NCBI GenBank assembly: GCA_031414955.1
Contig: JANOQV010000146.1
Location: forward strand, 1 to 64,000
From: Pedosphaera sp.
GTDB taxonomy: Bacteria > Verrucomicrobiota > Verrucomicrobiia > Limisphaerales > SIBH01
Direction: 5' to 3'
Length of the DNA: 64,000 nucleotides
Under the pieces are notes generated by a model, which saw only the letters and a list, made by a program, of their open reading frames with translations, searched no databases and was not told the origin of the DNA. This document shows, one piece after another, positions 1-64,000 of the stretch (position 1 is the stretch's first letter; every line of letters begins with the position of its first letter). The translations under genes and the position numbers were made by a program.

Positions 1-146
1 CGCAGCCACGTGTGCCAGCCTGCGGGCCTAGATTTTTCCCACGCGCCTGGAGTTATCGCGTTGCTGCGCCCGAGGACGGGCGCACGCCGCCGCCGAAAGT
101 TGGTAAGAGTTCACCCCCAACCCCGTTTCTTCGAGTGGAGCAAACA

Positions 147-3100
147 GTGAACGAGAAACCATGCGCCCGCTGCGGAACGCGGCTTACCGCCGCCGCTCTG
201 GACTCATTGTGCCCGCGGTGCCTCATGGGCACGGCGGCCGCGGTGCTCGGCCTGACCCCGCGCCCGACCCAGACCATCCAATACTTTGGCGACTACCAGT
301 TGATTCAGGAAATCGCGCGCGGCGGCATGGGCGTCGTCTTCGCCGCGCGGCAGGTCAGCCTGAATCGCGTCGTGGCGGTGAAGCGGATGCTGGAAACCGC
401 GCTGGCCACGCCGGAGCAGGTGCGCCGCTTCCGCGCCGAGGCCGAGGCCGCCGCCAGCCTGCGCCACCCGCACATCGTGGGCATCTTCGAAATCGGCGAG
501 CACGAAGGACAACACTACTTCTCGATGGAATACATCGAGGGCCGCAACCTGGCCGAGTTGGTGCGCGACGGCCCGCTGGCTCCGCGTCGCGCCGCCGAAC
601 TGCTCCGCACCATCGCCGCCGCGGTGGACTACGCCCACGGACACGGCATCCTGCACCGCGACCTGAAGCCCTCGAACGTGATCGTGGACGAGCACGACCA
701 GCCGCACCTCACCGACTTTGGACTGGCCAAGCTCCTGACCGGCGACAAAGACCTGACGCTCTCCGGCCAGGCGCTCGGCACGCCCAGCTACATGTCGCCC
801 GAACAAGGTGCGGGCCAGCGCGCCACCATCGGACCGGGCAGTGATGTCTATTCGCTCGGGGCGGTGCTCTATCACCTGCTCACCGGCCGCCCACCCTTCG
901 TGGCCGAGTCACCGATGGAAACGTTGCGGCAGGCGAAGGAAGTCGAACCCGTGGCGCCGTGTGCCTTGAACGCCAGCGTGCCGCCTGACCTTGAAACCAT
1001 CTGCCTCAAGTGTCTCGCGAAACAATCTGCCCGCCGCTACGCCACCGCCAAGGAACTCGCCGACGATCTCGAACGGTTTTTGCGCGGCGAACCGATCCAC
1101 GCCCGGCCCGTCACCCACCTTGAGCGTGCCTGGCGCTGGTGCCATCGCGAACCAGCGCTGGCCGGAGCCATCGGCGCGGTGGCGTTGGCGCTCGTGGTGG
1201 TGCCGGTTGTGACCAGCATCGCGGCCCGCCGCATCCAATCCGCGCGCGGCCACGAACTTCAGGAACGCCAGCGCGCCGAGCGTCTCGCGCAAGCCGAGCG
1301 CGCCCGCCAGCAGCGCGCCGAGCAACACGCCGCCCTCGTCGCCGCGCGCGAACAGCAGCGCGCCGCCGCCGCCCGGCCCACGCTTGGCATGGAACGCGCG
1401 GAGGCGGCGTTCGCGAGGGGCACGAATGCGGACGGACTGGCCACCCTCGCCGCACTGCTACGAGCCAGTCCCACCAACCGCGTCCTGACCGAGCGCCTGC
1501 TTTCCGCGTTGAGCCTTCACCCCTGGCCGTTGCTCGAACGGCGCGGTTTCTCCGCTCCCGGTCGCGTCACGGAGGCCGTGTTCAGCCCGGACGGAAATCT
1601 GCTCGCCACCGGCACGGACTCCGGTGCGGTGCGCGTGTGGAACGTGGCTTCCGGCGAACCGGTCACGCCTTTGCTCTCCCTGTGCGGGAACGTGAAGCGC
1701 ATCCGCTTCGGCGCGCAGGGCCGCTACTTCGCCGCCACCACCGAGACCACCCTGCGCGCTTGGAACACGACTTCCGGCGCACCCGTGACGCCGGTGCTGC
1801 CCTCGCCGACCGGCAAGGACGGTTTCTCGGTCAGCTCCCGCGACCGCTACTTCACCACCTGCGCCAGCAACGTCGTCTCGGTGTTCGACCTGATGACCGG
1901 CGTTGAACTCCATCGGCTGCCGCACAATGGCAACGTCCAGCTCGTCATGTTCGATCCGTCGGGACGGCTCGCCACCTTTCAGCAGAACCTCGTGCGCCTC
2001 TGGCGCATGGACTCGGGCCAACTCGCCGTGGAGCCGTTGCGCCTGCCCGGCGCCATCCGGGCCGCCATGTTCAGCGGAGACGGCAGTCGCCTCCTGCTGG
2101 CCCACGGCTCCAAGCTGGAAATCATCTCGACGACGAATGGCGCTTCGCTCGTGCAGATGTCCACCCCGCCTGATGAGACCATCACCTACGTGAATTTCTC
2201 GCCCGACTCCTCGCGCGTCCTGAGCGTGGGCTACGGCGGCGCGGCCCGCGCGTGGAACGCGATGGACGGCCAGCCCATCGGCCTGCCGATGGATCATGAC
2301 GATCAAATCTGGGTCGCCCGATTCAGTGGCAACGGCCAGCGCATCATCACCTGGGCCAAGGACCGTGCCGTCCGCATCTGGACCGCCGCCGCCACGACGC
2401 GGCTCGCGGAACCGATTCGCAGTCCGTCCAAGATCGTCAACGCCGAGATCAGCCCCGACGGCCTGCGCGTCGTGGTCGTGCCGATTGAAGAAGAAGCCTT
2501 TCACCTTTGGCGGTTGCCGCCCCGCGCGCCGCTCTCCGCGCTGGGAACTAATTCTCTCCCGGTTGCGCTCGTTGATCTCGCCGGCACCAATGGCTGGCCC
2601 GCCCGCCGCACCCACGATGGCCGGCGCGTGCTGGCCCCGCTGGGCCAGAACTCGGCGCAGATTGCGGACGCGGACACGGGGCAGAACCCGACCGCGCTGA
2701 TGGTTCACCAGGGGCCGATCCGCCACACCGCGTTCAGCGCGAACGAGGAATTCGTCGTGACGGCTTCCGCCGATCACACCGCCCACCTCTGGGACGCAAC
2801 GACCGGACTGCCGGTGGGCCATCCGTTCCGCCACGCCGGTCCCGTGAACAGCGCGGTCCTGAGCGAGGACGGTCTGCGCCTCGTCACCGCCTCGGAGGAC
2901 GGCACGGCGCGCGTCTGGGATGTGCTGACCGGCTGGCCCGTGTCCGAGCCGCTGCACCACCCGTCCGGGATTCGTTCCGCCACATTCGGCCCGGACCTGC
3001 GGCAAGTCGTCCTCGCCGGTCGCGACGGTTCCACCCGCGTCGTGGCCGTCCCTGTCGCGCTCACGCCCGTGCCGGACTGGCTGCCGGATTTGGCCGAAGC

Positions 3101-3275
3101 CGTGGCCCAGAAAAAGGCGGACGGCCCGGAAATTTTCCAGCGCGTGCCGCCCGAAAAAATAATTGAAGTGCAGCAACGCATCACCCAGCTCGGCGGCGAC
3201 GACTATTACGCACGCTGGGCCAAGTGGTTCTTCGCCCAACCGGGCGCGAGCCACGCTTTTCCGGTCACGCCTTAG
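147..3275 (+). CDS. Membrane-anchored Hanks-type Ser/Thr protein kinase with C-terminal WD40 beta-propeller repeats
   Basis: Kinase motifs IARGGMGVV, VAVK, HRDLKPSN, DFG, GTPSYMSPE, DVYSLG. N-terminal CxxC..CxxC, one TM segment (ALAGAIGAVALALVVV), WD40-like repeats (FSPDG..LATG..D..VRVWN; VTASEDGTARVWD). Start set at GTG 147 after GGAG. Confidence 0.93.
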   Translation: MNEKPCARCGTRLTAAALDSLCPRCLMGTAAAVLGLTPRPTQTIQYFGDYQLIQEIARGGMGVVFAARQVSLNRVVAVKRMLETALATPEQVRRFRAEAEAAASLRHPHIVGIFEIGEHEGQHYFSMEYIEGRNLAELVRDGPLAPRRAAELLRTIAAAVDYAHGHGILHRDLKPSNVIVDEHDQPHLTDFGLAKLLTGDKDLTLSGQALGTPSYMSPEQGAGQRATIGPGSDVYSLGAVLYHLLTGRPPFVAESPMETLRQAKEVEPVAPCALNASVPPDLETICLKCLAKQSARRYATAKELADDLERFLRGEPIHARPVTHLERAWRWCHREPALAGAIGAVALALVVVPVVTSIAARRIQSARGHELQERQRAERLAQAERARQQRAEQHAALVAAREQQRAAAARPTLGMERAEAAFARGTNADGLATLAALLRASPTNRVLTERLLSALSLHPWPLLERRGFSAPGRVTEAVFSPDGNLLATGTDSGAVRVWNVASGEPVTPLLSLCGNVKRIRFGAQGRYFAATTETTLRAWNTTSGAPVTPVLPSPTGKDGFSVSSRDRYFTTCASNVVSVFDLMTGVELHRLPHNGNVQLVMFDPSGRLATFQQNLVRLWRMDSGQLAVEPLRLPGAIRAAMFSGDGSRLLLAHGSKLEIISTTNGASLVQMSTPPDETITYVNFSPDSSRVLSVGYGGAARAWNAMDGQPIGLPMDHDDQIWVARFSGNGQRIITWAKDRAVRIWTAAATTRLAEPIRSPSKIVNAEISPDGLRVVVVPIEEEAFHLWRLPPRAPLSALGTNSLPVALVDLAGTNGWPARRTHDGRRVLAPLGQNSAQIADADTGQNPTALMVHQGPIRHTAFSANEEFVVTASADHTAHLWDATTGLPVGHPFRHAGPVNSAVLSEDGLRLVTASEDGTARVWDVLTGWPVSEPLHHPSGIRSATFGPDLRQVVLAGRDGSTRVVAVPVALTPVPDWLPDLAEAVAQKKADGPEIFQRVPPEKIIEVQQRITQLGGDDYYARWAKWFFAQPGASHAFPVTP

Positions 3276-3381
3276 CAGAAAAGTTTTCCGAAGATTTCCC
3301 GTAATAGTTCCCCGCCGTTTCCGTTGCAGACAGTGAATGGGGACTTTCAGCCAGGGAAACTGGCTCCCGTCCTCAAGAATT

Positions 3382-4068
3382 ATGAACGACTTTGGATTGC
3401 AAGACCTCGGACAGGGTATGCTCAAGATCGGGGTGGTGATCTTCGCCCTCGGTATCGGCCTCCGGGTGCTCGGCTTCATCATCTCCAGTCTGGCGGGCAA
3501 AAAGCATTCGCCTTCGCAGGACGGCTCCGTTTCTCCCACCGGCCATGATGCTCCCTCCACGCCCCTCGCGCTCAAGGAGAACATTCCCGCGCCGACTTCG
3601 GAGTCAGCGGCCAACCCTGCGCCAATCCCGCCGTTTCTCCAGGCCTTGCCCGATCCGACGGACGGAAACCAGATGGCGGCGATGGAAGCACAACTGGAAG
3701 CGGCCATTTCACAACTGGCCCAAACTCCAAATCTCCTGGCCAAACTGACCGCGCCGCCGTGGGGTTGGCACCCGGCTGAAGTCCGCGAGCAGCCGAGCGC
3801 AGGTGACGCGCGTCGCCTGGTCGTCACCAAGTTGGGCCAACTCCTGGGCGCGCGCCAGAAGCGACTCATGGACGTCTCATTTCGGATGCGCCTGGCTGAC
3901 GACGGCACCGCTTGGGACAGGGATTTCGGGCGACCCACTTCCGTGCTGCGGGTGGAATTCAGCCTGCCCGGCGAGAAAGCTCTCGATGGCTCCCGACGCT
4001 GGAACTATGGCGTGACCGTGGGCCGGACGGCTCCGGGGCGTTTCCTGGTGTGGGAATGGGGCCAGTAG
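3382..4068 (+). CDS. Hypothetical membrane protein (N-terminal TM, Pro-rich linker)
   Basis: Co-oriented ORF with hydrophobic N-terminus; family not recognised; start at ATG 3382 is a choice. Confidence 0.65.
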   Translation: MNDFGLQDLGQGMLKIGVVIFALGIGLRVLGFIISSLAGKKHSPSQDGSVSPTGHDAPSTPLALKENIPAPTSESAANPAPIPPFLQALPDPTDGNQMAAMEAQLEAAISQLAQTPNLLAKLTAPPWGWHPAEVREQPSAGDARRLVVTKLGQLLGARQKRLMDVSFRMRLADDGTAWDRDFGRPTSVLRVEFSLPGEKALDGSRRWNYGVTVGRTAPGRFLVWEWGQ

Positions 4069-4121
4069 TTCCTGCGAAACGCACACGACCTGGAATCATT
4101 TCAAACCATACAAAAAAACTT

Positions 4122-5039
4122 ATGAAACCTATCATCCTCGCTTCCCTTGCGATGATCACCCTGCTGTTCGTTGGCTGCGCCTCCGGCCCCAAGTTTGCCG
4201 CATCGGGCGACGCCGCTTTGAAGCCGCCGACGGGGCAGGCGCTGGTCTTCCTGCTGCGCACGCCGAACTTCGTGGACTCAGCCACGACCTATAATCTGGG
4301 GCTGAACGGAAAGCCTCTCATCACCATGCCCAACGGCGGCTACCATGTGTTCACCCACGACCCCGGCACGATGAAGTTCTCCTGCGCGGTGTTTGGGGAA
4401 GGGCCGGAGATTTTTCGCACGGATGCCCAGGCGGACACCATCCATTACCTCAAGTTCGCCTTCAGCCAGATCGAGGAACTGCCGCCCGCCAAGGGGCAGG
4501 CGGCGGTCGCCCGGTGCCGGAAAATCTCGATGGAGAAAACCGTCCCTCACTTCTTGGCCCCGGTGACATCCAGCCAGCCTTCACAACCATCGGTGGCTTT
4601 AGCCCAACCGGCAGCGGCTCCGACCACGGACTGGCGACAGGATTTTGGCGCGTTAGTGACCAAGTTAACCGCGCTTGCGCCCCGGGGCAGAGGCCAGGCA
4701 GGGGACGCACTCACTCAGGAGTTCAAGGAACAAGCGGTCACCTGGAAGCTTTCCTTCAAGGAAGCCAAACAGGATGGCGACAAACTGAAACTCACCTTTG
4801 ACCTGGAGCCCTTCGGCATCCGGCAGCAGTTCTTCTCCGGTCAACCGGTCATGGCAGGTTTCGAGGCCGCAGCCGGCTCGGCGGATGACTGGAAGGCGAT
4901 CAAGCCTGGAACTTCCGTCAATATCTCGGCCACTCTGAAGAAAGTTTTCTTTTTTCAGATGACCCCGGGGAACAGTACGCGGACCTACGACGCGGCGATG
5001 GTGTCTGTGGAGGACGCCAAAATTGTGCGCGACCGGTAA
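4122..5039 (+). CDS. Putative lipoprotein, N-terminal DUF2846-like domain plus C-terminal domain of unknown function
   Basis: Signal peptide with lipobox LFVGC. The pattern GCASGPKF..ALVFLLR..NGGY..PG resembles DUF2846 lipoproteins. Confidence 0.7.
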   Translation: MKPIILASLAMITLLFVGCASGPKFAASGDAALKPPTGQALVFLLRTPNFVDSATTYNLGLNGKPLITMPNGGYHVFTHDPGTMKFSCAVFGEGPEIFRTDAQADTIHYLKFAFSQIEELPPAKGQAAVARCRKISMEKTVPHFLAPVTSSQPSQPSVALAQPAAAPTTDWRQDFGALVTKLTALAPRGRGQAGDALTQEFKEQAVTWKLSFKEAKQDGDKLKLTFDLEPFGIRQQFFSGQPVMAGFEAAAGSADDWKAIKPGTSVNISATLKKVFFFQMTPGNSTRTYDAAMVSVEDAKIVRDR

Positions 5040-5080
5040 ATCAAATCCCACGAAACCAAACCAAGCCAACTCAACCAACC

Positions 5081-5686
5081 ATGAACACCTCCCTCACCAT
5101 CATCCAACGCAACCTTTTGGTCAGCGTAGCAGCCCTCGCCCTGCTCGTGCTGACCGGGTGCGCCCACTCCATCTCCGTGGCCCCGGACCTGAACAAGATT
5201 CCGCCCGCCAGTTCCAAGATCGCCAAGGCGGCCGGCTACGTCATCACCGAGTCCAACCGCTGGCGGGAAGTGACCACACCCGGCGGCGGCGGCGACAGCG
5301 TGAAATACTTTCCCTACAAGGATCTGGAGCCGGGCTTTCGCAAGGCGCTGTCCGAGGTGTTCGACAAGGTGACCAAGCTCTCCGGTCCCGACGACCCCGC
5401 CATTGCCGCCCAGGGCCTGTCGTTCGTTATCACGCCCAGCATCACCACCACTTCGTCCTCGTCCAGCGCCCTGACGTGGCCGCCCACGTCCTTCGCGATT
5501 GAACTCAACTGCGACGTGCTTGATGCGCGCGGCCAATCCGTCACGCAGATCAAAAGCAAAGGCGAAGGCCAAGCCACATTCGACGAGTTCAAGCACGAGT
5601 TCGCGCTTGCTGCTCGCCGCGCGGCGGAAGACGCTCTCGCCAATCTCGTGAAAGCCCTGGCCGCAGCGCCCGAACTGCGCCGGTGA
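5081..5686 (+). CDS. Putative lipoprotein of unknown function
   Basis: Signal peptide with lipobox VLTGC; co-oriented with neighbours. Confidence 0.75.
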   Translation: MNTSLTIIQRNLLVSVAALALLVLTGCAHSISVAPDLNKIPPASSKIAKAAGYVITESNRWREVTTPGGGGDSVKYFPYKDLEPGFRKALSEVFDKVTKLSGPDDPAIAAQGLSFVITPSITTTSSSSSALTWPPTSFAIELNCDVLDARGQSVTQIKSKGEGQATFDEFKHEFALAARRAAEDALANLVKALAAAPELRR

Positions 5687-5771
5687 TTCGTGAACTGAAA
5701 CCATCTGCCAACACCATGCGAACTCTATATCACCTCGCGCGCGGCGTGGATGGAAGAGGTGGAACCGCACC

Positions 5772-8288
5772 ATGACATTCGTCAAAAACTCAGTCGTTTT
5801 GATGCTTGGAGTCGCGCTGACGACCACAGCAGCAGACCTCACGAATCTGACTCGTCAAATCGCAAACCGCCCTGACAAATCGAATGTCATTCAAAAGGCA
5901 GCCGGCCTTGATTGGTGCGGAACGGAGACTCGCTTTCGTGAGAAAGCCCGCAAAGCCAAAGCCTCATTAACCGGCTGCCCGATTGAAGGTCCGCCCGACA
6001 TGGCAACCAACCGCGATGCGTCCATACCCACGGTGGCGACGCCCATCAAGGTGATGCGGCTCCGGTTCTGCGTGTTTCGTGAAACCGATGGCAGCAATGC
6101 GGCGGCGACCCAGGCTGATGTGGAAGCTCAAGTCGCGCAACTGAATGCGGATTTTCTCCCTTACCGCATCCAGTTCATCCATCAAACGGAGTTCATCAAT
6201 GACTCAAGGTATCGCTACGTGTTGGGGCTGTCGGCGGAATTGAGCGGCATGAAAAGCCGGTACGTCGTGGCACCTCAAGCTCAACACAATGTTTACGTAG
6301 CAAGCGTGGAGGCATTTCTTGGACTGAGCACATTTCCCTGGGATGCCGATGCGCTCGGCGTTGAAGGAGGTACGGTCGTCCATGCAGGTACTTTTGGAGC
6401 CGGTCAAAAAACTTTGACGCATGAACTGGGTCACGCTCTCGGTCTGTGGCACACCCATCATGGCGTGTCCGAGGTTGAGGCATGCTCAGATTGTTATGAA
6501 CGGTCAGATGGACAGGACGGTGACAGCACCGGGGATTTCTGCTCTGACACGCCGCCGACTCCCAGGAATTTTGATTGCGCCCCTCCTGGCGGGCTGGATT
6601 CCTGTTCCGGCATGGCCTGGGGGCCGACGGCCCCGCAAAACTACATGGGCTATGGGCCGGACGCATGCCTTTCCGAGTTCACGCCGCAGCAAGCGGGACG
6701 GTTCCACGGCTGGATCACGAACCAGCTGACCGGCTGGCTGTTCAACAGCAGCGGTCCGGCGGTCATAGTTTCGCACCCCCAAAGCCAGACTCTGCTACCA
6801 GAAAGTTCAATCGCCTTTTCCGCCGTGACCGACGGTGCGCCACCTTTGTTTTATCAGTGGTGGCGCGACGGCGTGGTGCTGCCCGGAGAAACCAATTCCG
6901 TTCTTGATCTCGGACTTGTCAGTTCCAATTTGGCCGGAGCCTATCACGTCGTGGTGAGCAATGGCCTGGGATTCATGATCAGTTCCAACGCCGTTTTGCA
7001 GGTGCTTCCCACATTTACTTTCAATGAGGCTCTGGATGCGGGTGGTCTGTGGTTCTCAGGTGGCACGCGGCCATGGATTGGACAAAACATTGTCTCACAC
7101 GACGGGGTGGACGCGGCGCGCAGCGGGACGGTTGGTGCCTACGGCGAAAGCTGGCTGGAAACCACCGTGCGCGGGCCGGGCTGGCTTTCGTTCTGGTGGA
7201 AGGTGTCGTCCGAGACGAGTTACGATTTCCTCCGGTTCTACCTCGACGGCGAACACCAACAAGCCATCACCGGGGAGGTGGACTGGCAGCAGCACCGCCG
7301 TTGGCTAGAAGTGGGAAATCACACGCTGCGGTGGTCTTACTCCAAGGACGTGAATGTGAGCATCGGACAAGATGTAGGCTGGGTGGATGAACTCTTCGTC
7401 GAGGGCACGAACAGCACCATTCCCACCCGCTTCGGCGACCTTGACGGCGACGGCCGGCCCACCGTCCTCGACCTGACTTTGCTGACGAGTTATCTGGCGA
7501 ACACCAACACGCTTCGCCCGCAAGTCGCCGTCTTTGCCGATGTGAACACCAACGGCGTCATCAACAGCGCGGACGTGACAGCGCTGGCGAACGCCATACT
7601 TGGGCGCAGCACGCTGAGCATACCGGCGGACACCGACGGCGACGGCATTCCCAATGTGCTGGAACCGCTGTTGGGCTTGAATCCATTACTCACCAATTCT
7701 CCCGGCAGCAACATGCCTGATAGGGACCGCGACTTCGACGGTGACGGGCTTTCCAATTTCCGCGAGCTGCAAGTGGGCACGGATCCGTTGCGGGCGGACA
7801 CTGACGGAGACGGTTGGCGGGATGAAGCGGAACTGACCGTGGGCACCAGCCCGCTGGACGCAAGCTCGCGACCGTCCGTGATGTCCGTGGCGGCACCGCG
7901 AGTGGCCCTGCTCCTGCCAGGCTATCAGGCAAACGGAGGGCTGTCCTGGAACACGATGGTCGCTTCGCCTCGAACGGCACTGGTGCTGCCTGTTGCCTAC
8001 GGAACTACTGGAGTGTCCAACAACACAGTGATGGCTTCGCCGCCCACAACATTGGTGCTGCCCTCGGTGCAAGGAAACGCCGGAGTCGTGTTCAACACCA
8101 CGGTGGCCCAGCCGCCGACATCGCTCCTCCTGCCTGCGGACGAAGGCGCGGGCGGCCTGACCAACAACACCGTGGTCGCGGCCCCGCCGCTGGCTCTGAT
8201 TTTGCCGGTGGAGCAAGGCATCGCCAGTCTCACCAACAACCAGGTCATCGCCATGCCGCCGGTGCGCATTCAACTTCCCTTCCCGTGA
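5772..8288 (+). CDS. Secreted M43 (pappalysin/ulilysin-like) zinc metalloprotease with Ig domain, dockerin, DxDxDG Ca-binding repeats and C-terminal 24-aa repeats
   Basis: Signal peptide; HELGHALGLWHTH zinc motif; GDFCSDTP and NYMGY Met-turn; FTPQQ; Ig-like YQW..G.Y.VVVSN; duplicated dockerin motif GDLDGDG..D.. / DVNTNG..D; DTDGDG/DFDGDG repeats. Confidence 0.85.
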   Translation: MTFVKNSVVLMLGVALTTTAADLTNLTRQIANRPDKSNVIQKAAGLDWCGTETRFREKARKAKASLTGCPIEGPPDMATNRDASIPTVATPIKVMRLRFCVFRETDGSNAAATQADVEAQVAQLNADFLPYRIQFIHQTEFINDSRYRYVLGLSAELSGMKSRYVVAPQAQHNVYVASVEAFLGLSTFPWDADALGVEGGTVVHAGTFGAGQKTLTHELGHALGLWHTHHGVSEVEACSDCYERSDGQDGDSTGDFCSDTPPTPRNFDCAPPGGLDSCSGMAWGPTAPQNYMGYGPDACLSEFTPQQAGRFHGWITNQLTGWLFNSSGPAVIVSHPQSQTLLPESSIAFSAVTDGAPPLFYQWWRDGVVLPGETNSVLDLGLVSSNLAGAYHVVVSNGLGFMISSNAVLQVLPTFTFNEALDAGGLWFSGGTRPWIGQNIVSHDGVDAARSGTVGAYGESWLETTVRGPGWLSFWWKVSSETSYDFLRFYLDGEHQQAITGEVDWQQHRRWLEVGNHTLRWSYSKDVNVSIGQDVGWVDELFVEGTNSTIPTRFGDLDGDGRPTVLDLTLLTSYLANTNTLRPQVAVFADVNTNGVINSADVTALANAILGRSTLSIPADTDGDGIPNVLEPLLGLNPLLTNSPGSNMPDRDRDFDGDGLSNFRELQVGTDPLRADTDGDGWRDEAELTVGTSPLDASSRPSVMSVAAPRVALLLPGYQANGGLSWNTMVASPRTALVLPVAYGTTGVSNNTVMASPPTTLVLPSVQGNAGVVFNTTVAQPPTSLLLPADEGAGGLTNNTVVAAPPLALILPVEQGIASLTNNQVIAMPPVRIQLPFP

Positions 8289-8350
8289 AACTCAGCCGCG
8301 TAAATCTCTTTCTGAAACTCAAAACGATCCCCAACCCAAAGGACAAATCT

Positions 8351-9532
8351 ATGAAAACCATGCCAACGCATCGCACCGTTCACCGCTCGCTCCTCGCAGC
8401 CTTGCTCGTGGGGCTAAGTGTGGCCGGCGCCTCCGGACAATTCACGTTCAACTCTGGCAGCGACGGGAGCTACGGTGCCATCAACATCGTCACCGACACC
8501 ACCCTGGCCGTGCCGACCAACGGCATCTTCAACTGCACGACCATCACCGTGGCCACCAACAAGACGCTGACCTTCAGCAACAACCTGCTCAACACGCCGG
8601 TCTATCTGCTGGCCACGGGGAACGTGGTCATTCATGGGACGATTGCCGTGAACGGGGCCAGCGGCACGGCGACCTTTGGCGGGGCCGGCGGGCCGGGAGG
8701 TTTTGCCGGCGGGAGCGCGGGCATGGCGGGGCTGCCGGCTGGTGATGGTTATGGACCGGGCGCGGGGCGGGCGGGAAGTACTAACTACTACACCCAGACG
8801 AATTCTGCCGGCAGCGCTTCCTATGGCTCGCCCGCCAGCGGAACTTCGCTTCGACATGGGAGCACCTATGGCAGCCCGCTGCTCGTGCCCTTGGTTGGCG
8901 GTTCTGGTGGTGGAGCCTGTCCCGCCCGGGGAGGGTCAGGTGGAGGCGGAGCCATTCTCATCGCATCAAGCACGAGCATAACGGTCAGAGGTAGTATCTC
9001 GGCGTTACCCGGAAATCACAGTGGCTATTGGGAAGGTTACGGAAGCGGCGGGGCGATCCGCCTGATAGCACCAGTCGTTTCGGGGGCAGGCTCGTTATCT
9101 GTTAACGGCACAAGTTACGATTCCACGTCTGGATCGGGCCGGATGCGAATTGATTGCCTCGACCGTCGCACGCTGGCCATGTCCTACAATCCGAGTGACG
9201 TAGTTTCCATCGGTGGCAACATGCTGGTGTTCCTCAATCCCGCGCCGCGCCTGGACATCACCCAGGCCGCCGGCAATCCCATCCCCGTCGGTACGAACGC
9301 ACCGGTGTTCTTCCTGCTCCCGCAAGGTTCTTCCACCAACCAGAGCGTGACGGTGCGCGCCAGCAACTTCGGCGCAGTCGTGCCCATCCGCGTGGTGCTC
9401 ACGCCCGACAACGGACCCGCCTCGTCTTACGACGCGCAGATCGACAACAGCACCGTCAACCCAGCCTCTGTCACCGTGCCGGTGGTGGTGCCAGTCAATG
9501 TGCAGGTGCAGGTGAACGCTTGGACGCGCTGA
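8351..9532 (+). CDS. Secreted glycine-rich protein of unknown function
   Basis: Signal peptide ending ASG-Q; GGSGGG/GGGGGAI/GSGGAIRL glycine-rich segments; start at ATG 8351. Confidence 0.75.
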   Translation: MKTMPTHRTVHRSLLAALLVGLSVAGASGQFTFNSGSDGSYGAINIVTDTTLAVPTNGIFNCTTITVATNKTLTFSNNLLNTPVYLLATGNVVIHGTIAVNGASGTATFGGAGGPGGFAGGSAGMAGLPAGDGYGPGAGRAGSTNYYTQTNSAGSASYGSPASGTSLRHGSTYGSPLLVPLVGGSGGGACPARGGSGGGGAILIASSTSITVRGSISALPGNHSGYWEGYGSGGAIRLIAPVVSGAGSLSVNGTSYDSTSGSGRMRIDCLDRRTLAMSYNPSDVVSIGGNMLVFLNPAPRLDITQAAGNPIPVGTNAPVFFLLPQGSSTNQSVTVRASNFGAVVPIRVVLTPDNGPASSYDAQIDNSTVNPASVTVPVVVPVNVQVQVNAWTR

Positions 9533-9541
9533 GGCGGAATT

Positions 9542-10240
9542 ATGAACGCCCGGATTTTCCCATTCGTTTGCGCCCTGCCGCTCGCCCTGCTCGTGACGCT
9601 GGCGGGCCGGTTCAGCCTGAGAGCCGCCGAACTCGCGGTCGGTCAGGCGACGGTGCCACCGGGCGCAATGGTCAGCGTGCCGGTGACCGTGGCCGGTGCG
9701 TCCGGCGCCGTGGCCGCGCAGTTCGAGGTGAGCTTCAATCCGTCATTCGTGAGCCTGGCAAGTATTTCTGCCGGCGATGGTCTGCTGGGCCACATCGTCG
9801 ATCAGCAGCAACTCGTTCCGGGCCAGTGGCGCGCACTGGTTTATTCCACCACCAACGGTTCCATTGCACCGGGCGCGATGGTCTGGCTAAACTTCAGCAT
9901 CCCCACCAATGCACCGGATGGCGTCGTGCCGCTGGCCATGACCAATGCCATCGTGGCGCGAGTCTCGGGACAGCAAGTCCAGCCTCTGTCCCAGATTGAC
10001 GGCGCGTTGCTGGTGTCGTCCGCCGGCAGCTTCCTCTCCATGACCATTCAGAACGGCAACCAATTGCAGATGCTGTTTCAAGGAATTGAAGGCCAGCCCT
10101 ACGTTTTCGAAGCCTCCACCAATCTGACCAATTGGGTGGCGTTGAGCACGAACACAGCGATCGGCGGGATGATCAGTTTGGTCGAAACCAACACCCTTGT
10201 TTATCCCCACCGGTTTTATCGCGCAAAACGCCTGCCGTGA
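9542..10240 (+). CDS. Secreted cohesin-domain protein with short C-terminal STNL..W..FYR domain
   Basis: Signal peptide; cohesin-like pattern PG..VSVPV..AAQF.VSFNP....L.F.I..NAP.G..PL; C-terminus YVFEASTNLTNW..RFYRA. Confidence 0.78.
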   Translation: MNARIFPFVCALPLALLVTLAGRFSLRAAELAVGQATVPPGAMVSVPVTVAGASGAVAAQFEVSFNPSFVSLASISAGDGLLGHIVDQQQLVPGQWRALVYSTTNGSIAPGAMVWLNFSIPTNAPDGVVPLAMTNAIVARVSGQQVQPLSQIDGALLVSSAGSFLSMTIQNGNQLQMLFQGIEGQPYVFEASTNLTNWVALSTNTAIGGMISLVETNTLVYPHRFYRAKRLP

Positions 10241-10247
10241 CGCGAGC

Positions 10248-10466
10248 ACGAACGCGTTGCTCAGCACTTCGCCGAAGCTGAACCTCGCGCGCAATGGCGA
10301 TTCGTTGTGGCTCTGGTGGACGCTGGGCTATGGCGGGTTCAACGTGCAATCCACCACGAACTTGAATGCGCCCATCGCGTGGTCGCCCGTGACGCCGGCG
10401 GAACTCAACCGGCACACCTTCCAGTCCGCTGAACCCATGAAGTTCTTCCGGATGGTTCAGCCGTAG
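10248..10466 (+). pseudogene. Orphan 3' gene fragment (copy 1) encoding a 72-aa C-terminal STNL..W..FFR domain
   Basis: Open frame TNALLST..MKFFRMVQP-stop just after the cohesin gene stop; no credible start; paralogous to 11348-11566. Confidence 0.7.
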
Positions 10467-10487
10467 CGCCCATCGCCCGGAATTTTT

Positions 10488-10560
10488 AACCACGGATTTC
10501 ACGGATGGGGGAGAAAAGTTCATTCTTCATCATCCGTGTTATCTGCGTCATCCGTGGTTA
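10488..10560. repeat. REP-like palindromic element (CCACGGAT.. / ..ATCCGTGG)
   Basis: aaccacggatttcacggatg ... catccgtgttatctgcgtcatccgtggtt inverted arms; second copy at 11590-11815. Confidence 0.75.
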
Positions 10561-10675
10561 AACATCGGTGCCCCGTGGCGCGTGCGCGTGGATCCGTGAG
10601 GCATCGGAGCAGCTGGCTTGAGGAGTCTCACTTCCTTGTTTGCCGGAAGGCTCCGGCAGCGGTAGTCTTCGCCCC

Positions 10676-10888
10676 ATGAGCGCGCTCAAAGAAAGCATCC
10701 TTCAGAAGCTGGACACGCTGCCGGATCCCGCGTTGCGGCAGGTGCTGGATTTCATGTCGTTCCTCTCTTGGAAAGGTGAGGGCGATGGAGAGTCGGTGCT
10801 GGCGGTGGCCGGCCAGTTATCCGGCCCGCCGATGTCCGCAGTGCAAATCGAAGAGGCACTGTACGGGCCGGACCGGCGGGAGCCGTGA
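10676..10888 (+). CDS. Putative antitoxin (DUF2281-like), partner of the PIN toxin
   Basis: 70-aa ORF MSALKESILQKLDTLP..QVLDF; stop overlaps the toxin start (TGATG). Confidence 0.7.
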   Translation: MSALKESILQKLDTLPDPALRQVLDFMSFLSWKGEGDGESVLAVAGQLSGPPMSAVQIEEALYGPDRREP

Positions 10889-11316
10889 TGAGCCGGCCCA
10901 TTTTTGTCGATACGTGGGGCTGGCTTGCCCTGGGGCATCGTCGCGACTCGCATCACGCGGCCGTGGAGGAAATTTTCCGCACGCGGCTGGCCGTGCCGCA
11001 ATGTGTTCACACGTCGGATTACGTGCTGAATGAGTTGTTCACGTTGTTGTTCCGGAGGGAAAGCCACGCGGAGGCGATGCGGTTCGTGGATGGCATCATG
11101 GCGGATCAGGTCGCAGGCTGGGTGATGATCCACCGGGTGAGTGCGGAGCGGTTCTTCACCGCCCTGGGCCTGCGCCGGCGGTTCCAGGACAAGCCGCTGA
11201 TTTCCTTCACGGACCTCACCACGATGGGGATCATGGCGGAACTGGGAATCCAGGAAGTGCTGACCGAGGACGAGCACTTCCTGCATGTGGGGATGGGGTT
11301 CCAGAGGATTCCGTAG
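10888..11316 (+). CDS. vapC: PIN-domain (VapC-type) toxin ribonuclease
   Basis: IFVDT, VLNE, SFTD, LTEDEHF acidic PIN motifs. Confidence 0.9.
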   Translation: MSRPIFVDTWGWLALGHRRDSHHAAVEEIFRTRLAVPQCVHTSDYVLNELFTLLFRRESHAEAMRFVDGIMADQVAGWVMIHRVSAERFFTALGLRRRFQDKPLISFTDLTTMGIMAELGIQEVLTEDEHFLHVGMGFQRIP

Positions 11317-11347
11317 CGGCAGCGTGATCTTCGAGGAGATCGACATC

Positions 11348-11566
11348 ACGAACGCGCCGCTCAGTGCCTCACCGAAACTGAACCTGGCCTACAATGGCGA
11401 CGTGCTCTGGCTGTGGTGGCCGCTGGGCTACGGCGGGTTCAACGTGCAATCCACCACCAACCTCACGCCACCCGTCACCTGGTCGCCCGTGACGCCGGCG
11501 GAAATTAACCGGCACAGTTTCCATGCTGCCGAACCCATGAAGTTCTTCCGCATGATCCAGCCGTAG
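11348..11566 (+). pseudogene. Orphan 3' gene fragment (copy 2) encoding the same C-terminal domain
   Basis: TNAPLSA..MKFFRMIQP-stop; 58/72 aa identical to copy 1 by manual alignment; the open frame reaches back to the vapC stop without a credible start. Confidence 0.7.
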
Positions 11567-11589
11567 TGGCCGTCGTGCGGAATTATTTG

Positions 11590-11815
11590 ACCACGGATTT
11601 CACGGATGGCGCGGATGGGGAGAAGCAATTCTCCCCATCTTTTTTTATCCGTGTCACCCGGGTCATCTGTGCGTGCCTATCCGGTTGGTTGCCAAAAGCA
11701 GTTCGCGGGCGGAGCGCCGAGCATGGCTCGGCTTGAACATACAGCCTGCCGCCACTTGCCGAGCAATGCTCGGTGCTCCTTGGTCAACCAACCGGATAGG
11801 CACGCATCCGTGGTT
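11590..11815. repeat. Second CCACGGAT REP-like palindrome, interrupted by a nested element
   Basis: accacggatttcacggatgg..atccgtgtc..atccgtggtt arms matching the 10488 element. Confidence 0.7.
11670..11806. mobile_element. MITE/REPIN-like non-autonomous element with perfect 22-bp terminal inverted repeats
   Basis: tgcgtgcctatccggttggttg (11670-11691) and caaccaaccggataggcacgca (11785-11806); internal inverted pair ggagcgccgagcatggctcggc / gccgagcaatgctcggtgctcc. Confidence 0.7.
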
Positions 11816-11946
11816 GAACGCGGTAGTGTTCGAGGCTGGCCTTCGCGTTGGTCCTCCGGCCTGGTTTGCCGGAAGTCCGCCATGCCCATCGCGCTCCCGT
11901 CGCACCAGCAGGAGTTGCGTGGTCGGTGGCGGTGGATTCGGCCTGG

Positions 11947-12708
11947 TCAGTGCGGCCTGCTGGTGTTTCCACTCGGCGCATAAATTTTCTCTAACACACC
12001 TGCCGTCACCCGGTCGTCGTTCAGCCGGAATACGCGGGAGGTGGCCGGCGGGAGTTGGGCCTCGAGGTAGGCGACGAAGGAGAACGTGTCGTGAGATACG
12101 GGGAGCAGAAGTGGCGCTGCGGCGAGGTGGGCGCGGATGAGTTGCTGCGCCCCGTCCCGCTGCGCGGGAGCAGTTTGGGGCGAGACCCGCCCCAGGACGA
12201 AGAAGAAGTCGTTGTCCACGTCCGTTTCGCGTTGATGCCACTTGTGCAGCGCCCCCAGGGTCTGGCACGCGCGCCGCAGTTCATGGAGCGCAGGAACGAA
12301 AGCGCCGGAGTGATAGGGCCAGCCCATGGCCACGGCGATTTCACCACGCAGGGCAAAGGAGCGGGTGAAGGGATGCTCTCCCCCGCTGGTGAAGCCGTGG
12401 TCACGGACGGGGTCGAAACCGCCGAGGCGCACGGCCCAGTCCGGGGCCGATCGGGCACGCAGGAAGCGGAGCAAGCCCTCGAAGTCGATGCACTGCTCCT
12501 GGTCGCGGAAGCGCCGGAAGTTTTCGTTGTGGATGCGCGGGCCGCGGCGTGTGCCTTCGAGTCCGATGATCGTCGCATGAACTTGTTCGAGGGCGTAGGG
12601 CGCGAAGTCGTCGCCGAGTTGTGCCGTCAGCATGGACTGGAACAGTAAGATTCTTTCCGCGAAGGGCGCGGGCTTCGGTCCGTAGTGACTGACGAGTGTG
12701 AGTTGCAT
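11947..12708 (-). CDS. Hypothetical protein (possible 2H-phosphoesterase-like fold)
   Basis: ORF from MQLTLVSHYG; one HxT-type motif (QVHATIIG); fold assignment is weak. Confidence 0.6.
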   Translation of the reverse strand: MQLTLVSHYGPKPAPFAERILLFQSMLTAQLGDDFAPYALEQVHATIIGLEGTRRGPRIHNENFRRFRDQEQCIDFEGLLRFLRARSAPDWAVRLGGFDPVRDHGFTSGGEHPFTRSFALRGEIAVAMGWPYHSGAFVPALHELRRACQTLGALHKWHQRETDVDNDFFFVLGRVSPQTAPAQRDGAQQLIRAHLAAAPLLLPVSHDTFSFVAYLEAQLPPATSRVFRLNDDRVTAGVLEKIYAPSGNTSRPH

Positions 12709-12777
12709 TCGCGTGTTCAGGAATTGGCTCCGGGTTATTCCACTTGCTGCATCGCGGAGCCACCCTAACATCGCGTC

Positions 12778-13254
12778 ATGGAACTGGTCATCACGTTGTT
12801 GGTGGTGGGCGTAATCCTCCTGGTGCTGGAGACGCTCCTGCCGGGAATGATCGCGGGCGTCATCGGCCTGCTCTGTCTGGCGGCGGGTGTCATCACGTCC
12901 TTTGTCACTTTCGGCCCGCAGACAGGCTTTTATGTTTTTGCCGGCGTCACCGTCGCGGTCATCGTGGGGACTTTTATCTGGGCGAAATACTTTCCCGGCA
13001 CGCGCCTGGCCCGGCAGTTCACTTCTAATAAAACTTCGGGCGCGATTGGCACGGACCGCCCGGAATTGCTTGGCCAGACGGGCTTCGCGTTGACGTCGTT
13101 GCGCCCCTCCGGCACGGCCCTTATCCAAGACCGCCGCGTCGATGTGGTGACCGAAGGGGTGATGATCGAGCGCGACACGCCCATCAAGGTGGTGGCCGTG
13201 GAAGGCATGCGCGTGGTGGTGGCCGCAGTTCCAAGCAAACCCATTTCTCAATAA
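12778..13254 (+). CDS. nfeD: Short NfeD-family membrane protein
   Basis: Hydrophobic N-terminus LLVLETLLPG..G; C-terminal OB-type LRPSG..DVVTEG..I..VVAVEGMRVVV; lies upstream of floA. Confidence 0.9.
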   Translation: MELVITLLVVGVILLVLETLLPGMIAGVIGLLCLAAGVITSFVTFGPQTGFYVFAGVTVAVIVGTFIWAKYFPGTRLARQFTSNKTSGAIGTDRPELLGQTGFALTSLRPSGTALIQDRRVDVVTEGVMIERDTPIKVVAVEGMRVVVAAVPSKPISQ

Positions 13255-13272
13255 CCTGAACCCCGAAGCATT

Positions 13273-14319
13273 ATGCAATCATTCCTACTCGCAGAAATCT
13301 CGTTGACCCCCGGGTGGCTCATTCTCTGGGCGCTCGTCTCGCTGGGGTTGCTCATTTTCGTCATCGTCATTGGAACTTTCGCCAGCATCTGGATTCGTGC
13401 TTTTGCTTCCGGGGCCAGCGTCAAGCTGACCGCGCTGGTCACGCTGCGACTCCAGCGGGTACCGGTTGGAATGCTTATTGATGCACGCATCACGGCCGTA
13501 AAGTCCGGGCTGCCCCTGACCATTGATGATCTGTCCGCGCATTATCTTGCGGGCGGCAATGTCGAGATGGTGGTGCTGGCGCTCATCGCGGCCAAGAAGG
13601 CGGGCATCCATCTCGACTTCGACCGAGCTTGCGCCATCGACCTCGCGACCAAGGGCACGGGCAAGACGGTGCTCGAAGCGGTGAAGACCTCGGTGAACCC
13701 GAAGGTCATCGACTGTCCCGCGCCCGTGAGCGGCAAGGTGACCATCGACGCCGTGGCCAAGGACGGCATCGTGATCAAGGCCAAGGCCCGCGTCACCGTG
13801 CGAACCAACTTGGAGCGATTCGTCGGTGGTGCGACCGAGGAAACGATCATCGCGCGCGTGGGCGAGGGCATCGTGACGACCATCGGCTCGGCCAACAGTT
13901 ACAAGGACGTGCTCGAAAATCCTGACCGCATCTCCAAGACCGTGCTGGGCAAGGCGCTCGATTCGCACACGGCGTTTGAAATCCTGTCCATCGACATCGC
14001 CGATCTGGACGTGGGCGAGAACGTGGGCGCGAAATTGCAGGCCGAGCAGGCCGAGGCGAACAAACTTATTGCCCAGGCGCATGCGGAAGTGCGCCGGGCC
14101 GCCGCCGTGGCCACCGAGCAGGAAATGATCGCGCGCGTGGCGGAAATGCGCGCGCGCGTCGTCGAGGCCGAGGCGCAGGTGCCGATGGCGATGGCGGAGG
14201 CTTTCCGCGCCGGTAATCTTGGCATCATGGATTACTACAAGATGAAGAATGTGCAGTCGGACACGGCCATGCGCGACAGCATTGCCGGAGGCGGGAGCAC
14301 GCCGCCGGCCAAATCCTAG
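13273..14319 (+). CDS. floA: Flotillin-like protein FloA (YqfA/UPF0365)
   Basis: [56 protein letters not shown]. Confidence 0.93.
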
Positions 14320-14324
14320 TGGTT

Positions 14325-14909
14325 ATGGTCGCCGCCATCGGTGGATTCTTCGGTCTCGTCGTCTTCATCATCATTGCGATCATCGCGTCGCTGTTGAAGA
14401 AAAAGCAGGATCGAGAGGAAGCGCCGCCCCCGTTCACTCCGCGTGGCCAGCCTCCGTCGCCGCCTCCGGCCCGCAGTTGGGAGGAGGAGTTACGCCGCGT
14501 GCTTGAGGGGACGGTCCTGCAACCTCCGGTCATGACACCGCCGCCTCCGCCGCGCCCGGTGGTGGGAAGAATGCCTCCGCCGGCTCCTTTCTTTGAGCTG
14601 GATTCGGATGCTGGCCGCATGGCCGTTGACCTGCCCGCGCCGCCTCCGTTCGTAGCCCCGGTCTTTCACCAACTGCCTGGACTCGTGGAGTCGAAGACCC
14701 GATACGCCGGTGCCTCGAGCCTTCAGGGACGCGTCGCCCGGCACATGGCTGCGGTGAGTCTGCACCGTGTCGGGACCACGACGGCGCATCGCGCCGAGAT
14801 CCCGGCCGCGACCTGCGCGGTCGCGCGCTCGCTCCGCACTCCCGCCGGTGTCCGGAGTGCGATTATCGCCTCGATTATTCTGGGGCCGCCGCGCGCTTTG
14901 GAAGGGTAG
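14325..14909 (+). CDS. Pro-rich membrane-anchored protein, third gene of the nfeD-floA operon
   Basis: N-terminal TM, C-terminal AII.S.ILGPPRAL; abuts the floA stop. Confidence 0.7.
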   Translation: MVAAIGGFFGLVVFIIIAIIASLLKKKQDREEAPPPFTPRGQPPSPPPARSWEEELRRVLEGTVLQPPVMTPPPPPRPVVGRMPPPAPFFELDSDAGRMAVDLPAPPPFVAPVFHQLPGLVESKTRYAGASSLQGRVARHMAAVSLHRVGTTTAHRAEIPAATCAVARSLRTPAGVRSAIIASIILGPPRALEG

Positions 14910-15011
14910 GGGAGTTGGGTCGGAAAAGTTGCTCCAGCCCGCCGCCGAGGCGGGGTTGAATCCTTCGGCGGGTGGGAAGTGAGTTGGACGGAAACACAAA
15001 CCGTCTGACCA

Positions 15012-16061
15012 TCAGATTGTCCCGCGCACTTGTTTCACTCCCTCGACCAGGTTCTGCAACTTCTGCTTCGCGGCCCAACGCGCGGTCTGGCTCAGGCCGC
15101 AATCCGGTGCGAAGGAGAGCCGATCGGCGGGCGCGTATTTCAGGCAGGCCCGCACCCGGTTCGCCACGTCCCGCACCGTTTCGATGTAGTAACTCTTTAC
15201 GTCGATGAGGCCGACGGCCACGTCTTTTTTCGCCGCGATGAGCTGGATTAACTCCAACTCGGCAAATTCCCGGCTCGCCATCTCGACGTGAATCTCATCC
15301 ACCTTCAGGTCGAGAAAGGCTGGAAACATGGGCGCGTACTGGCGGGGCCCGACGGCCCGGCCCTTGTAGTTACCGAAGCAGAGGTGCGTGGAGAGATGGC
15401 ACTGGCCGGCGATGGACTCGACGGTGCGGTTGAAAATATCGACAAAGCGTTTCGGGTCTTGCTGGTGGGCGTAGCAACTCATGGAGGGTTCATCGACGGT
15501 GATCTCGTGGCAACCGGCGTGGACCAGCGCATCCAACTCACTGCGCACGATGGGCAGCAAGGCTTCGGTGAGGGCGAAGCGATCTCGATACTGGGCATTC
15601 GGGACGAGGCGTCCGCTCAAAGTGTAGGGGCCGGGGACGCTGGCCTTGAGAGTGGGTGCAGATGGCAAATGGCCGATGGCCGACTGGGCGAGGCGTTGAA
15701 GGCGTTGGAAATCCCCGACCGTGCCGAGGCCGCGCGGGGCGAGCAGGTCGCCCACCACTTTGTGTTTACCACGCTGGTCGTGCGCGGGTGGGCCGAAGCG
15801 GCGCGGCGAAGAGGATTCGAGTTCGATACCCTCGATGAAGCCGTAGAAGGACAGATTGAAATCGAGCCGGGTCTGTTCGCCATCGGTGATGACATCGAGT
15901 CCGGCGTCGAGCTGATCCCGCACCGCAACAGCTACAGCGTCATCCACAAGCTCCGCCCGGTCGGTGTCGCCGAAGCGGTCGAGGTGTTCGCAGGCGAACT
16001 CAAGCCAGGCCGGAAATGGATAGCTGCCGATGACGGTGGTGCGAAGCGGTTGGTCTTTCAT
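15012..16061 (-). CDS. Cobalamin-independent methionine synthase, single-domain (MetE C-terminal / core type)
   Basis: TTVIGSYP, GLDVITDGE, PGPYTL, VDEP, HLCFGN, PDCGL zinc ligands; start MKDQPL at 16061. Confidence 0.88.
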   Translation of the reverse strand: MKDQPLRTTVIGSYPFPAWLEFACEHLDRFGDTDRAELVDDAVAVAVRDQLDAGLDVITDGEQTRLDFNLSFYGFIEGIELESSSPRRFGPPAHDQRGKHKVVGDLLAPRGLGTVGDFQRLQRLAQSAIGHLPSAPTLKASVPGPYTLSGRLVPNAQYRDRFALTEALLPIVRSELDALVHAGCHEITVDEPSMSCYAHQQDPKRFVDIFNRTVESIAGQCHLSTHLCFGNYKGRAVGPRQYAPMFPAFLDLKVDEIHVEMASREFAELELIQLIAAKKDVAVGLIDVKSYYIETVRDVANRVRACLKYAPADRLSFAPDCGLSQTARWAAKQKLQNLVEGVKQVRGTI

Positions 16062-16440
16062 GTGATTGCGACAAGCAGGATGTGCGCTCGGTTGCGTGAG
16101 GGCGAGGACCAAAATCCGGCTGCTCCGGAGTGCGAGCTTTCCAGCCCGCCGCCAAGTGGGGAGGACGAGAAGTTCAGGCGGGAACGAACGCGGCTCAACT
16201 TGGAGAACGGCTCTTGTTCCTCTGGCCCATTCGCCACTCATGGACCCGTCCGATCTGTCGCGTCCGCCTTTGTTCGCCTGAGAAATCCTCAAGCGGGTGT
16301 GATTGCAAATGGCGCTCAGGAACAGCGCACTCCGTCTTCTCGCCGTCTCACCACTTTCAATCGCATCTTCTTGAAGCCAGGCCGGGAACATTTCCTTGCT
16401 TGAACCGTCGACACCGGCTTAATTCACCGCCGCGTGCGCG

Positions 16441-16532
16441 GGAGAGATGGCTGAGTGGTCGAAAGCGACGGTTTGCTAAACCGTTATACGGGTTAAACCG
16501 TATCGGGGGTTCGAATCCCCCTCTCTCCGCCA
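16441..16532 (+). tRNA. tRNA-Ser(GCT)
   Basis: GGAGAGA/TCTCTCC acceptor stem, anticodon arm acggt-ttGCTaa-accgt, long variable arm, GTTCGAATCC T-loop, encoded CCA. Confidence 0.97.
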
Positions 16533-16638
16533 CTTCTTACGCGCCACTAAAACCGGTTTCGATGCCTGTCTCCGATCGTAGGCCAGCCGCTCACCTTGAC
16601 ACTGCCAGCCCCTTCCCAAACACTCCGCCCCTGTTTTT

Positions 16639-18288
16639 ATGGCCGAACCGAAAGAAAATGTGTTGATGGAGAAAATTGTCTCCCTGTGCAAGCGCCGGGG
16701 ATTCATTTACCAGTCGTCGGAAATCTACGGCGGCATCAACGGCTTCTGGGATTACGGTCCGTTGGGCGCGGAGTTGAAGCGCAACGTGAAGGATCTCTGG
16801 TGGCGCGAAATGACCCGCTTGCGCGACGATGTGGTCGGCCTCGAAGCCACCATCATCATGGCTCCGCAAATTTGGCGCGCTTCCGGCCATGTGGATACGT
16901 TCAGCGATCCGATGATCGACTGCAAAACCTGCAAGGGCCGCTTCCGGGCGGACCAGATCGGCGACATTCCCTGTCCCGAGCGGCCGAGCAAGATGGTCAG
17001 CGAGTGTGCCGGAGAAAAAACCGCGGCGCGCGCCTTCAACCTCATGTTCCAAACCCACGTCGGCCCGGTGCAGGACGATTCCGCGGTCGCGTATCTTCGC
17101 CCCGAGACCGCCCAGGCCATCTTTGCCCAGTTCAAAAACGTGCTCGAGACCTCGCGGCAAAAAATCCCGTTCGGTATCGCCCAGACGGGCAAGGCGTTTC
17201 GCAACGAAGTGACGCCGCGCAATTTCACCTTCCGTTCGCGCGAGTTCGAGCAGATGGAGCTGGAGTTCTTCATCAAGCCGGACGAGGCGATTGAGGCCAT
17301 CAGTAGCTCGGTGAACAGTGAAACAGTAACCAGTCATCCGGGCGAGCCGCAGGCGAATTGGGGCTGGAAGATGTGGCACCAGTACTGGGTCGCGGAACGC
17401 GTGCGCTTTTACGAGGGTATCGGACTTTCGCGCGCGTCGCTGGGCTTCCATGTTCAGACGCCGGAGGAATTGGCCCACTACGCACGGGCCACGGTGGACA
17501 TTTTGTTCAAGTTCCCATTCAGCAAAAAGGATGAGCAGGGGAACGTGGCTGGCGACGAACTGGAAGGCATCGCCGCCCGCAGCGACTTCGATCTCAGCCA
17601 GCACGAGCGTTTCAGCGGCAAGCCGATGGGCGTGTTTGACGAGGAGTTGCGCACTGCTTGGACGAAGCTCGATCAGACGAAGAAGGACGACCTCTGGCGT
17701 CGTTACTACGAAGCACGGTTGAACTATCTGACCAAGTGCAACGTGCCGGCGGAGCGCGCGCAGAAGGATGCGCGCGAGGACGCCGACGGTCTGGCCAAGG
17801 GACAGTACATCCCGCACGTCATCGAGCCGTCCGCCGGTGTGGATCGGCTCATCCTCGCCCTCCTCGCGAATGCTTATGCCGAGATGGCGGACCCGGACGA
17901 GAAGGGCAAGAGCGAGTCGCGAGTCATCATGCGGTTCCATCCGCGCGTCGCGCCGATCAAGGTCTGCGTGCTGCCGCTGATGAAGAACAAGCCCGACCTG
18001 GTGCATAAGGCGCTGGCCATTCGAGACACCTTGCGCCCGCACATGAATGTGTTTTTCGACGATGCCGGTTCGATTGGCCGCCGCTACGCCCGCATGGACG
18101 AAGCCGGCACGCCCTTCTGCGTGACGGTGGATTTCGAGACGCTGGAAGGTGTGAAGGAAGGCCCGCTCGTCGGCGAGAAGGACACCGTGACCATCCGTTA
18201 TCGCGGCAACACCGACGAGGAGAACGGCCGGCAGGAGCGCGTGAAGATCGCGGAGCTGCTGGCGGTCTTGCAGCAGAAACTGGGTTGA
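16639..18288 (+). CDS. glyQS: Glycine--tRNA ligase, alpha2 (eukaryote/archaea-like) type
   Basis: KRRGF..SSEIYGG..WDYGPLG, YLRPETAQ, GKAFRNE..PRNF.FR.REFEQME, IEPSAGVDR, anticodon-binding domain SIGRRYAR.DE.GTP. Confidence 0.96.
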   Translation: MAEPKENVLMEKIVSLCKRRGFIYQSSEIYGGINGFWDYGPLGAELKRNVKDLWWREMTRLRDDVVGLEATIIMAPQIWRASGHVDTFSDPMIDCKTCKGRFRADQIGDIPCPERPSKMVSECAGEKTAARAFNLMFQTHVGPVQDDSAVAYLRPETAQAIFAQFKNVLETSRQKIPFGIAQTGKAFRNEVTPRNFTFRSREFEQMELEFFIKPDEAIEAISSSVNSETVTSHPGEPQANWGWKMWHQYWVAERVRFYEGIGLSRASLGFHVQTPEELAHYARATVDILFKFPFSKKDEQGNVAGDELEGIAARSDFDLSQHERFSGKPMGVFDEELRTAWTKLDQTKKDDLWRRYYEARLNYLTKCNVPAERAQKDAREDADGLAKGQYIPHVIEPSAGVDRLILALLANAYAEMADPDEKGKSESRVIMRFHPRVAPIKVCVLPLMKNKPDLVHKALAIRDTLRPHMNVFFDDAGSIGRRYARMDEAGTPFCVTVDFETLEGVKEGPLVGEKDTVTIRYRGNTDEENGRQERVKIAELLAVLQQKLG

Positions 18289-18293
18289 ACACG

Positions 18294-19298
18294 ATGAGCC
18301 TGCCCGCCCGCCTTTCGTACGCCTTTATCGCGCTTTTAATTATCGCGGCGGGCTGGCTTCATCTGGCCACGCCGCTGGTCACGGTGCTGTTTTGTTTCTT
18401 CGCCCTCCATATGCTTTCCATCGGCGGACGCAAGGGGCTGGGCGTGACCCTGTTCGTGATTCTGCTCGCGGGCCTGGGAGTGGGTTTTTTCTTTTTCATC
18501 AAGCAGACCATGGTGGCCCTGCCCAGCATCGCGGAGACGACCATTCCCAAGGTGCTGGAGTGGGCGGAGAAGCAGGGCATTGAACTCCAGTTCACCGATT
18601 ACGCCAGCCTGCGCGCCCTCGCCATCCACACCGTCAAGCAGGAGATCGAAGGCATCGGCAAGCACGCCGGCGTGGCGCTGATCCAGGCCGCGGCCATCCT
18701 CATCGGCATCGTGGTGGCCGTGAGCCTGTTCCTGAACTCGAAGTTTGATCTCGAGGTGGACCAACCGGCCCAGACCAACAATCTCTACACCCTCACGGCG
18801 CATGAGATTGGGAATCGCTTTGAAATATTTTTCAAGAGCTTCGCCACCGTCATGGGCGCGCAGATCACGATCTCCGCCATCAACACGGTGCTCACAGCGG
18901 GGTTTCTCTTCTGGAGTCACATCCCCTACGCCAAAGTTCTCGTTGGCATCACCTTTCTGTGCGGGCTGCTGCCCATCATTGGCAACATCATCAGCAACAC
19001 GCTCATCGTCGGTGTGGCCTTCACCATCTCTCCAAACATGGCGCTCGTCGCCCTGGTCTTCCTGGTCGTGCTGCACAAGACCGAATACTTCCTCAACAGC
19101 AAAATTGTCGGCGACCGCATCCAGAACCCGATGTGGCTCACGCTCATCGGGCTGGTGCTGGGCGAGAAGTTGATGGGCCTGCCGGGCATGATCCTCGCGC
19201 CGGTCATCCTCCATTACATCAAGGTCGAGGCCAAGCGCAGCCGGGTGGCCCGGCACGAGGGCGGAGATAGAATCGTCACCGGGGATCACGCCCCCTGA
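18294..19298 (+). CDS. AI-2E family (PerM/UPF0118) transporter
   Basis: Multi-TM; LLPIIGN, EYFLNSKIVG, GLPGMILAP. Confidence 0.85.
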   Translation: MSLPARLSYAFIALLIIAAGWLHLATPLVTVLFCFFALHMLSIGGRKGLGVTLFVILLAGLGVGFFFFIKQTMVALPSIAETTIPKVLEWAEKQGIELQFTDYASLRALAIHTVKQEIEGIGKHAGVALIQAAAILIGIVVAVSLFLNSKFDLEVDQPAQTNNLYTLTAHEIGNRFEIFFKSFATVMGAQITISAINTVLTAGFLFWSHIPYAKVLVGITFLCGLLPIIGNIISNTLIVGVAFTISPNMALVALVFLVVLHKTEYFLNSKIVGDRIQNPMWLTLIGLVLGEKLMGLPGMILAPVILHYIKVEAKRSRVARHEGGDRIVTGDHAP

Positions 19299-19539
19299 CA
19301 TGGATTCCTCTCGCCGGCCCCGGCCGAAGACTGATCGAGCGCCGACGCTCTACCTCATCATTGCGGTCAAGCACCACCCACGCCTCACCCCGGCGCGCTG
19401 AGGACTGCATCGCCTTACCTGTCACTCTCGCTGGACAGGCTTGCCAGCAAGAACAGTGTTCAGATGCATCCGTCGGGCGCACCGCCGGTACTCAGTAATC
19501 GCTTTTCCCGGAACCAGTCACTAGCCTCCGCCCGCAACC

Positions 19540-20682
19540 ATGTCGCTCCCGGGATTCATCGTCCGCAATGCGCTGCGCAACCAGCGGCGCTTCGGGCTGA
19601 CCGTCTTCAGCGTGGCGCTCAGTTTGTTTCTTCTCGCGCTGCTCCAGGTCGTGCTGCGCGGGTTGACCGACCCGGCGGCGAGTGATGAGGCGGCGTTGCG
19701 GCTCGTGGTGCGGCACAAGGTCTCGCTGGCCAACATGCTCTTCAGCAAATACCAGCCACGCCTCGAGCAGATGCCGGGCGTTGCCGCCTGCACGAAGCTG
19801 CTCTGGTTCGGCGGCGTGTATCAGGATGAGCAGAATTTCTTCCCGCAGTTCGCCTGCGACGCCGGATCGCTTTTCCAGGTCATGACGGATGCGCACATTG
19901 CCCCGCCCCAACTCGCCCGTTTCACTCAGCAGCGCAACGCCTGCGTGGTCGGACGCAAGACCATGGAGCGTTTCGGCTGGCGCGTGGGCCAGCGCATTAC
20001 GCTCCTGGGCGCGATGTGGCCCTGCAATCCAGAACTGGAAATCGCCGGCACCTTCACCGGCGGCGTGGATGAATCCAGCCTCTATTTCCACCACGAGTAT
20101 GTTGATGAACTCCTCGGCGACCAGGGCATCACCGGCCTGTTCTGGCTTCGCGCGGACTCACCGGCCTCGGCCTCGGCGCTGATCGAGCGCATCGACGCTG
20201 AGTTCGCCAACTCCGACGCCGAGACCATCACCGAAACCGAACACTCGTTCCAAATCGGCTTCGTCTCCCTGCTCGGCAATCTCAAGCTGCTCATCGGCTC
20301 CATCTGCACGGTCATCGTGTTCACGCTCGTGCTCGTCACCGGCGGCACCATGAGCATGGCGATTCGCGAGCGGGTGAAGGAGATCGCCATTCTCAAGGCG
20401 CTGGGCTTTCCCGGCGCGCAGGTCTTCGCCCTGATTCTGGCCGAGTCGTTCGTGCTGGCGATGCTGGGCGGACTGATTGGCCTGGTTGCCGCCTGGCTGG
20501 CGCTGCATTCGGCGGACTTCTACCAGGTTTCTCGCGGCATGTTCGTTCACTTCGCCCTCACGCCGGCAATTCTCTCCCGCACCCTCGCCGCCGCCGCCAT
20601 GCTGGGCTTGGTGAGTTGCCTCGTCCCGGCGTGGTCCGCCACCCGGCGCAGCGTCGTGGACGGACTGAGAACTGAGGACTGA
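19540..20682 (+). CDS. ABC transporter permease (MacB/FtsX family)
   Basis: RNALRN.RR..LT N-terminus, large periplasmic loop, RER.KEIAILKALGF, ESF motif. Confidence 0.9.
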   Translation: MSLPGFIVRNALRNQRRFGLTVFSVALSLFLLALLQVVLRGLTDPAASDEAALRLVVRHKVSLANMLFSKYQPRLEQMPGVAACTKLLWFGGVYQDEQNFFPQFACDAGSLFQVMTDAHIAPPQLARFTQQRNACVVGRKTMERFGWRVGQRITLLGAMWPCNPELEIAGTFTGGVDESSLYFHHEYVDELLGDQGITGLFWLRADSPASASALIERIDAEFANSDAETITETEHSFQIGFVSLLGNLKLLIGSICTVIVFTLVLVTGGTMSMAIRERVKEIAILKALGFPGAQVFALILAESFVLAMLGGLIGLVAAWLALHSADFYQVSRGMFVHFALTPAILSRTLAAAAMLGLVSCLVPAWSATRRSVVDGLRTED

Positions 20683-20694
20683 GCACTGTTCCCA

Positions 20695-21855
20695 ATGGCT
20701 ATTCCTCTGACCTACAGCCTCCGCCACCTGCGTCTCCGCTGGCGCTCGACGCTCATCACCACGCTGTGCATCGCCCTGGTCGTGGCCGTGTTCGTGATGC
20801 TGATGTCATTGGCGAACGGATTGCAGGCGACCTACATCAGCTCGGGCGATGCACGCAATCTGATCGTGCTCCGCCAGGGTTCCATGGCCGAGTCGAGCAG
20901 CCAGATCACGATCGACAACGTGCGCCAGGTCAAGTTCCTCGCCGGTATCGCGCGCGGCGCCGGCGATGAACCGCTGGCCTCCGCGGAGATCATGGTCCTC
21001 ATCACTGTGCCCCGCGCCAGCGGGGGCAAGGCGCACGTCCAGGTGCGCGGGTTGAGTGCCGCCGGCTGGCAGTTGCGCACGCAGGTAAAAGTCCTGCAAG
21101 GCCGCGCGTTCAGGCCGGGCCAGCGCGAGTGCGTCGTGAGCAAGAAGGTGGCGGAGCGATTTCCCGATCTCGCGTTGGGCCGGACTTTCCGATCCGGCAA
21201 GCACGCCTGGACCGTGGTCGGTGTCTTCGAGGCGGGCCGCACGGCTTACGACTCCGAGGTGTGGGTGGACGCTGATGAAGCACGCTCCGCCTTCAACCGC
21301 ACATTCTACGGCTCCATCCTGCTGCGGCCCGTGGATGACGCCGCAGTGCTCGCGCTGAAGCAGCGCATCGAAGGGGACAAGCAGTTGCAGCTTCGCGTGC
21401 TCACCGAGCCGGAATATTACGCCGAGCAGACCAAGACCGCCGCGCCCATCCGGTTCTTCGGCGTCGCGCTGGCGGCCGTGATGAGTATCGGAGCCGCCTT
21501 CTCGGCGATGAATGCCATGTATGCCAGTGTCGGCCGGCGCGCGCGGGAGATCGGGACGCTGCGCGTGCTGGGCTTCCGCCGACGGAATATCTACTTCGCC
21601 ATCATGCTAGAGTCCTTGTTCATTGCGATTGTCGGCGGCGTGATCGGCTGCGCATTATCTCTACCGATGCACGGACTGGCCACAGGCACCTTCAACTGGA
21701 GCACCTTCGCCGAGGTGGCGTTCGAGTTTCGCATCACGGGCCAGTTGCTCGGCGCGGGCCTGGTCTTCGCGATGGTCATGGGCGTGCTGGGCGGATTGCT
21801 GCCCGCGCGGTACGCGGCCCGGAAGCCAGTCCTGGAAGCGTTGCGAGGAAGCTGA
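20695..21855 (+). CDS. ABC transporter permease (MacB/FtsX family)
   Basis: MAIPLTYSLR.., R.REIGTLRVLGF, LES, PA..AAR..EALR. Confidence 0.9.
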   Translation: MAIPLTYSLRHLRLRWRSTLITTLCIALVVAVFVMLMSLANGLQATYISSGDARNLIVLRQGSMAESSSQITIDNVRQVKFLAGIARGAGDEPLASAEIMVLITVPRASGGKAHVQVRGLSAAGWQLRTQVKVLQGRAFRPGQRECVVSKKVAERFPDLALGRTFRSGKHAWTVVGVFEAGRTAYDSEVWVDADEARSAFNRTFYGSILLRPVDDAAVLALKQRIEGDKQLQLRVLTEPEYYAEQTKTAAPIRFFGVALAAVMSIGAAFSAMNAMYASVGRRAREIGTLRVLGFRRRNIYFAIMLESLFIAIVGGVIGCALSLPMHGLATGTFNWSTFAEVAFEFRITGQLLGAGLVFAMVMGVLGGLLPARYAARKPVLEALRGS

Positions 21856-21857
21856 CC

Positions 21858-24656
21858 ATGCTCCGCTTTCTCAACCTTCACCAATGGGTCGTCGGCTTTT
21901 TTGCCGCGTTGGCGCGGTATTCCATCAAGCATCCCAAGCGCGTCATCCTCTGTGCCTTGCTGGTCACGCTGGCGGTCGCGCCCGGGGCGCTGAAGCTGAA
22001 GCTCCGCACCGACGGTCATGCCCTGGTGGACAAGAGTGCTCCCGAAGTTCGCTACGACCAGTTGGTGCGCGAGAGATTTGGCATCCAGGATCCGGTGGTG
22101 GTCTTGATCGAAGCGACGCATCCCGACGGCATCTACAACGCGGACACGTTGCAACTGGTGCGCGAACTGACCGAGGAATTCACGCGCCTCAAAGGCGTCG
22201 ATTCCAACAAAGTGGTGAGCCTGGCCAACCAGCGGGGCTTCCGCAATCGCCCGGCCACGTTGCACTTCATGACCTTGTTGGAAAACCCGCGCCAGACGCA
22301 GGCCCAACTGGCCGAGCTGCGCGATGACTTGCGGCGTATCGAACTTTACACCGGTACGATTGTATCTTTCGACGGCCAGTCCACCGCCATCATGGTTGGC
22401 GCACCCGACGGGACTGATCGGACCGCACTTTATCAGCAGGTGCGCGCAGTCATCTCCCGCATCACTGGCGGTGCGGACAAGATTACGGTCACAGGCCCGC
22501 CGGTGGCCGAGGCACTTTTGGGCACGCACATTCTGGAGGACCTCGGGGTGCCGGCGGCGCTTTTGGGCACCAGCACCCGCAGCGACGGAGACGGCTCCAC
22601 GGGCTTTTCCAACCTCCACGAGCTTCGTCGCTTCATCGCCCGGCGGGTGGGGCTGGTGCCGGTGGCGATTCTGATCATGGCGCTGATTTTCCAAATCAGC
22701 TTTCGCCGCACTGTGGCCAGCGTGCTGCCTCTGATTGAGGTCGGTGCCTGCCTCGCCTTCACCTTCGGCCTGATGGGCTATTGCGGCGTGCCAGTCTATC
22801 TCACCATTGCGGTCATGCCCGTGCTGCTCACGGCCATGGCGGTCACGGATGAGATTCACATCTACAGCCGCTACTTCGCGCTGGTGCATGAGCGTCCCAG
22901 TGCGCCTCAACCCGACCTCGTGCGCCTGACGATGGAGGAAATGGTCTGTCCCATCGCCAATGCCTCGCTCACCACCGCCATCGGCTTTGTCTCGTTTGCC
23001 TTTTCGCCGCTGCCGCCGGTGCAGGCGTTTGGCATCTTCACCGCCGTCGGGTTAATCTTCTGCCTGTTCTGGACGCTCTGCGTGCTGCCTGCGCTGTTGA
23101 CGCTGATTCCAAAGAGTTGGGTGATGACGCGTGGTGCCAGGGAGCGTGGTCTTCCGGCTGCTTCAACCTCCGCGGACTCAACAGCGTCAAAGCGGCCTGT
23201 TGGTCGCGCCCCCTTCGGACTCTTCGCCCTCTGGGCTGTTCGTCGCCGCTGGTGGATTGTGGGCGCGGTTGGTCTGGCCGTTGCCCTCACACCCCTGGGC
23301 CTGCGCCGTCTCGTTATTCAAGACAGTTGGATTGATGGCTTCGAGCCGGAGAGCGAATTCAGCCACGCCACGCGCACCATCAACGAGCATTACCACGGCA
23401 TGCACCTGCTCAAGGTGAGCCTCGACGCTGGCGAAACCCTGCGCGGCATGGTGGCCGCCACAAACGTAAGCTTCGCGAGAATTCTTCTTCCCACCAATCT
23501 CGTGGCGCAGCCGCAGTCCCTCGCGGGCCGCTGGCTTTACCTGTTTGCCGGCGACGCCTCGAACGCGCCTTCGTGGCGGGCCTCCATCGAATCCGCCACC
23601 GTGACGGGGGACAAGCTTGTCGTCATCACGCAGCAACGGGAATCAGACTCCATCGTCTGGACGAACCTGCCGCAGCTCGCTCACGTCCGCTTCGAGATCA
23701 TTTCCCAGCCGTTCTTGCAGCAGCCCACGCTCGACGCTATTGCGAAGCTGGGCGCGTTCATCGAGCAGCATCGTGACTGCAAGGTAGGCAAGGTCTTGAG
23801 CGCACCCGATTACGTGGCGACGACGCGATTCATGGTGCGTCCCAACGAAGCCGGCTCGCGCTTCGTGCCCACCAACTCAATCGAGATCAAGTTACTCTGG
23901 GACTATTACCGCATCGTGCGCGGCCCGGAACAATTGCGTGAAGCCGTGGACACCAACCACGCCAGCGCGGTGCTGACCATATTTCTGAAGGAGGCCAACT
24001 TCCGCGACACCGCCCGGCTCTTGGCGGACATCCGCGACTACGAGCGCCGGGAGCTGATGCCGCTGAACATCCGCCTTGGCTTCGCCGGCGACGTGGCGGT
24101 GAGCCAGTCGCTCATCCGCGGCATCGTCACCACGCAGATGCAATCACTGTTCGGCTCGCTCTTGGGAATCTATCTCGTCACTGCGCTGCTGGGTCGCTCG
24201 TTGCGCTGGGGGTTGTACGCGGTGATTCCCTGCACGCTGGCGGTGCTTTTCAACTTCACCGCCATGGGCTGGCTGGGCATTCCGCTCGGCGTGGCCACCT
24301 CCATGTTCGCGGCCATGACGCTCGGCAACGGCGTCGATTTTGCGATTCATGTCCTGGAAGGTTTCACGGCTGCCCGCGGCCGTGGGCTGTCTCCTGATGA
24401 GGCTCTGGCGGAATCGCTGACGCGCACCGGACCCGCAGTGGTGGTGAACACGCTGGCCATTGCGCTGGGCTTTGGCGTGCTGATGTTGTCCCAGGTGCCG
24501 GCCAATGCCCGGCTCGGCTCGTTGATAATTCTCGGAATCGTGAATTGTCTGCTGGCGTCCCTCTTCTTGCTCCCAGCACTGCTCCATTGGTGGCCGCTGA
24601 AGGGTTCAGTCGATTCCACAACCAGCGCGCCGACGAACGCTCAAGGTGTTCCGTAG
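21858..24656 (+). CDS. MMPL/RND-superfamily exporter
   Basis: Duplicated RND topology; D..IH motifs (TDEIH, VDFAIH), LTTAIGF.SF, LPALL termini, two large extracytoplasmic loops. Confidence 0.88.
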   Translation: MLRFLNLHQWVVGFFAALARYSIKHPKRVILCALLVTLAVAPGALKLKLRTDGHALVDKSAPEVRYDQLVRERFGIQDPVVVLIEATHPDGIYNADTLQLVRELTEEFTRLKGVDSNKVVSLANQRGFRNRPATLHFMTLLENPRQTQAQLAELRDDLRRIELYTGTIVSFDGQSTAIMVGAPDGTDRTALYQQVRAVISRITGGADKITVTGPPVAEALLGTHILEDLGVPAALLGTSTRSDGDGSTGFSNLHELRRFIARRVGLVPVAILIMALIFQISFRRTVASVLPLIEVGACLAFTFGLMGYCGVPVYLTIAVMPVLLTAMAVTDEIHIYSRYFALVHERPSAPQPDLVRLTMEEMVCPIANASLTTAIGFVSFAFSPLPPVQAFGIFTAVGLIFCLFWTLCVLPALLTLIPKSWVMTRGARERGLPAASTSADSTASKRPVGRAPFGLFALWAVRRRWWIVGAVGLAVALTPLGLRRLVIQDSWIDGFEPESEFSHATRTINEHYHGMHLLKVSLDAGETLRGMVAATNVSFARILLPTNLVAQPQSLAGRWLYLFAGDASNAPSWRASIESATVTGDKLVVITQQRESDSIVWTNLPQLAHVRFEIISQPFLQQPTLDAIAKLGAFIEQHRDCKVGKVLSAPDYVATTRFMVRPNEAGSRFVPTNSIEIKLLWDYYRIVRGPEQLREAVDTNHASAVLTIFLKEANFRDTARLLADIRDYERRELMPLNIRLGFAGDVAVSQSLIRGIVTTQMQSLFGSLLGIYLVTALLGRSLRWGLYAVIPCTLAVLFNFTAMGWLGIPLGVATSMFAAMTLGNGVDFAIHVLEGFTAARGRGLSPDEALAESLTRTGPAVVVNTLAIALGFGVLMLSQVPANARLGSLIILGIVNCLLASLFLLPALLHWWPLKGSVDSTTSAPTNAQGVP

Positions 24657-25069
24657 GGGACGAGCGCCTCACGCAAAGTCTTCGGCACCGGCGTCGGCGT
24701 GAGTTTCTCGCCCTCCCGACGCAGGCAGGCGATCTGTTGCTGTCCGCGGGCCATCAGTTCCTGCGTCCCGTTCTTTACCCGCCAGTATTCGAAGAGCAGC
24801 GTGATGCGGCTCTGGGTCAACTCGCCCAGCCTCATGCGAATGACCACTTCGTCGAAGGCGTAAAGCTCGGAGAGGTATTCGCACTGCACGCTGACGGTCG
24901 CCAGACTGAGGCCGCGCGACAACTCAGCGATGATGTCCGGCGCGTGATCGTGCAGAAACATCTCCCGCACGCGCCCCTGCCACGAGACGTGGTTCACGTA
25001 ATAGACGTTCCCGACGAGGTTGGTTTCCTCGAAGCTCACGATGTGACGGTGTTCGTAGGCGAGGCTCAT
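24641..25069 (-). CDS. Enediyne PKS-associated hotdog thioesterase (E10; SgcE10/CalE7/DynE7 family)
   Basis: YEHRH.V.FEETNLVGNVYYVNH..WQGR.RE.FL..HAP, GQQQIAC, PVP..L..AL.PY; directly downstream of pksE. Confidence 0.92.
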   Translation of the reverse strand: MSLAYEHRHIVSFEETNLVGNVYYVNHVSWQGRVREMFLHDHAPDIIAELSRGLSLATVSVQCEYLSELYAFDEVVIRMRLGELTQSRITLLFEYWRVKNGTQELMARGQQQIACLRREGEKLTPTPVPKTLREALVPYGTP

Positions 25070-25090
25070 GCGACGGGAAGACTGCGGGGA

Positions 25091-25231
25091 AAAACACCAA
25101 ACACAAAACGGCAAACACCAAAGAAACACCAAGCTCCAAACTTCAAACACCAACTGGCGGTCGAAAGGCTCGGGTTGGTGTCGGCGTTCTTGGAGCTTAA
25201 CTGATGTTTGATGTTTGGTGTTTGATGTTTC
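25091..25231. repeat. Inverted arrays of heptamer repeats (AAACACC/AAGCTCC ... GGTGTTT/GATGTTT)
   Basis: caccaaa-type tandem units on the left and tttgatg/tttggtg units on the right fill the pksE-E10 spacer. Confidence 0.8.
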
Positions 25232-28200
25232 ATTCCACGCACACCCCTACCACCATCGTCTCCTCCCGCTCCCGCCCCTTGGTCACTCCTGTCACGACCG
25301 TCCTCGTACCGCTCTGCATCGTGATCCAGCCATCGGGCTGGCGGTCGGCCAGCGTGAGCGGCGCGTCGGAGAGAGCGCCGGATTTCTTCAGGCATTCGAG
25401 CGCGGCCCAGACGCGCGTGGCGGCGGTGTCGAGGTCGCCGCCATTGGCGACCAGTTCGGCGAGGCGGAATCGTTCCGCGCCCAGCAGACCGCGCCAGGTC
25501 TCGGGTGTGCGCGCGGAAATCATTTCCATGTCGCAGCCCACGCTGCCGGTGCTGCTCATGGCCAGGGTCAGATCACCGGCCCGCGTGACGGAGAGATGGT
25601 TCCCGCCCGGCACCTCCGGCTTGCCATCCGCGCGATGATGGAGAGTCGCGTCGTCACCGAGCAGGCGGCGGACGCTCTCCTCGCTGCCTGCGCCGCGCGC
25701 CGCGCTCACCGAGATGCGGGCGGCCGGCAGCAATTCCTCCAGGCGGCGCTCGACGTACGGGCCGAACAAACCATCCGGCCACGCGCTGTCAGTGGACAAC
25801 TCCTCGACCTTGCGCAGGCGCAAGCCCTGCCAGGCCTCCAGCACCGCGCCGCCGGGACCGAGCAGTTCCAAATCGTATTCAAAGGTGTCGCCTTCGCGCT
25901 TCACTTCGCGCGCGTGCAGGAGCAGTTCCGGCAGGCAATCGCCGCTGTGCCACTGCTCCATTCGGCACGGCACCTCGCCCACCACGATGCGGCGCACGCC
26001 GACCGGCAGCAGCCGCGCGTGGGGGATGCAGGCCTGGATGGCGTGAATGGCGGCGTCGCGCACCGCGCCACAGCCGAGCACGCGTTCCTGCGGCAGGTAG
26101 CGGCCAAACCAGTCCGGCCCGATGTAAGGCGCGAGTTGCACCGCGCACTCCCGCGCCGTGAGCAGGCGATAGTTCAACACCCGGCGGAAACGTCCGGTGT
26201 GGAAGAGCAGCCGGTCGTAGAGGTCGCGTTCGATATCGAGCGCCGCGGCTGATCCTGGTGATCGGCCATCGGCCATCGGCCAATGGCTTTTCGTAGCGAC
26301 GAATTGTTGCGCGCTCCCTCCGAAGCGGCACACCGCTTTGAAATGATCCGCCTGAAAACCCGTCTGCTCGCAGCGCAGCGCGACTTCGATCACGCCCGAC
26401 TCGCGGACCAGCGCCGCGACGCGAATGACGTTCTTCCCGCCGCGCGGCACCACCACCGGACGAGACAGCTCGACGTTTTCAAAACTCGGCGGCTCGCTCG
26501 AACCAGCCAGGGCCATCGCCACCTGGGCCATCGCTTCCAGTCCCATCACCGCCGGGAACAGCGGCTCGCCGTGGAAGACGTGTTCATCGACATACGGATC
26601 GGAGTCGGACGAGAGCGTCGAGTCCACGATCAACTCCACGCCGGGATAAAAGACGCGCGTGTGTTCGAGGAACCGGCGGAAGGGCAGCTCCGGCTTGGTG
26701 AGATTCAGCGTCGGCATCTCGCCGAAGCGTCCGCTGATGACCACAGAAGTGGCTGGCAACTCGCGCCGCAAAAGCTCTTCGAGAATCTCCACGCCGGCCT
26801 CCGGTGAGATCGGCGTGATGCCCTGTTGACGCAACGATTCAATGCGCCCCAGCCGCGCGCCCATGCCCACGCCCGACCAGACGGACCACTCGGCGGCCAG
26901 GCAGCGGCAGCGCGGATGCGCGGTCTGGAATTCCTCGGTGAGTTGGGTAAGCCATTCGTTCGCGACGGCGTAGTCGGCTTCGCCCTGCAACCCGGCGCGT
27001 CCGATGATCGAGCCAAAGGTGACGAAGAGTCGAAGCTTCTCCGGGTCGAGAGCGGCGAGCACATGGCGCGCGCCGTCAATCTTCGGCGCCAGCGTGCGGC
27101 GGAAGGCCGTCTCGTCGAGCGTGCCGAGGAGTTGCGGGACGTTCGCGCCCGCCGCATGAATGAAAGCCGTGATCGTCCCAAGCTCGCGTTGCACTTCCGT
27201 GAGCGCCATCGTCACCTGCGTCTCATCGGTCACATCCGCCGCCACGTAACGCACGCGGACCTTGACGGCGGCGAAGCGCTCCAGGTTGGCCGAAAGCTCG
27301 GCATCAGTGGCGGGCTGCGAGCGTCCCATGAGCACAAGCCGCGCGCCGGACTTGCGCGCCAGGTGCAACGCGCACTCCGCCGCGATGCCCTTGCCGCCGC
27401 CGGTGACGAGCAGGAGATCGTCTGGACCAAGCGGCAACGCTCCGACACTTGCGGGAACCATCTCGCCTCGGTCGCCGAAAGGAAGAGCTTTCATCACCAA
27501 CTCATGCCGCCGCCCCGACTCGTCGTAGCGCACGTCGCGGTGACCGTGGGCAAGTGCGGATTCGCGCACGATCCACTCGACGGCTTGGGGATGCTGCGGC
27601 GGCAGTTCGAGGACGAGGGTGTGAATGGTCGGCGACTCAAGGTGTAGCGTCCGGGCCAAGCTGCCGGCCCGCTGGCCCGTTTGCACGAGCACGAACTTGC
27701 CCTCGCCGAGGGCAAGCGCGGCCTTCGCGCTGGCGAGCAGCAGCCTGATTTGAGCTGCTTCAATCCGGGGCGGCAGGCAGACGATCACGCCGGCGCCGGG
27801 CATCGAGGTGAGAGCAGGACGCAATGCCGCCGCCAGGGGATCGGTCTCGATGGCGAATACTTGCCATGCTGAACTTTGCCCTTCGTTTCGCGCGGACTCG
27901 GCGGTCCGCGCTCCAAGCGGTGCCTCGATCCATTCGCAGACGAACGGACGCACCCACGAATCAACTCCCGATGGAACGCGTTCCGTCTCATTGAGCGCCG
28001 CGCCACGATTGCGCGTGAGTTCTTCGAGCGCGGCGGCGGCCCGGCCCACCGTGGCCGTGGCGAAATCCGTGAGACCGATGAGGGGCGGCAGCCCCAACCG
28101 CTTCGCCGCCTCGGCCATGATCTGGCCCACGGAGATCGAATTGAGGTGCAAGTCTCCGAGCAGGCGGCTCTCGCTCGTGACCGTAGCCACGGGCAGTTCC

Positions 28201-31112
28201 GCGCGCTCGGCCACGAGCTGGCGGATGAGGTCGAGCGGTGTTGCCGTGGTTGAAATGGTTTCGGGTTTCGGGTTCCGGGCTTCAGGTTCTTCAGCCGGCG
28301 CAGCCTCGCGCAGAATGGCGCTGGAGTCGGAAACGGGCGCAAGTTCGCAGGGATTGACGAAGAACTTCGGCTGCCAGTCGAGGCGAAACGGGCGCGTGAT
28401 GCGGCCTGAAAACAGGGCACGGGCGTTGACTGGTGCGCCCAGGGCGAACGCGGAGGCGACGGCCTGCCAGAGTCCGCGCAGCGATTCGCTTCCGGCGTCG
28501 ATGGACACGACGGGGGCTTTCACGGAGTCGCGGGCCAGGCCGCTCAGGACTTCGCCGGGACCGACCTCGATCCACAAGTCCACTTCGCGGTTGGCGATGG
28601 CCAGAGCCTCGATGAACTTCACGGGCGATGTGACCTGACGGGAAAGCAATTCGCCCAGGTCTTCCGTCGTGGTCAACGGTGCGCCGGTGACGGTGGAAAC
28701 GACGCGGCGCGACGGCGAGTGGATTTCCTCGCGGCTCAACTGCGCAACGAGCGCGGGCGCGGCGGCGGCGACGAGCGGCGTGTGGAAGGCGTGCGAGACG
28801 GCCAGCCTGGTGGCGCGCAGCCCGCGCGCCTGCGCGGTGGCGATGACGGCGGCGACGGAAGCGGCTTCGCCCGCGATGACGGTCTGATGCGGCGAGTTGT
28901 AGCCAACGATGGAAACAGATTCGCCGCGCAGCGCGAGGCTTTCCACCACGCTGGCGGGCGCGGCGATGGCGGCCATAGCGCCGGTCGGGCTGCCAAGTTC
29001 GGACATGGCGCGGCCCCGTTCGCGGGCGATGCGGAGCAAGGCTGCTTCATCGAAAGCCCCGGCCCAGTGCAGCGCGCAAATCTCCCCGAGGCTGTGGCCG
29101 ACCGCGACGCTGGCGGTGATGCCAAAAGTTTGGAGCAGCCTGGCCCCGGCCGCGGAGGCGGCGGCAATCGCGGGTTGCGCCACGGCGGTGGAGATGCCGT
29201 CGCTGTCCGCCGGCAGATTCGCCTCGACGTAGGTTGAGCGTGCGCTGTCGAAGCGGCGGCGGAAAATTCCGCCGCTGAGATTCGCGGGCGATCCCTGGCC
29301 GGGGAACAGAAAGCCGAGACGCGGCGCGGTGTCGCCGGAGCCGAGGAACAGGCCGGAGTCAAAGTCGAGTTTCGCGGTCACGCCGTCGAGCAACCAGGAG
29401 TGCAGCGTGGCAAGGCGTTCGGCGAATTGCACGGGAGTCGAAGCGATGAGCGCGGCGCGCGACCGTTGTGGAGCGCCGGTCTCCGACCCGGCATGATCGG
29501 CGTCACTCAACTCGCCGGGTCGGAGACCGGCGCTCCGGGCCAGTTCGGCGGCGACATCAGCGAGTTCCGAAAAGGAAAGCCGTGCGGCGAAGGTCAGCAG
29601 GTGTTCGATCTGCTTGAGCATCGCGTCGGTGTCATCGGTGGCGAGCAGGAAGATTTCGCAATCCTGGGCGGAGGCGCCGAGCGAAAGATCGCGCGGCGTG
29701 AGGGTCGCGTGGCGTGAGGTGGTCGTGTTCTCCAGCGTCAAGTGGGTGTTCATGCCGCCGAAACCCATCGCGCTCACCGAGGCGCGCAGCGGGCGGTCGC
29801 TACGCCACGGCTCCGGCTCGCGCAGCACGCGGAGCGCGGCGTTCGCCGCGGTGAGTTCGGCATGCGGACGTTCGCAGCCGGTGGTCGGGGGCAAGGTCTG
29901 CGTGTGGACGGCGAGGGTGGCCTTGATCAGTCCGGCGATTCCCGCCGCCGCCTTGGTGTGGCCGATGTTCGCCTTGATCGTGCCGATGACGGCGGGCGCG
30001 GCGTCGGCCCGGGCTTCGCGGCGCGCAGTGGAAATCACTTTCAGTTCCGTGGCGTCGCCGACGTTGGTGCCGGTGCCGTGGCCCTCGAAGTATTCCACGG
30101 TGTCGATGCCGTAGCCGGCGCGGCGATAGGCGCGGCGAATGGCCTGAAGCTGTCCATCAACTTCGGGGCGCGTGATGCCGCCCGCGCCGTCGGAGGAAAT
30201 CCCCCAACCGCGAATGGTGGCGTAGATGCGGCGGCCCGACGCGACCGCATCCTCGTGGCGCATGAGCGTGACGAAACCGCAGCCCTCTCCGGGCCAGAAG
30301 CCGGCGGAACGGGCATCGAACACGCGCATCAACTCGGGCGCGAGCGCGCCGGTCTTGGCGAAGCCGACGATCTCGAACGGATCGAGACTCAGATCGACAC
30401 CGCCGGCCAGGGCGACATCGAGGTCACCCGCCGCGAGCGAGGAACAGGCATTGGCCACGGCGAGCAGCGACGAGGCGCACGCGCCATCGACGGTGTAGCC
30501 GCCGCCCTTGAGATCGAACTGGTTGCAGATGCGGCCGGCGATGGTGTTGGAAAGTCCGCCCGCGAGCGTCTCCTCGCCGACGGGAGGGAAGGGGAGTTTG
30601 TACTTCACTTCGAGGGCGGTGAGAAATTCCCCGCGCTGTTCACCGGTCCAGCCTTGCTCGTTCAACGCCGCGTCGAGCGTGCGCCGCACGTACGGCCAGC
30701 GGAGGCGCATGAGGTTGGCGCGGGAGAATTCCCCCGTAAGCGTGTTGCCGAGAACCACGCCGGTGGTTTCGCGGGGAAGGCCGGCGGCGTCCTTGAACCC
30801 CGCGTCGGCCAGTGCCTGCGAGGCGACATCGAGCGCGAGCCAGTGCGCGAGGTCAGCCGAGCGGTAGGTGCTGCCCACGACTTTGAAGGCGACGCGGTCA
30901 AACTCGTAGCCTTCGATGACGGCGGCGTTGGCGGCGTAGGTCTTGTCCGGCGCGAGCGGGTCGGCGGAGAAATAATCCTCGCGGCGCAGGCGCTCGTCGG
31001 GGAGGCGGCGGAAGGCGCGGCGTTGCGCGAGCACGTTCTCCCAAAGCTGTGACGGCGTGCGGGCCTCGGGGTAGAGGCAGGCGAGACCGACGATGGAGAT
31101 GCCAGAGGTCAT
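25230..31112 (-). CDS. pksE: Iterative type I enediyne polyketide synthase (KS-AT-ACP-KR-DH-PPTase)
   Basis: KS DGACASSL / EGHGTGT / NIGHTKAAAG with enediyne-typical GNTLTGEFSRAN..RLRWPYVRR; AT GHSLGE and SHAFH; ACP DLHLNSI; KR TGGGKGIA, GEADYA; DH HVFHGEPLFPAV; PPTase GCDME..W.A.ECLKK. Start MTSGISIVG. Confidence 0.96.
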   Translation of the reverse strand: MTSGISIVGLACLYPEARTPSQLWENVLAQRRAFRRLPDERLRREDYFSADPLAPDKTYAANAAVIEGYEFDRVAFKVVGSTYRSADLAHWLALDVASQALADAGFKDAAGLPRETTGVVLGNTLTGEFSRANLMRLRWPYVRRTLDAALNEQGWTGEQRGEFLTALEVKYKLPFPPVGEETLAGGLSNTIAGRICNQFDLKGGGYTVDGACASSLLAVANACSSLAAGDLDVALAGGVDLSLDPFEIVGFAKTGALAPELMRVFDARSAGFWPGEGCGFVTLMRHEDAVASGRRIYATIRGWGISSDGAGGITRPEVDGQLQAIRRAYRRAGYGIDTVEYFEGHGTGTNVGDATELKVISTARREARADAAPAVIGTIKANIGHTKAAAGIAGLIKATLAVHTQTLPPTTGCERPHAELTAANAALRVLREPEPWRSDRPLRASVSAMGFGGMNTHLTLENTTTSRHATLTPRDLSLGASAQDCEIFLLATDDTDAMLKQIEHLLTFAARLSFSELADVAAELARSAGLRPGELSDADHAGSETGAPQRSRAALIASTPVQFAERLATLHSWLLDGVTAKLDFDSGLFLGSGDTAPRLGFLFPGQGSPANLSGGIFRRRFDSARSTYVEANLPADSDGISTAVAQPAIAAASAAGARLLQTFGITASVAVGHSLGEICALHWAGAFDEAALLRIARERGRAMSELGSPTGAMAAIAAPASVVESLALRGESVSIVGYNSPHQTVIAGEAASVAAVIATAQARGLRATRLAVSHAFHTPLVAAAAPALVAQLSREEIHSPSRRVVSTVTGAPLTTTEDLGELLSRQVTSPVKFIEALAIANREVDLWIEVGPGEVLSGLARDSVKAPVVSIDAGSESLRGLWQAVASAFALGAPVNARALFSGRITRPFRLDWQPKFFVNPCELAPVSDSSAILREAAPAEEPEARNPKPETISTTATPLDLIRQLVAERAELPVATVTSESRLLGDLHLNSISVGQIMAEAAKRLGLPPLIGLTDFATATVGRAAAALEELTRNRGAALNETERVPSGVDSWVRPFVCEWIEAPLGARTAESARNEGQSSAWQVFAIETDPLAAALRPALTSMPGAGVIVCLPPRIEAAQIRLLLASAKAALALGEGKFVLVQTGQRAGSLARTLHLESPTIHTLVLELPPQHPQAVEWIVRESALAHGHRDVRYDESGRRHELVMKALPFGDRGEMVPASVGALPLGPDDLLLVTGGGKGIAAECALHLARKSGARLVLMGRSQPATDAELSANLERFAAVKVRVRYVAADVTDETQVTMALTEVQRELGTITAFIHAAGANVPQLLGTLDETAFRRTLAPKIDGARHVLAALDPEKLRLFVTFGSIIGRAGLQGEADYAVANEWLTQLTEEFQTAHPRCRCLAAEWSVWSGVGMGARLGRIESLRQQGITPISPEAGVEILEELLRRELPATSVVISGRFGEMPTLNLTKPELPFRRFLEHTRVFYPGVELIVDSTLSSDSDPYVDEHVFHGEPLFPAVMGLEAMAQVAMALAGSSEPPSFENVELSRPVVVPRGGKNVIRVAALVRESGVIEVALRCEQTGFQADHFKAVCRFGGSAQQFVATKSHWPMADGRSPGSAAALDIERDLYDRLLFHTGRFRRVLNYRLLTARECAVQLAPYIGPDWFGRYLPQERVLGCGAVRDAAIHAIQACIPHARLLPVGVRRIVVGEVPCRMEQWHSGDCLPELLLHAREVKREGDTFEYDLELLGPGGAVLEAWQGLRLRKVEELSTDSAWPDGLFGPYVERRLEELLPAARISVSAARGAGSEESVRRLLGDDATLHHRADGKPEVPGGNHLSVTRAGDLTLAMSSTGSVGCDMEMISARTPETWRGLLGAERFRLAELVANGGDLDTAATRVWAALECLKKSGALSDAPLTLADRQPDGWITMQSGTRTVVTGVTKGREREETMVVGVCVE
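29470..29536. repeat. Perfect 23-bp inverted-repeat REP doublet lying in frame within pksE
   Basis: ggagcgccggtctccgacccggc ... gccgggtcggagaccggcgctcc; translated as SAGLRPG...AGSETGAP. Confidence 0.85.
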
Positions 31113-31117
31113 GTGGA

Positions 31118-31172
31118 AAACTCCAAACTCCAAACTCCAATCTCCAAATAAACACCAAGCTCCAAGCTCCAA
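31118..31172. repeat. Heptamer tandem repeat (AACTCCA/AGCTCCA) upstream of the pksE start
   Basis: aaactccaaactccaaactccaatctccaaataaacaccaagctccaagctccaa; same family as the 25091 array. Confidence 0.8.
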
Positions 31173-31248
31173 CAGCAGGTGGACGGCGTTGGATCGCTAT
31201 GCTGGCGACGCCGCACGCCTTCGCCATTCACCATGTGGCATTGGTCAT

Positions 31249-32223
31249 TCATGTGGCAGGGACGGCGTTGGTTTGCACGGGGGCTTGAGTCTTTTTCTCG
31301 ACAGGTTGTGGCGACGGGAACTTGCCGAGCATATTCCAGATGTGCAGTGAGATTCCGCGAATGGCGCAGACGGTCACGAGGGCGAAGAAGAGGCCAAAGA
31401 CGAGGTGCATCACCTGGAGGACGCCATAGACCATCGCGACGGAGAAACCGAACAGCGCCTGACGCCAGGGATGAATGGGCGTCGTGGCCGGGTCGGGCAC
31501 CATGTAGAGCGTGAAGACAATGAAGGCCGCGCTGCTCATGGGCATGAGCGGCACGTAGAGCGGCGTGCCGAAATACCAAGCGCGTAACAGGCCTTGCAGC
31601 ACGAAGCCGAGAATCCACGCGCCGCAGAGCGGGAGCCGGCCGGTGAAGCAGCCGTGGATGATGATGCCCGTGAGGAGAATGAAAGCTGGAATGACCCAGT
31701 GCCAAGCGCCGGTGATATTCTCGGTGAAATGATACGGCGGGGCGAAGCCGACCTGCGGGAAGAGCAGCAGCGTGGCGGCGATGCCGAAGTTCGAGGGGTT
31801 GAAGATGTGCTGGTAGTGGCCGTTCCCGACGGGCGCGCGGAAGAAAACTTTGGACGCGATGGAGAGCACAACGGCGAAGGCGATAGGCCAGAGCACCTCG
31901 TTCGGGTAAAGCAACATGCCGCAGGCAAAGCCGGGAATGAGCGCGGGCGGCAAGGCGTTGAGAAATGCGCCAGGGCCACCGGTGAAGCGGGGCGCGCGGT
32001 TCTTCGCTTTGGCATCGACCCAGTCCAGGAGGAATTGCGCGAAGATAGCCGTGGTGATGGCGACGATGGGCGAGGCCCACGATTGCTCGAAGCCGAGGAG
32101 AGTGTGGCCAAGGATGTTCCACACGATCATCAGGATGACGAAGTACCAGAGCGCGATGAGGCGCAGCTTCGGATTCTTCTGCGGGTAGAAGAGGACGGTG
32201 GTGTTGAAGGCGGAGGATTTCAT
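31249..32223 (-). CDS. unbU: Enediyne biosynthesis membrane protein UnbU (E5; RnfD/NqrB-like)
   Basis: NILGH..LGFEQ, MLLY.N, H.FNPSNFGI, PPYHFTE, F.LYM..DP.TTP, H.VFGLFFAL; translationally coupled to unbV. Confidence 0.9.
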   Translation of the reverse strand: MKSSAFNTTVLFYPQKNPKLRLIALWYFVILMIVWNILGHTLLGFEQSWASPIVAITTAIFAQFLLDWVDAKAKNRAPRFTGGPGAFLNALPPALIPGFACGMLLYPNEVLWPIAFAVVLSIASKVFFRAPVGNGHYQHIFNPSNFGIAATLLLFPQVGFAPPYHFTENITGAWHWVIPAFILLTGIIIHGCFTGRLPLCGAWILGFVLQGLLRAWYFGTPLYVPLMPMSSAAFIVFTLYMVPDPATTPIHPWRQALFGFSVAMVYGVLQVMHLVFGLFFALVTVCAIRGISLHIWNMLGKFPSPQPVEKKTQAPVQTNAVPAT

Positions 32224-34196
32224 TTGGGCGAAGAAAATTGGGCAACCTGGGAATTCACCTTGCCGAGGCGCACGGTGTGCCAGCCGGGCCTGAGTCGCAG
32301 TTCGGTGCGCTGCGGTTGGCCGGCGAGGTCGCGCCATTTCAGTTCCACACGTACCGGTTGATTCGCATCCACGCGGCCGAGGCCGAGGTGAATGTCAGGA
32401 CTGCGGCGGCCCGAGTGACCGCTGCCGCCATCGATCTGACCAAGGACTTTTTTCCCGTTCGCCAGGTGCGCAATGGCTTGCGCGCCAAACGCGGGCCGCC
32501 CCGCCGTGTCCGCACCGGGATGGCCGGCACGTTCGAGCAGCGGTGAATTCGCAGCGTCGGCCAGTGGGAGCAACAGGTGCAGGCCGAGGAACGCGCCGGT
32601 GTTCGTGGACTCGTTGTGGAAGAAGAACGACGGCTCCCATTGGTTGGCGAAGGCGAAGTCGAGGCGTCCGTCGCCATCCACGTCCGCCAGCGCGATGCCT
32701 TTGCTGACCATCGGCTCGTTGAAGCCGACCTGCGTGGCGACGTCGTAATAGCGCCCATCGGCGGCGCGCACGAAGAACGGGTTGATGTCGTGGCCGCTCA
32801 GATCCGCGCCGGGCTTGAAGGTCGGCCACACGCGCGGGTCGTGGACGATTTTGCTGTTGCTGGTGCCGAGCGCCTGGAGTTCGGGCCAGCGGTTGATCTT
32901 GCCCTTGAGAAAGCCGACCGCCTGCATCGCCTCGACCGTGCCGTCGTTGTCGAAGTCGGCGAGGCGGCAGTCCCAGCCCCAGCCGCTGCGCGAAAGGCCG
33001 AGCTTCTCGCTGTTTTGGAAATAGGGCGCGAGGCCCGACTTCATTGCGTCGAGTTGCCCGGTGCTCTGCCAGAGGAAATGGCTTTCGGTCAGGCCGAACT
33101 CGGTGGCGATGTTGCTCACGTAGATGTCGAACAGTCCGTCGCCGTTCACATCGCCGAAGTCGCAGCCCATGCCCTTGAAGGAGTCGTGGCCGAGCACGCA
33201 GGACTTGGGCGTGGTGAAATCGCGCCGGCCTTCCAGTTCAGCGAACTCCAGATGACCGGGCTTGGAACGGTTGTGCATCAGCCGGTCGGGACCGAAGTCG
33301 TTGCCGAAATAAATCTCGGGCAACTGGTCGCCATCAAGATCTGCGACGCCGATGGCGAGCGTCCACCCGCGCGTGACTTCAGGGCGGAAGACATCCTTCT
33401 GCTCGGCGAAGCTCACGGCGGGCGCGGTGCCGGCTTTGGCAGACTGCCAGAGGAAGACGTGCTTGTAGCCGCCGTTTAAGGCCTTGGCCTTGCCCTCGTG
33501 CATCGTCTCCACGCCGGTGGCCTTGGCATCGAGAATGCGCGCGCCGTCCTGGAAGTAATTTCCAATGATGAGGTCGACGTGACCGTCGCCATCGAGATCC
33601 GTCTGCACCGCGCCATTGGAATACCAGCGCTCGCCGCTCGCCGTCAGCTCGGTTGCGGTGTAGCTCGTGCGGGCCAGCGCTGCGCCCGACACGTTGCGCA
33701 AATAAATCACCGGGGTGCGGCCCCAGAAATAGACGAGCACGTCGGGCAGACCATCCTCGTTGAAGTCCCCGGCGAGAGCGCCCATCGGTGCGGTCGTGGC
33801 GGCGTCGAACGGCAGCGGAGCCGCGTCGAGAGCGAAGGGCGTGTAACGATTCCCGGTGCCAGGCGCGGGCGCGACGGTCACGAGATCAGTGCGCGGATCG
33901 ATGTGGATGAGATCGTTCGGCAGCCCGTCATCGTCGAGATCGGCGAAGGTCGCCCCGGCGCCGAGCGAGGAGATCCAGGCCGAGATGCGCGCCAGGCTCG
34001 GATGCACGGCGCGGACGCTCTTGTAGGGCGGATGGTTGGCGACCTCGGCCAGCGGGAGCTTGTGGAACTTGAAGCGCGCGGCCAGTTGCGCGGACTCGGT
34101 GGACGTGATTTTCGGATACTGCGTGGCGGCGTACAGTCCGAGCACCAGGGCGAGACCGGCGAGGCTGGCGGCGTAATGGCGAACTCCGTTCTTCAT
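32220..34196 (-). CDS. unbV: Enediyne biosynthesis protein UnbV (E4; CRTAC1/ASPIC, FG-GAP repeats)
   Basis: VHPSL..ISAWISS.GA, DLDxDG/DFNxDG repeats, NDFGPDRL, GHDSFKGMG, RWPELQ, DGGSGHSG.RS..HLGLG ASPIC/UnbV C-terminus. Confidence 0.92.
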   Translation of the reverse strand: MKNGVRHYAASLAGLALVLGLYAATQYPKITSTESAQLAARFKFHKLPLAEVANHPPYKSVRAVHPSLARISAWISSLGAGATFADLDDDGLPNDLIHIDPRTDLVTVAPAPGTGNRYTPFALDAAPLPFDAATTAPMGALAGDFNEDGLPDVLVYFWGRTPVIYLRNVSGAALARTSYTATELTASGERWYSNGAVQTDLDGDGHVDLIIGNYFQDGARILDAKATGVETMHEGKAKALNGGYKHVFLWQSAKAGTAPAVSFAEQKDVFRPEVTRGWTLAIGVADLDGDQLPEIYFGNDFGPDRLMHNRSKPGHLEFAELEGRRDFTTPKSCVLGHDSFKGMGCDFGDVNGDGLFDIYVSNIATEFGLTESHFLWQSTGQLDAMKSGLAPYFQNSEKLGLSRSGWGWDCRLADFDNDGTVEAMQAVGFLKGKINRWPELQALGTSNSKIVHDPRVWPTFKPGADLSGHDINPFFVRAADGRYYDVATQVGFNEPMVSKGIALADVDGDGRLDFAFANQWEPSFFFHNESTNTGAFLGLHLLLPLADAANSPLLERAGHPGADTAGRPAFGAQAIAHLANGKKVLGQIDGGSGHSGRRSPDIHLGLGRVDANQPVRVELKWRDLAGQPQRTELRLRPGWHTVRLGKVNSQVAQFSSPK

Positions 34197-35140
34197 CGGG
34201 TGATCTTTTTTCCGTTGGAGAAATTCTTCTGAATGCGCCGCCGCCAGACTTCAAACGCCGGTTCGTCGCCACTGGCGGGAAGGTTTTCCAGCGCGGCATC
34301 GGTCAGGGCGGAGGCGTCCGCGCTCGACATGCCGCAGAGCGCCCAGCAGGCGCGGTCAGCGTAGGGCGTGGGATTGCCGGCGTGATGCCGGGCCTTGGCG
34401 GCGAAGGCCGCGCCCTGGGCGAGTTGCGGATGGAATTTTCCGGCGGCGGCGACCAGCGACTTGAGTTCCTCCTCGCTCACTTCGCCGGCGTAAACGCTCG
34501 CGAGTCCCACGCCACTCCACAAATCAGCGCGGCGCGATTCAGCGAATCCGTTGATGGTCGCCGCCACTCGCGCAACCTCCGCGCCCTCGATGAACCACAG
34601 GCTCCGGCCCAATCCTTGATCGAACACCCGTTCCGCGTAGCCGCTGATGCGCTTCGGGCGCGGGCCGTCGTTCAGATACTTCGGCCAGTGGAAGAAACCT
34701 TCGTGGAAGCCGTAGCCGTCGATGACCAGCCAGCGGAGCAACGGGTCGAGGGACTGCATCTGCTTCTCGATCCGGCCCGGCAAACGCGCCGCCGCCCAGC
34801 CGATGGCGACATGCACCATGTAGGTGTGGGCGTCGCCGGGACCGGCGAGGAACTGCCGCACGCGATCCCGCCGCCACGGGGTGAGGCGATCCAGAATCGC
34901 CAGGGCCATGGCCGCGCCTTCATAGGCGAAGCCGCGTTCGGTCGCGGCGATGGAGTCCAGGCGCGGAACGAGGAAGGCATGGTCGGCGTTCTCCAGGGCG
35001 GCGTGGTATCCGGCCACGAACGTCGCGCCGACCTGCTCGATGCGTTCGCGGCGTCCATTCTCACCGCCGCGAAAACCGCGTCGCGCGAAAGTTGTTTCAA
35101 CTTCCGAAAGGCCGAACATGAGTTTCAGGATCGCGCCCAT
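34193..35140 (-). CDS. unbL: Enediyne biosynthesis protein UnbL (E3; DUF1702)
   Basis: F.RRGF, RGFAYEGAAM, H.YM.HV.IGWA, WL..DGYGFH, DQG.GRSLWF, DLWSG.GLA..YAG, AQGAAFAA; start MGAILK. Confidence 0.92.
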   Translation of the reverse strand: MGAILKLMFGLSEVETTFARRGFRGGENGRRERIEQVGATFVAGYHAALENADHAFLVPRLDSIAATERGFAYEGAAMALAILDRLTPWRRDRVRQFLAGPGDAHTYMVHVAIGWAAARLPGRIEKQMQSLDPLLRWLVIDGYGFHEGFFHWPKYLNDGPRPKRISGYAERVFDQGLGRSLWFIEGAEVARVAATINGFAESRRADLWSGVGLASVYAGEVSEEELKSLVAAAGKFHPQLAQGAAFAAKARHHAGNPTPYADRACWALCGMSSADASALTDAALENLPASGDEPAFEVWRRRIQKNFSNGKKITR

Positions 35141-35203
35141 AAAAGGCTTTTTCTTCGTGTTACGAGTCTGGTTATCGCATTTGCCAAGACCCATGCCGAG
35201 CAA

Positions 35204-35234
35204 GAAAAAGACCGGGATTGCTCCCGGTCTTTTC
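35204..35234. terminator. Intrinsic (probably bidirectional) terminator after the giant gene
   Basis: aaaagaccggga-ttgc-tcccggtctttt hairpin with A/T tracts on both sides. Confidence 0.8.
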
Positions 35235-35264
35235 TGATTCATTCCATTTCCACCAAGCGCCCGC

Positions 35265-38200
35265 CTACGGGCAGATGACGCGGTAGAATTTGTTCACGCC
35301 CGGTTCGACCGGCAGCGTGACGCCGGAGGCTCCCGGAACATCCGTCCACACCGTGGTACCAGGCCCGCTTAACGCCGTGGTGCATTGCAGGCGGAAGCCG
35401 GTGCCGGTCCACGAGATGGTCACGCTGGTGCCATCAGGCGAACGCGTGATGGCAAGGGACGCCGGTCCGACGCACGGCGATCCCGGCACGTTGAGGTGCA
35501 TGGACGCCGGGCCACTGACGGCGGGACTCCAGTTCTGGCCGCCATCGAGGCTGATCTCCGTGAAGATGTCGAAGAAGCTGCCGATGCGGTAGGGCGCGCC
35601 GGTGGGCGAGGTACGAATGCTGGTGCGGCCCAAGGAAGCCTTGCTCGGACTTTCACGGACCATCACTCCGTTGGGCAGGCTGCCGCCGCTGATGTTCAAG
35701 GCCAGCATCTCGGTGTCAAAGAAGCGGGTGTCGCCGCTGTCCTGACTGCTGGTAACCCGCGTCGTGACGGCGGCTGGAGCCGTGACATGAATCGGCTGCT
35801 GGCCGCCCTGGTGCAGATCAAATGTCACCATGGAGCCGAAGCCGTGAGTCACGCTGCCACCTGGAGGAGGCGGAGGCGAGTTGGTCAGGAATCGCTCATG
35901 GCTGGCGTTGCTGATGATGATGCCATTGGCGTAGAGCTGGTGCCACTGCTGCGGGCTGATGTACTGCCCGTTGAGCGGCGGCAGATTAGGAGTGGAGGCC
36001 GGCTGCTCAGGCGCTTCGCAGATCAGCTCCACATGGGCGGCGGCGGGCACGGGCGCCCAGTTTTGGCCGCCGTCCAGGCTCAGTTCGACGAAGACATCAA
36101 AGAAGCTGCCGATGCGGGACGTGCCATCAGACTGCGGCGCGATGGCCGTGCCGCCATGTGATTGGCGGGTCGGACTTTCGCGCAAGCGGATGCTGGGCGG
36201 CAGGTCGCCACCCTGAATGTCCAGTTGCAGCATCTCGGTGTCATAGACTTGAGTGCCGTCGGACTCGGTGCCGCGGTGGCGCACGCTCACCTCTACTTGT
36301 GCCGGCGCGCGCATGGGAACGAAGTTCACTCCACCGTCCTGCGACACCTCCATGTCCACCTGCGACCCAAAGGTGTGCGTCTGGGACGAGCCCGGGGGCG
36401 GCGGCGGCAGCGATTGGGTGAAGAACTTGTGCTTCACGTCACGGATGACGATGCCCTGGGCGGTCAGAATGTGGTAGAGCGCCGGACTCACGTAGAGGTC
36501 ATTGGGCGGCGGCAGCAGTTGCGTGCCTGCCGGTACGGAAGGTACGGTCAGTGGGTCGCGGCCCAGTTGGACTGGCGCGGCCTCCTCACCGGGCGACCAA
36601 GTTGCGCCGCCATCCAGGCTGAGTTCTGTGAACACGTCGAAGAAGCTGTCGATCATGAAGCCTCCGCCGGGCGCGGACTGCACGGCCGTGCGTCCGATCG
36701 AGGCCCGGGTCGGGCTTTCCCGAATCATGAGGCCGCCGGGGCTGCTCAGGTTGAGCGCCAGCATCTCGGTGTCATAGACCTGCGTGCCGCTTGGCTCAAC
36801 GCCCACATGCGTCACCTGCACCGTCACATCCGCCGCGCCCGCCAGCGGGGACCAGGTCTGCCCGCCGTCCGACGATACCTGCCCGGAAACTTGCGAGGGG
36901 AAGGTGTGGATCTGGCTGCCGCCCGGGGGCGGCGGCGGGAAGCTCTGCAGGAAGCGGCGATGGCTCACGTTGCTGATGATGATGCCGTTGGCGTAGAGCT
37001 GATGCCACTGCTGCGGCGAGACGTACTCACCCTGCTGCGGCGGCAGCAGAGGCGTCGGGAACCAGCGCGGTTTGCGCGGGCGCACTGTCACCGTGAAGCT
37101 GCAACTGGCGCTGCCGTTCACACTACTGGCGGTGCAGGTCACCGTGGTGGTTCCGACCGGGAAGTTGCTTCCACTGGGCGGCGTGCAGGAGTAAGTCACC
37201 GGCGCGCCACATGTATCCACCGGCCCCACCGTCGGGGCGAAGGTCACGACACGGCCCGCCGGCGTGAGGGCGAAGGCTGTGATGTTGGCCGGGCAGACGA
37301 TGAGCACCGTGCAGGGCACTGGGTTCGGCACCACATGGACGTTGGCCGGACCGGTCAGCGAGGGCTGCCAGGTCTGTCCGCCGTCCGCGCTCAACTCCGT
37401 AAAGATGTCAAAGAAGCTGGCCACACTGTGTGTGCCGTCGGCTGCGCTGGTGCGAATGCTGGTGCGGCCCAGCGAGGCCTTGCTCGGGCTTTCGCGCACC
37501 ATCATGCCGACGGGCAGGCCACCGCCGCTGATGTTGAGCGCCAGCATCTCGGTCTCGAAGAAGCGGGTGTCACCGTCGCTCTGCATTTCGCGCACGCTCA
37601 CCGTCACCTGGGCGGGCAGGGTGGTGTGCTGCCACGTCGTCCCGTTGTTGAGCGAGAGGTCGCACTCCACGTCCGATCCGAAGCTGTGCGTCTCAGTCAC
37701 GCCCGGGGGCGGCGGCGGGAAGGACTGGGTGAAGTGTTTGTGGCTCACGTTGCTGATGATGATGCCCTGGGCGTAGAGCGCGTGCCACTGCTGCGGGCTG
37801 ATGTACTGCCCGTTGAGCGGTGGCAGATTGGGATTGGGCACCGGCATGGGCGGAGCTTCGCAGATCAGTTCCACGCGGGCCGGGGTCGGCGCAGGGGTCC
37901 AAGTTTGGCCACCGTCCACGCTCAGATCCACGAAGATGTCGAAGAAGCTGCCGATGCTGTGCCCGTTGGGCGTCGGGGCGATGACCGTGCCGCCTTGCGA
38001 GGCGCGGGTCGGGCTTTCACGGAGCATCACTCCGACCGGTAGATCGCCACCCTGCAGATCCAGTTGCAGCATCTCAGTGTCATAGAGCTGAGTTTCATCG
38101 GGCGCAGTGCCGCGGTGTTGCACATGGACTGCCACCGCCGCCGGGGCACGCCGGGGCTGGAAGGTCTGGCCACCGTCGAGGCTCACTTCCATGTCCACTT

Positions 38201-41200
38201 GCGAACCAAAGGTATGCATCGCTCCCGGACCGGGCGGGGGCGGCGGCTGGCTTTGGGTGAAGAACTTGTGCCGCACGTTGCGGATCTGGATGCCCTGGGC
38301 GAGCAGCAGGTGATACTGCTGCGGCGAGACATACAGATCATTGGGCGGCGGCAACAACTGGGTCGAGGCCGGGATCGGCGTGATGGTCCGCGGGTCAGTC
38401 CGCAACTCTACCTGCGCCGCCTCCTGGGCGGGCGACCAGTTCGCCCCGCCATCCAGACTGAGTTCCGTGAAGACGTCGAAGAAGCTGTCGATGGCAAAGC
38501 CACCGCCCGGCGCGGCCTGCACAGTGGTGCGGCCAGTCGAGGCGCGGGTCGGGCTTTCACGGATCATGAAGCCACCGGGGCTGGCCAGATTGAGCGCCAG
38601 CATCTCGGTGTCATAGAGCTGAGTGCCATCGGGATCGGTGCCCACATGCGTGACCTGCACCGTCACATCCGCCGGGGCCGTGGCCGGGGTGAAGGTCGTG
38701 CCGCCATCTGTTGACAACAGCAATTCCACGGTCGATCCGAACGAATGCGTTTCCGACGTGCCGGTTGCGGGCGGCGGGAAGCTTTGCAGGAAGTGGCGGT
38801 GGCTCACGTTGCTGATGATGATGCCATTGGCGTAGAATTGGTGCCATTGCTGGGGCGAAATGTACTCACCCTGCGGCGGCGGCAGCAACGGCGTCGGGAA
38901 CCAGCGCGGCTTGCGGGCCCGCACCGTCACCGTGAAGGAGCAGGTGGCGCTCTGGCCACAGCCGTCCGTGACCACACAGGTCACGGTCGTGGTCCCAACC
39001 GGGAAGGGCGATCCGCTGGGCGGATTGCAGACCACGTTGAACGGCGCACAGCCTCCACTCACGATCGGAGCCGGGTAATTGACGACAACTCCGGCCGCAG
39101 TGGGCGCGGTCACGCTGACGTTTGGCGGACAGGCGATGGCCAGCGGCGGGGGCGGGTTGGTCGGAATGTTGAGTTGCACGGAGACGGGGCCGCTCACGGC
39201 GGGACTCCAAGTGGCCCCGCCATCAAGACTGATTTCCGTGAAGATGTCGAAGAAGCTGGAGACGCGGTAGTCGCCGGGCGTGGTGCGGATGCTGGTGCGT
39301 CCAAGCGATTGTTTGGTCGGGCTTTCCCGGAGTTGGACGCCCCCTGGCAGCGCGCCTCCGCTAATGTTGAGGGCGAGCATCTCGGTGTCGAAGAAGCGCG
39401 TGCTGCCGCTGTCGAGGCTGCTGCTCACCTGAGCGGTCACACTGGCGGGCGCAGTCACATGCGCCGGGGGTTGGCCCGGCTGGAATAAATCGAAAGTGAC
39501 CATCGACCCGAAGTTATGAACCTGCGATCCGCCGGGCGGCGGAGGCGGCTGGTTCTGGGTGAACCGATCATGGCTGGCATTGCTGATGATAATGCCGTTG
39601 GCGTAGAGCTGATGCCACTGGTCGGGCGAGACGTATTCGCCGTTGAGCGGCGGCAGGTTGGGCGTGGGCACCGTTTGTTCGGCGGCCGGGTTGACGAGTT
39701 CCACATGGGCCGGGGCCGGGGCCGGGGTCCAGCTTGCGCCTCCGTCCAGGCTCACTTCCACGAAGATGTCGAAGAAGCTGTGGATGCGATGTGTGCCATT
39801 GGTGTTGGGCGCGATGGATGTTCCACCGATGGACTGCTTGGTCGGGCTTTCCCGGATCAGCAGCCCCGGTGGCAGGGCGCCTCCGCTGAGATCCAGTTGC
39901 AACATCTCGGTATCGAAGCTTACCCCGTCGTTGCCGGACGAACCGATGTTGTGGACCCGGACCGTCACAGCGGCGGGCGCGCGCACGGCGGAGAAGGACA
40001 GCCCGCCATCAGTCGAGAGCATCATGTCCACCTGCGAATCGAAGGTGTGCGTGTTGGTCCCGCCCAGGGGCGGCGGCGGCTGCGAACCAGTGAAGAAGCT
40101 GTGGCTCACGTTGCTGATCACGATGCCGCTGGCCAGCGCCAGATGGTAGTCCTGCGGACTGACGTAGGCGCCATTGGGCGGCGGGAGGTCGCCCGTGGGC
40201 ATGTCCACCGGCGGGACGGTGGTCGGATCCTTGCGCAGTTCAACGTGCGCGGCCTGCGCGGCGGCGCTCCAAGTGGCACCTCCATCCAGGCTGACCTCGG
40301 TGAAGATGTCGAAGAAACTGATCATGCAAACATTGTCGGGGTTATTCCCGAAACCGGTCCCGCGGATGATGACCAGACCGGGTGAAGCCAGGGTCGGGCT
40401 TTCGCGCAACCGGATGCCGGGCGGCAGGTTGCCTCCGCTGATGTCGAGTTGCAGCATCTCGGTGTCAAACGTCCGGACCTGACCCGTCCCGGGTTGGGCA
40501 TAGACGCTGACGCTGACCGCCGCGGGCGCGCTCACGCTTTGGAAACTCAGGCCGCCATCAACGGAGATTTCGCAATCCACCTGCGAGTCGAACTCATGCA
40601 CCTGAATGGTGCCGGGCGCGGGCGGAGGCGTGCTCTGGGTGAAGTAGCGATGCTTGGGACTGCGGATGATGATGCCGTTGGCATAGAGCTGATGGTACAG
40701 TTGCGGGCTGATATACATGCCGTTGGTCGGCGGCAGCCCGTCGTCGTTGAAGGGAATGTCCGGAATCGGCGGACGGACGGTCACACTGAACGAGCAGTTG
40801 GCGCTGCCACCACAACCGTCCGTGACCACACAGGTCAAGGTCGTCGTCCCGATCGGGAAAGGCGAGCCGCTGGGCGGAACGCAGACCACGCTGACCGGCG
40901 CACAACCGCCACTGACGGCGGGGGGTGGGTAGTTGACGACGGCTCCAGCCGCAGTGGGCGCGATCACAGTCATGTTCGGAGGGCAGGTGATGGCCAGCGG
41001 CAGCGGCGGATTGTTCGGGATGTTGAGATGCACGGAGACAGGGCCGCTGACGGCCGGACTCCAAGTTGCGCCACCGTCGAGGCTCATCTCGGTGAAAATG
41101 TCGAAGAAACTGCCGACACGGTAGTCGGTGGGAGTGGTGCGGATGCTGGTCCGTCCGAGCGACGCCTTGCTTGGGCTTTCGCGCACCATGATGCCGCCGG

Positions 41201-44200
41201 GGGCGCTGATGTTCAGGGCCAGCATCTCGGTGTCGAAGAAGCGAGTGGAACCGGAATCCTGACTGCTGCTCACCTGCGTGGTCACGCTGGCCGGGGCCGT
41301 CATGGGCACGGGTGCCTGGCCCTGCTGGATGAGATCGAAATGCACCATCGACCCGAAGTTATGAACCTGCGATCCGCCGGGGGGCGGCGGCGGCTGGCTC
41401 TGGGTGAACCGGTCATGGCTCGCGTTGCTGATGATGATGCCGTTGGCGTAGAGCTGGTGCCAGCGCTCGGGCGAAATGTATTCGCCATTCAACGGCGGCA
41501 GGTTCGAGTTGGTGGCTGGCTGTTCGGGCGCGGGCATGACCAGTTGCACATGGGCCGGAGCCTGAGCCGGAGACCAGTTCTGGCCACCGTCCAAACTCAC
41601 TTCCACGAAGATGTCGAAGAAGCTGCCGATGCGCAGCAGATCGAAGTCGGGATCGCCAATGGGCACGCCTGAGGCTGCGATGGATGTTCGACCGCGCGAG
41701 GGCAACGTCGGGCTTTCGCGGAGCCTCACCGCAGGCGGGAGATCGCCGCCCTGAATGTTGAGCGAGAGCATTTCGGTGTCGAACGTGCCTCCGGTCGTGC
41801 CGTCCACCCGCACCTCGACGCCGGCCGGGGCGCGCACGGACTGGAAGGTCGCGCCGCCATCGAACGACAAATCCATGTCCACCTGCGAATTGAAGGTGTG
41901 AATTGCCGTCCCACCCACGGGCGGAGGCGGTTGCGAATGAGTGAAGAAGCTGTGGCTCACGTTGCTGATGACCACGCCTTGGGCGGTAAGGATGTGGTAA
42001 TCCGCCGGGCTGACGTAGGCGCCATTGCGCGGAGGCAAATCGCCGGTGGGCGCGCTGACCGGCGGGGTCAGGGTGACGTCCCGCCGCAGCTCGACATGGG
42101 CCGGTTGCAGAGCCGGGCTCCAACTCGCGCCGCCGTCCAAGCTGAGTTCAGTGAAGACGTCGAAGAAGCTCGAGATCATGAATCCTCCCGGCGCGGTGCG
42201 CATGGTGGTGTGGCCGGGCGAAGGCAGCGTCGGGCTTTCGCGAATTATCACGCCCACCGGCAGGGTGCCGCCAGCGATATCGAGTTGCTGCATCTCGGTG
42301 GCAAACTGCTGGGTCGGCCCGCCAGGAGTGTGGGTCACCTGCACGGCGACACCAGCCGGCGCGGTGTGACGCACAAAATTAGAGCCACCATCGGTCGAAA
42401 TATCCATCGAGACCGACGAGCCAAAGGTATGGACCTGAACCGTGTTCGGCGGCGGCGGCGGCGTGGATTGGGTGAACTTGTTGTGGCTGATGTTGCTGAT
42501 GATGATCCCGTTCGCGTAAAGCTGGTGATACAGCGCCGGGCTGATGTACGTGCCGGTCGGCGGGGGCAGGTTCGGCGTAGGGAAGAAGATTTCCGGCGCG
42601 GGCGGAACCGGTGGATTGACCGTCACGTTGAACGAACAGGTGGCGCTGCCACCGCAGGTGTCGCTGGCGGTGCAATTCACCGTCGTCGTGCCCAGCGGGA
42701 ACGGCGAACCGCTGGGCGGAGAGCAAACCACCGTCGGCGGAGTGCAGCCGCCACCCACGGTGGGCGGGGGATAATTTACCACCGTACCGGCTGCTCCATT
42801 CACCGTCACGTTGGCCGGGCAGGCGATGGTGACGGGAGGCGGGCCGCCCAAGGTGGTCACGCTGACCGAAGCCGGGCCGGAAAGCGACGGGTGCCAGGTC
42901 GCGCCGCCATCCAAGCTAAGTTCGACGAAAATATCGAAGAAACTGGAGATGCGATAATCGCCAGGAGCGGCCTGCCGGATGCTAGTCTTGCCCGTGGACG
43001 CCTTGGTGGGGCTTTCACGAATCATCATGCCTGGAGGCAAACTGCCGCCGTTGAGATTCAATTGCAGCATCTCGGTGTCGAAGAAGCGCGTCGTCGCCGT
43101 GTCCATCGTCGTGCTGCTGACATTGACCATCACGTTCGCCTGGGCGGTGACCGGATTGAAGGTGACGCCACCATCCATCGAGACCTGCATCTGCACGGCT
43201 GAACCGAAGGCGTGGGGCTGGCTGCCGCCGGGCGGCGGTGGCGGTTGGTGCTGAAGGAAGTCCAGGTGGCTCACGTTGGTGATGTAAATGCCCATCGCGA
43301 AATACGCGTGCCAGTCCTGGGGACTGACGTACTGGCCAGCCGGCGGGAGGTCGGGACTGGTGAACGGTTTCTCCGGTGCCTTGCTGCGCAGTTCGACATG
43401 CACCGGGCCGTTGGTCGCGGGATTCCAAGTGCCGCCGTTATCCAAGCTGACCTCGGTGAAGATGTCGAAAAAGCTCGCGATTTTGAAAGTGCCGTCCGGC
43501 ATCGGTATCACGCGTGTCCGGCCGCGGGACGGCTCGGTTGGGCTTTCGCGCACCATCACCCCAAGAGGCAGGTCGCCGCCCGAGAGGGAAAGTGCGGTCA
43601 TCTCCGTGTCGTAAGTGCCTGATCCCGCATCCGCCACGGTCACGGTCACCGGGGCCGAGACGCGAGCGGCCGTAAAGGTGACGCCACCATCGAGTGAAAT
43701 ATCCATGTCCACCGTGGAGCCGAAGTTTTCGGTGTTGGTTCCACCGGGTAGTCCAGTATTGCCTCCGGCCGGGTACGACTGAAGGAATCCGCTGTGGCTG
43801 ACGTTGCTGATCACGATGCCCACGGCGTAGAGCGCGTGCCATTGGTCAGGGGAGACATATTGGTCGTTCGGCGGCGGGAGCAGATCCGTGGGTTCGTCCA
43901 CCGGCGGAGCGGTGATGGATTTCTTCAGCTCAACATGCACCGGCGTAAGGGCGGGACTCCAGTTCGCGCCGCCATCCAGACTGACCTCGGTGAAGATGTC
44001 GAAAAAGCTGCCAATCATGTAACCACCAGCCAGAGAGCGCACGGTGGTTTGGCCGGTCGAAGCGAGGGTTGGGCTTTCACGAATCATCACCCCCGGCGGC
44101 AGCGAGCCTCCTTGGATGTCGAATGATTGCATTTCCGTGGCGAAGAAATCCTTGCCCAGCACAGTGCCGATATGACCGACGCCGACCACCACCGCAGCGG

Positions 44201-45470
44201 GGGCGGAGACGGTCTGGAATGTCACGCCGTTGTCGGCGGAAATCTGGAAGGTGGCCGTGGAATTGAATGGATGCGAATTGGAAAGTCCCGGTCCCGGCGG
44301 GCCGTAGAGGACGTTGCTGATGCCGGGGTTGACGAAGCGATCATGACTGGAATTGCTGATGATGATGCCGTTGGCGTAGAGCTGATGCCACTGGGCCGGG
44401 CTGACGTATTCGCCGGCCGCCGGTGGCAGGTTGTTGGTCAAGGTAAACACTTCCGGGCCGCCCGGTTGGAGCACTTGAATCGTGAAGGAGCAATTCGCCG
44501 TCTGGCCGCAGGTATCACTCGCAGTGCAGTTCACGGTGGTCGTGCCGATGGGGAAATTGGCACCGGTCGGCGGGACGCAGGAAATGGTCGGAGGCGTGCA
44601 GCCGCCGCCCGCTGAAACGAAGAAACCCACCGTGGCACCGCCGGGACCGGTTCCGGCCACGGTCAAATTGGGCGGGCAGGTGATGTTGACAGGCGGATCG
44701 ATGATTTGCGCGAAGCGGACACCATCAAACCACCCGCCGCCAAGCTGCGTTCCCAGTCCCGGGCCAAGGATCACAGTGTCATAGGTGTCAACCGCCGCGC
44801 CGTTGAACGTCCGGGAAAGAATTCCGTCCACATAGAATTTAATCGTTGATCCGGGGGGCAGAACCTCAATGTCGAAGCGATGCCAACCGATCGAGCGATT
44901 GGGCGAACCAGCGCCGTTAAGGTTGAAAACTCCAGTTGTGCCGGCGGCAGCGGGTCCAAAGGCGACACGCCCTTGGTATTTCGTTGCGGTAAAAACTTCC
45001 CCCGTAAGAGTCGTGGCATTGAATTTTCCGGCCGCGATCAGGGCGTCCAGGCTGCCGCTGGCCACTGTGCCGCCGTTAGGCAGTCCTGAGCCTCCGGAGT
45101 GGCCTCTTATTTCGTTGTACGCGCGCGTGGCTCCGACCGTTCCCCCATTGGTCCCTTCGTCATAGAAGTAGAAGGTGAAGAGCAAGTGCCCCCCGAACTC
45201 GCCGCCCAGATTTCGGTGCATGCGGTCGATGGACGTGTTCATGAAGGCGCTGCGTATGCCGCCGCCCGGCACCACGTTGGTGGGCGTGGAAATATCGAGA
45301 GTGTTCGCGGTGGTGACAGTCCAGTTACCGACGGGGAACAGGATTTGGCCGCTCTCGAAATCATCGGAGAAGACGATGTTGGTCACGCTGGCCGCACTGG
45401 CCGCGCTACACAGGGACAACAGGAGGCACAAGGAGAGTACGCGCCTTGCCGCGAAGAGATTTTTACTCAT
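35265..45470 (-). CDS. Giant secreted repetitive protein: N-terminal domain, (HYR + 3 x ~175-aa repeat) x5, short C-terminal FYR domain
   Basis: Signal peptide ending ASA-A; five HYR-like units (CP.N.TV..C.PPSGS.FP.GTTTV.C...CSF.VTV); 15 repeats ending SFFD(I/V)F.(E/D).S.D.G..W; C-terminus W...FRLQCTT.L..WTDV..KFYRV. Confidence 0.9.
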   Translation of the reverse strand: MSKNLFAARRVLSLCLLLSLCSAASAASVTNIVFSDDFESGQILFPVGNWTVTTANTLDISTPTNVVPGGGIRSAFMNTSIDRMHRNLGGEFGGHLLFTFYFYDEGTNGGTVGATRAYNEIRGHSGGSGLPNGGTVASGSLDALIAAGKFNATTLTGEVFTATKYQGRVAFGPAAAGTTGVFNLNGAGSPNRSIGWHRFDIEVLPPGSTIKFYVDGILSRTFNGAAVDTYDTVILGPGLGTQLGGGWFDGVRFAQIIDPPVNITCPPNLTVAGTGPGGATVGFFVSAGGGCTPPTISCVPPTGANFPIGTTTVNCTASDTCGQTANCSFTIQVLQPGGPEVFTLTNNLPPAAGEYVSPAQWHQLYANGIIISNSSHDRFVNPGISNVLYGPPGPGLSNSHPFNSTATFQISADNGVTFQTVSAPAAVVVGVGHIGTVLGKDFFATEMQSFDIQGGSLPPGVMIRESPTLASTGQTTVRSLAGGYMIGSFFDIFTEVSLDGGANWSPALTPVHVELKKSITAPPVDEPTDLLPPPNDQYVSPDQWHALYAVGIVISNVSHSGFLQSYPAGGNTGLPGGTNTENFGSTVDMDISLDGGVTFTAARVSAPVTVTVADAGSGTYDTEMTALSLSGGDLPLGVMVRESPTEPSRGRTRVIPMPDGTFKIASFFDIFTEVSLDNGGTWNPATNGPVHVELRSKAPEKPFTSPDLPPAGQYVSPQDWHAYFAMGIYITNVSHLDFLQHQPPPPPGGSQPHAFGSAVQMQVSMDGGVTFNPVTAQANVMVNVSSTTMDTATTRFFDTEMLQLNLNGGSLPPGMMIRESPTKASTGKTSIRQAAPGDYRISSFFDIFVELSLDGGATWHPSLSGPASVSVTTLGGPPPVTIACPANVTVNGAAGTVVNYPPPTVGGGCTPPTVVCSPPSGSPFPLGTTTVNCTASDTCGGSATCSFNVTVNPPVPPAPEIFFPTPNLPPPTGTYISPALYHQLYANGIIISNISHNKFTQSTPPPPPNTVQVHTFGSSVSMDISTDGGSNFVRHTAPAGVAVQVTHTPGGPTQQFATEMQQLDIAGGTLPVGVIIRESPTLPSPGHTTMRTAPGGFMISSFFDVFTELSLDGGASWSPALQPAHVELRRDVTLTPPVSAPTGDLPPRNGAYVSPADYHILTAQGVVISNVSHSFFTHSQPPPPVGGTAIHTFNSQVDMDLSFDGGATFQSVRAPAGVEVRVDGTTGGTFDTEMLSLNIQGGDLPPAVRLRESPTLPSRGRTSIAASGVPIGDPDFDLLRIGSFFDIFVEVSLDGGQNWSPAQAPAHVQLVMPAPEQPATNSNLPPLNGEYISPERWHQLYANGIIISNASHDRFTQSQPPPPPGGSQVHNFGSMVHFDLIQQGQAPVPMTAPASVTTQVSSSQDSGSTRFFDTEMLALNISAPGGIMVRESPSKASLGRTSIRTTPTDYRVGSFFDIFTEMSLDGGATWSPAVSGPVSVHLNIPNNPPLPLAITCPPNMTVIAPTAAGAVVNYPPPAVSGGCAPVSVVCVPPSGSPFPIGTTTLTCVVTDGCGGSANCSFSVTVRPPIPDIPFNDDGLPPTNGMYISPQLYHQLYANGIIIRSPKHRYFTQSTPPPAPGTIQVHEFDSQVDCEISVDGGLSFQSVSAPAAVSVSVYAQPGTGQVRTFDTEMLQLDISGGNLPPGIRLRESPTLASPGLVIIRGTGFGNNPDNVCMISFFDIFTEVSLDGGATWSAAAQAAHVELRKDPTTVPPVDMPTGDLPPPNGAYVSPQDYHLALASGIVISNVSHSFFTGSQPPPPLGGTNTHTFDSQVDMMLSTDGGLSFSAVRAPAAVTVRVHNIGSSGNDGVSFDTEMLQLDLSGGALPPGLLIRESPTKQSIGGTSIAPNTNGTHRIHSFFDIFVEVSLDGGASWTPAPAPAHVELVNPAAEQTVPTPNLPPLNGEYVSPDQWHQLYANGIIISNASHDRFTQNQPPPPPGGSQVHNFGSMVTFDLFQPGQPPAHVTAPASVTAQVSSSLDSGSTRFFDTEMLALNISGGALPGGVQLRESPTKQSLGRTSIRTTPGDYRVSSFFDIFTEISLDGGATWSPAVSGPVSVQLNIPTNPPPPLAIACPPNVSVTAPTAAGVVVNYPAPIVSGGCAPFNVVCNPPSGSPFPVGTTTVTCVVTDGCGQSATCSFTVTVRARKPRWFPTPLLPPPQGEYISPQQWHQFYANGIIISNVSHRHFLQSFPPPATGTSETHSFGSTVELLLSTDGGTTFTPATAPADVTVQVTHVGTDPDGTQLYDTEMLALNLASPGGFMIRESPTRASTGRTTVQAAPGGGFAIDSFFDVFTELSLDGGANWSPAQEAAQVELRTDPRTITPIPASTQLLPPPNDLYVSPQQYHLLLAQGIQIRNVRHKFFTQSQPPPPPGPGAMHTFGSQVDMEVSLDGGQTFQPRRAPAAVAVHVQHRGTAPDETQLYDTEMLQLDLQGGDLPVGVMLRESPTRASQGGTVIAPTPNGHSIGSFFDIFVDLSVDGGQTWTPAPTPARVELICEAPPMPVPNPNLPPLNGQYISPQQWHALYAQGIIISNVSHKHFTQSFPPPPPGVTETHSFGSDVECDLSLNNGTTWQHTTLPAQVTVSVREMQSDGDTRFFETEMLALNISGGGLPVGMMVRESPSKASLGRTSIRTSAADGTHSVASFFDIFTELSADGGQTWQPSLTGPANVHVVPNPVPCTVLIVCPANITAFALTPAGRVVTFAPTVGPVDTCGAPVTYSCTPPSGSNFPVGTTTVTCTASSVNGSASCSFTVTVRPRKPRWFPTPLLPPQQGEYVSPQQWHQLYANGIIISNVSHRRFLQSFPPPPPGGSQIHTFPSQVSGQVSSDGGQTWSPLAGAADVTVQVTHVGVEPSGTQVYDTEMLALNLSSPGGLMIRESPTRASIGRTAVQSAPGGGFMIDSFFDVFTELSLDGGATWSPGEEAAPVQLGRDPLTVPSVPAGTQLLPPPNDLYVSPALYHILTAQGIVIRDVKHKFFTQSLPPPPPGSSQTHTFGSQVDMEVSQDGGVNFVPMRAPAQVEVSVRHRGTESDGTQVYDTEMLQLDIQGGDLPPSIRLRESPTRQSHGGTAIAPQSDGTSRIGSFFDVFVELSLDGGQNWAPVPAAAHVELICEAPEQPASTPNLPPLNGQYISPQQWHQLYANGIIISNASHERFLTNSPPPPPGGSVTHGFGSMVTFDLHQGGQQPIHVTAPAAVTTRVTSSQDSGDTRFFDTEMLALNISGGSLPNGVMVRESPSKASLGRTSIRTSPTGAPYRIGSFFDIFTEISLDGGQNWSPAVSGPASMHLNVPGSPCVGPASLAITRSPDGTSVTISWTGTGFRLQCTTALSGPGTTVWTDVPGASGVTLPVEPGVNKFYRVICP

Positions 45471-45742
45471 AATTCAAACGTTGTTGGTTGAACCGCGCAC
45501 ACTGAACACTGACCGAGACACCAAGACACCTAAGTTTCCGACACCACCAACTCATCTACACCAAGACACCAGACACGGAGGCAAACCGCTGAAAAACACT
45601 TCACCTGAAAACATCCTGAACACCAAAAATAGAATCTCGCTAGGATCGCCGGTGAAGTTCAAAAGCGAGAATGCCCAGCCCGATGCAAATTTCAAGCCAA
45701 GAGTTTTTTAATTTTGGCCGGCCCGCAGTTTTCACGAGTAAT

Positions 45743-48700
45743 TCACTTCCAGGCGCACAATGCCTCCACGCGCGCGGCCGAGCCATCGCGCAGCCATCCG
45801 TCCAGTTGAGCCTGATCCTTGAGTTGTTGCCCGCGCCCGCGCGGCACCACGAAGTAGCGGCTTTCGATTTCGGGCAGACGCGTCATATCGCTCCAGAGCT
45901 TTTCCCACTGCGCCACCGGGAAAACATCTTCCTGCCCGTGGCCCCAGCGTTTCTTCACTTCCTTGAGGGTAATGTAGGTGGGCATCTTCGCGGCGAATTC
46001 GCGGATGGCGGCGGCGACTTTTTCCGTGTCACGCAAGTTCTCGCGGGCGAGACCGAACGCGGTGAGCAGCTTGTCGATGTGAATCCACGTCGTCATCGAA
46101 TTGTAATAGGAGAGCGCAAATTCATCCTGCTCGCGCGGCATGGCGAGACCTTCGAGGATGCGCGGGCGGCCGTTCACCCGCGCCAGGCCGCCGCCGCGGT
46201 CGTCGATGCGGCGCGTGATCATCTCAAAACTGAGACAAGCCCCTTCTTGAATGTGCAAACCGAGCAGACCGGGATCGGCGTCGGTGCCCACGGTGTCGAT
46301 GTTGTGCAGAAGCAGGTACTGCAATTGCGGTCGTTCCTCGAGCAGTCGGAGGAGCGTGCCGTTGCGGAAAAGGTTCGGCACCTCGTACCAATGGCCGACG
46401 GGGTGGAGGCATTGCAGCGGGACGTTGTCCGTGTAGTCGCCGGCTTCGCCAGTGGAGTGCGCCCAACCGAGGAGCGCGGTGCGCAAACTCTCGCGCACCT
46501 TCTGCTGCTGCTCATCGAGCCGCTGCTGCGGCATTTCCTCCCAGGCGAAGCGCAGGTCGCGCACCATGGGGACGAGTCGCAGGCCGATGGATTTGCCGGG
46601 CGAGAGCAGCAGTGGTCCTTCGTAGCTGTAGTTGTTCTCCCGTTGCAGAAAATCCAGGGTCGGTTGATGCGTGAGGTAACTCGTGGTGAAAACGTGCGGC
46701 AGTGGCGTGCCACATTCGCGGCCCACGCGGCGGCTTTTCGCGAGGTGGGTTTCGATGAAAGTGCGATGCCGTCCGCCGAGTTTGGAAAACGGATGCAGCG
46801 CCTTGACCACACCCGCGCCCTGCGTCCAGCGCGAGCCGGCGCCGGCGGCGAGAGTGACGACGGCCAGTTCGCCCGCAGCCAGCGCCTTGCGACCCAGTTC
46901 GCGAAGCTGTTTCACTCTTCCTTGATGCGATGAATCCGTGGTGTCGATCACGTCCTCGGCTTGCACGTCTTCGATGACGGCGCTGGGATGGAGCCGGTTT
47001 TGCGCCAGTCCGATGCGGGCCTCGCGCAGGTCGGTCCGAGTTTGATCGTGCTGGGTGCGATCAAATCCGAACTCATCGAGCAGGGTGCCGAGGCTCTGGC
47101 CGCTTTGCGATTCGGTTTTGCCGCGAGGCAGCATCTGATCGAAGAGCGTCTGCACCATGCCGCGCAGTTCGGGTCGGCAACGGCAGGCGGCGCCGAATTT
47201 GTCCAGTTCGGAGTGCCGCAGTGGAGAGAGCGAGCGCAGGTCGGCACGCAACAATCGCGGCACGGTGAGGGCGTAGTAGCTCGCGGGCATCAGAGCGTCA
47301 TCGCCTGCGAGTTGATCCGCGAACGTCCCGTTACCGTTGATCGCGAAATCGTACACCACCGGCTCCATGGCGAAGGGCAGGGCGGAGGAAAGCTCGCGCT
47401 TGGTCGCGGACATGATCTCCTGCAGGCGCTGCTGCGCGTGTGCCTTCTTCTCCGGATTAAAAATGAATCCCATGCCGCCACCGGACATGCCGCCGAGCAT
47501 CCAGAAACCCTGGAAGTCATGACCGAATTCCCGCGCCACCCGTTCGATGAGCAGTTCCGTGTAATAAGTGCTGGCCCAGGGAATAATCGTCTGGATGGGT
47601 TGGGTGAAATTGCGCGTGGTCGCCGCGCCGACGGCGGGAATGTCACCGCGTTTGAGCGCGCCGAGGATTTCGTCGAGGATGCCGAGCGCCTGCTGCCGCG
47701 CCTTCCATTCCGCCTCGGAGCGCAGCAGATATTTCTCGGTGACCATTTCGAGAATGGGTCCGACGTTCTGCGCCATGCCGCCGTGAACGAGCACCAGGCT
47801 GTCCTGCAACTTCTGTCGCGCCGCGTCTGAAATTTCTTCGCTGGCGAACACTTTGTGCTGTGGCATCAAGCGTCCGCGGCTGATGCCGGACTCGGGATCG
47901 CCTTCGCCGGCCAGCACGCCTTCGATCAATTTGATCCCCGGCCACACGCCGCCGCTGTCCTGCCAGCCACCGCCCGAGCCGCCGATCCATTCACCGAGGA
48001 TGGCCCGCGCGAGGACGAGGCGGCGTTCGCTTTCCGCCAGCGGCCCGGAGAGCGCCGCCGCCTGCCCGGTGGCGCGCATGCAAATGGAGATCAGGCACGC
48101 GAGCAGATTGGTCGAGACGGCGAGACGTGAACCTTTGGGGATGCTGTTGACGTTGCTGACGATTTCCAACCCGCGCCCCGGGCCGAGAATTCTTTCGAGC
48201 AACGCTTCCAAACTTTGCCCCGAACCTTCAATGCCCGGCGGCACGAGACCCGACGCGATGACGGCGGCCTTGAGCAGGCCGAGGTAATCCTTCGCGAAGT
48301 CGAAGACCTCCGAGAGATTCGAGATGTCTGCGGTCGCGCCAAGGTCCACGCTGGTCAGTCTCAGGACTGGTTCCTCGATCACGCGCAGGTAAGCCTCGAC
48401 CGGCGGGCGCGGCGCGGCGTCGCGGCCATGCACGCCTAGATCGATGGACACATTCAAGACCCGCGCGCCTTCCGGGAAATCCATGCCCAGAAAAAAGATG
48501 TCGCTCCAACCGCTGTGCGTCAGATCCATGCGCACCGGAGTTCGTTCGCGCAATATCGGATACGTGCCGTCTGGTGCTCGTTCCAAAAGCTCCCCTCGGA
48601 GGCGCAACGGTTGGTCGGCCGGATGCCCCATGCGGAACATCCATTGGTTGCCCCGGACCGAGCGCACGCTACGCCGGACCTGATCGGCCAGCGTTTGGAA

Positions 48701-49075
48701 GGCAAGCCGGTGATAGGCCTGCGCCAGAGCACTGGAGATGGCGTCGCTGGGGCCTTCGCGCTGCTGGATGGAGAGGAATTCATCGATGGCCTCCTCGAAG
48801 CGGCGTTGCAGCAAGTGCTCGTAACCGTGAAATGGAATCAGCCCGCGCTGGTTCAAGCCCGCGATACGCGGAATGTGGAAGCGATGAATGGCGTAGAGAA
48901 AGAACAGCGCCCGCACTCGTTCGTAAAGATTCTCCGAACGGCGGCGGAACTCATCCAGCGCCGTTCCTTCGGCCAGCAGTTGTACGAGCGAAACACCTTG
49001 GCAGATCGCGTCCAGCGATTGATTGCGCACCGCCGGATCGCTCGCGGTAATGATCTCCGTCAGCCGGCTGCTCAT
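45743..49075 (-). CDS. Bifunctional GHMP-family sugar kinase / UDPGP-family sugar-1-phosphate nucleotidyltransferase
   Basis: GHMP motifs [40 protein letters not shown]-family motifs [29 protein letters not shown]. Confidence 0.8.
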
Positions 49076-49917
49076 TTCGTCCCTTTTAAGGCGAGCAACT
49101 CCACGATGCCGCTGAGCACCTCGTCCCGACCAGGCCCGTCGAGCGCGAGAGCGAGTTGGGCGGTGAGCAGTCCGTACTTCAAGCCCACGTCGTAACGATG
49201 CCCGGCCACTTCATAGGCCAGATACCGTTCGTGCGCGGCGAGGCGGGACAGGGCGGTGGTCAGGTGAGCGCCCGTGGCCAGGCCTTCGCCCACCAAATCA
49301 CCCAACGACTCCATGACGGCCGGGGTGAGAACGTGCATTCCAAAAAAGCAGAGGTAATGACCCGCCCGCAAACCTGGCACGATAATCTGCTGTTCCGCCT
49401 GGGTTGGGGTCGGTTTCTCCAGCACTTCGTCAACCTCGTACAGCGCGTGGGCGCCGGTCACGAGTTTGCCGCCCACGGCACCGTAAAACGGCAGCTTGCT
49501 CTCGTGGGTGGCTTGCACGGCGGAGACGGCGCACTTCTGTTCGCGCGCCGTTTCCACCAACTGCTGCGCGCAGCCTTGGGCGTTCCGGCTGACGTAAAGA
49601 TGATCGCCGACCAGCAGCAGAAACGGACTGCCGACCGTGAAAGCCTTGGCGCAATGCACCGCGTGGCCATAGCCGAGCGGTTGCGTCTGCTCCACGAACG
49701 TCAGCCGCGCCGCATGGGCGCCGGCGGCGGACTCGTAAGCCTGCTGGTCGCCCGGCGAAATAACCACGGCGATCTCGTCGATGCCGGCGCGCACTACTTC
49801 GTCGATGATGATTTGCAACGCGGTCCGAGTTGTGCCGTCACGATCCACGAGTGATTGCAGCGGCAGGGTGCGCTGGTTCTTGCCTGCGGCGGTGATGATC
49901 GCCTTTTTGATTTCCAT
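49072..49917 (-). CDS. GalU-like sugar-phosphate nucleotidyltransferase
   Basis: [39 protein letters not shown]; 4-nt overlap with the downstream fusion gene. Confidence 0.85.
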
Positions 49918-50131
49918 AAACCGGGGCGAGCCTCACAAAACCTCACCGCCTCGTCAAACCAACCATTCGGCGGCTGCTTGCTTTGACCGACATACGTCCG
50001 GCGAACCATGTCGGTCACTCTCTTGGTTGAACCTCGGTCAGTGCCCCCACCCGAGGCTGCTTCCCGGTCCGGTCGCCTCATCCCGCGTCGCCCTCTTGAC
50101 CGCGCCGGGCCACATGGCGAAGGTTCGCCGA

Positions 50132-51004
50132 ATGGAACCGCAAACTCCGCCGCCGCTGCCGCCGTCCCCAGCCTTGCCCCCGATGCGCTACGGGCCAGCG
50201 CCCACCAGCGCCTGGAAGTCGTTCAAGAAATTCGTCGGCCCGGTTGGCTTGGGATTGTTTTTGTTGGTGAAGTGGTTCGGCAAGCTCAAGCTGCTGATTC
50301 CGGCCCTGAAGTTCCTGCCGGCGGTGCTCAAGACCGGCGGCTCCATGATTCTGACCATCGGAGTTTACACGATGGTTTACGGAGCGTGGTTTGCCGTCGG
50401 CTTCGTGCTCCTGATTTTCATCCACGAGTGCGGACATCTGGTCGCGGCGAGGAGGCTGGGACTGAAAGTGGGCGCGCCGGTCTTCATCCCGTTCATGGGT
50501 GCCTTCATCGCGTTAAAGGATGCGCCCAAGAATGCGTGGATCGAGGCCCAGGTCGGCATCGGCGGACCGCTCTTTGGCGCGGCCGGAGCGGTGGTCTGCC
50601 ACGGACTCTATCTTGCCACCGGCACTCCGATGTTCCTGGCCCTGGCCTATTCGGGCTACTTGTTGAACCTTTTTAATCTGGCCCCGGTGGGTTTCCTCGA
50701 CGGGGGTCGCATCGCCACCGCGCTTTCACCGTGGCTCTGGATCGTGGGCACGGCCTTGATGGTTGTGCTGCTGGTCAAGCACTTCAATCCGATCCTGCTG
50801 CTGGTGCTGATCATGTCCGTGCCGCGCCTGATCTCGCTCTTTCGCAAACGGACTGAGGAGGAAAAACGCTTCTACGAGGTCACGCCCGGCCAGCGCGGTT
50901 TCATGGCTGCACTCTACTTTGGCCTGGCCGGCGCGCTCGCGCTGGGTATGAAGATGATCTATGACTCGGGCCTCACCTCGACCCACGCCCCTTCACAGCA
51001 CTAG
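50132..51004 (+). CDS. Site-2 protease (M50) family membrane metalloprotease
   Basis: HECGH, FIPFMGA, GGP, NLFNLAP..FLDGGR. Confidence 0.9.
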   Translation: MEPQTPPPLPPSPALPPMRYGPAPTSAWKSFKKFVGPVGLGLFLLVKWFGKLKLLIPALKFLPAVLKTGGSMILTIGVYTMVYGAWFAVGFVLLIFIHECGHLVAARRLGLKVGAPVFIPFMGAFIALKDAPKNAWIEAQVGIGGPLFGAAGAVVCHGLYLATGTPMFLALAYSGYLLNLFNLAPVGFLDGGRIATALSPWLWIVGTALMVVLLVKHFNPILLLVLIMSVPRLISLFRKRTEEEKRFYEVTPGQRGFMAALYFGLAGALALGMKMIYDSGLTSTHAPSQH

Positions 51005-51364
51005 CCGGTAGCCGTTCCGGTAAACCGTCTGGAGAAAGCGCGGCCGCTCCGGGTCCGGCTCAATCTTCTTGCGCAGCGTGGCCATGGTCTGGTCCACCGT
51101 GCGGGTGAACAGGTCGGCGTGATAATCCCAGACCCGCCGGAGCAACTCCTGCCGGGTAAACGTCACCCTGGCGTGCGCATAAAGGTGGAGCAACAGTTCC
51201 AATTCCTTGGGCCGCAACTGAAACTCGCCCGCCGCACTGCGCACCCGCCCTGTGCGCGGATGCACTTCCACCGGCCCGACCCGGAAGGATTCGGGTGCCA
51301 CTTTCGGCCCGGCCTGCTTCCTCAGTTTCGAACTCCATTCGATGCTTTCGTTAAACGCCACCAT
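50993..51364 (-). CDS. Stand-alone OmpR/PhoB-type winged-helix DNA-binding protein
   Basis: LRPKELELL..L, R.ELL..VW, TRTVD....LRKKIE.DP..P..LQTV...GYRL; no receiver domain; start uncertain. Confidence 0.75.
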   Translation of the reverse strand: MVAFNESIEWSSKLRKQAGPKVAPESFRVGPVEVHPRTGRVRSAAGEFQLRPKELELLLHLYAHARVTFTRQELLRRVWDYHADLFTRTVDQTMATLRKKIEPDPERPRFLQTVYRNGYRLVL

Positions 51365-51797
51365 ACGCTTTTCGCTGCCTCTCTTGTTGATTGTTACCCG
51401 GCCGTCCTGGCTGCGGGCGGCGGCCCCGCCTGCTTTTCCGCCTCCTGGCCGGTCATTGAACGCCAGCGCACCGCAGAAGTTGCTTCCGGCACTCCCCGGA
51501 AATTGCTGCGCGCCCGGCAAGTTCTGTTTCATGGACGGAGTATTTCGACCAATGCTCCCACTATGGGGCAGCGGTTTGTAAAATCTCCGTCTGGAATTTA
51601 CCTGGAGTTGCAGATGACCGGCCCCTTCTGAGTGGACTGCCCGCCATCTGCTCAAGAACTCGCGCGGGAAGGCCAAGACCGAACCACTCATGGGTTGAAA
51701 GTGGCGGTTGCGTTCCGCCCTCCGGCTCGCGTTGGGACTTCGACCGCAAGGATCAGATTGCGTTCAAACAATGTGGCGGAAGGCCCTTAACTGAGCG

Positions 51798-51845
51798 CCG
51801 TTCTTGACCTCTTTTTGACCCCTTTTCTTTCTGACCCCTTTCCGA
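51798..51845. repeat. Short tandem TGACCCCTTT-type motifs (REP-like)
   Basis: ttgacctctttt-tgacccctttt-tctgacccctttcc. Confidence 0.5.
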
Positions 51846-51990
51846 ACTGCGCGTAGAAAATCCGAGGACGTGGTGGAAGACGCCGAGCAAACCGCCGGGC
51901 TGGTGGTGGTGGTTGATTGAGGTGGAGGTTGGATCGCGAACCAGCCCGGCGGCTTGCTGGCCTGGCCGCGGGTCGGCACACTCGCGACCA

Positions 51991-53085
51991 ATGACTGCTC
52001 CGCTGACCCGCGCCGCGATTGCCGAGGGCTTGCCGGCCGGCCTGCATCCGGGCGCCCAGCTCTACGCCTCACGTAACGGCCAAGTCGTGATTGACGAAGC
52101 CTTCGGTGCGGCGCGCGCAGGCGTGCCGATGGAGCGCGACTCGATCATGCTCTGGTTCTCGGCGGGCAAACCTCTCACGGCGGCGGCCATTGGGCAGTTG
52201 GTGGAGCGTGGCGCGTTGCAGTGGACGACGCACGTTACGGAGGTCATCCCGGAGTTCGCGCCGCAAGCCAAGGAAGCCATCACGCTCCGCCATCTGCTCA
52301 CGCACACGGCGGGTTTGCGCCACGCCGACGACCTCGACAAGACGCTGACGTGGGACGAACGCACGGCGCGCATCTGCGAACTGGCGTTGGAGGATAATTG
52401 GATTCCCGGAAAGCGTGCTGGCTATCATGCCTCGGGCACCTGGCATCTGCTCGGCGAAATCGTCCGGCGGGTCGATGGCCGCGACCTCAATGCCTTTACC
52501 CGCGAAAGCATCCTCCGTCCTCTGGGTCTTCATTCGTCCGTGCTGGCCCGGACCCCGGCCGAAGTGGCGTCGCTTGGAAATCGTGTCGCGCACATTTACG
52601 ACACGAGCGATGGCGCGGCGCGGTCCAAGACCGGCTGGAACAGCGTGGAGGGAATGACCAGTTGCCGGCCCGGCGGCACGGCCCGCGGTCCAATCAGCGA
52701 ACTGGGACGTTTCTACGAAGCCCTGCTGCAGGGCGGCAAGAACATCCTGCGCCCCGAGACGGTTGCCACGATGACTTCGCGCCAGCGGGAGGGAATGTTC
52801 GACGAGACCTTCCAGTTCAAGACGGACTGCGGCTTTGGTTTCATCCTCAACTCGAACCACGACAGCTTCCAGATGCCTTACGGCTACGGACGCCACGCCT
52901 CGCGCGAAACCTTCGGCCACAGCGGCAATCAATGTTCCTGCGCCTTTGCCGATCCGAGGCACCAACTCGTGGTCGCCTGGGCCTGCAGCGGACTGCCTGG
53001 CGAACGGCATCACCAGCGCCGCCAGCGCGCCATCAACAACGCCATTTACGAAGACCTGGGGCTTGCGGGAAAGACCTGCCCATGA
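51991..53085 (+). CDS. Serine hydrolase, beta-lactamase/class C-like family
   Basis: FSAGK (SxxK), LRHLLTHTAG, PG...GYH, FGHSG. Confidence 0.88.
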   Translation: MTAPLTRAAIAEGLPAGLHPGAQLYASRNGQVVIDEAFGAARAGVPMERDSIMLWFSAGKPLTAAAIGQLVERGALQWTTHVTEVIPEFAPQAKEAITLRHLLTHTAGLRHADDLDKTLTWDERTARICELALEDNWIPGKRAGYHASGTWHLLGEIVRRVDGRDLNAFTRESILRPLGLHSSVLARTPAEVASLGNRVAHIYDTSDGAARSKTGWNSVEGMTSCRPGGTARGPISELGRFYEALLQGGKNILRPETVATMTSRQREGMFDETFQFKTDCGFGFILNSNHDSFQMPYGYGRHASRETFGHSGNQCSCAFADPRHQLVVAWACSGLPGERHHQRRQRAINNAIYEDLGLAGKTCP

Positions 53086-53242
53086 AATCGAGTGCCACTG
53101 GTCCTGGCCTTGAAAGGCACGCGGTGCGCCGGGCAGGCGCGGGCCGGGCTTCAAGAGTGAGGTCCAACTGCCCTGGATGAAATCGACTCCTCAAAAACCG
53201 CCCCTTGAACATCCGACGCCGAACGGGAAACATCGGTCCAGC

Positions 53243-54244
53243 ATGATTCGCTCGTTCGCTTTCACCACCCAGGGCAAGTTGCACAGCTCGGACCTGGAGC
53301 GATTCCTCATGCCCACGCTGCTCAGTGACACCAATCTGTTTCTCTGGATCGATTTGGAAACTCCCACGCCCGAGGACACCAAGTTCTTTCTGGAAGGGTT
53401 GTTCCACTTCCATCCGCTCTCCATCGAAGATTGCGTCAAAGAGTGCCAGTCGCCCAAAGTCGAGGAGTACACGCCCAAGGAGGAGGACAAGTTCGCGCCC
53501 TATCTGTTCATGGTCATTCACGCCGTGGATTACAGTCGCAAGGATTCCGTGTTCGGCACCCGGGAGCTGGATTTCTTCCTCGGGAAGAATTTCCTCGTGA
53601 CCTATCACACCGGTCCATTGAAGAGTGTTTCCCAGGTCGAGGAGATGTGCGTGAAAGGCTCGTTGGGCGTGGCCCGCGCGCCGGATCGCGTCGCGCAGAA
53701 GCTGCTCGACAACCTGGTGGAGAATTACAAGCCCGCGCTCGAGGAGCTTTCCCTCGAAATCGCCGAGTTGGAGACCAACGCGCTGGAGCATCCGACCAAG
53801 GAAACTTTGAACCGCATCCTCACGGTGAAGAAGGAGGTCTTCCATCTGCGCCGCATCATCGGACCGCAGAGCGAAGTGCTGGCCCGGTTCGCGCGCGGCG
53901 AGTTCAAGCTCATCCGTCCGCATCTCGTGCCGTACTACCGCAATGTCTATGATGCTCTCTTCCACATCTCCGAGATGGCGCAGAACTACGCCGACTCGCT
54001 GACCGGCATCCTCCAAGTCTATCTGAACATGTCCTCGAACAAGACGGGGCAAATCATGAAGACCCTGACGCTGATCACCATCTTGTCCACGCCCGCCACC
54101 ATCATCGCCAGTTGGTATGGCATGAACTTCAAGCACGACATGGTCGAACTGGACTGGATGCACGGCTACGCCTTCGCCTTCGCCGTCACGGCCCTCAGCA
54201 CCCTGGCCACTTGGTGGTTTGTGAAGAAGCGGAACTGGTTCTGA
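53243..54244 (+). CDS. corA: CorA-family Mg2+/Co2+ transporter
   Basis: FHPLSIED, PKVEEY, MKTLT, YGMNF signature and two C-terminal TMs. Confidence 0.93.
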   Translation: MIRSFAFTTQGKLHSSDLERFLMPTLLSDTNLFLWIDLETPTPEDTKFFLEGLFHFHPLSIEDCVKECQSPKVEEYTPKEEDKFAPYLFMVIHAVDYSRKDSVFGTRELDFFLGKNFLVTYHTGPLKSVSQVEEMCVKGSLGVARAPDRVAQKLLDNLVENYKPALEELSLEIAELETNALEHPTKETLNRILTVKKEVFHLRRIIGPQSEVLARFARGEFKLIRPHLVPYYRNVYDALFHISEMAQNYADSLTGILQVYLNMSSNKTGQIMKTLTLITILSTPATIIASWYGMNFKHDMVELDWMHGYAFAFAVTALSTLATWWFVKKRNWF

Positions 54245-54346
54245 AAATGCCGAACGCACAATGCCGAATGTCGAATGAGGCCCGCGCTCGAACCCGTTCC
54301 GCGCGCGGCGGCGGCCGCCAGTCCTTCGTCATTTCCCCCCTGACGC

Positions 54347-55588
54347 GTGGCCAGTAAAAGCAACTTCCTCGACAAGGTTCTCGGTCGCCTGCCGCGGCTC
54401 GACAAGGAGGGGCTGCAAACGGTCGTCGAGCGTCTGGCCCACGAGCGCGCTTTTCTGGAGACGCTCTTCAACACCATCGAGGACGGGGTGCTGGTGGTGG
54501 ATGAGGACGGTCGCGTGGCCTACTTCAATGACGCGGCCACCCGCTTGCTTGGATTGCCCGAAGCGGCGGAGGGGCAGCTCATTTCCCGCTTCCTGCCCGA
54601 ACTGGATTGGGAGCGGGTCGCGGCCATGGATCGCGCCGGCGGCCAGCGCGTGGCGCGGCACGAATTCGAGATTCATTACCCGCGCCCGCGTTTTCTCAAT
54701 GTCTATGCCGCGCCGCTCGACTCGGAGCACCGTGGCGGCAGCGGCGTGGCGCTCATCCTGCACGACGCCACCGAAGCGCGCGAAAAAACCTTCGCCGCCA
54801 TCGAGAGTGAACGCAGCCAGGCTTTGACCCTGCTCGCCGCGAGCGTGGCGCACGAGATTGGCAATCCGCTCAACGCGCTGAGCATTCACCTGCAACTCCT
54901 CGAGCGCGAAGCGAAGAAGCTCAAACAGCTCGTGCCCGAGATTCGTGGCGGTGCCCGTGGAGCCAAGGCCGCAGCCCAGACCGGGGCCGACGCCATGGAG
55001 ATCGCCCTCAAGGCCGAGCGCTACCTCGGCGTGGCCAAGGGCGAGATCAACCGCCTCGATTACATCGTGACCCAGTTTCTCCAGGCCATTCGCCCCGCGC
55101 CGCTCCAGGTAAAACCCGCTTCGCTGAACGACGTGGTGCGCGAGACGCTGGAACTGCTCCGTCCCGAGATCGAAAATCGCGGCGTGCGCGTGGAGGAAAA
55201 ACTCTTCAAGAAGTTGCCCCTCGCGCCCATCGACGCCGCGCAGATCAAGCAAGTGCTGGTCAATCTTTGCAAAAACGCGCTGCAAGCCATGACCCGTGAC
55301 GGCGTGCTCACGCTTGGCACCGAGAGCCGCGACGGCGGCGTGGGCCTGCTGGTCAGCGACACCGGCGGCGGCATTCCGCAAGACATGCTCAACCGGATCT
55401 TCGAGCCTTTCTACACCACCAAGAAGAAGGGCAGCGGGCTGGGCTTGATGATCGTACAGCGCATCGTGCGCGACCACGGCGGGCGCATCCAATTGGAAAG
55501 CAACGTGGGGCAGGGAACCACCTTCCGCATCTGGTTTCCCACCGGCCCGCGCCACCTGCCCTTGCTCGGCGAACCGGCCGCAGCTTGA
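54347..55588 (+). CDS. Cytoplasmic PAS-domain sensor histidine kinase (NtrB-like)
   Basis: PAS (DGVLVVD..G...FN.AA), H-box AHEIGNPL, QVLVNL.KNA, DTGGGI, FEPFYTTK..GSGLGL. Confidence 0.92.
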   Translation: MASKSNFLDKVLGRLPRLDKEGLQTVVERLAHERAFLETLFNTIEDGVLVVDEDGRVAYFNDAATRLLGLPEAAEGQLISRFLPELDWERVAAMDRAGGQRVARHEFEIHYPRPRFLNVYAAPLDSEHRGGSGVALILHDATEAREKTFAAIESERSQALTLLAASVAHEIGNPLNALSIHLQLLEREAKKLKQLVPEIRGGARGAKAAAQTGADAMEIALKAERYLGVAKGEINRLDYIVTQFLQAIRPAPLQVKPASLNDVVRETLELLRPEIENRGVRVEEKLFKKLPLAPIDAAQIKQVLVNLCKNALQAMTRDGVLTLGTESRDGGVGLLVSDTGGGIPQDMLNRIFEPFYTTKKKGSGLGLMIVQRIVRDHGGRIQLESNVGQGTTFRIWFPTGPRHLPLLGEPAAA

Positions 55589-55883
55589 GGGTGTGATTCA
55601 GGATCAGCCGTCGTTGGAATCAATCCGTCCCCGCCGGTAAAACTGCGGGCCGGTTTCCTCGGGATTCTGCATTTCGTGGGCGTGGTGGTTGGTCTCAGTC
55701 GGCTCGAAGGTTCCCACGCCAAAACCTGCCGTCAGATCTATCGAGTCGTCGAGCCGGGGCTTGCGCTAGGAATCCGGCCAGGAGAAAGCCAACCCCTCGG
55801 TTGTGCGCGCGAGGCTTGCCCTGCCAGGTGCCGGAATCGGGATCGCCTCTACTGACGGAAGAGGTAGTGCGAGCCGGGCACGT

Positions 55884-56264
55884 TCACCGGGTCACTCGAT
55901 TGGTCATGGGGCTGCGCTGGGGTTGAGCTGCGGCCAGGGCCCGGGCCACGGCATCAAGAGAAGTTCGGACTCCAGGCCGGGCCAGCATTTTAGTCTTTTG
56001 TTCCAGGGCCAGGATTTCTCCGAGTACGGTCTGGCGCAATTTTCGGTCGCTCAGGCCTTTGGCTGACTTTTTCCAGTCCTGCAATCGCGCCCAGAGTTGA
56101 TCCGGCCAGTCAGCCATTTCCAGGGCCTGTTCAGCGTGTTGCCGATGGGTTTCCATTTCGATGAGCAACTGTCGCTGTTGCTGTCGCGTTCGGACGAACG
56201 CCGCCGCTCCGAGCGCGAGCAGCAGCGCAGCGGCCAGGATCCAGAGACGGCGCGGCAAAGGCAT
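55884..56264 (-). CDS. Small membrane-anchored hypothetical protein downstream of the ECF sigma factor
   Basis: N-terminal hydrophobic segment followed by a helical region; co-oriented with the ECF gene. Confidence 0.55.
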   Translation of the reverse strand: MPLPRRLWILAAALLLALGAAAFVRTRQQQRQLLIEMETHRQHAEQALEMADWPDQLWARLQDWKKSAKGLSDRKLRQTVLGEILALEQKTKMLARPGVRTSLDAVARALAAAQPQRSPMTNRVTR

Positions 56265-56378
56265 GGGTCTTGTTTATCGCGAACCAACTGGAGAGTCACT
56301 GGTGAAAAAACGCCACTGACGGGTGGCGGCGGGGATTGGCCCCTGCTGCCCCGGAGCCTGTGCCCGGTGGCGCCCGAC

Positions 56379-56945
56379 CTACCGTTCTTTGCGAATCTCG
56401 CGCTGCAACCACGCGCGGGCGTAAGTCCAGATGCGTTCGGCACTGCGCGGCGCCATGTCCAGCGCGGCGGCGGCTTCCTCCATGGTCATGCCGACGAAGT
56501 AGCGCAGCTTGACCAACTCGGCCACGGGCTTGTCTTCGAGGGTAAGTTTTTCCAAGGCGTCGTTCACGGCCAGCAATTCGTCCGGCGGCGCGCTGAGGAT
56601 GAGTGCGTCCTCGTTCAGTTCCTCGCGCACGAATTCGCCACCCCGTTTCAGGCTCTGCTTGCGCCGCGCGTGCTCGACGAGAATACGCCGCATGGCTTCG
56701 GCCGCCGCCGCGAAGAAGTAGGCTCGGCTCGGCCAGGACTTTTGATCCCCGCCCACCAGGCGCAGCCAGGCCTCATGCACGAGCGCGGTAGGCTGGAGGG
56801 TGTGGCCCGAGGATTCGCCCGCCATCTTGCGGCCCGCGATCTGGCGCAGCTCGCGGTAAAGCAACGGGAGCAGCTCCTCGGCCGCCTGCGTATGGCCGCT
56901 CTGAACGGCGTTCAAAATCATCGTTACTTCGTGTGACTCGGTCAT
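56379..56945 (-). CDS. ECF sigma factor, planctomycete/verrucomicrobial STK-associated type (TIGR02999-like)
   Basis: VT.IL.., LLPL.Y.ELR..A, HTLQPTALVHEAWLRL, FFAAAAEAMRRILVE.AR.K...KRGG, VKLRYF.G, W.YARAWL. Confidence 0.93.
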   Translation of the reverse strand: MTESHEVTMILNAVQSGHTQAAEELLPLLYRELRQIAGRKMAGESSGHTLQPTALVHEAWLRLVGGDQKSWPSRAYFFAAAAEAMRRILVEHARRKQSLKRGGEFVREELNEDALILSAPPDELLAVNDALEKLTLEDKPVAELVKLRYFVGMTMEEAAAALDMAPRSAERIWTYARAWLQREIRKER

Positions 56946-57110
56946 GCGGATGATTGAGCGGACGGTGCGGTCTCCTCGTTCATCGGCCTGAGCGAATCAT
57001 GGACGAGAGCGGCAAGGCAATGGTTTGTTGGCCGGAACAGGGGACGCCCCGCCGCGCCGGCTCCAGGACGCGAGTCTTTGGCCCAAGCGGGCCCGGCCAG
57101 GCGCGGCCGG

Positions 57111-57884
57111 CTATTTCCCGCGCCAGTCTTGGGGCCAGCGGTGGCGCCGGTAGTCGAGGCAAGACCGGGCCAGCGCGCGAGCCTCCTCGTCCAGCTTCTT
57201 CTTGCCCAAGTAAGCGAGGAGAAAACGCAATCGCTCCGCCCGCGAGGAGAGCTTCACCGCCGCCTTGTCGAGCGAGGCCAGATCGCGCAGGCATGGCCGC
57301 TCACGCCCGACTCGGGCGAAAAATCCGCGCGGGCAATCGATGAGAAAGAGCCGGGGCGCATCCGGCTGGGCGAGGCTCACCAGAACATTTCGCCAGACAA
57401 AATCGCTGTGGTAGAAGCCCGCCTTGTGCAGGCGCCGCGCCAGCTCTGCCAGTTCGCGCGTGAGGCGGTGGCGTTGGGCCTGCGGCGGTTTCGTCTGCAT
57501 GAATTTGTCCAGTTCCACGGCCTGCGGCACGGCGCGGGTGAGAATGAAGGCACGTTGCAACAGCCCCCAAAAATTCCGCTGCTCTCCGCACACGATGCGC
57601 TCGGCGGAAGGAATCCCCAGGCGCTCGAAGACCGCGTAGTTGTCGAATTCGCGCCGCGCTTTGGAGGGTCGGAACCAGAACGTCCAACCGCTCTGCTGGT
57701 GATGGTAGAGCTTGAAAAAAGCATCCACGCTGCCGCCGGGCGCGGGCACCGGCACGCGCTTGACCGTCATCTTGGCCAGTCGCTCATAGTGGGGCAGGCA
57801 ATGGTTGAAGACGCGCTCGAAGCTGGTCCAGCCCAGAGCCGCCAAGTCGTTTGCGAACTTCGGGTTAACGAAGAGCCGCGTCAT
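57111..57884 (-). CDS. Lipopolysaccharide kinase (Kdo/WaaP/InaA) family protein
   Basis: FFKLY, SKARREF.N, LH..G.YH.D..RNVL, LID, DLA.L. Confidence 0.85.
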   Translation of the reverse strand: MTRLFVNPKFANDLAALGWTSFERVFNHCLPHYERLAKMTVKRVPVPAPGGSVDAFFKLYHHQQSGWTFWFRPSKARREFDNYAVFERLGIPSAERIVCGEQRNFWGLLQRAFILTRAVPQAVELDKFMQTKPPQAQRHRLTRELAELARRLHKAGFYHSDFVWRNVLVSLAQPDAPRLFLIDCPRGFFARVGRERPCLRDLASLDKAAVKLSSRAERLRFLLAYLGKKKLDEEARALARSCLDYRRHRWPQDWRGK

Positions 57885-58132
57885 GCTTGCTGGGTTGCCG
57901 CCATGTTCCGTACACGGGGCAAGTATTCGGAGTGGAGCGGGTGCGTGCAAAAGCTTTTTCCGGCCCAAGGCGGAAAGTGGGCGTCATGCCCCGGCGGCTG
58001 GACCGGGGTGGTCCGGGTCAGATGCGCCCCACGCGCCTGGGGAATCGAAACAAAGATTGAACGGCCGAGACCACTTTGTAAGCTGGCGCCCTCTCTGGCC
58101 CCGGCACCGGAGGCAACACAGGAAATACAATT

Positions 58133-58768
58133 ATGGCACTGCGACTTGGCGACGAAGCACCAAACTTTACGGCGGACACCACCGAGGGACGCCTCGACTT
58201 TCACCAATGGCTCGGCTCCGGCTGGGGCGTGCTCTTCTCGCACCCGGCCGATTACACGCCGGTCTGCACCACCGAACTGGGCGCGGTGGCCAAGATCAAG
58301 GGCGAGTTTGACCGGCGGAATTGCAAGGTCATCGCCGTGAGCGTCGATCCCCTCCAAGCTCATCACGGCTGGATTCAGGACATCAACGAGACGCAGCAGA
58401 CGACGATGAATTTCCCCATCATCGCCGACCCCACGCGCGAGGTGGCCGCGCTCTATGACATGATTCATCCCAACGCTGACAACACTTTCACCGTCCGCTC
58501 AGTCTTCGTCATCGGCCCGGACAAGAAGGTCAAACTCACCCTCACTTACCCGGCCTCGACGGGACGGAACTTTCTCGAATTGTTGCGCGTGATCGATTCC
58601 CTGCAACTGACGGCCAAGTTCAAGGTGGCCACTCCGGCCAACTGGCAGGAGGGGCAGGACTGCATCATCGTGACGGCGGTAAAGGACGAGGAAATCCCCG
58701 CGCACTTTCCCAAGGGCCATCGCCAGGTGAAGCCCTACTTGCGCTACACTCCCCAGCCGAACAAGTAG
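58133..58768 (+). CDS. 1-Cys peroxiredoxin (Prx6 family)
   Basis: FSHPADYTPVCTTELG, YPASTGRNF.E..R, ATPANW. Confidence 0.95.
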   Translation: MALRLGDEAPNFTADTTEGRLDFHQWLGSGWGVLFSHPADYTPVCTTELGAVAKIKGEFDRRNCKVIAVSVDPLQAHHGWIQDINETQQTTMNFPIIADPTREVAALYDMIHPNADNTFTVRSVFVIGPDKKVKLTLTYPASTGRNFLELLRVIDSLQLTAKFKVATPANWQEGQDCIIVTAVKDEEIPAHFPKGHRQVKPYLRYTPQPNK

Positions 58769-59135
58769 CGGGGAGTTTGATCCGGCCACGCTCCGCTCCC
58801 CCGGTTGCAAGGGCTGGGTGCAACACCTGCGTCATCGTGATGGCAGTCCAGTGCTTTGGAGGGAGGGATGACGTTGGTCTGGACCTGCGTGTATCTCTGC
58901 GTTGCTCTGGCTCAGGTGTGCGCGGTGAGTTCGTCGCGAAGCCGGAGGGCCGTCCTTAATTTATCCCGGCTCCTGGCCATCGCGATGATGGCACCAACTC
59001 CAAGCCACGCTGCTCGGTCTTTCAAATTGCACTCGCTGGAGATTGCGTGGAATGCCTTGGAGCGGAGGGTGGCGTTGCTCCTGCGCATCCGCTTGCTCCG
59101 CCGTAGTTGAAGGAACAGCGCGCCACCCCGCCTCA

Positions 59136-59717
59136 TCACTCCAACCGTCGCAGCACCCGCACCCGCTCCCGGCCTTCGCGTCCCAGGAAGGCCACCTCCG
59201 GCACGTAATCCTCCACGATGTCGTAGCCATCCGCAAAGAGCGCCGTTAGATCCGCCACGCTGAACGGGAAGGGAGGCCCTTCTTCACCCGGATCGAGATC
59301 CGGATTGATGAACCACACTCCGATCAACAGGCCGCCCCGCCGCAGCGTCAGGTCAATGCCGCGCCGGTAGTCCGCCCGCAGCGTCGGGGGCAACGCGCTC
59401 ATGCAAGTGTGTTCCAGCACCACATCGTAGGTGCCGCGCATCTCGTCCGGCGGATCAAACAGACTTCCCGTCACGAATCGCTCCGCCAGATGCGGATATC
59501 GCGCGCGCGCCTCCGCAATCCCCGTCGGAGCGATGTCCAACCCGGTTGCGTCCAATCCATGCATCACCGCCAGCGCCACCTCATGTCCGCGGCCGCAGCC
59601 GGGCACCAGTGCCCGTCCACGCACCGTCTGCCGTTCCAGATACTGCTTCATCGGCGGGGCCGGGACTCCTTTATCCCAGAACACTTCGCCTTTTTGGTAC
59701 ATTTCGTCCCAGTTCAT
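59136..59717 (-). CDS. TPMT-family SAM-dependent methyltransferase
   Basis: W...Y....WD.G, LVPGCG.G, GLDIAP, EHT..ALPP..R, GPPF. Confidence 0.88.
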   Translation of the reverse strand: MNWDEMYQKGEVFWDKGVPAPPMKQYLERQTVRGRALVPGCGRGHEVALAVMHGLDATGLDIAPTGIAEARARYPHLAERFVTGSLFDPPDEMRGTYDVVLEHTCMSALPPTLRADYRRGIDLTLRRGGLLIGVWFINPDLDPGEEGPPFPFSVADLTALFADGYDIVEDYVPEVAFLGREGRERVRVLRRLE

Positions 59718-60167
59718 AAATCCCATTCACTCGTTCCTGGGCACGATGTCAATGGGCGGAGTAGGCAAAATTGTCGCTGGGAATTCTGATTCCCAGCGAC
59801 GTGATGGCCAGGCTTCTCCTCCAGGGTGGCGCTTGCTGAATCAGATTGAACGAAGTCTCGGTTGCCCGGAAGCAAACACCAAAGCCTGCCTGCGCCGCGC
59901 AGACATCTGCGAGTGCCGACAAGTGGATGGCAGCGGGGATATTGTCGAGGGCAGCGTGGTTTCGAATATCCACTGGGACGGCTCCGGGGCGGCGACCAAG
60001 AGATTACTGATGAGATCGTGGAGTTCGAGCTGGCCAGGCCGCCGCCCCTTCGGGACGCGCATTTTTCGGCGGCCGTAAAGAGCATGTAACCTTTGGCCCT
60101 TCCGGCCCGAATAACCGAGAGTCAAACCGCGCCGCCGCACGGGGCCGGCGCGTATCAAGGAACGAAT

Positions 60168-61103
60168 ATGAAAACTTGGCGGAAGCTGACGGGGTGGATG
60201 TTGTTGATGGCCGGGACGGCTTGGGCCGGGCCGTTGCCGCGCGCGGAGGTTTCGGCCAAGGCGAAGTGGGTGCTGCACCTGGACGCGGAGCAGTTTCGCG
60301 AGAGCAAGGTCGGCCAGCATTACATCGAGAACCTGCTGGTGCAGCAGGTGGACACGGTGCAGTCCCAGATCGGTTTCGACTTCGCGCCCTTCCTCGACTC
60401 GCTGACGTCGGCGACGGTTTACGGCACTGACTTCGCCAAGGGCGAGGAGAACTCGGCGGTCCTGCTGCTGCGGGGCGAGGCTGGCGAGGCGAGGATCATT
60501 GAGGAATTTCTCGCGGCGAACAGCAGCCAGGCGAAGCGGGCCAAGCTGAAACAAATCCAGACCACGCCGTTCCCGCTCTTCCAACTGGAGAAAGCCTTCG
60601 CCGCCCTGCTGACCAACGGCACGGTGGTGATCGGCCGGACGCAGAAGTTGGTGGAGGACGCCTGGGAAGTCGTCGCGGGCAAGCAACTGAATGTCACGAC
60701 GACGACGCGTTTCGTGGAACTGGCGAACACCAATGCTGGTTATGCCTTCGCCGCCGCCGCCGATGGTTTCACCGGCGAAGTGTCCCTGCCAAAGAACTTG
60801 AAAATTTTCCGACAGGTCGAGGGCGTGCAATTGATGATTCGGGAAAGCGCGGCGCATCTCTCCCTCGAAATCGCGCTGAAGACGGGCAGCGCGGAAGTGG
60901 CCACGCAGATCAGGACGGTGGCGGAGGGCTTGCTTGTCCTGGCCAGCACGGAAAGGGCGGAGGACAAGAATCTTCAGGCGCTGACCAGATCAGCGAAGAT
61001 TTCCGCCACTGATCAGACTGTGACCGCCACATTTGAAGTCTCCAACAAGCGGGCCATCGCACTGATGAAGCGCGGCGGCGCGGCACGGGCCGAAGCCAAA
61101 TGA
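60168..61103 (+). CDS. Secreted hypothetical protein
   Basis: Signal peptide ending AWA-G; W.LHLD motif; 4-nt overlap with the next gene. Confidence 0.7.
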   Translation: MKTWRKLTGWMLLMAGTAWAGPLPRAEVSAKAKWVLHLDAEQFRESKVGQHYIENLLVQQVDTVQSQIGFDFAPFLDSLTSATVYGTDFAKGEENSAVLLLRGEAGEARIIEEFLAANSSQAKRAKLKQIQTTPFPLFQLEKAFAALLTNGTVVIGRTQKLVEDAWEVVAGKQLNVTTTTRFVELANTNAGYAFAAAADGFTGEVSLPKNLKIFRQVEGVQLMIRESAAHLSLEIALKTGSAEVATQIRTVAEGLLVLASTERAEDKNLQALTRSAKISATDQTVTATFEVSNKRAIALMKRGGAARAEAK

Positions 61104-63139
61104 TTGCAAAACACTTTTTCCCGCCGGCGCTCGCCGGCCTTGTGCTCTCGATCCTGACGGTGGGAGCGGCCACCACCAAGCCTGACGTTGCGACTCCGGT
61201 CAAAGAAGCACCGCGCATCTTCGCGCCGCATGAACTTGGCATCGGGAGGCTTGTGCCTGACTTGCGCATTCAGCCCACGGCGGGGAAATCGTTCCGCCTC
61301 AGCACGCTCAATTCGGCCAAGGCCACGGTCATCGCCTTCGTCAGCACCAGTTGCCCGGTGAGCAAACGGTTCGCGCCGACGCTGGCGCAGTTGGAGCGGG
61401 ATTACGCAATGCGCGGGGTGAAGTTCGTGTTCATCGACCCGCTGGTTTCCGACACGGCAACCGACATCGCCGCCGCCGTTCGCGTGCATGGTTTCAAAAG
61501 CCCGTTTATGCGCGACGTGGACCGGGAAGTCCGCAATGCGCTCGGAGCGCGCTCCACGACGGAGGTCTTCGTGCTCGATGCGGCGCGCACGCTCGTTTAT
61601 CGCGGCGCAGTGGATGATCAGTACGGCCTCGCCTATTCGCTGGATGCGCCACGTCAGCGTCTCCTGGCTGACGCGCTTGATGCGGTGCTGGCGGGCAAGG
61701 CTCCACGAGTGCAGGCCACGAGCGCGCCGGGTTGCGCGCTGGAGACGACTACGAAGAACATCGCGAGCAGTGCGGTGGATTATCACAGCCGCATCTCGCG
61801 CATCGTGCAGCAGAATTGCCTGGAGTGTCATCACGCAGGCGGCGTCGCGCCGTTCTCGCTGGAGACATACGACGATGTGGCCAGTCACGCCGGGATGATT
61901 CGCAAGGTCGTGGACAAGGGCGTCATGCCGCCGTGGTTCGCCGCGCCGGCAACGGTGGGGCAGGCCAGTCCGTGGGCCAACGACCGCACCTTGCCGGCCG
62001 AGGACAAGCGCGACTTGCTGGCGTGGGTTGAAGGCGGCAAGAAGCCCGGCCATTCCGCTGATGCTCCCTTGCCGCGCGTGTTTTCCAAGGACTGGCAGAT
62101 CGGCACGCCTGACGCGGTGGTTCAGATTCCCAAGCCCATCGTGGTGAAGGCCACGGGCAAAATGCCGTATCAAAATGTGTTCGTGGAAACGTCCTTTGCC
62201 GAGGATCGCTGGGTGCGTGCGATGGAGGTTCGTCCCACGGCCCGCGAGGTGGTGCATCATGTTCTGGTCTTCGTGATTCCGAAGCCGACCAACGAGGTGG
62301 CTGGCGTGACCAAGGCAGCGACGAAGAGGCGCGGTCGTCAGGACGAGGGCGGAAACTTTTTCGCCGTCTATGTGCCGGGCAACAGCGTGATTGATTACCC
62401 GCCGGACTTCGCGAAGTTGCTGCCCGCCGGGGCGACGTTGCATTTCCAGATTCACTACACTCCGAACGGAACGGTGGCGGGCGATCAAACCCGGCTGGGC
62501 CTGGTCTTCTCGCCGAAGCCGCCGCGTCATGAAGTGCGGGTGGCCGGCATCGCCAATCCATTCCTGCGCATTCCGCCCGGTGATGCGAATCATCAAGTGG
62601 ACGCCGTGCTGCCCGTGATGTTTGACGCCAAACTGCTTTCGTTCATGCCGCACATGCACGTTCGCGGGAAGGCGTTCCGTTACGAACTGGGGCAGCTCGA
62701 CGGCTCGAAGAAGCTGCTCCTTGATGTGCCCCGCTACGACTTCAACTGGCAGTTGCAATACAAGCTGGCCGAGCCGGTCGAGGCGCCCTTCGGCAGCAAG
62801 CTGCTCGCGACCGGCTGGTATGACAACAGCGCAAACAATCCCGCCAATCCCGACCCGCTGCGCGAGGTGAAGTGGGGGCCGCAGACCGAGGACGAGATGA
62901 TGCTCGGCTACCTGGAGTATTACGTGCCGAGTCAAAAGCCTGGGGAAAAACTCTCCGTCGGTGAAACGGTCGCGCGGGATGGTTCGTTGATGTTCAACCT
63001 CCTTGACCGCAACCACGACGGGAAAATAACCCGCGACGAAGCGCCCACCGCCGAGGCCTTCCGTCAGGCCGACGCGAACGCTGACGGCTTCGTGACGCGC
63101 GAGGAATTGAAAGTCTATTTGCAGCGCAACAAGCGCTGA
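61100..63139 (+). CDS. Secreted redoxin - c-type heme - copper type II monooxygenase-like - EF-hand fusion protein
   Basis: Redoxin domain (SCP, T.EVFVLD..YRG.VDDQY, GC); CLECH; Cu ligands VVHH, QIHY, PHMH, DEMM; EF-hands DRNHDGKITRDE and DANADGFVTREE. Confidence 0.82.
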   Translation: MIAKHFFPPALAGLVLSILTVGAATTKPDVATPVKEAPRIFAPHELGIGRLVPDLRIQPTAGKSFRLSTLNSAKATVIAFVSTSCPVSKRFAPTLAQLERDYAMRGVKFVFIDPLVSDTATDIAAAVRVHGFKSPFMRDVDREVRNALGARSTTEVFVLDAARTLVYRGAVDDQYGLAYSLDAPRQRLLADALDAVLAGKAPRVQATSAPGCALETTTKNIASSAVDYHSRISRIVQQNCLECHHAGGVAPFSLETYDDVASHAGMIRKVVDKGVMPPWFAAPATVGQASPWANDRTLPAEDKRDLLAWVEGGKKPGHSADAPLPRVFSKDWQIGTPDAVVQIPKPIVVKATGKMPYQNVFVETSFAEDRWVRAMEVRPTAREVVHHVLVFVIPKPTNEVAGVTKAATKRRGRQDEGGNFFAVYVPGNSVIDYPPDFAKLLPAGATLHFQIHYTPNGTVAGDQTRLGLVFSPKPPRHEVRVAGIANPFLRIPPGDANHQVDAVLPVMFDAKLLSFMPHMHVRGKAFRYELGQLDGSKKLLLDVPRYDFNWQLQYKLAEPVEAPFGSKLLATGWYDNSANNPANPDPLREVKWGPQTEDEMMLGYLEYYVPSQKPGEKLSVGETVARDGSLMFNLLDRNHDGKITRDEAPTAEAFRQADANADGFVTREELKVYLQRNKR

Positions 63140-63204
63140 TGGTGGAGTGCGAAAACGCGCATGGTGACAGTGGGGGCAGAAATTCTGTCTGAATTGGACA
63201 TGAT

Positions 63205-63292
63205 TTCTTTCGCCCCGCTGGGGCTGGCGGACCTCCCTCCGCCGACCAATGGCTCACGCCGTGGGCCGCTCTCTACTGCCGCGCTGCGGCTG
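63205..63292. repeat. REP-like multi-hairpin element between convergent genes
   Basis: ttcgccccgctggggct..ggctcacgccgtgggcc..ccgcgctgcggct short GC hairpins. Confidence 0.5.
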
Positions 63293-63308
63293 AATTTGAA
63301 GACGGATC

Positions 63309-63518
63309 TTAAAGCTCATCCTCGCGTTCGGCGTAGAAGAGCTGGTGGGCGTGGTCGTAGCCGGCTTCGGGCACAAACACTTCTGCGATGCGGTTCAGGT
63401 CGTCCTCATCGGTCGATTCGCCCGCCACGAGTTGCTGCGTCGCGTGGATGCCATGCTTCTCCAGCATCATCACGAGCATCTCGGTGTTGATGACCGGGCC
63501 AGTGTAGAAGAGTTTCAT
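63309..63518 (-). CDS. Small DUF2007-like protein
   Basis: MKLFYTG...EML..MLE.HGI.A.....EVFVPE..Y..A..L pattern. Confidence 0.65.
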   Translation of the reverse strand: MKLFYTGPVINTEMLVMMLEKHGIHATQQLVAGESTDEDDLNRIAEVFVPEAGYDHAHQLFYAEREDEL

Positions 63519-63704
63519 TTCAATCGTGACGCCGGACGATGGCGGCAAGCATCAGCTTCATGCTGACGAGCGGAGCATTCCTGGCCTGCATTGGCAAAAC
63601 GAATCGAGATCCGTGGCTGTCGGCGAGGGGCGGTGACGGGGTGGAATTCCAGGCCGGCCGAGAATTTGATTGTGCCGCGCCACGTCTCCGCTAGTGATCT
63701 GCGC

Positions 63705-64000
63705 ATGACTCCAGAGTTGCGTCTCACCGAATTGAAAATCGAGCTGCCGCCGGCGCCCAAGCCGGTCGCGGTTTACAAATCGTTCGTCCAGGTCGGGAAC
63801 ATTGCCTACGTGTCCGGGCACGGCCCGCTTAAGCCCGATCTGACGCTCATGACCGGTCGAGTCGGCAGTGAGGTGGACGGCGCTTTCGGCAAAGCCGCTG
63901 CGCGCCAGACTGGGCTGGCCATTCTGGCCACGCTTCGTGCCCACCTCGGTTCACTCGACCGGGTGCAGCGCGTGGTGAAAGTGCTGGGCATGGTCAACTC
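63705..64000 (+). CDS. RidA/YjgF family protein (runs off the window end)
   Basis: My translation: MTPELRLTELKIELPPAPKPVAVY..VGNIAYVSGHGP..G.VG..AAR..LA.L...LG.LDRV.RVVKVLGMVN; absent from the ORF track because it has no stop in the window. Confidence 0.88.
   Translation, partial: MTPELRLTELKIELPPAPKPVAVYKSFVQVGNIAYVSGHGPLKPDLTLMTGRVGSEVDGAFGKAAARQTGLAILATLRAHLGSLDRVQRVVKVLGMVN

Follow-up and report, generated by a model that had tools for sequence, protein, structure and literature searches.

A predicted exported array of fifteen DynF-type barrels encoded beside an enediyne-type polyketide cassette in a verrucomicrobial genome

The giant gene and its neighborhood

The window, by which we mean the whole 64,000-nucleotide stretch of Pedosphaera sp. 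DNA analyzed here, carries a giant gene on the minus strand (35265..45470), followed on the same strand by unbL, unbV, a gene at the UnbU position, pksE and a thioesterase (TE) gene. PMC5181780 defines the enediyne cassette by five genes, E3/E4/E5/E/E10. Members E3, E4, E and E10 of this minimal cassette are clustered in the window: UnbL/E3 (DUF1702; 34193..35242, with a likely start near 35140; Pfam, E 4e-114), UnbV/E4 (FG-GAP plus ASPIC/UnbV by Pfam; 32220..34196), a PksE-type iterative polyketide synthase (PKS) with KS, AT, KR and DH domains detected by Pfam (25230..31172), and the TE E10 (4HBT_2 by Pfam; 24641..25153). The candidate for E5 (UnbU) is a minus-strand membrane protein (31249..32337) with a weak NQR2/RnfD match and the same position as in an annotated cluster. 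Pfam showed neither the ACP nor the PPTase of PKSE. Convergent on the cassette, a plus-strand gene encodes an MMPL/RND exporter of the HAE3/HpnN-like type (21858..24656; Pfam and NCBIfam), and upstream of it lie genes for two MacB/FtsX-type ABC permeases (19540..21855, plus strand; Pfam), a pair that also adjoins two other cassettes. No P450 or flavin reductase was found among the 28 window proteins scanned. In GC3 the giant gene (0.79) agrees with its neighbors (0.77-0.82).

An earlier note on this DNA had placed the giant gene directly upstream of an enediyne cassette; indeed, unbL is the next gene on the same strand. Between the two is a minus-strand, terminator-like hairpin of 13 bp (35205..35234; -22 kcal/mol, z -2.9), which a consensus promoter/terminator scan of 34900-35500 missed, returning nothing. 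A similar hairpin is present in locus L071, and none in the 41-bp gap of locus L001.

The giant gene has an ATG start, runs without an internal stop and encodes a protein of 3401 aa with the architecture HAAAHAAAHAAAHAAAHAAA, in which one HYR domain precedes each of five triplets of a repeated unit. Residues 1-26 (45393..45470) form a hydrophobic, signal-peptide-like N-terminus in the translation, from which we infer that the protein is exported or secreted. The N-terminal domain that follows (residues 27-257, ~230 aa; 44700..45392) has no Pfam match and is common to the orthologue in locus L001 and three further proteins (P0037, P0147, P0075). Pfam detects HYR (PF02494) in five stretches (112.9 bits; cut-off 21.7), with approximate bounds at 44460..44693, 42600..42836, 40767..41000, 38916..39146 and 37077..37310. 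The barrel triplets, located by motif scan and unit HMM, comprise units 1-3 (residues 345-873; 42852..44438), 4-6 (41019..42578), 7-9 (39165..40745), 10-12 (37326..38894) and 13-15 (35487..37055). A C-terminal tail of ~65 aa with an F-Y-R motif at its end (35268..35468) was recognized by tail comparison; it resembles the tails of four other large ORFs in the same genome and is probably a sorting domain. The N-terminal domain, this tail and the hairpin are additions to the first description of the locus.

The motif scan recovered 15 unit starts and 15 unit ends, and an HMM built from the units matches all 15 copies (E <= 1.3e-70). Together with the ORF itself, these searches bear out the earlier description of 15 units in five triplets, and the Pfam matches identify as HYR the spacer described before every triplet. 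Trimmed units are 164-174 aa long (~167) with pairwise identities of 47-85% (n = 15); the repeat is therefore as described, at slightly less than the ~175 aa given for it. The one or two Asp-box-like motifs reported per unit are also present, two in 10 of the 15 units and one in the other five.

Predicted fold and kinship with DynF

Searches of the unit against Pfam, NCBIfam and PDB sequences matched nothing beyond the Asp-box motif. The unit shares the S-x-D-x-G-x-T-W hairpin, and matches to Pfam BNR, with BNR/Asp-box proteins such as sialidases, sortilin and reelin. Unlike in those proteins, the motifs are strand turns in a predicted barrel and not propeller blades, and a BNR/Asp-box beta-propeller was rejected for the unit because the model is a long-strand barrel and the matches cover only the ~12-residue motifs. 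Whole-protein matches to Reelin, CHB_HEX_C, Mo-co_dimer and Tli3 were likewise set aside; they sum short motif matches and have no passing stretch.

An AlphaFold2 model of unit 9 (39165-39665), built with 149 sequences, is all-beta (pLDDT 97.6, pTM 0.89) and has the form of an eight-stranded antiparallel up-down beta-barrel. Across the 149 sequences, the strand positions alternate between hydrophobic and polar. Three copies of unit 9 given to a complex predictor scored 0.00, as input outside that predictor's calibration. The best VIA-align matches of unit 9 are generic eight-stranded up-down barrels (PagL, Z 10.7; avidins, about 8.8). DynF, compared with the unit in its native strand order, ranks 41st (Z 6.1, rmsd 3.7, 137 aligned), and barrel enzymes appear lower in the fold list at Z 5.8-6.7 (allene oxide cyclase, the AbnU/PloI4 Diels-Alderases and pyocyanin demethylase). 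Among the Foldseek matches listed for the native-order unit, DynF alone has a high probability (0.96) and also has the top TM-score (0.47). No Foldseek match at E <= 0.001 was returned, either for the native unit or for the natural unit 8-9 stretch described below. ESM Atlas leads for the unit include DUF6073 and DUF6004 (0.80-0.83). A confident match to a known adhesin or carbohydrate-binding fold without a ligand pocket, which the earlier note would have taken as evidence against its proposal, was not obtained.

DynF (PDB 6UBL), from the dynemicin cluster of Micromonospora chersina, is described in PMC8725005 as a novel fold without functional precedent. It resembles the unit in its eight-stranded up-down barrel, which for the unit is predicted, and the giant protein in being encoded with a PKSE cassette; the sequence homology between them is transitive, and structure-based identity is 12-14%. 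In other respects they differ: DynF is a single 211-aa domain that forms a dimer and belongs to the anthraquinone-fused enediyne cluster of an actinomycete, whereas the giant protein, from a verrucomicrobial order, repeats the barrel 15 times with HYR spacers, behind a signal-like N-terminus and ahead of a C-terminal tail.

The chain of homology passes through an intermediate subtype that also has the RESP motif. Its profile aligns with that of the unit over 77 columns (HHalign 99.5%, E 1.4e-22), and against the PDB its sole significant match is DynF (6ubl, E 1.2e-5). Five of eight members of this subtype pass the DUF6073 cut-off, several match DUF6004 weakly, and two further relatives are named "DUF6073 family protein" by NCBI. 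Subtype B also aligns with the unit (HHalign 98.7%), and 7 of 20 subtype-B domains match DUF6073 weakly; its broad profile lost the DynF match and its narrow profile gave only E 0.48, so that the link needed the intermediate subtype. DUF6073 (PF19550) and DUF6004 (PF19467) are matched by sister subtypes in similar proteins but by none of the 15 units at E <= 5, and DUF6073 has no match in genome G000. Three Streptomyces plasmids gave no DUF6073/DUF6004 match, the positive control being silent too; three profiles found nothing in four actinobacterial cassette regions of 41 kb, and plasmid tblastn searches no useful match. Where the earlier note could fit the unit to no family, these intermediates assign it to a DynF/DUF6073/DUF6004 superfamily, and we conclude with high confidence that it is homologous to DynF.

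The strand order of the unit is not colinear with that of DynF. Only its six C-terminal strands align colinearly, and its first two appear to be the last two of the DynF-order subtypes. The C-terminal 124 columns of the unit align with positions 15-127 of the intermediate subtype (117 domains; HHalign 99.4%), which has the DynF order, and the N-terminal PP-x-x-x-x-Y segment of the unit aligns with a C-terminal one of that subtype. The segment match is weak (score 11.0), against a mean of 2.5 for shuffles, of which 1 in 100 reached 11.0, and 0-6.8 for eight other slices. A natural stretch that starts at the third strand of unit 8 and runs into unit 9 has the DynF strand order. This stretch aligns with the intermediate subtype over 148 columns, and its model (pLDDT 90) ranks DynF first both in Foldseek (probability 1.00, E 0.017) and in VIA-align (Z 9.7, next 8.7; rmsd 3.3, 122 aligned). 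Residues 1-131 of the model fall on DynF 26-169 and correspond to unit residues ~38-167; the first strands of the next unit lie outside the DynF alignment, so the native unit boundary is kept. With moderate confidence, then, the unit is circularly permuted by two strands relative to DynF.

The unit family and its genomic neighbors

At E <= 0.001 the unit profile finds 2395 representatives (50%-identity clusters), and at 1e-30 it finds 464. At one extreme the carriers are single domains with PEP-CTERM-like tails, at the other they reach 4872 aa and have T9SS-like or F-Y-R tails; single-domain forms with PEP-CTERM/IPTL-CTERM tails and T9SS-tailed forms are both present, and family members typically carry putative export tails. 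Sister subtypes B, C and D, which have TEM...SFFD in common with the unit, occur in the same proteins, giving a superfamily with at least four subtypes, one of them apparently circularly permuted. The conserved core of the unit comprises TEM, RESP, S-x-G and SFFD-x-F-x-E-x-S-x-DGG-x-x-W and is free of His; among the polar residues of the unit, E95, R113, E114, S115, S120, S137, D140 and E144 are invariant or nearly so. Of 38 runs of units flanked on both sides by HYR domains, 34 are triplets, a count drawn from overlapping locus and representative sets that include the giant protein. Moreover, the nearest unit in another protein sits at the same triplet position for 102 of 111 units; by these comparisons the triplet is a genuine module.

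A genome scan with the unit profile confirmed 333 stretches, and the best 80 of the 333 make up 67 loci, a set that by this choice leans to close relatives. In 8 of these 67 loci (L001, L004, L008, L011, L015, L022, L025 and L060, from Verrucomicrobiota, Bacteroidota, Ignavibacteria and Planctomycetales records), pksE lies <=10 kb from the barrel gene, and the MMPL gene is found in the flanks of three (L006, L010, L011). The flanks of loci without pksE contain mixed housekeeping genes (109 of 183 flanking ORFs scanned). When 50 of the 67 loci were sampled, pksE was found in 11 of the 50 domain-bearing genomes and not in the other 39; the genomes are drafts, so such misses are not absences.

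We also searched 300 other genomes of the same order, evenly sampled, counting the window's MMPL at E <= 1e-100. The unit profile matches 18 of the 300, DUF1702 10 and the MMPL subfamily 10. The barrel domain occurs in 7 of the 10 DUF1702 genomes (Fisher 9e-8) and in 9 of the 10 MMPL-subfamily genomes (Fisher 1e-11), both values being overstated by kinship, and several of the overlapping genomes had also supplied loci to the unit profile. The seven genomes with both DUF1702 and barrel represent seven different families of the order. Five of them have the matching barrel gene on the cassette contig; G507 and G698 instead have a subtype-D gene directly before unbL. As for the DUF1702 genomes without a barrel, the contigs of two (G481, G584) end inside the cassette, and the third (G634; 95% complete, full cassette) gave no unit-profile match, nor any barrel gene within the 22.7 kb covered. 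The MMPL gene directly adjoins the barrel gene in G541, G560, G576, G591, G665 and G698, and in the genome of the giant gene a second barrel protein is encoded immediately after another copy of this MMPL (contig C54). Among the 18 domain-bearing genomes of the order sample, pksE was found in eight. A 400-genome phylum sample gave no match to the unit domain, which marks the barrel domain as rare, and the domain, DUF1702 and MMPL all went unmatched in six same-genus genomes.

Barrel and pksE are linked by enrichment but with many exceptions; within the order sample, the link between barrel and MMPL exporter is no weaker. Co-location with pksE/unbLVU, which the earlier note expected if its carrier proposal held, thus stands as enrichment near pksE cassettes (7 of 10 DUF1702 genomes) but fails as a general rule (pksE in 11 of 50).

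A possible carrier outside the cell

According to PMC8725005, palmitate sits in a closed hydrophobic cavity of DynF, and Sgd15, a DynF orthologue, is essential for sungeidine. Since the unit is distantly related to DynF, which was crystallized with palmitate inside, the earlier idea of a carrier for the PksE product now has real support, and the unit itself may likewise bind a ligand. With its PKS and exporter neighbors, the array of DynF-related barrels probably holds or handles a greasy, unstable product outside the cell. The multivalent extracellular scaffold of the earlier note is consistent with the 15 units and the signal-like N-terminus, and its hydrophobic-ligand domain with a predicted DynF-type barrel. 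Actinobacterial PKSE/TE pairs produce pentadecaheptaene, and long polyenes dissolve poorly and are unstable (PMC9992847).

From the architecture, predicted fold, DynF homology chain and gene co-occurrence established above, the following scheme can be drawn. The giant protein, if expressed and exported, would be an array of 15 DynF-type barrels, grouped in threes with HYR Ig-like domains as spacers, each barrel able to bury one linear hydrophobic molecule in a putative cavity, and the array would serve as the outside acceptor of the neighboring pathway. PksE and the thioesterase would make a linear polyene, which UnbL/V/U may modify; the MMPL/RND protein, possibly aided by the two MacB-type permeases, would move the product out of the cytoplasmic membrane. 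The barrels would then take up and shield the insoluble, unstable chain, keeping it highly concentrated locally, on the cell surface or outside it. The full cassette reportedly yields iodinated polyynes (Gui et al. 2024). We give a probability of roughly one half to the reading that the protein is an exported multivalent sink or carrier for the cassette polyene/polyyne or for another MMPL cargo. Several observations count against it: the terminator-like hairpin that separates the giant gene from unbL; the low pksE counts in domain-bearing genomes (11 of 50, and 8 of 18 in the order sample) and the mixed neighbors of loci without pksE; the full cassette of G634 without a barrel match; the 41st rank of DynF for the native-order unit and the lack of a Foldseek match at E <= 0.001; and the finding in PMC8725005 that DynF co-expressed with SgcE/DynE7 kept palmitate and not heptaene.

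Chromoprotein apoproteins are ~110-aa single Ig-like sandwiches that bind a finished nine-membered enediyne 1:1. Those of neocarzinostatin (aponeocarzinostatin) and C-1027 (CagA) are analogous to the proposed carrier in that they are secreted, cluster-encoded and shield a labile PKSE-derived molecule (PMC2694159). The giant protein shares with them a signal-like N-terminus and a gene adjacent to unbL in a PKSE cluster. The unit differs from them in being a predicted up-down barrel of 167 aa, repeated 15 times, and they are absent among its listed fold and sequence matches. A second parallel is offered by HpnN, BstA-BstB-BstC and MmpL-LprG, in which an MMPL/RND lipid exporter has a dedicated lipid-binding partner: here too an HAE3/HpnN-like MMPL is repeatedly found beside a predicted exported hydrophobic-pocket protein, but the barrel partner is of another fold and multimerized.

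Other roles would fit part of this evidence. Surface proteins commonly show HYR spacers and differences in copy number, and the barrels could form a general-purpose surface or secreted scaffold (an adhesin, lipid scavenger or surface-layer part) that binds ordinary lipids or surfaces and lies near pksE in some lineages because the genes travel as an island. Such a role would suit the size of the family (2395 clusters), its single-domain PEP-CTERM/IPTL-CTERM and T9SS-tailed forms and the 39 of 50 domain-bearing genomes without detectable pksE; the six same-genus genomes without domain, DUF1702 and MMPL are consistent with gain as one block. We nevertheless consider it unlikely, since subtypes A, B and D, with 1 to 16 domains, recur beside the cassette across seven families of the order, as well as in other phyla, at differing positions (upstream of unbL, after the TE, beside the MMPL). 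This variety of subtypes, architectures and positions looks like repeated pairing, not one inherited block, and the closest solved relative is an enediyne-pathway protein.

It is distinctly unlikely, in our estimate, that the barrels act as enzymes completing the pathway beyond the cytoplasm, for instance by elimination, isomerization or cyclization of a polyene/polyyne, as may hold for DynF/Sgd15. A lyase role has reportedly been proposed for the DynF orthologue TnmF. The (near-)invariant polar residues of the unit, the barrel enzymes in the fold list and the lack of a P450 or flavin reductase among the scanned window proteins would all suit catalysis, as would the essential role of Sgd15, on whose inactivation no intermediates were detected (PMC8725005). 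On the other side, fifteen similar copies in one chain would fit stoichiometric binding better, the arginine of RESP has no counterpart in DynF in the profile alignment, and many carriers are without pksE. Least of all do we favor a multivalent metal-binding scaffold built on three His per unit, which we regard as improbable. The three His noted earlier for most units are real, with all three aligned columns occupied in 14 of 15 window units; in the model secondary structure His32 and His50 lie near one end of neighboring strands, and the alternation pattern suggests that His50 is in register with the hydrophobic face. In contrast, of 136 units taken from other proteins only 21 have all three (singly in 27, 46 and 51 of the 136), and the conserved core is without His. 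The three histidines are, by this alignment, clade-specific, and metal binding through them is unsupported as a feature of the family; if it did occur, it would agree with the carrier reading as an addition confined to this clade.

To return to the carrier, a bolder form of it is tentative and, to our minds, rather doubtful: that in several Gram-negative-type phyla an MMPL hands a PKSE polyene/polyyne to surface arrays of permuted DynF barrels. Each array would amount to a chromoprotein that is multivalent and attached to the cell, or else to a finishing enzyme outside it, with no relation to the actinomycete apoproteins. DynF and the five-gene cassette were already known, and the association with exported barrel arrays was not found described. 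In a literature search to which subscription papers were closed, we found no exported, tandem or permuted DynF relatives and no PKSE/MMPL link; DUF6073 and DUF6004 go unmentioned in the papers found, and a single paper treats DynF in connection with enediynes. PMC10308959 describes enediyne-type PKS genes as common in phyla without any reported enediyne, and enediyne KS genes outside Actinobacteria as known with no product reported. The present analysis places DynF in a large superfamily whose members typically carry predicted export tails, and finds DynF-type barrels recurring next to PKSE cassettes outside Actinobacteria and next to one particular MMPL subfamily. Two questions thereby become testable, the role of DynF-type barrels and what the cassettes make and export, and domains small enough to express, for instance the PEP-CTERM protein of one domain that precedes unbL in L071, could serve as affinity traps for the product. 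On the bolder form of the carrier reading, DynF itself would have been recruited from a large, undescribed superfamily of exported barrels that handle lipids.

Genes flanking the barrel gene in the window

Immediately upstream of the barrel gene are an NTP transferase gene and a gene for an 1110-aa protein that has a fucokinase-like region and a UDPGP match at its C-terminus (45743-49917, minus strand). Neither gene was found near the cassette or the barrel gene in the loci checked, and these neighbors are therefore probably unrelated to both. Elsewhere in the window, positions 5772-10240 (plus strand) hold a run of genes. One encodes an M43 metallopeptidase that carries dockerin and TSP3 repeats, another a secreted protein left unassigned, and a third a protein with a cohesin domain; the metallopeptidase and the cohesin-domain protein may form a cohesin-dockerin pair. 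At 61100-63139 (plus strand), a 679-aa protein has thioredoxin-like, copper monooxygenase C-terminal and EF-hand matches, with a weak match to cytochrome c.

Related barrel proteins

Among the matches listed, the closest orthologue of the window's barrel gene lies in L001, a locus similar to verrucomicrobial loci. It has 12 units, its N-terminal domain is common to the window's barrel protein, and the pksE products of the two loci share 68% identity. In genome G541, a 3816-aa frame (L011:7088-18535) combines subtype D, subtype A, twelve B barrels and six HYR-like domains, and its gene is flanked by MMPL on one side and the thioesterase end of the cassette on the other. The source genome itself encodes a second barrel protein (contig C54:16422-24451, L086), whose 1655-aa frame combines barrels of subtypes D and A with repeats that look LamG-like and Ig-like by eye, and has the F-Y-R tail. 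An MMPL paralogue, 52% identical to that of the window, is immediately 5' of this gene; pksE is absent from C54.

Variation among cassettes

In five reduced cassettes pksE comes directly after the DUF1702 gene, and UnbV and UnbU are missing from the interval between the two (L001:11782-18581, L008:3308-10871, L060:275-7953, L082:6785-14588 and L084:5609-12740); four of the five adjoin a barrel gene. In three cassettes, the thioesterase is followed by an AraC-like regulator, assigned by eye (L073:11829-12857, L076:1174-2001 and L079:220-1107). Upstream of unbL in genome G481 is a different large protein (L070:6142-9393), with glycine-rich repeats and a tail that, by eye, resembles an intramolecular chaperone. 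Finally, unbU and pksE of genome G591 are separated by an inserted outer-membrane beta-barrel-like gene (L073:4046-5467; weak OMP_b-brl match), the product of which is a possible exit route.
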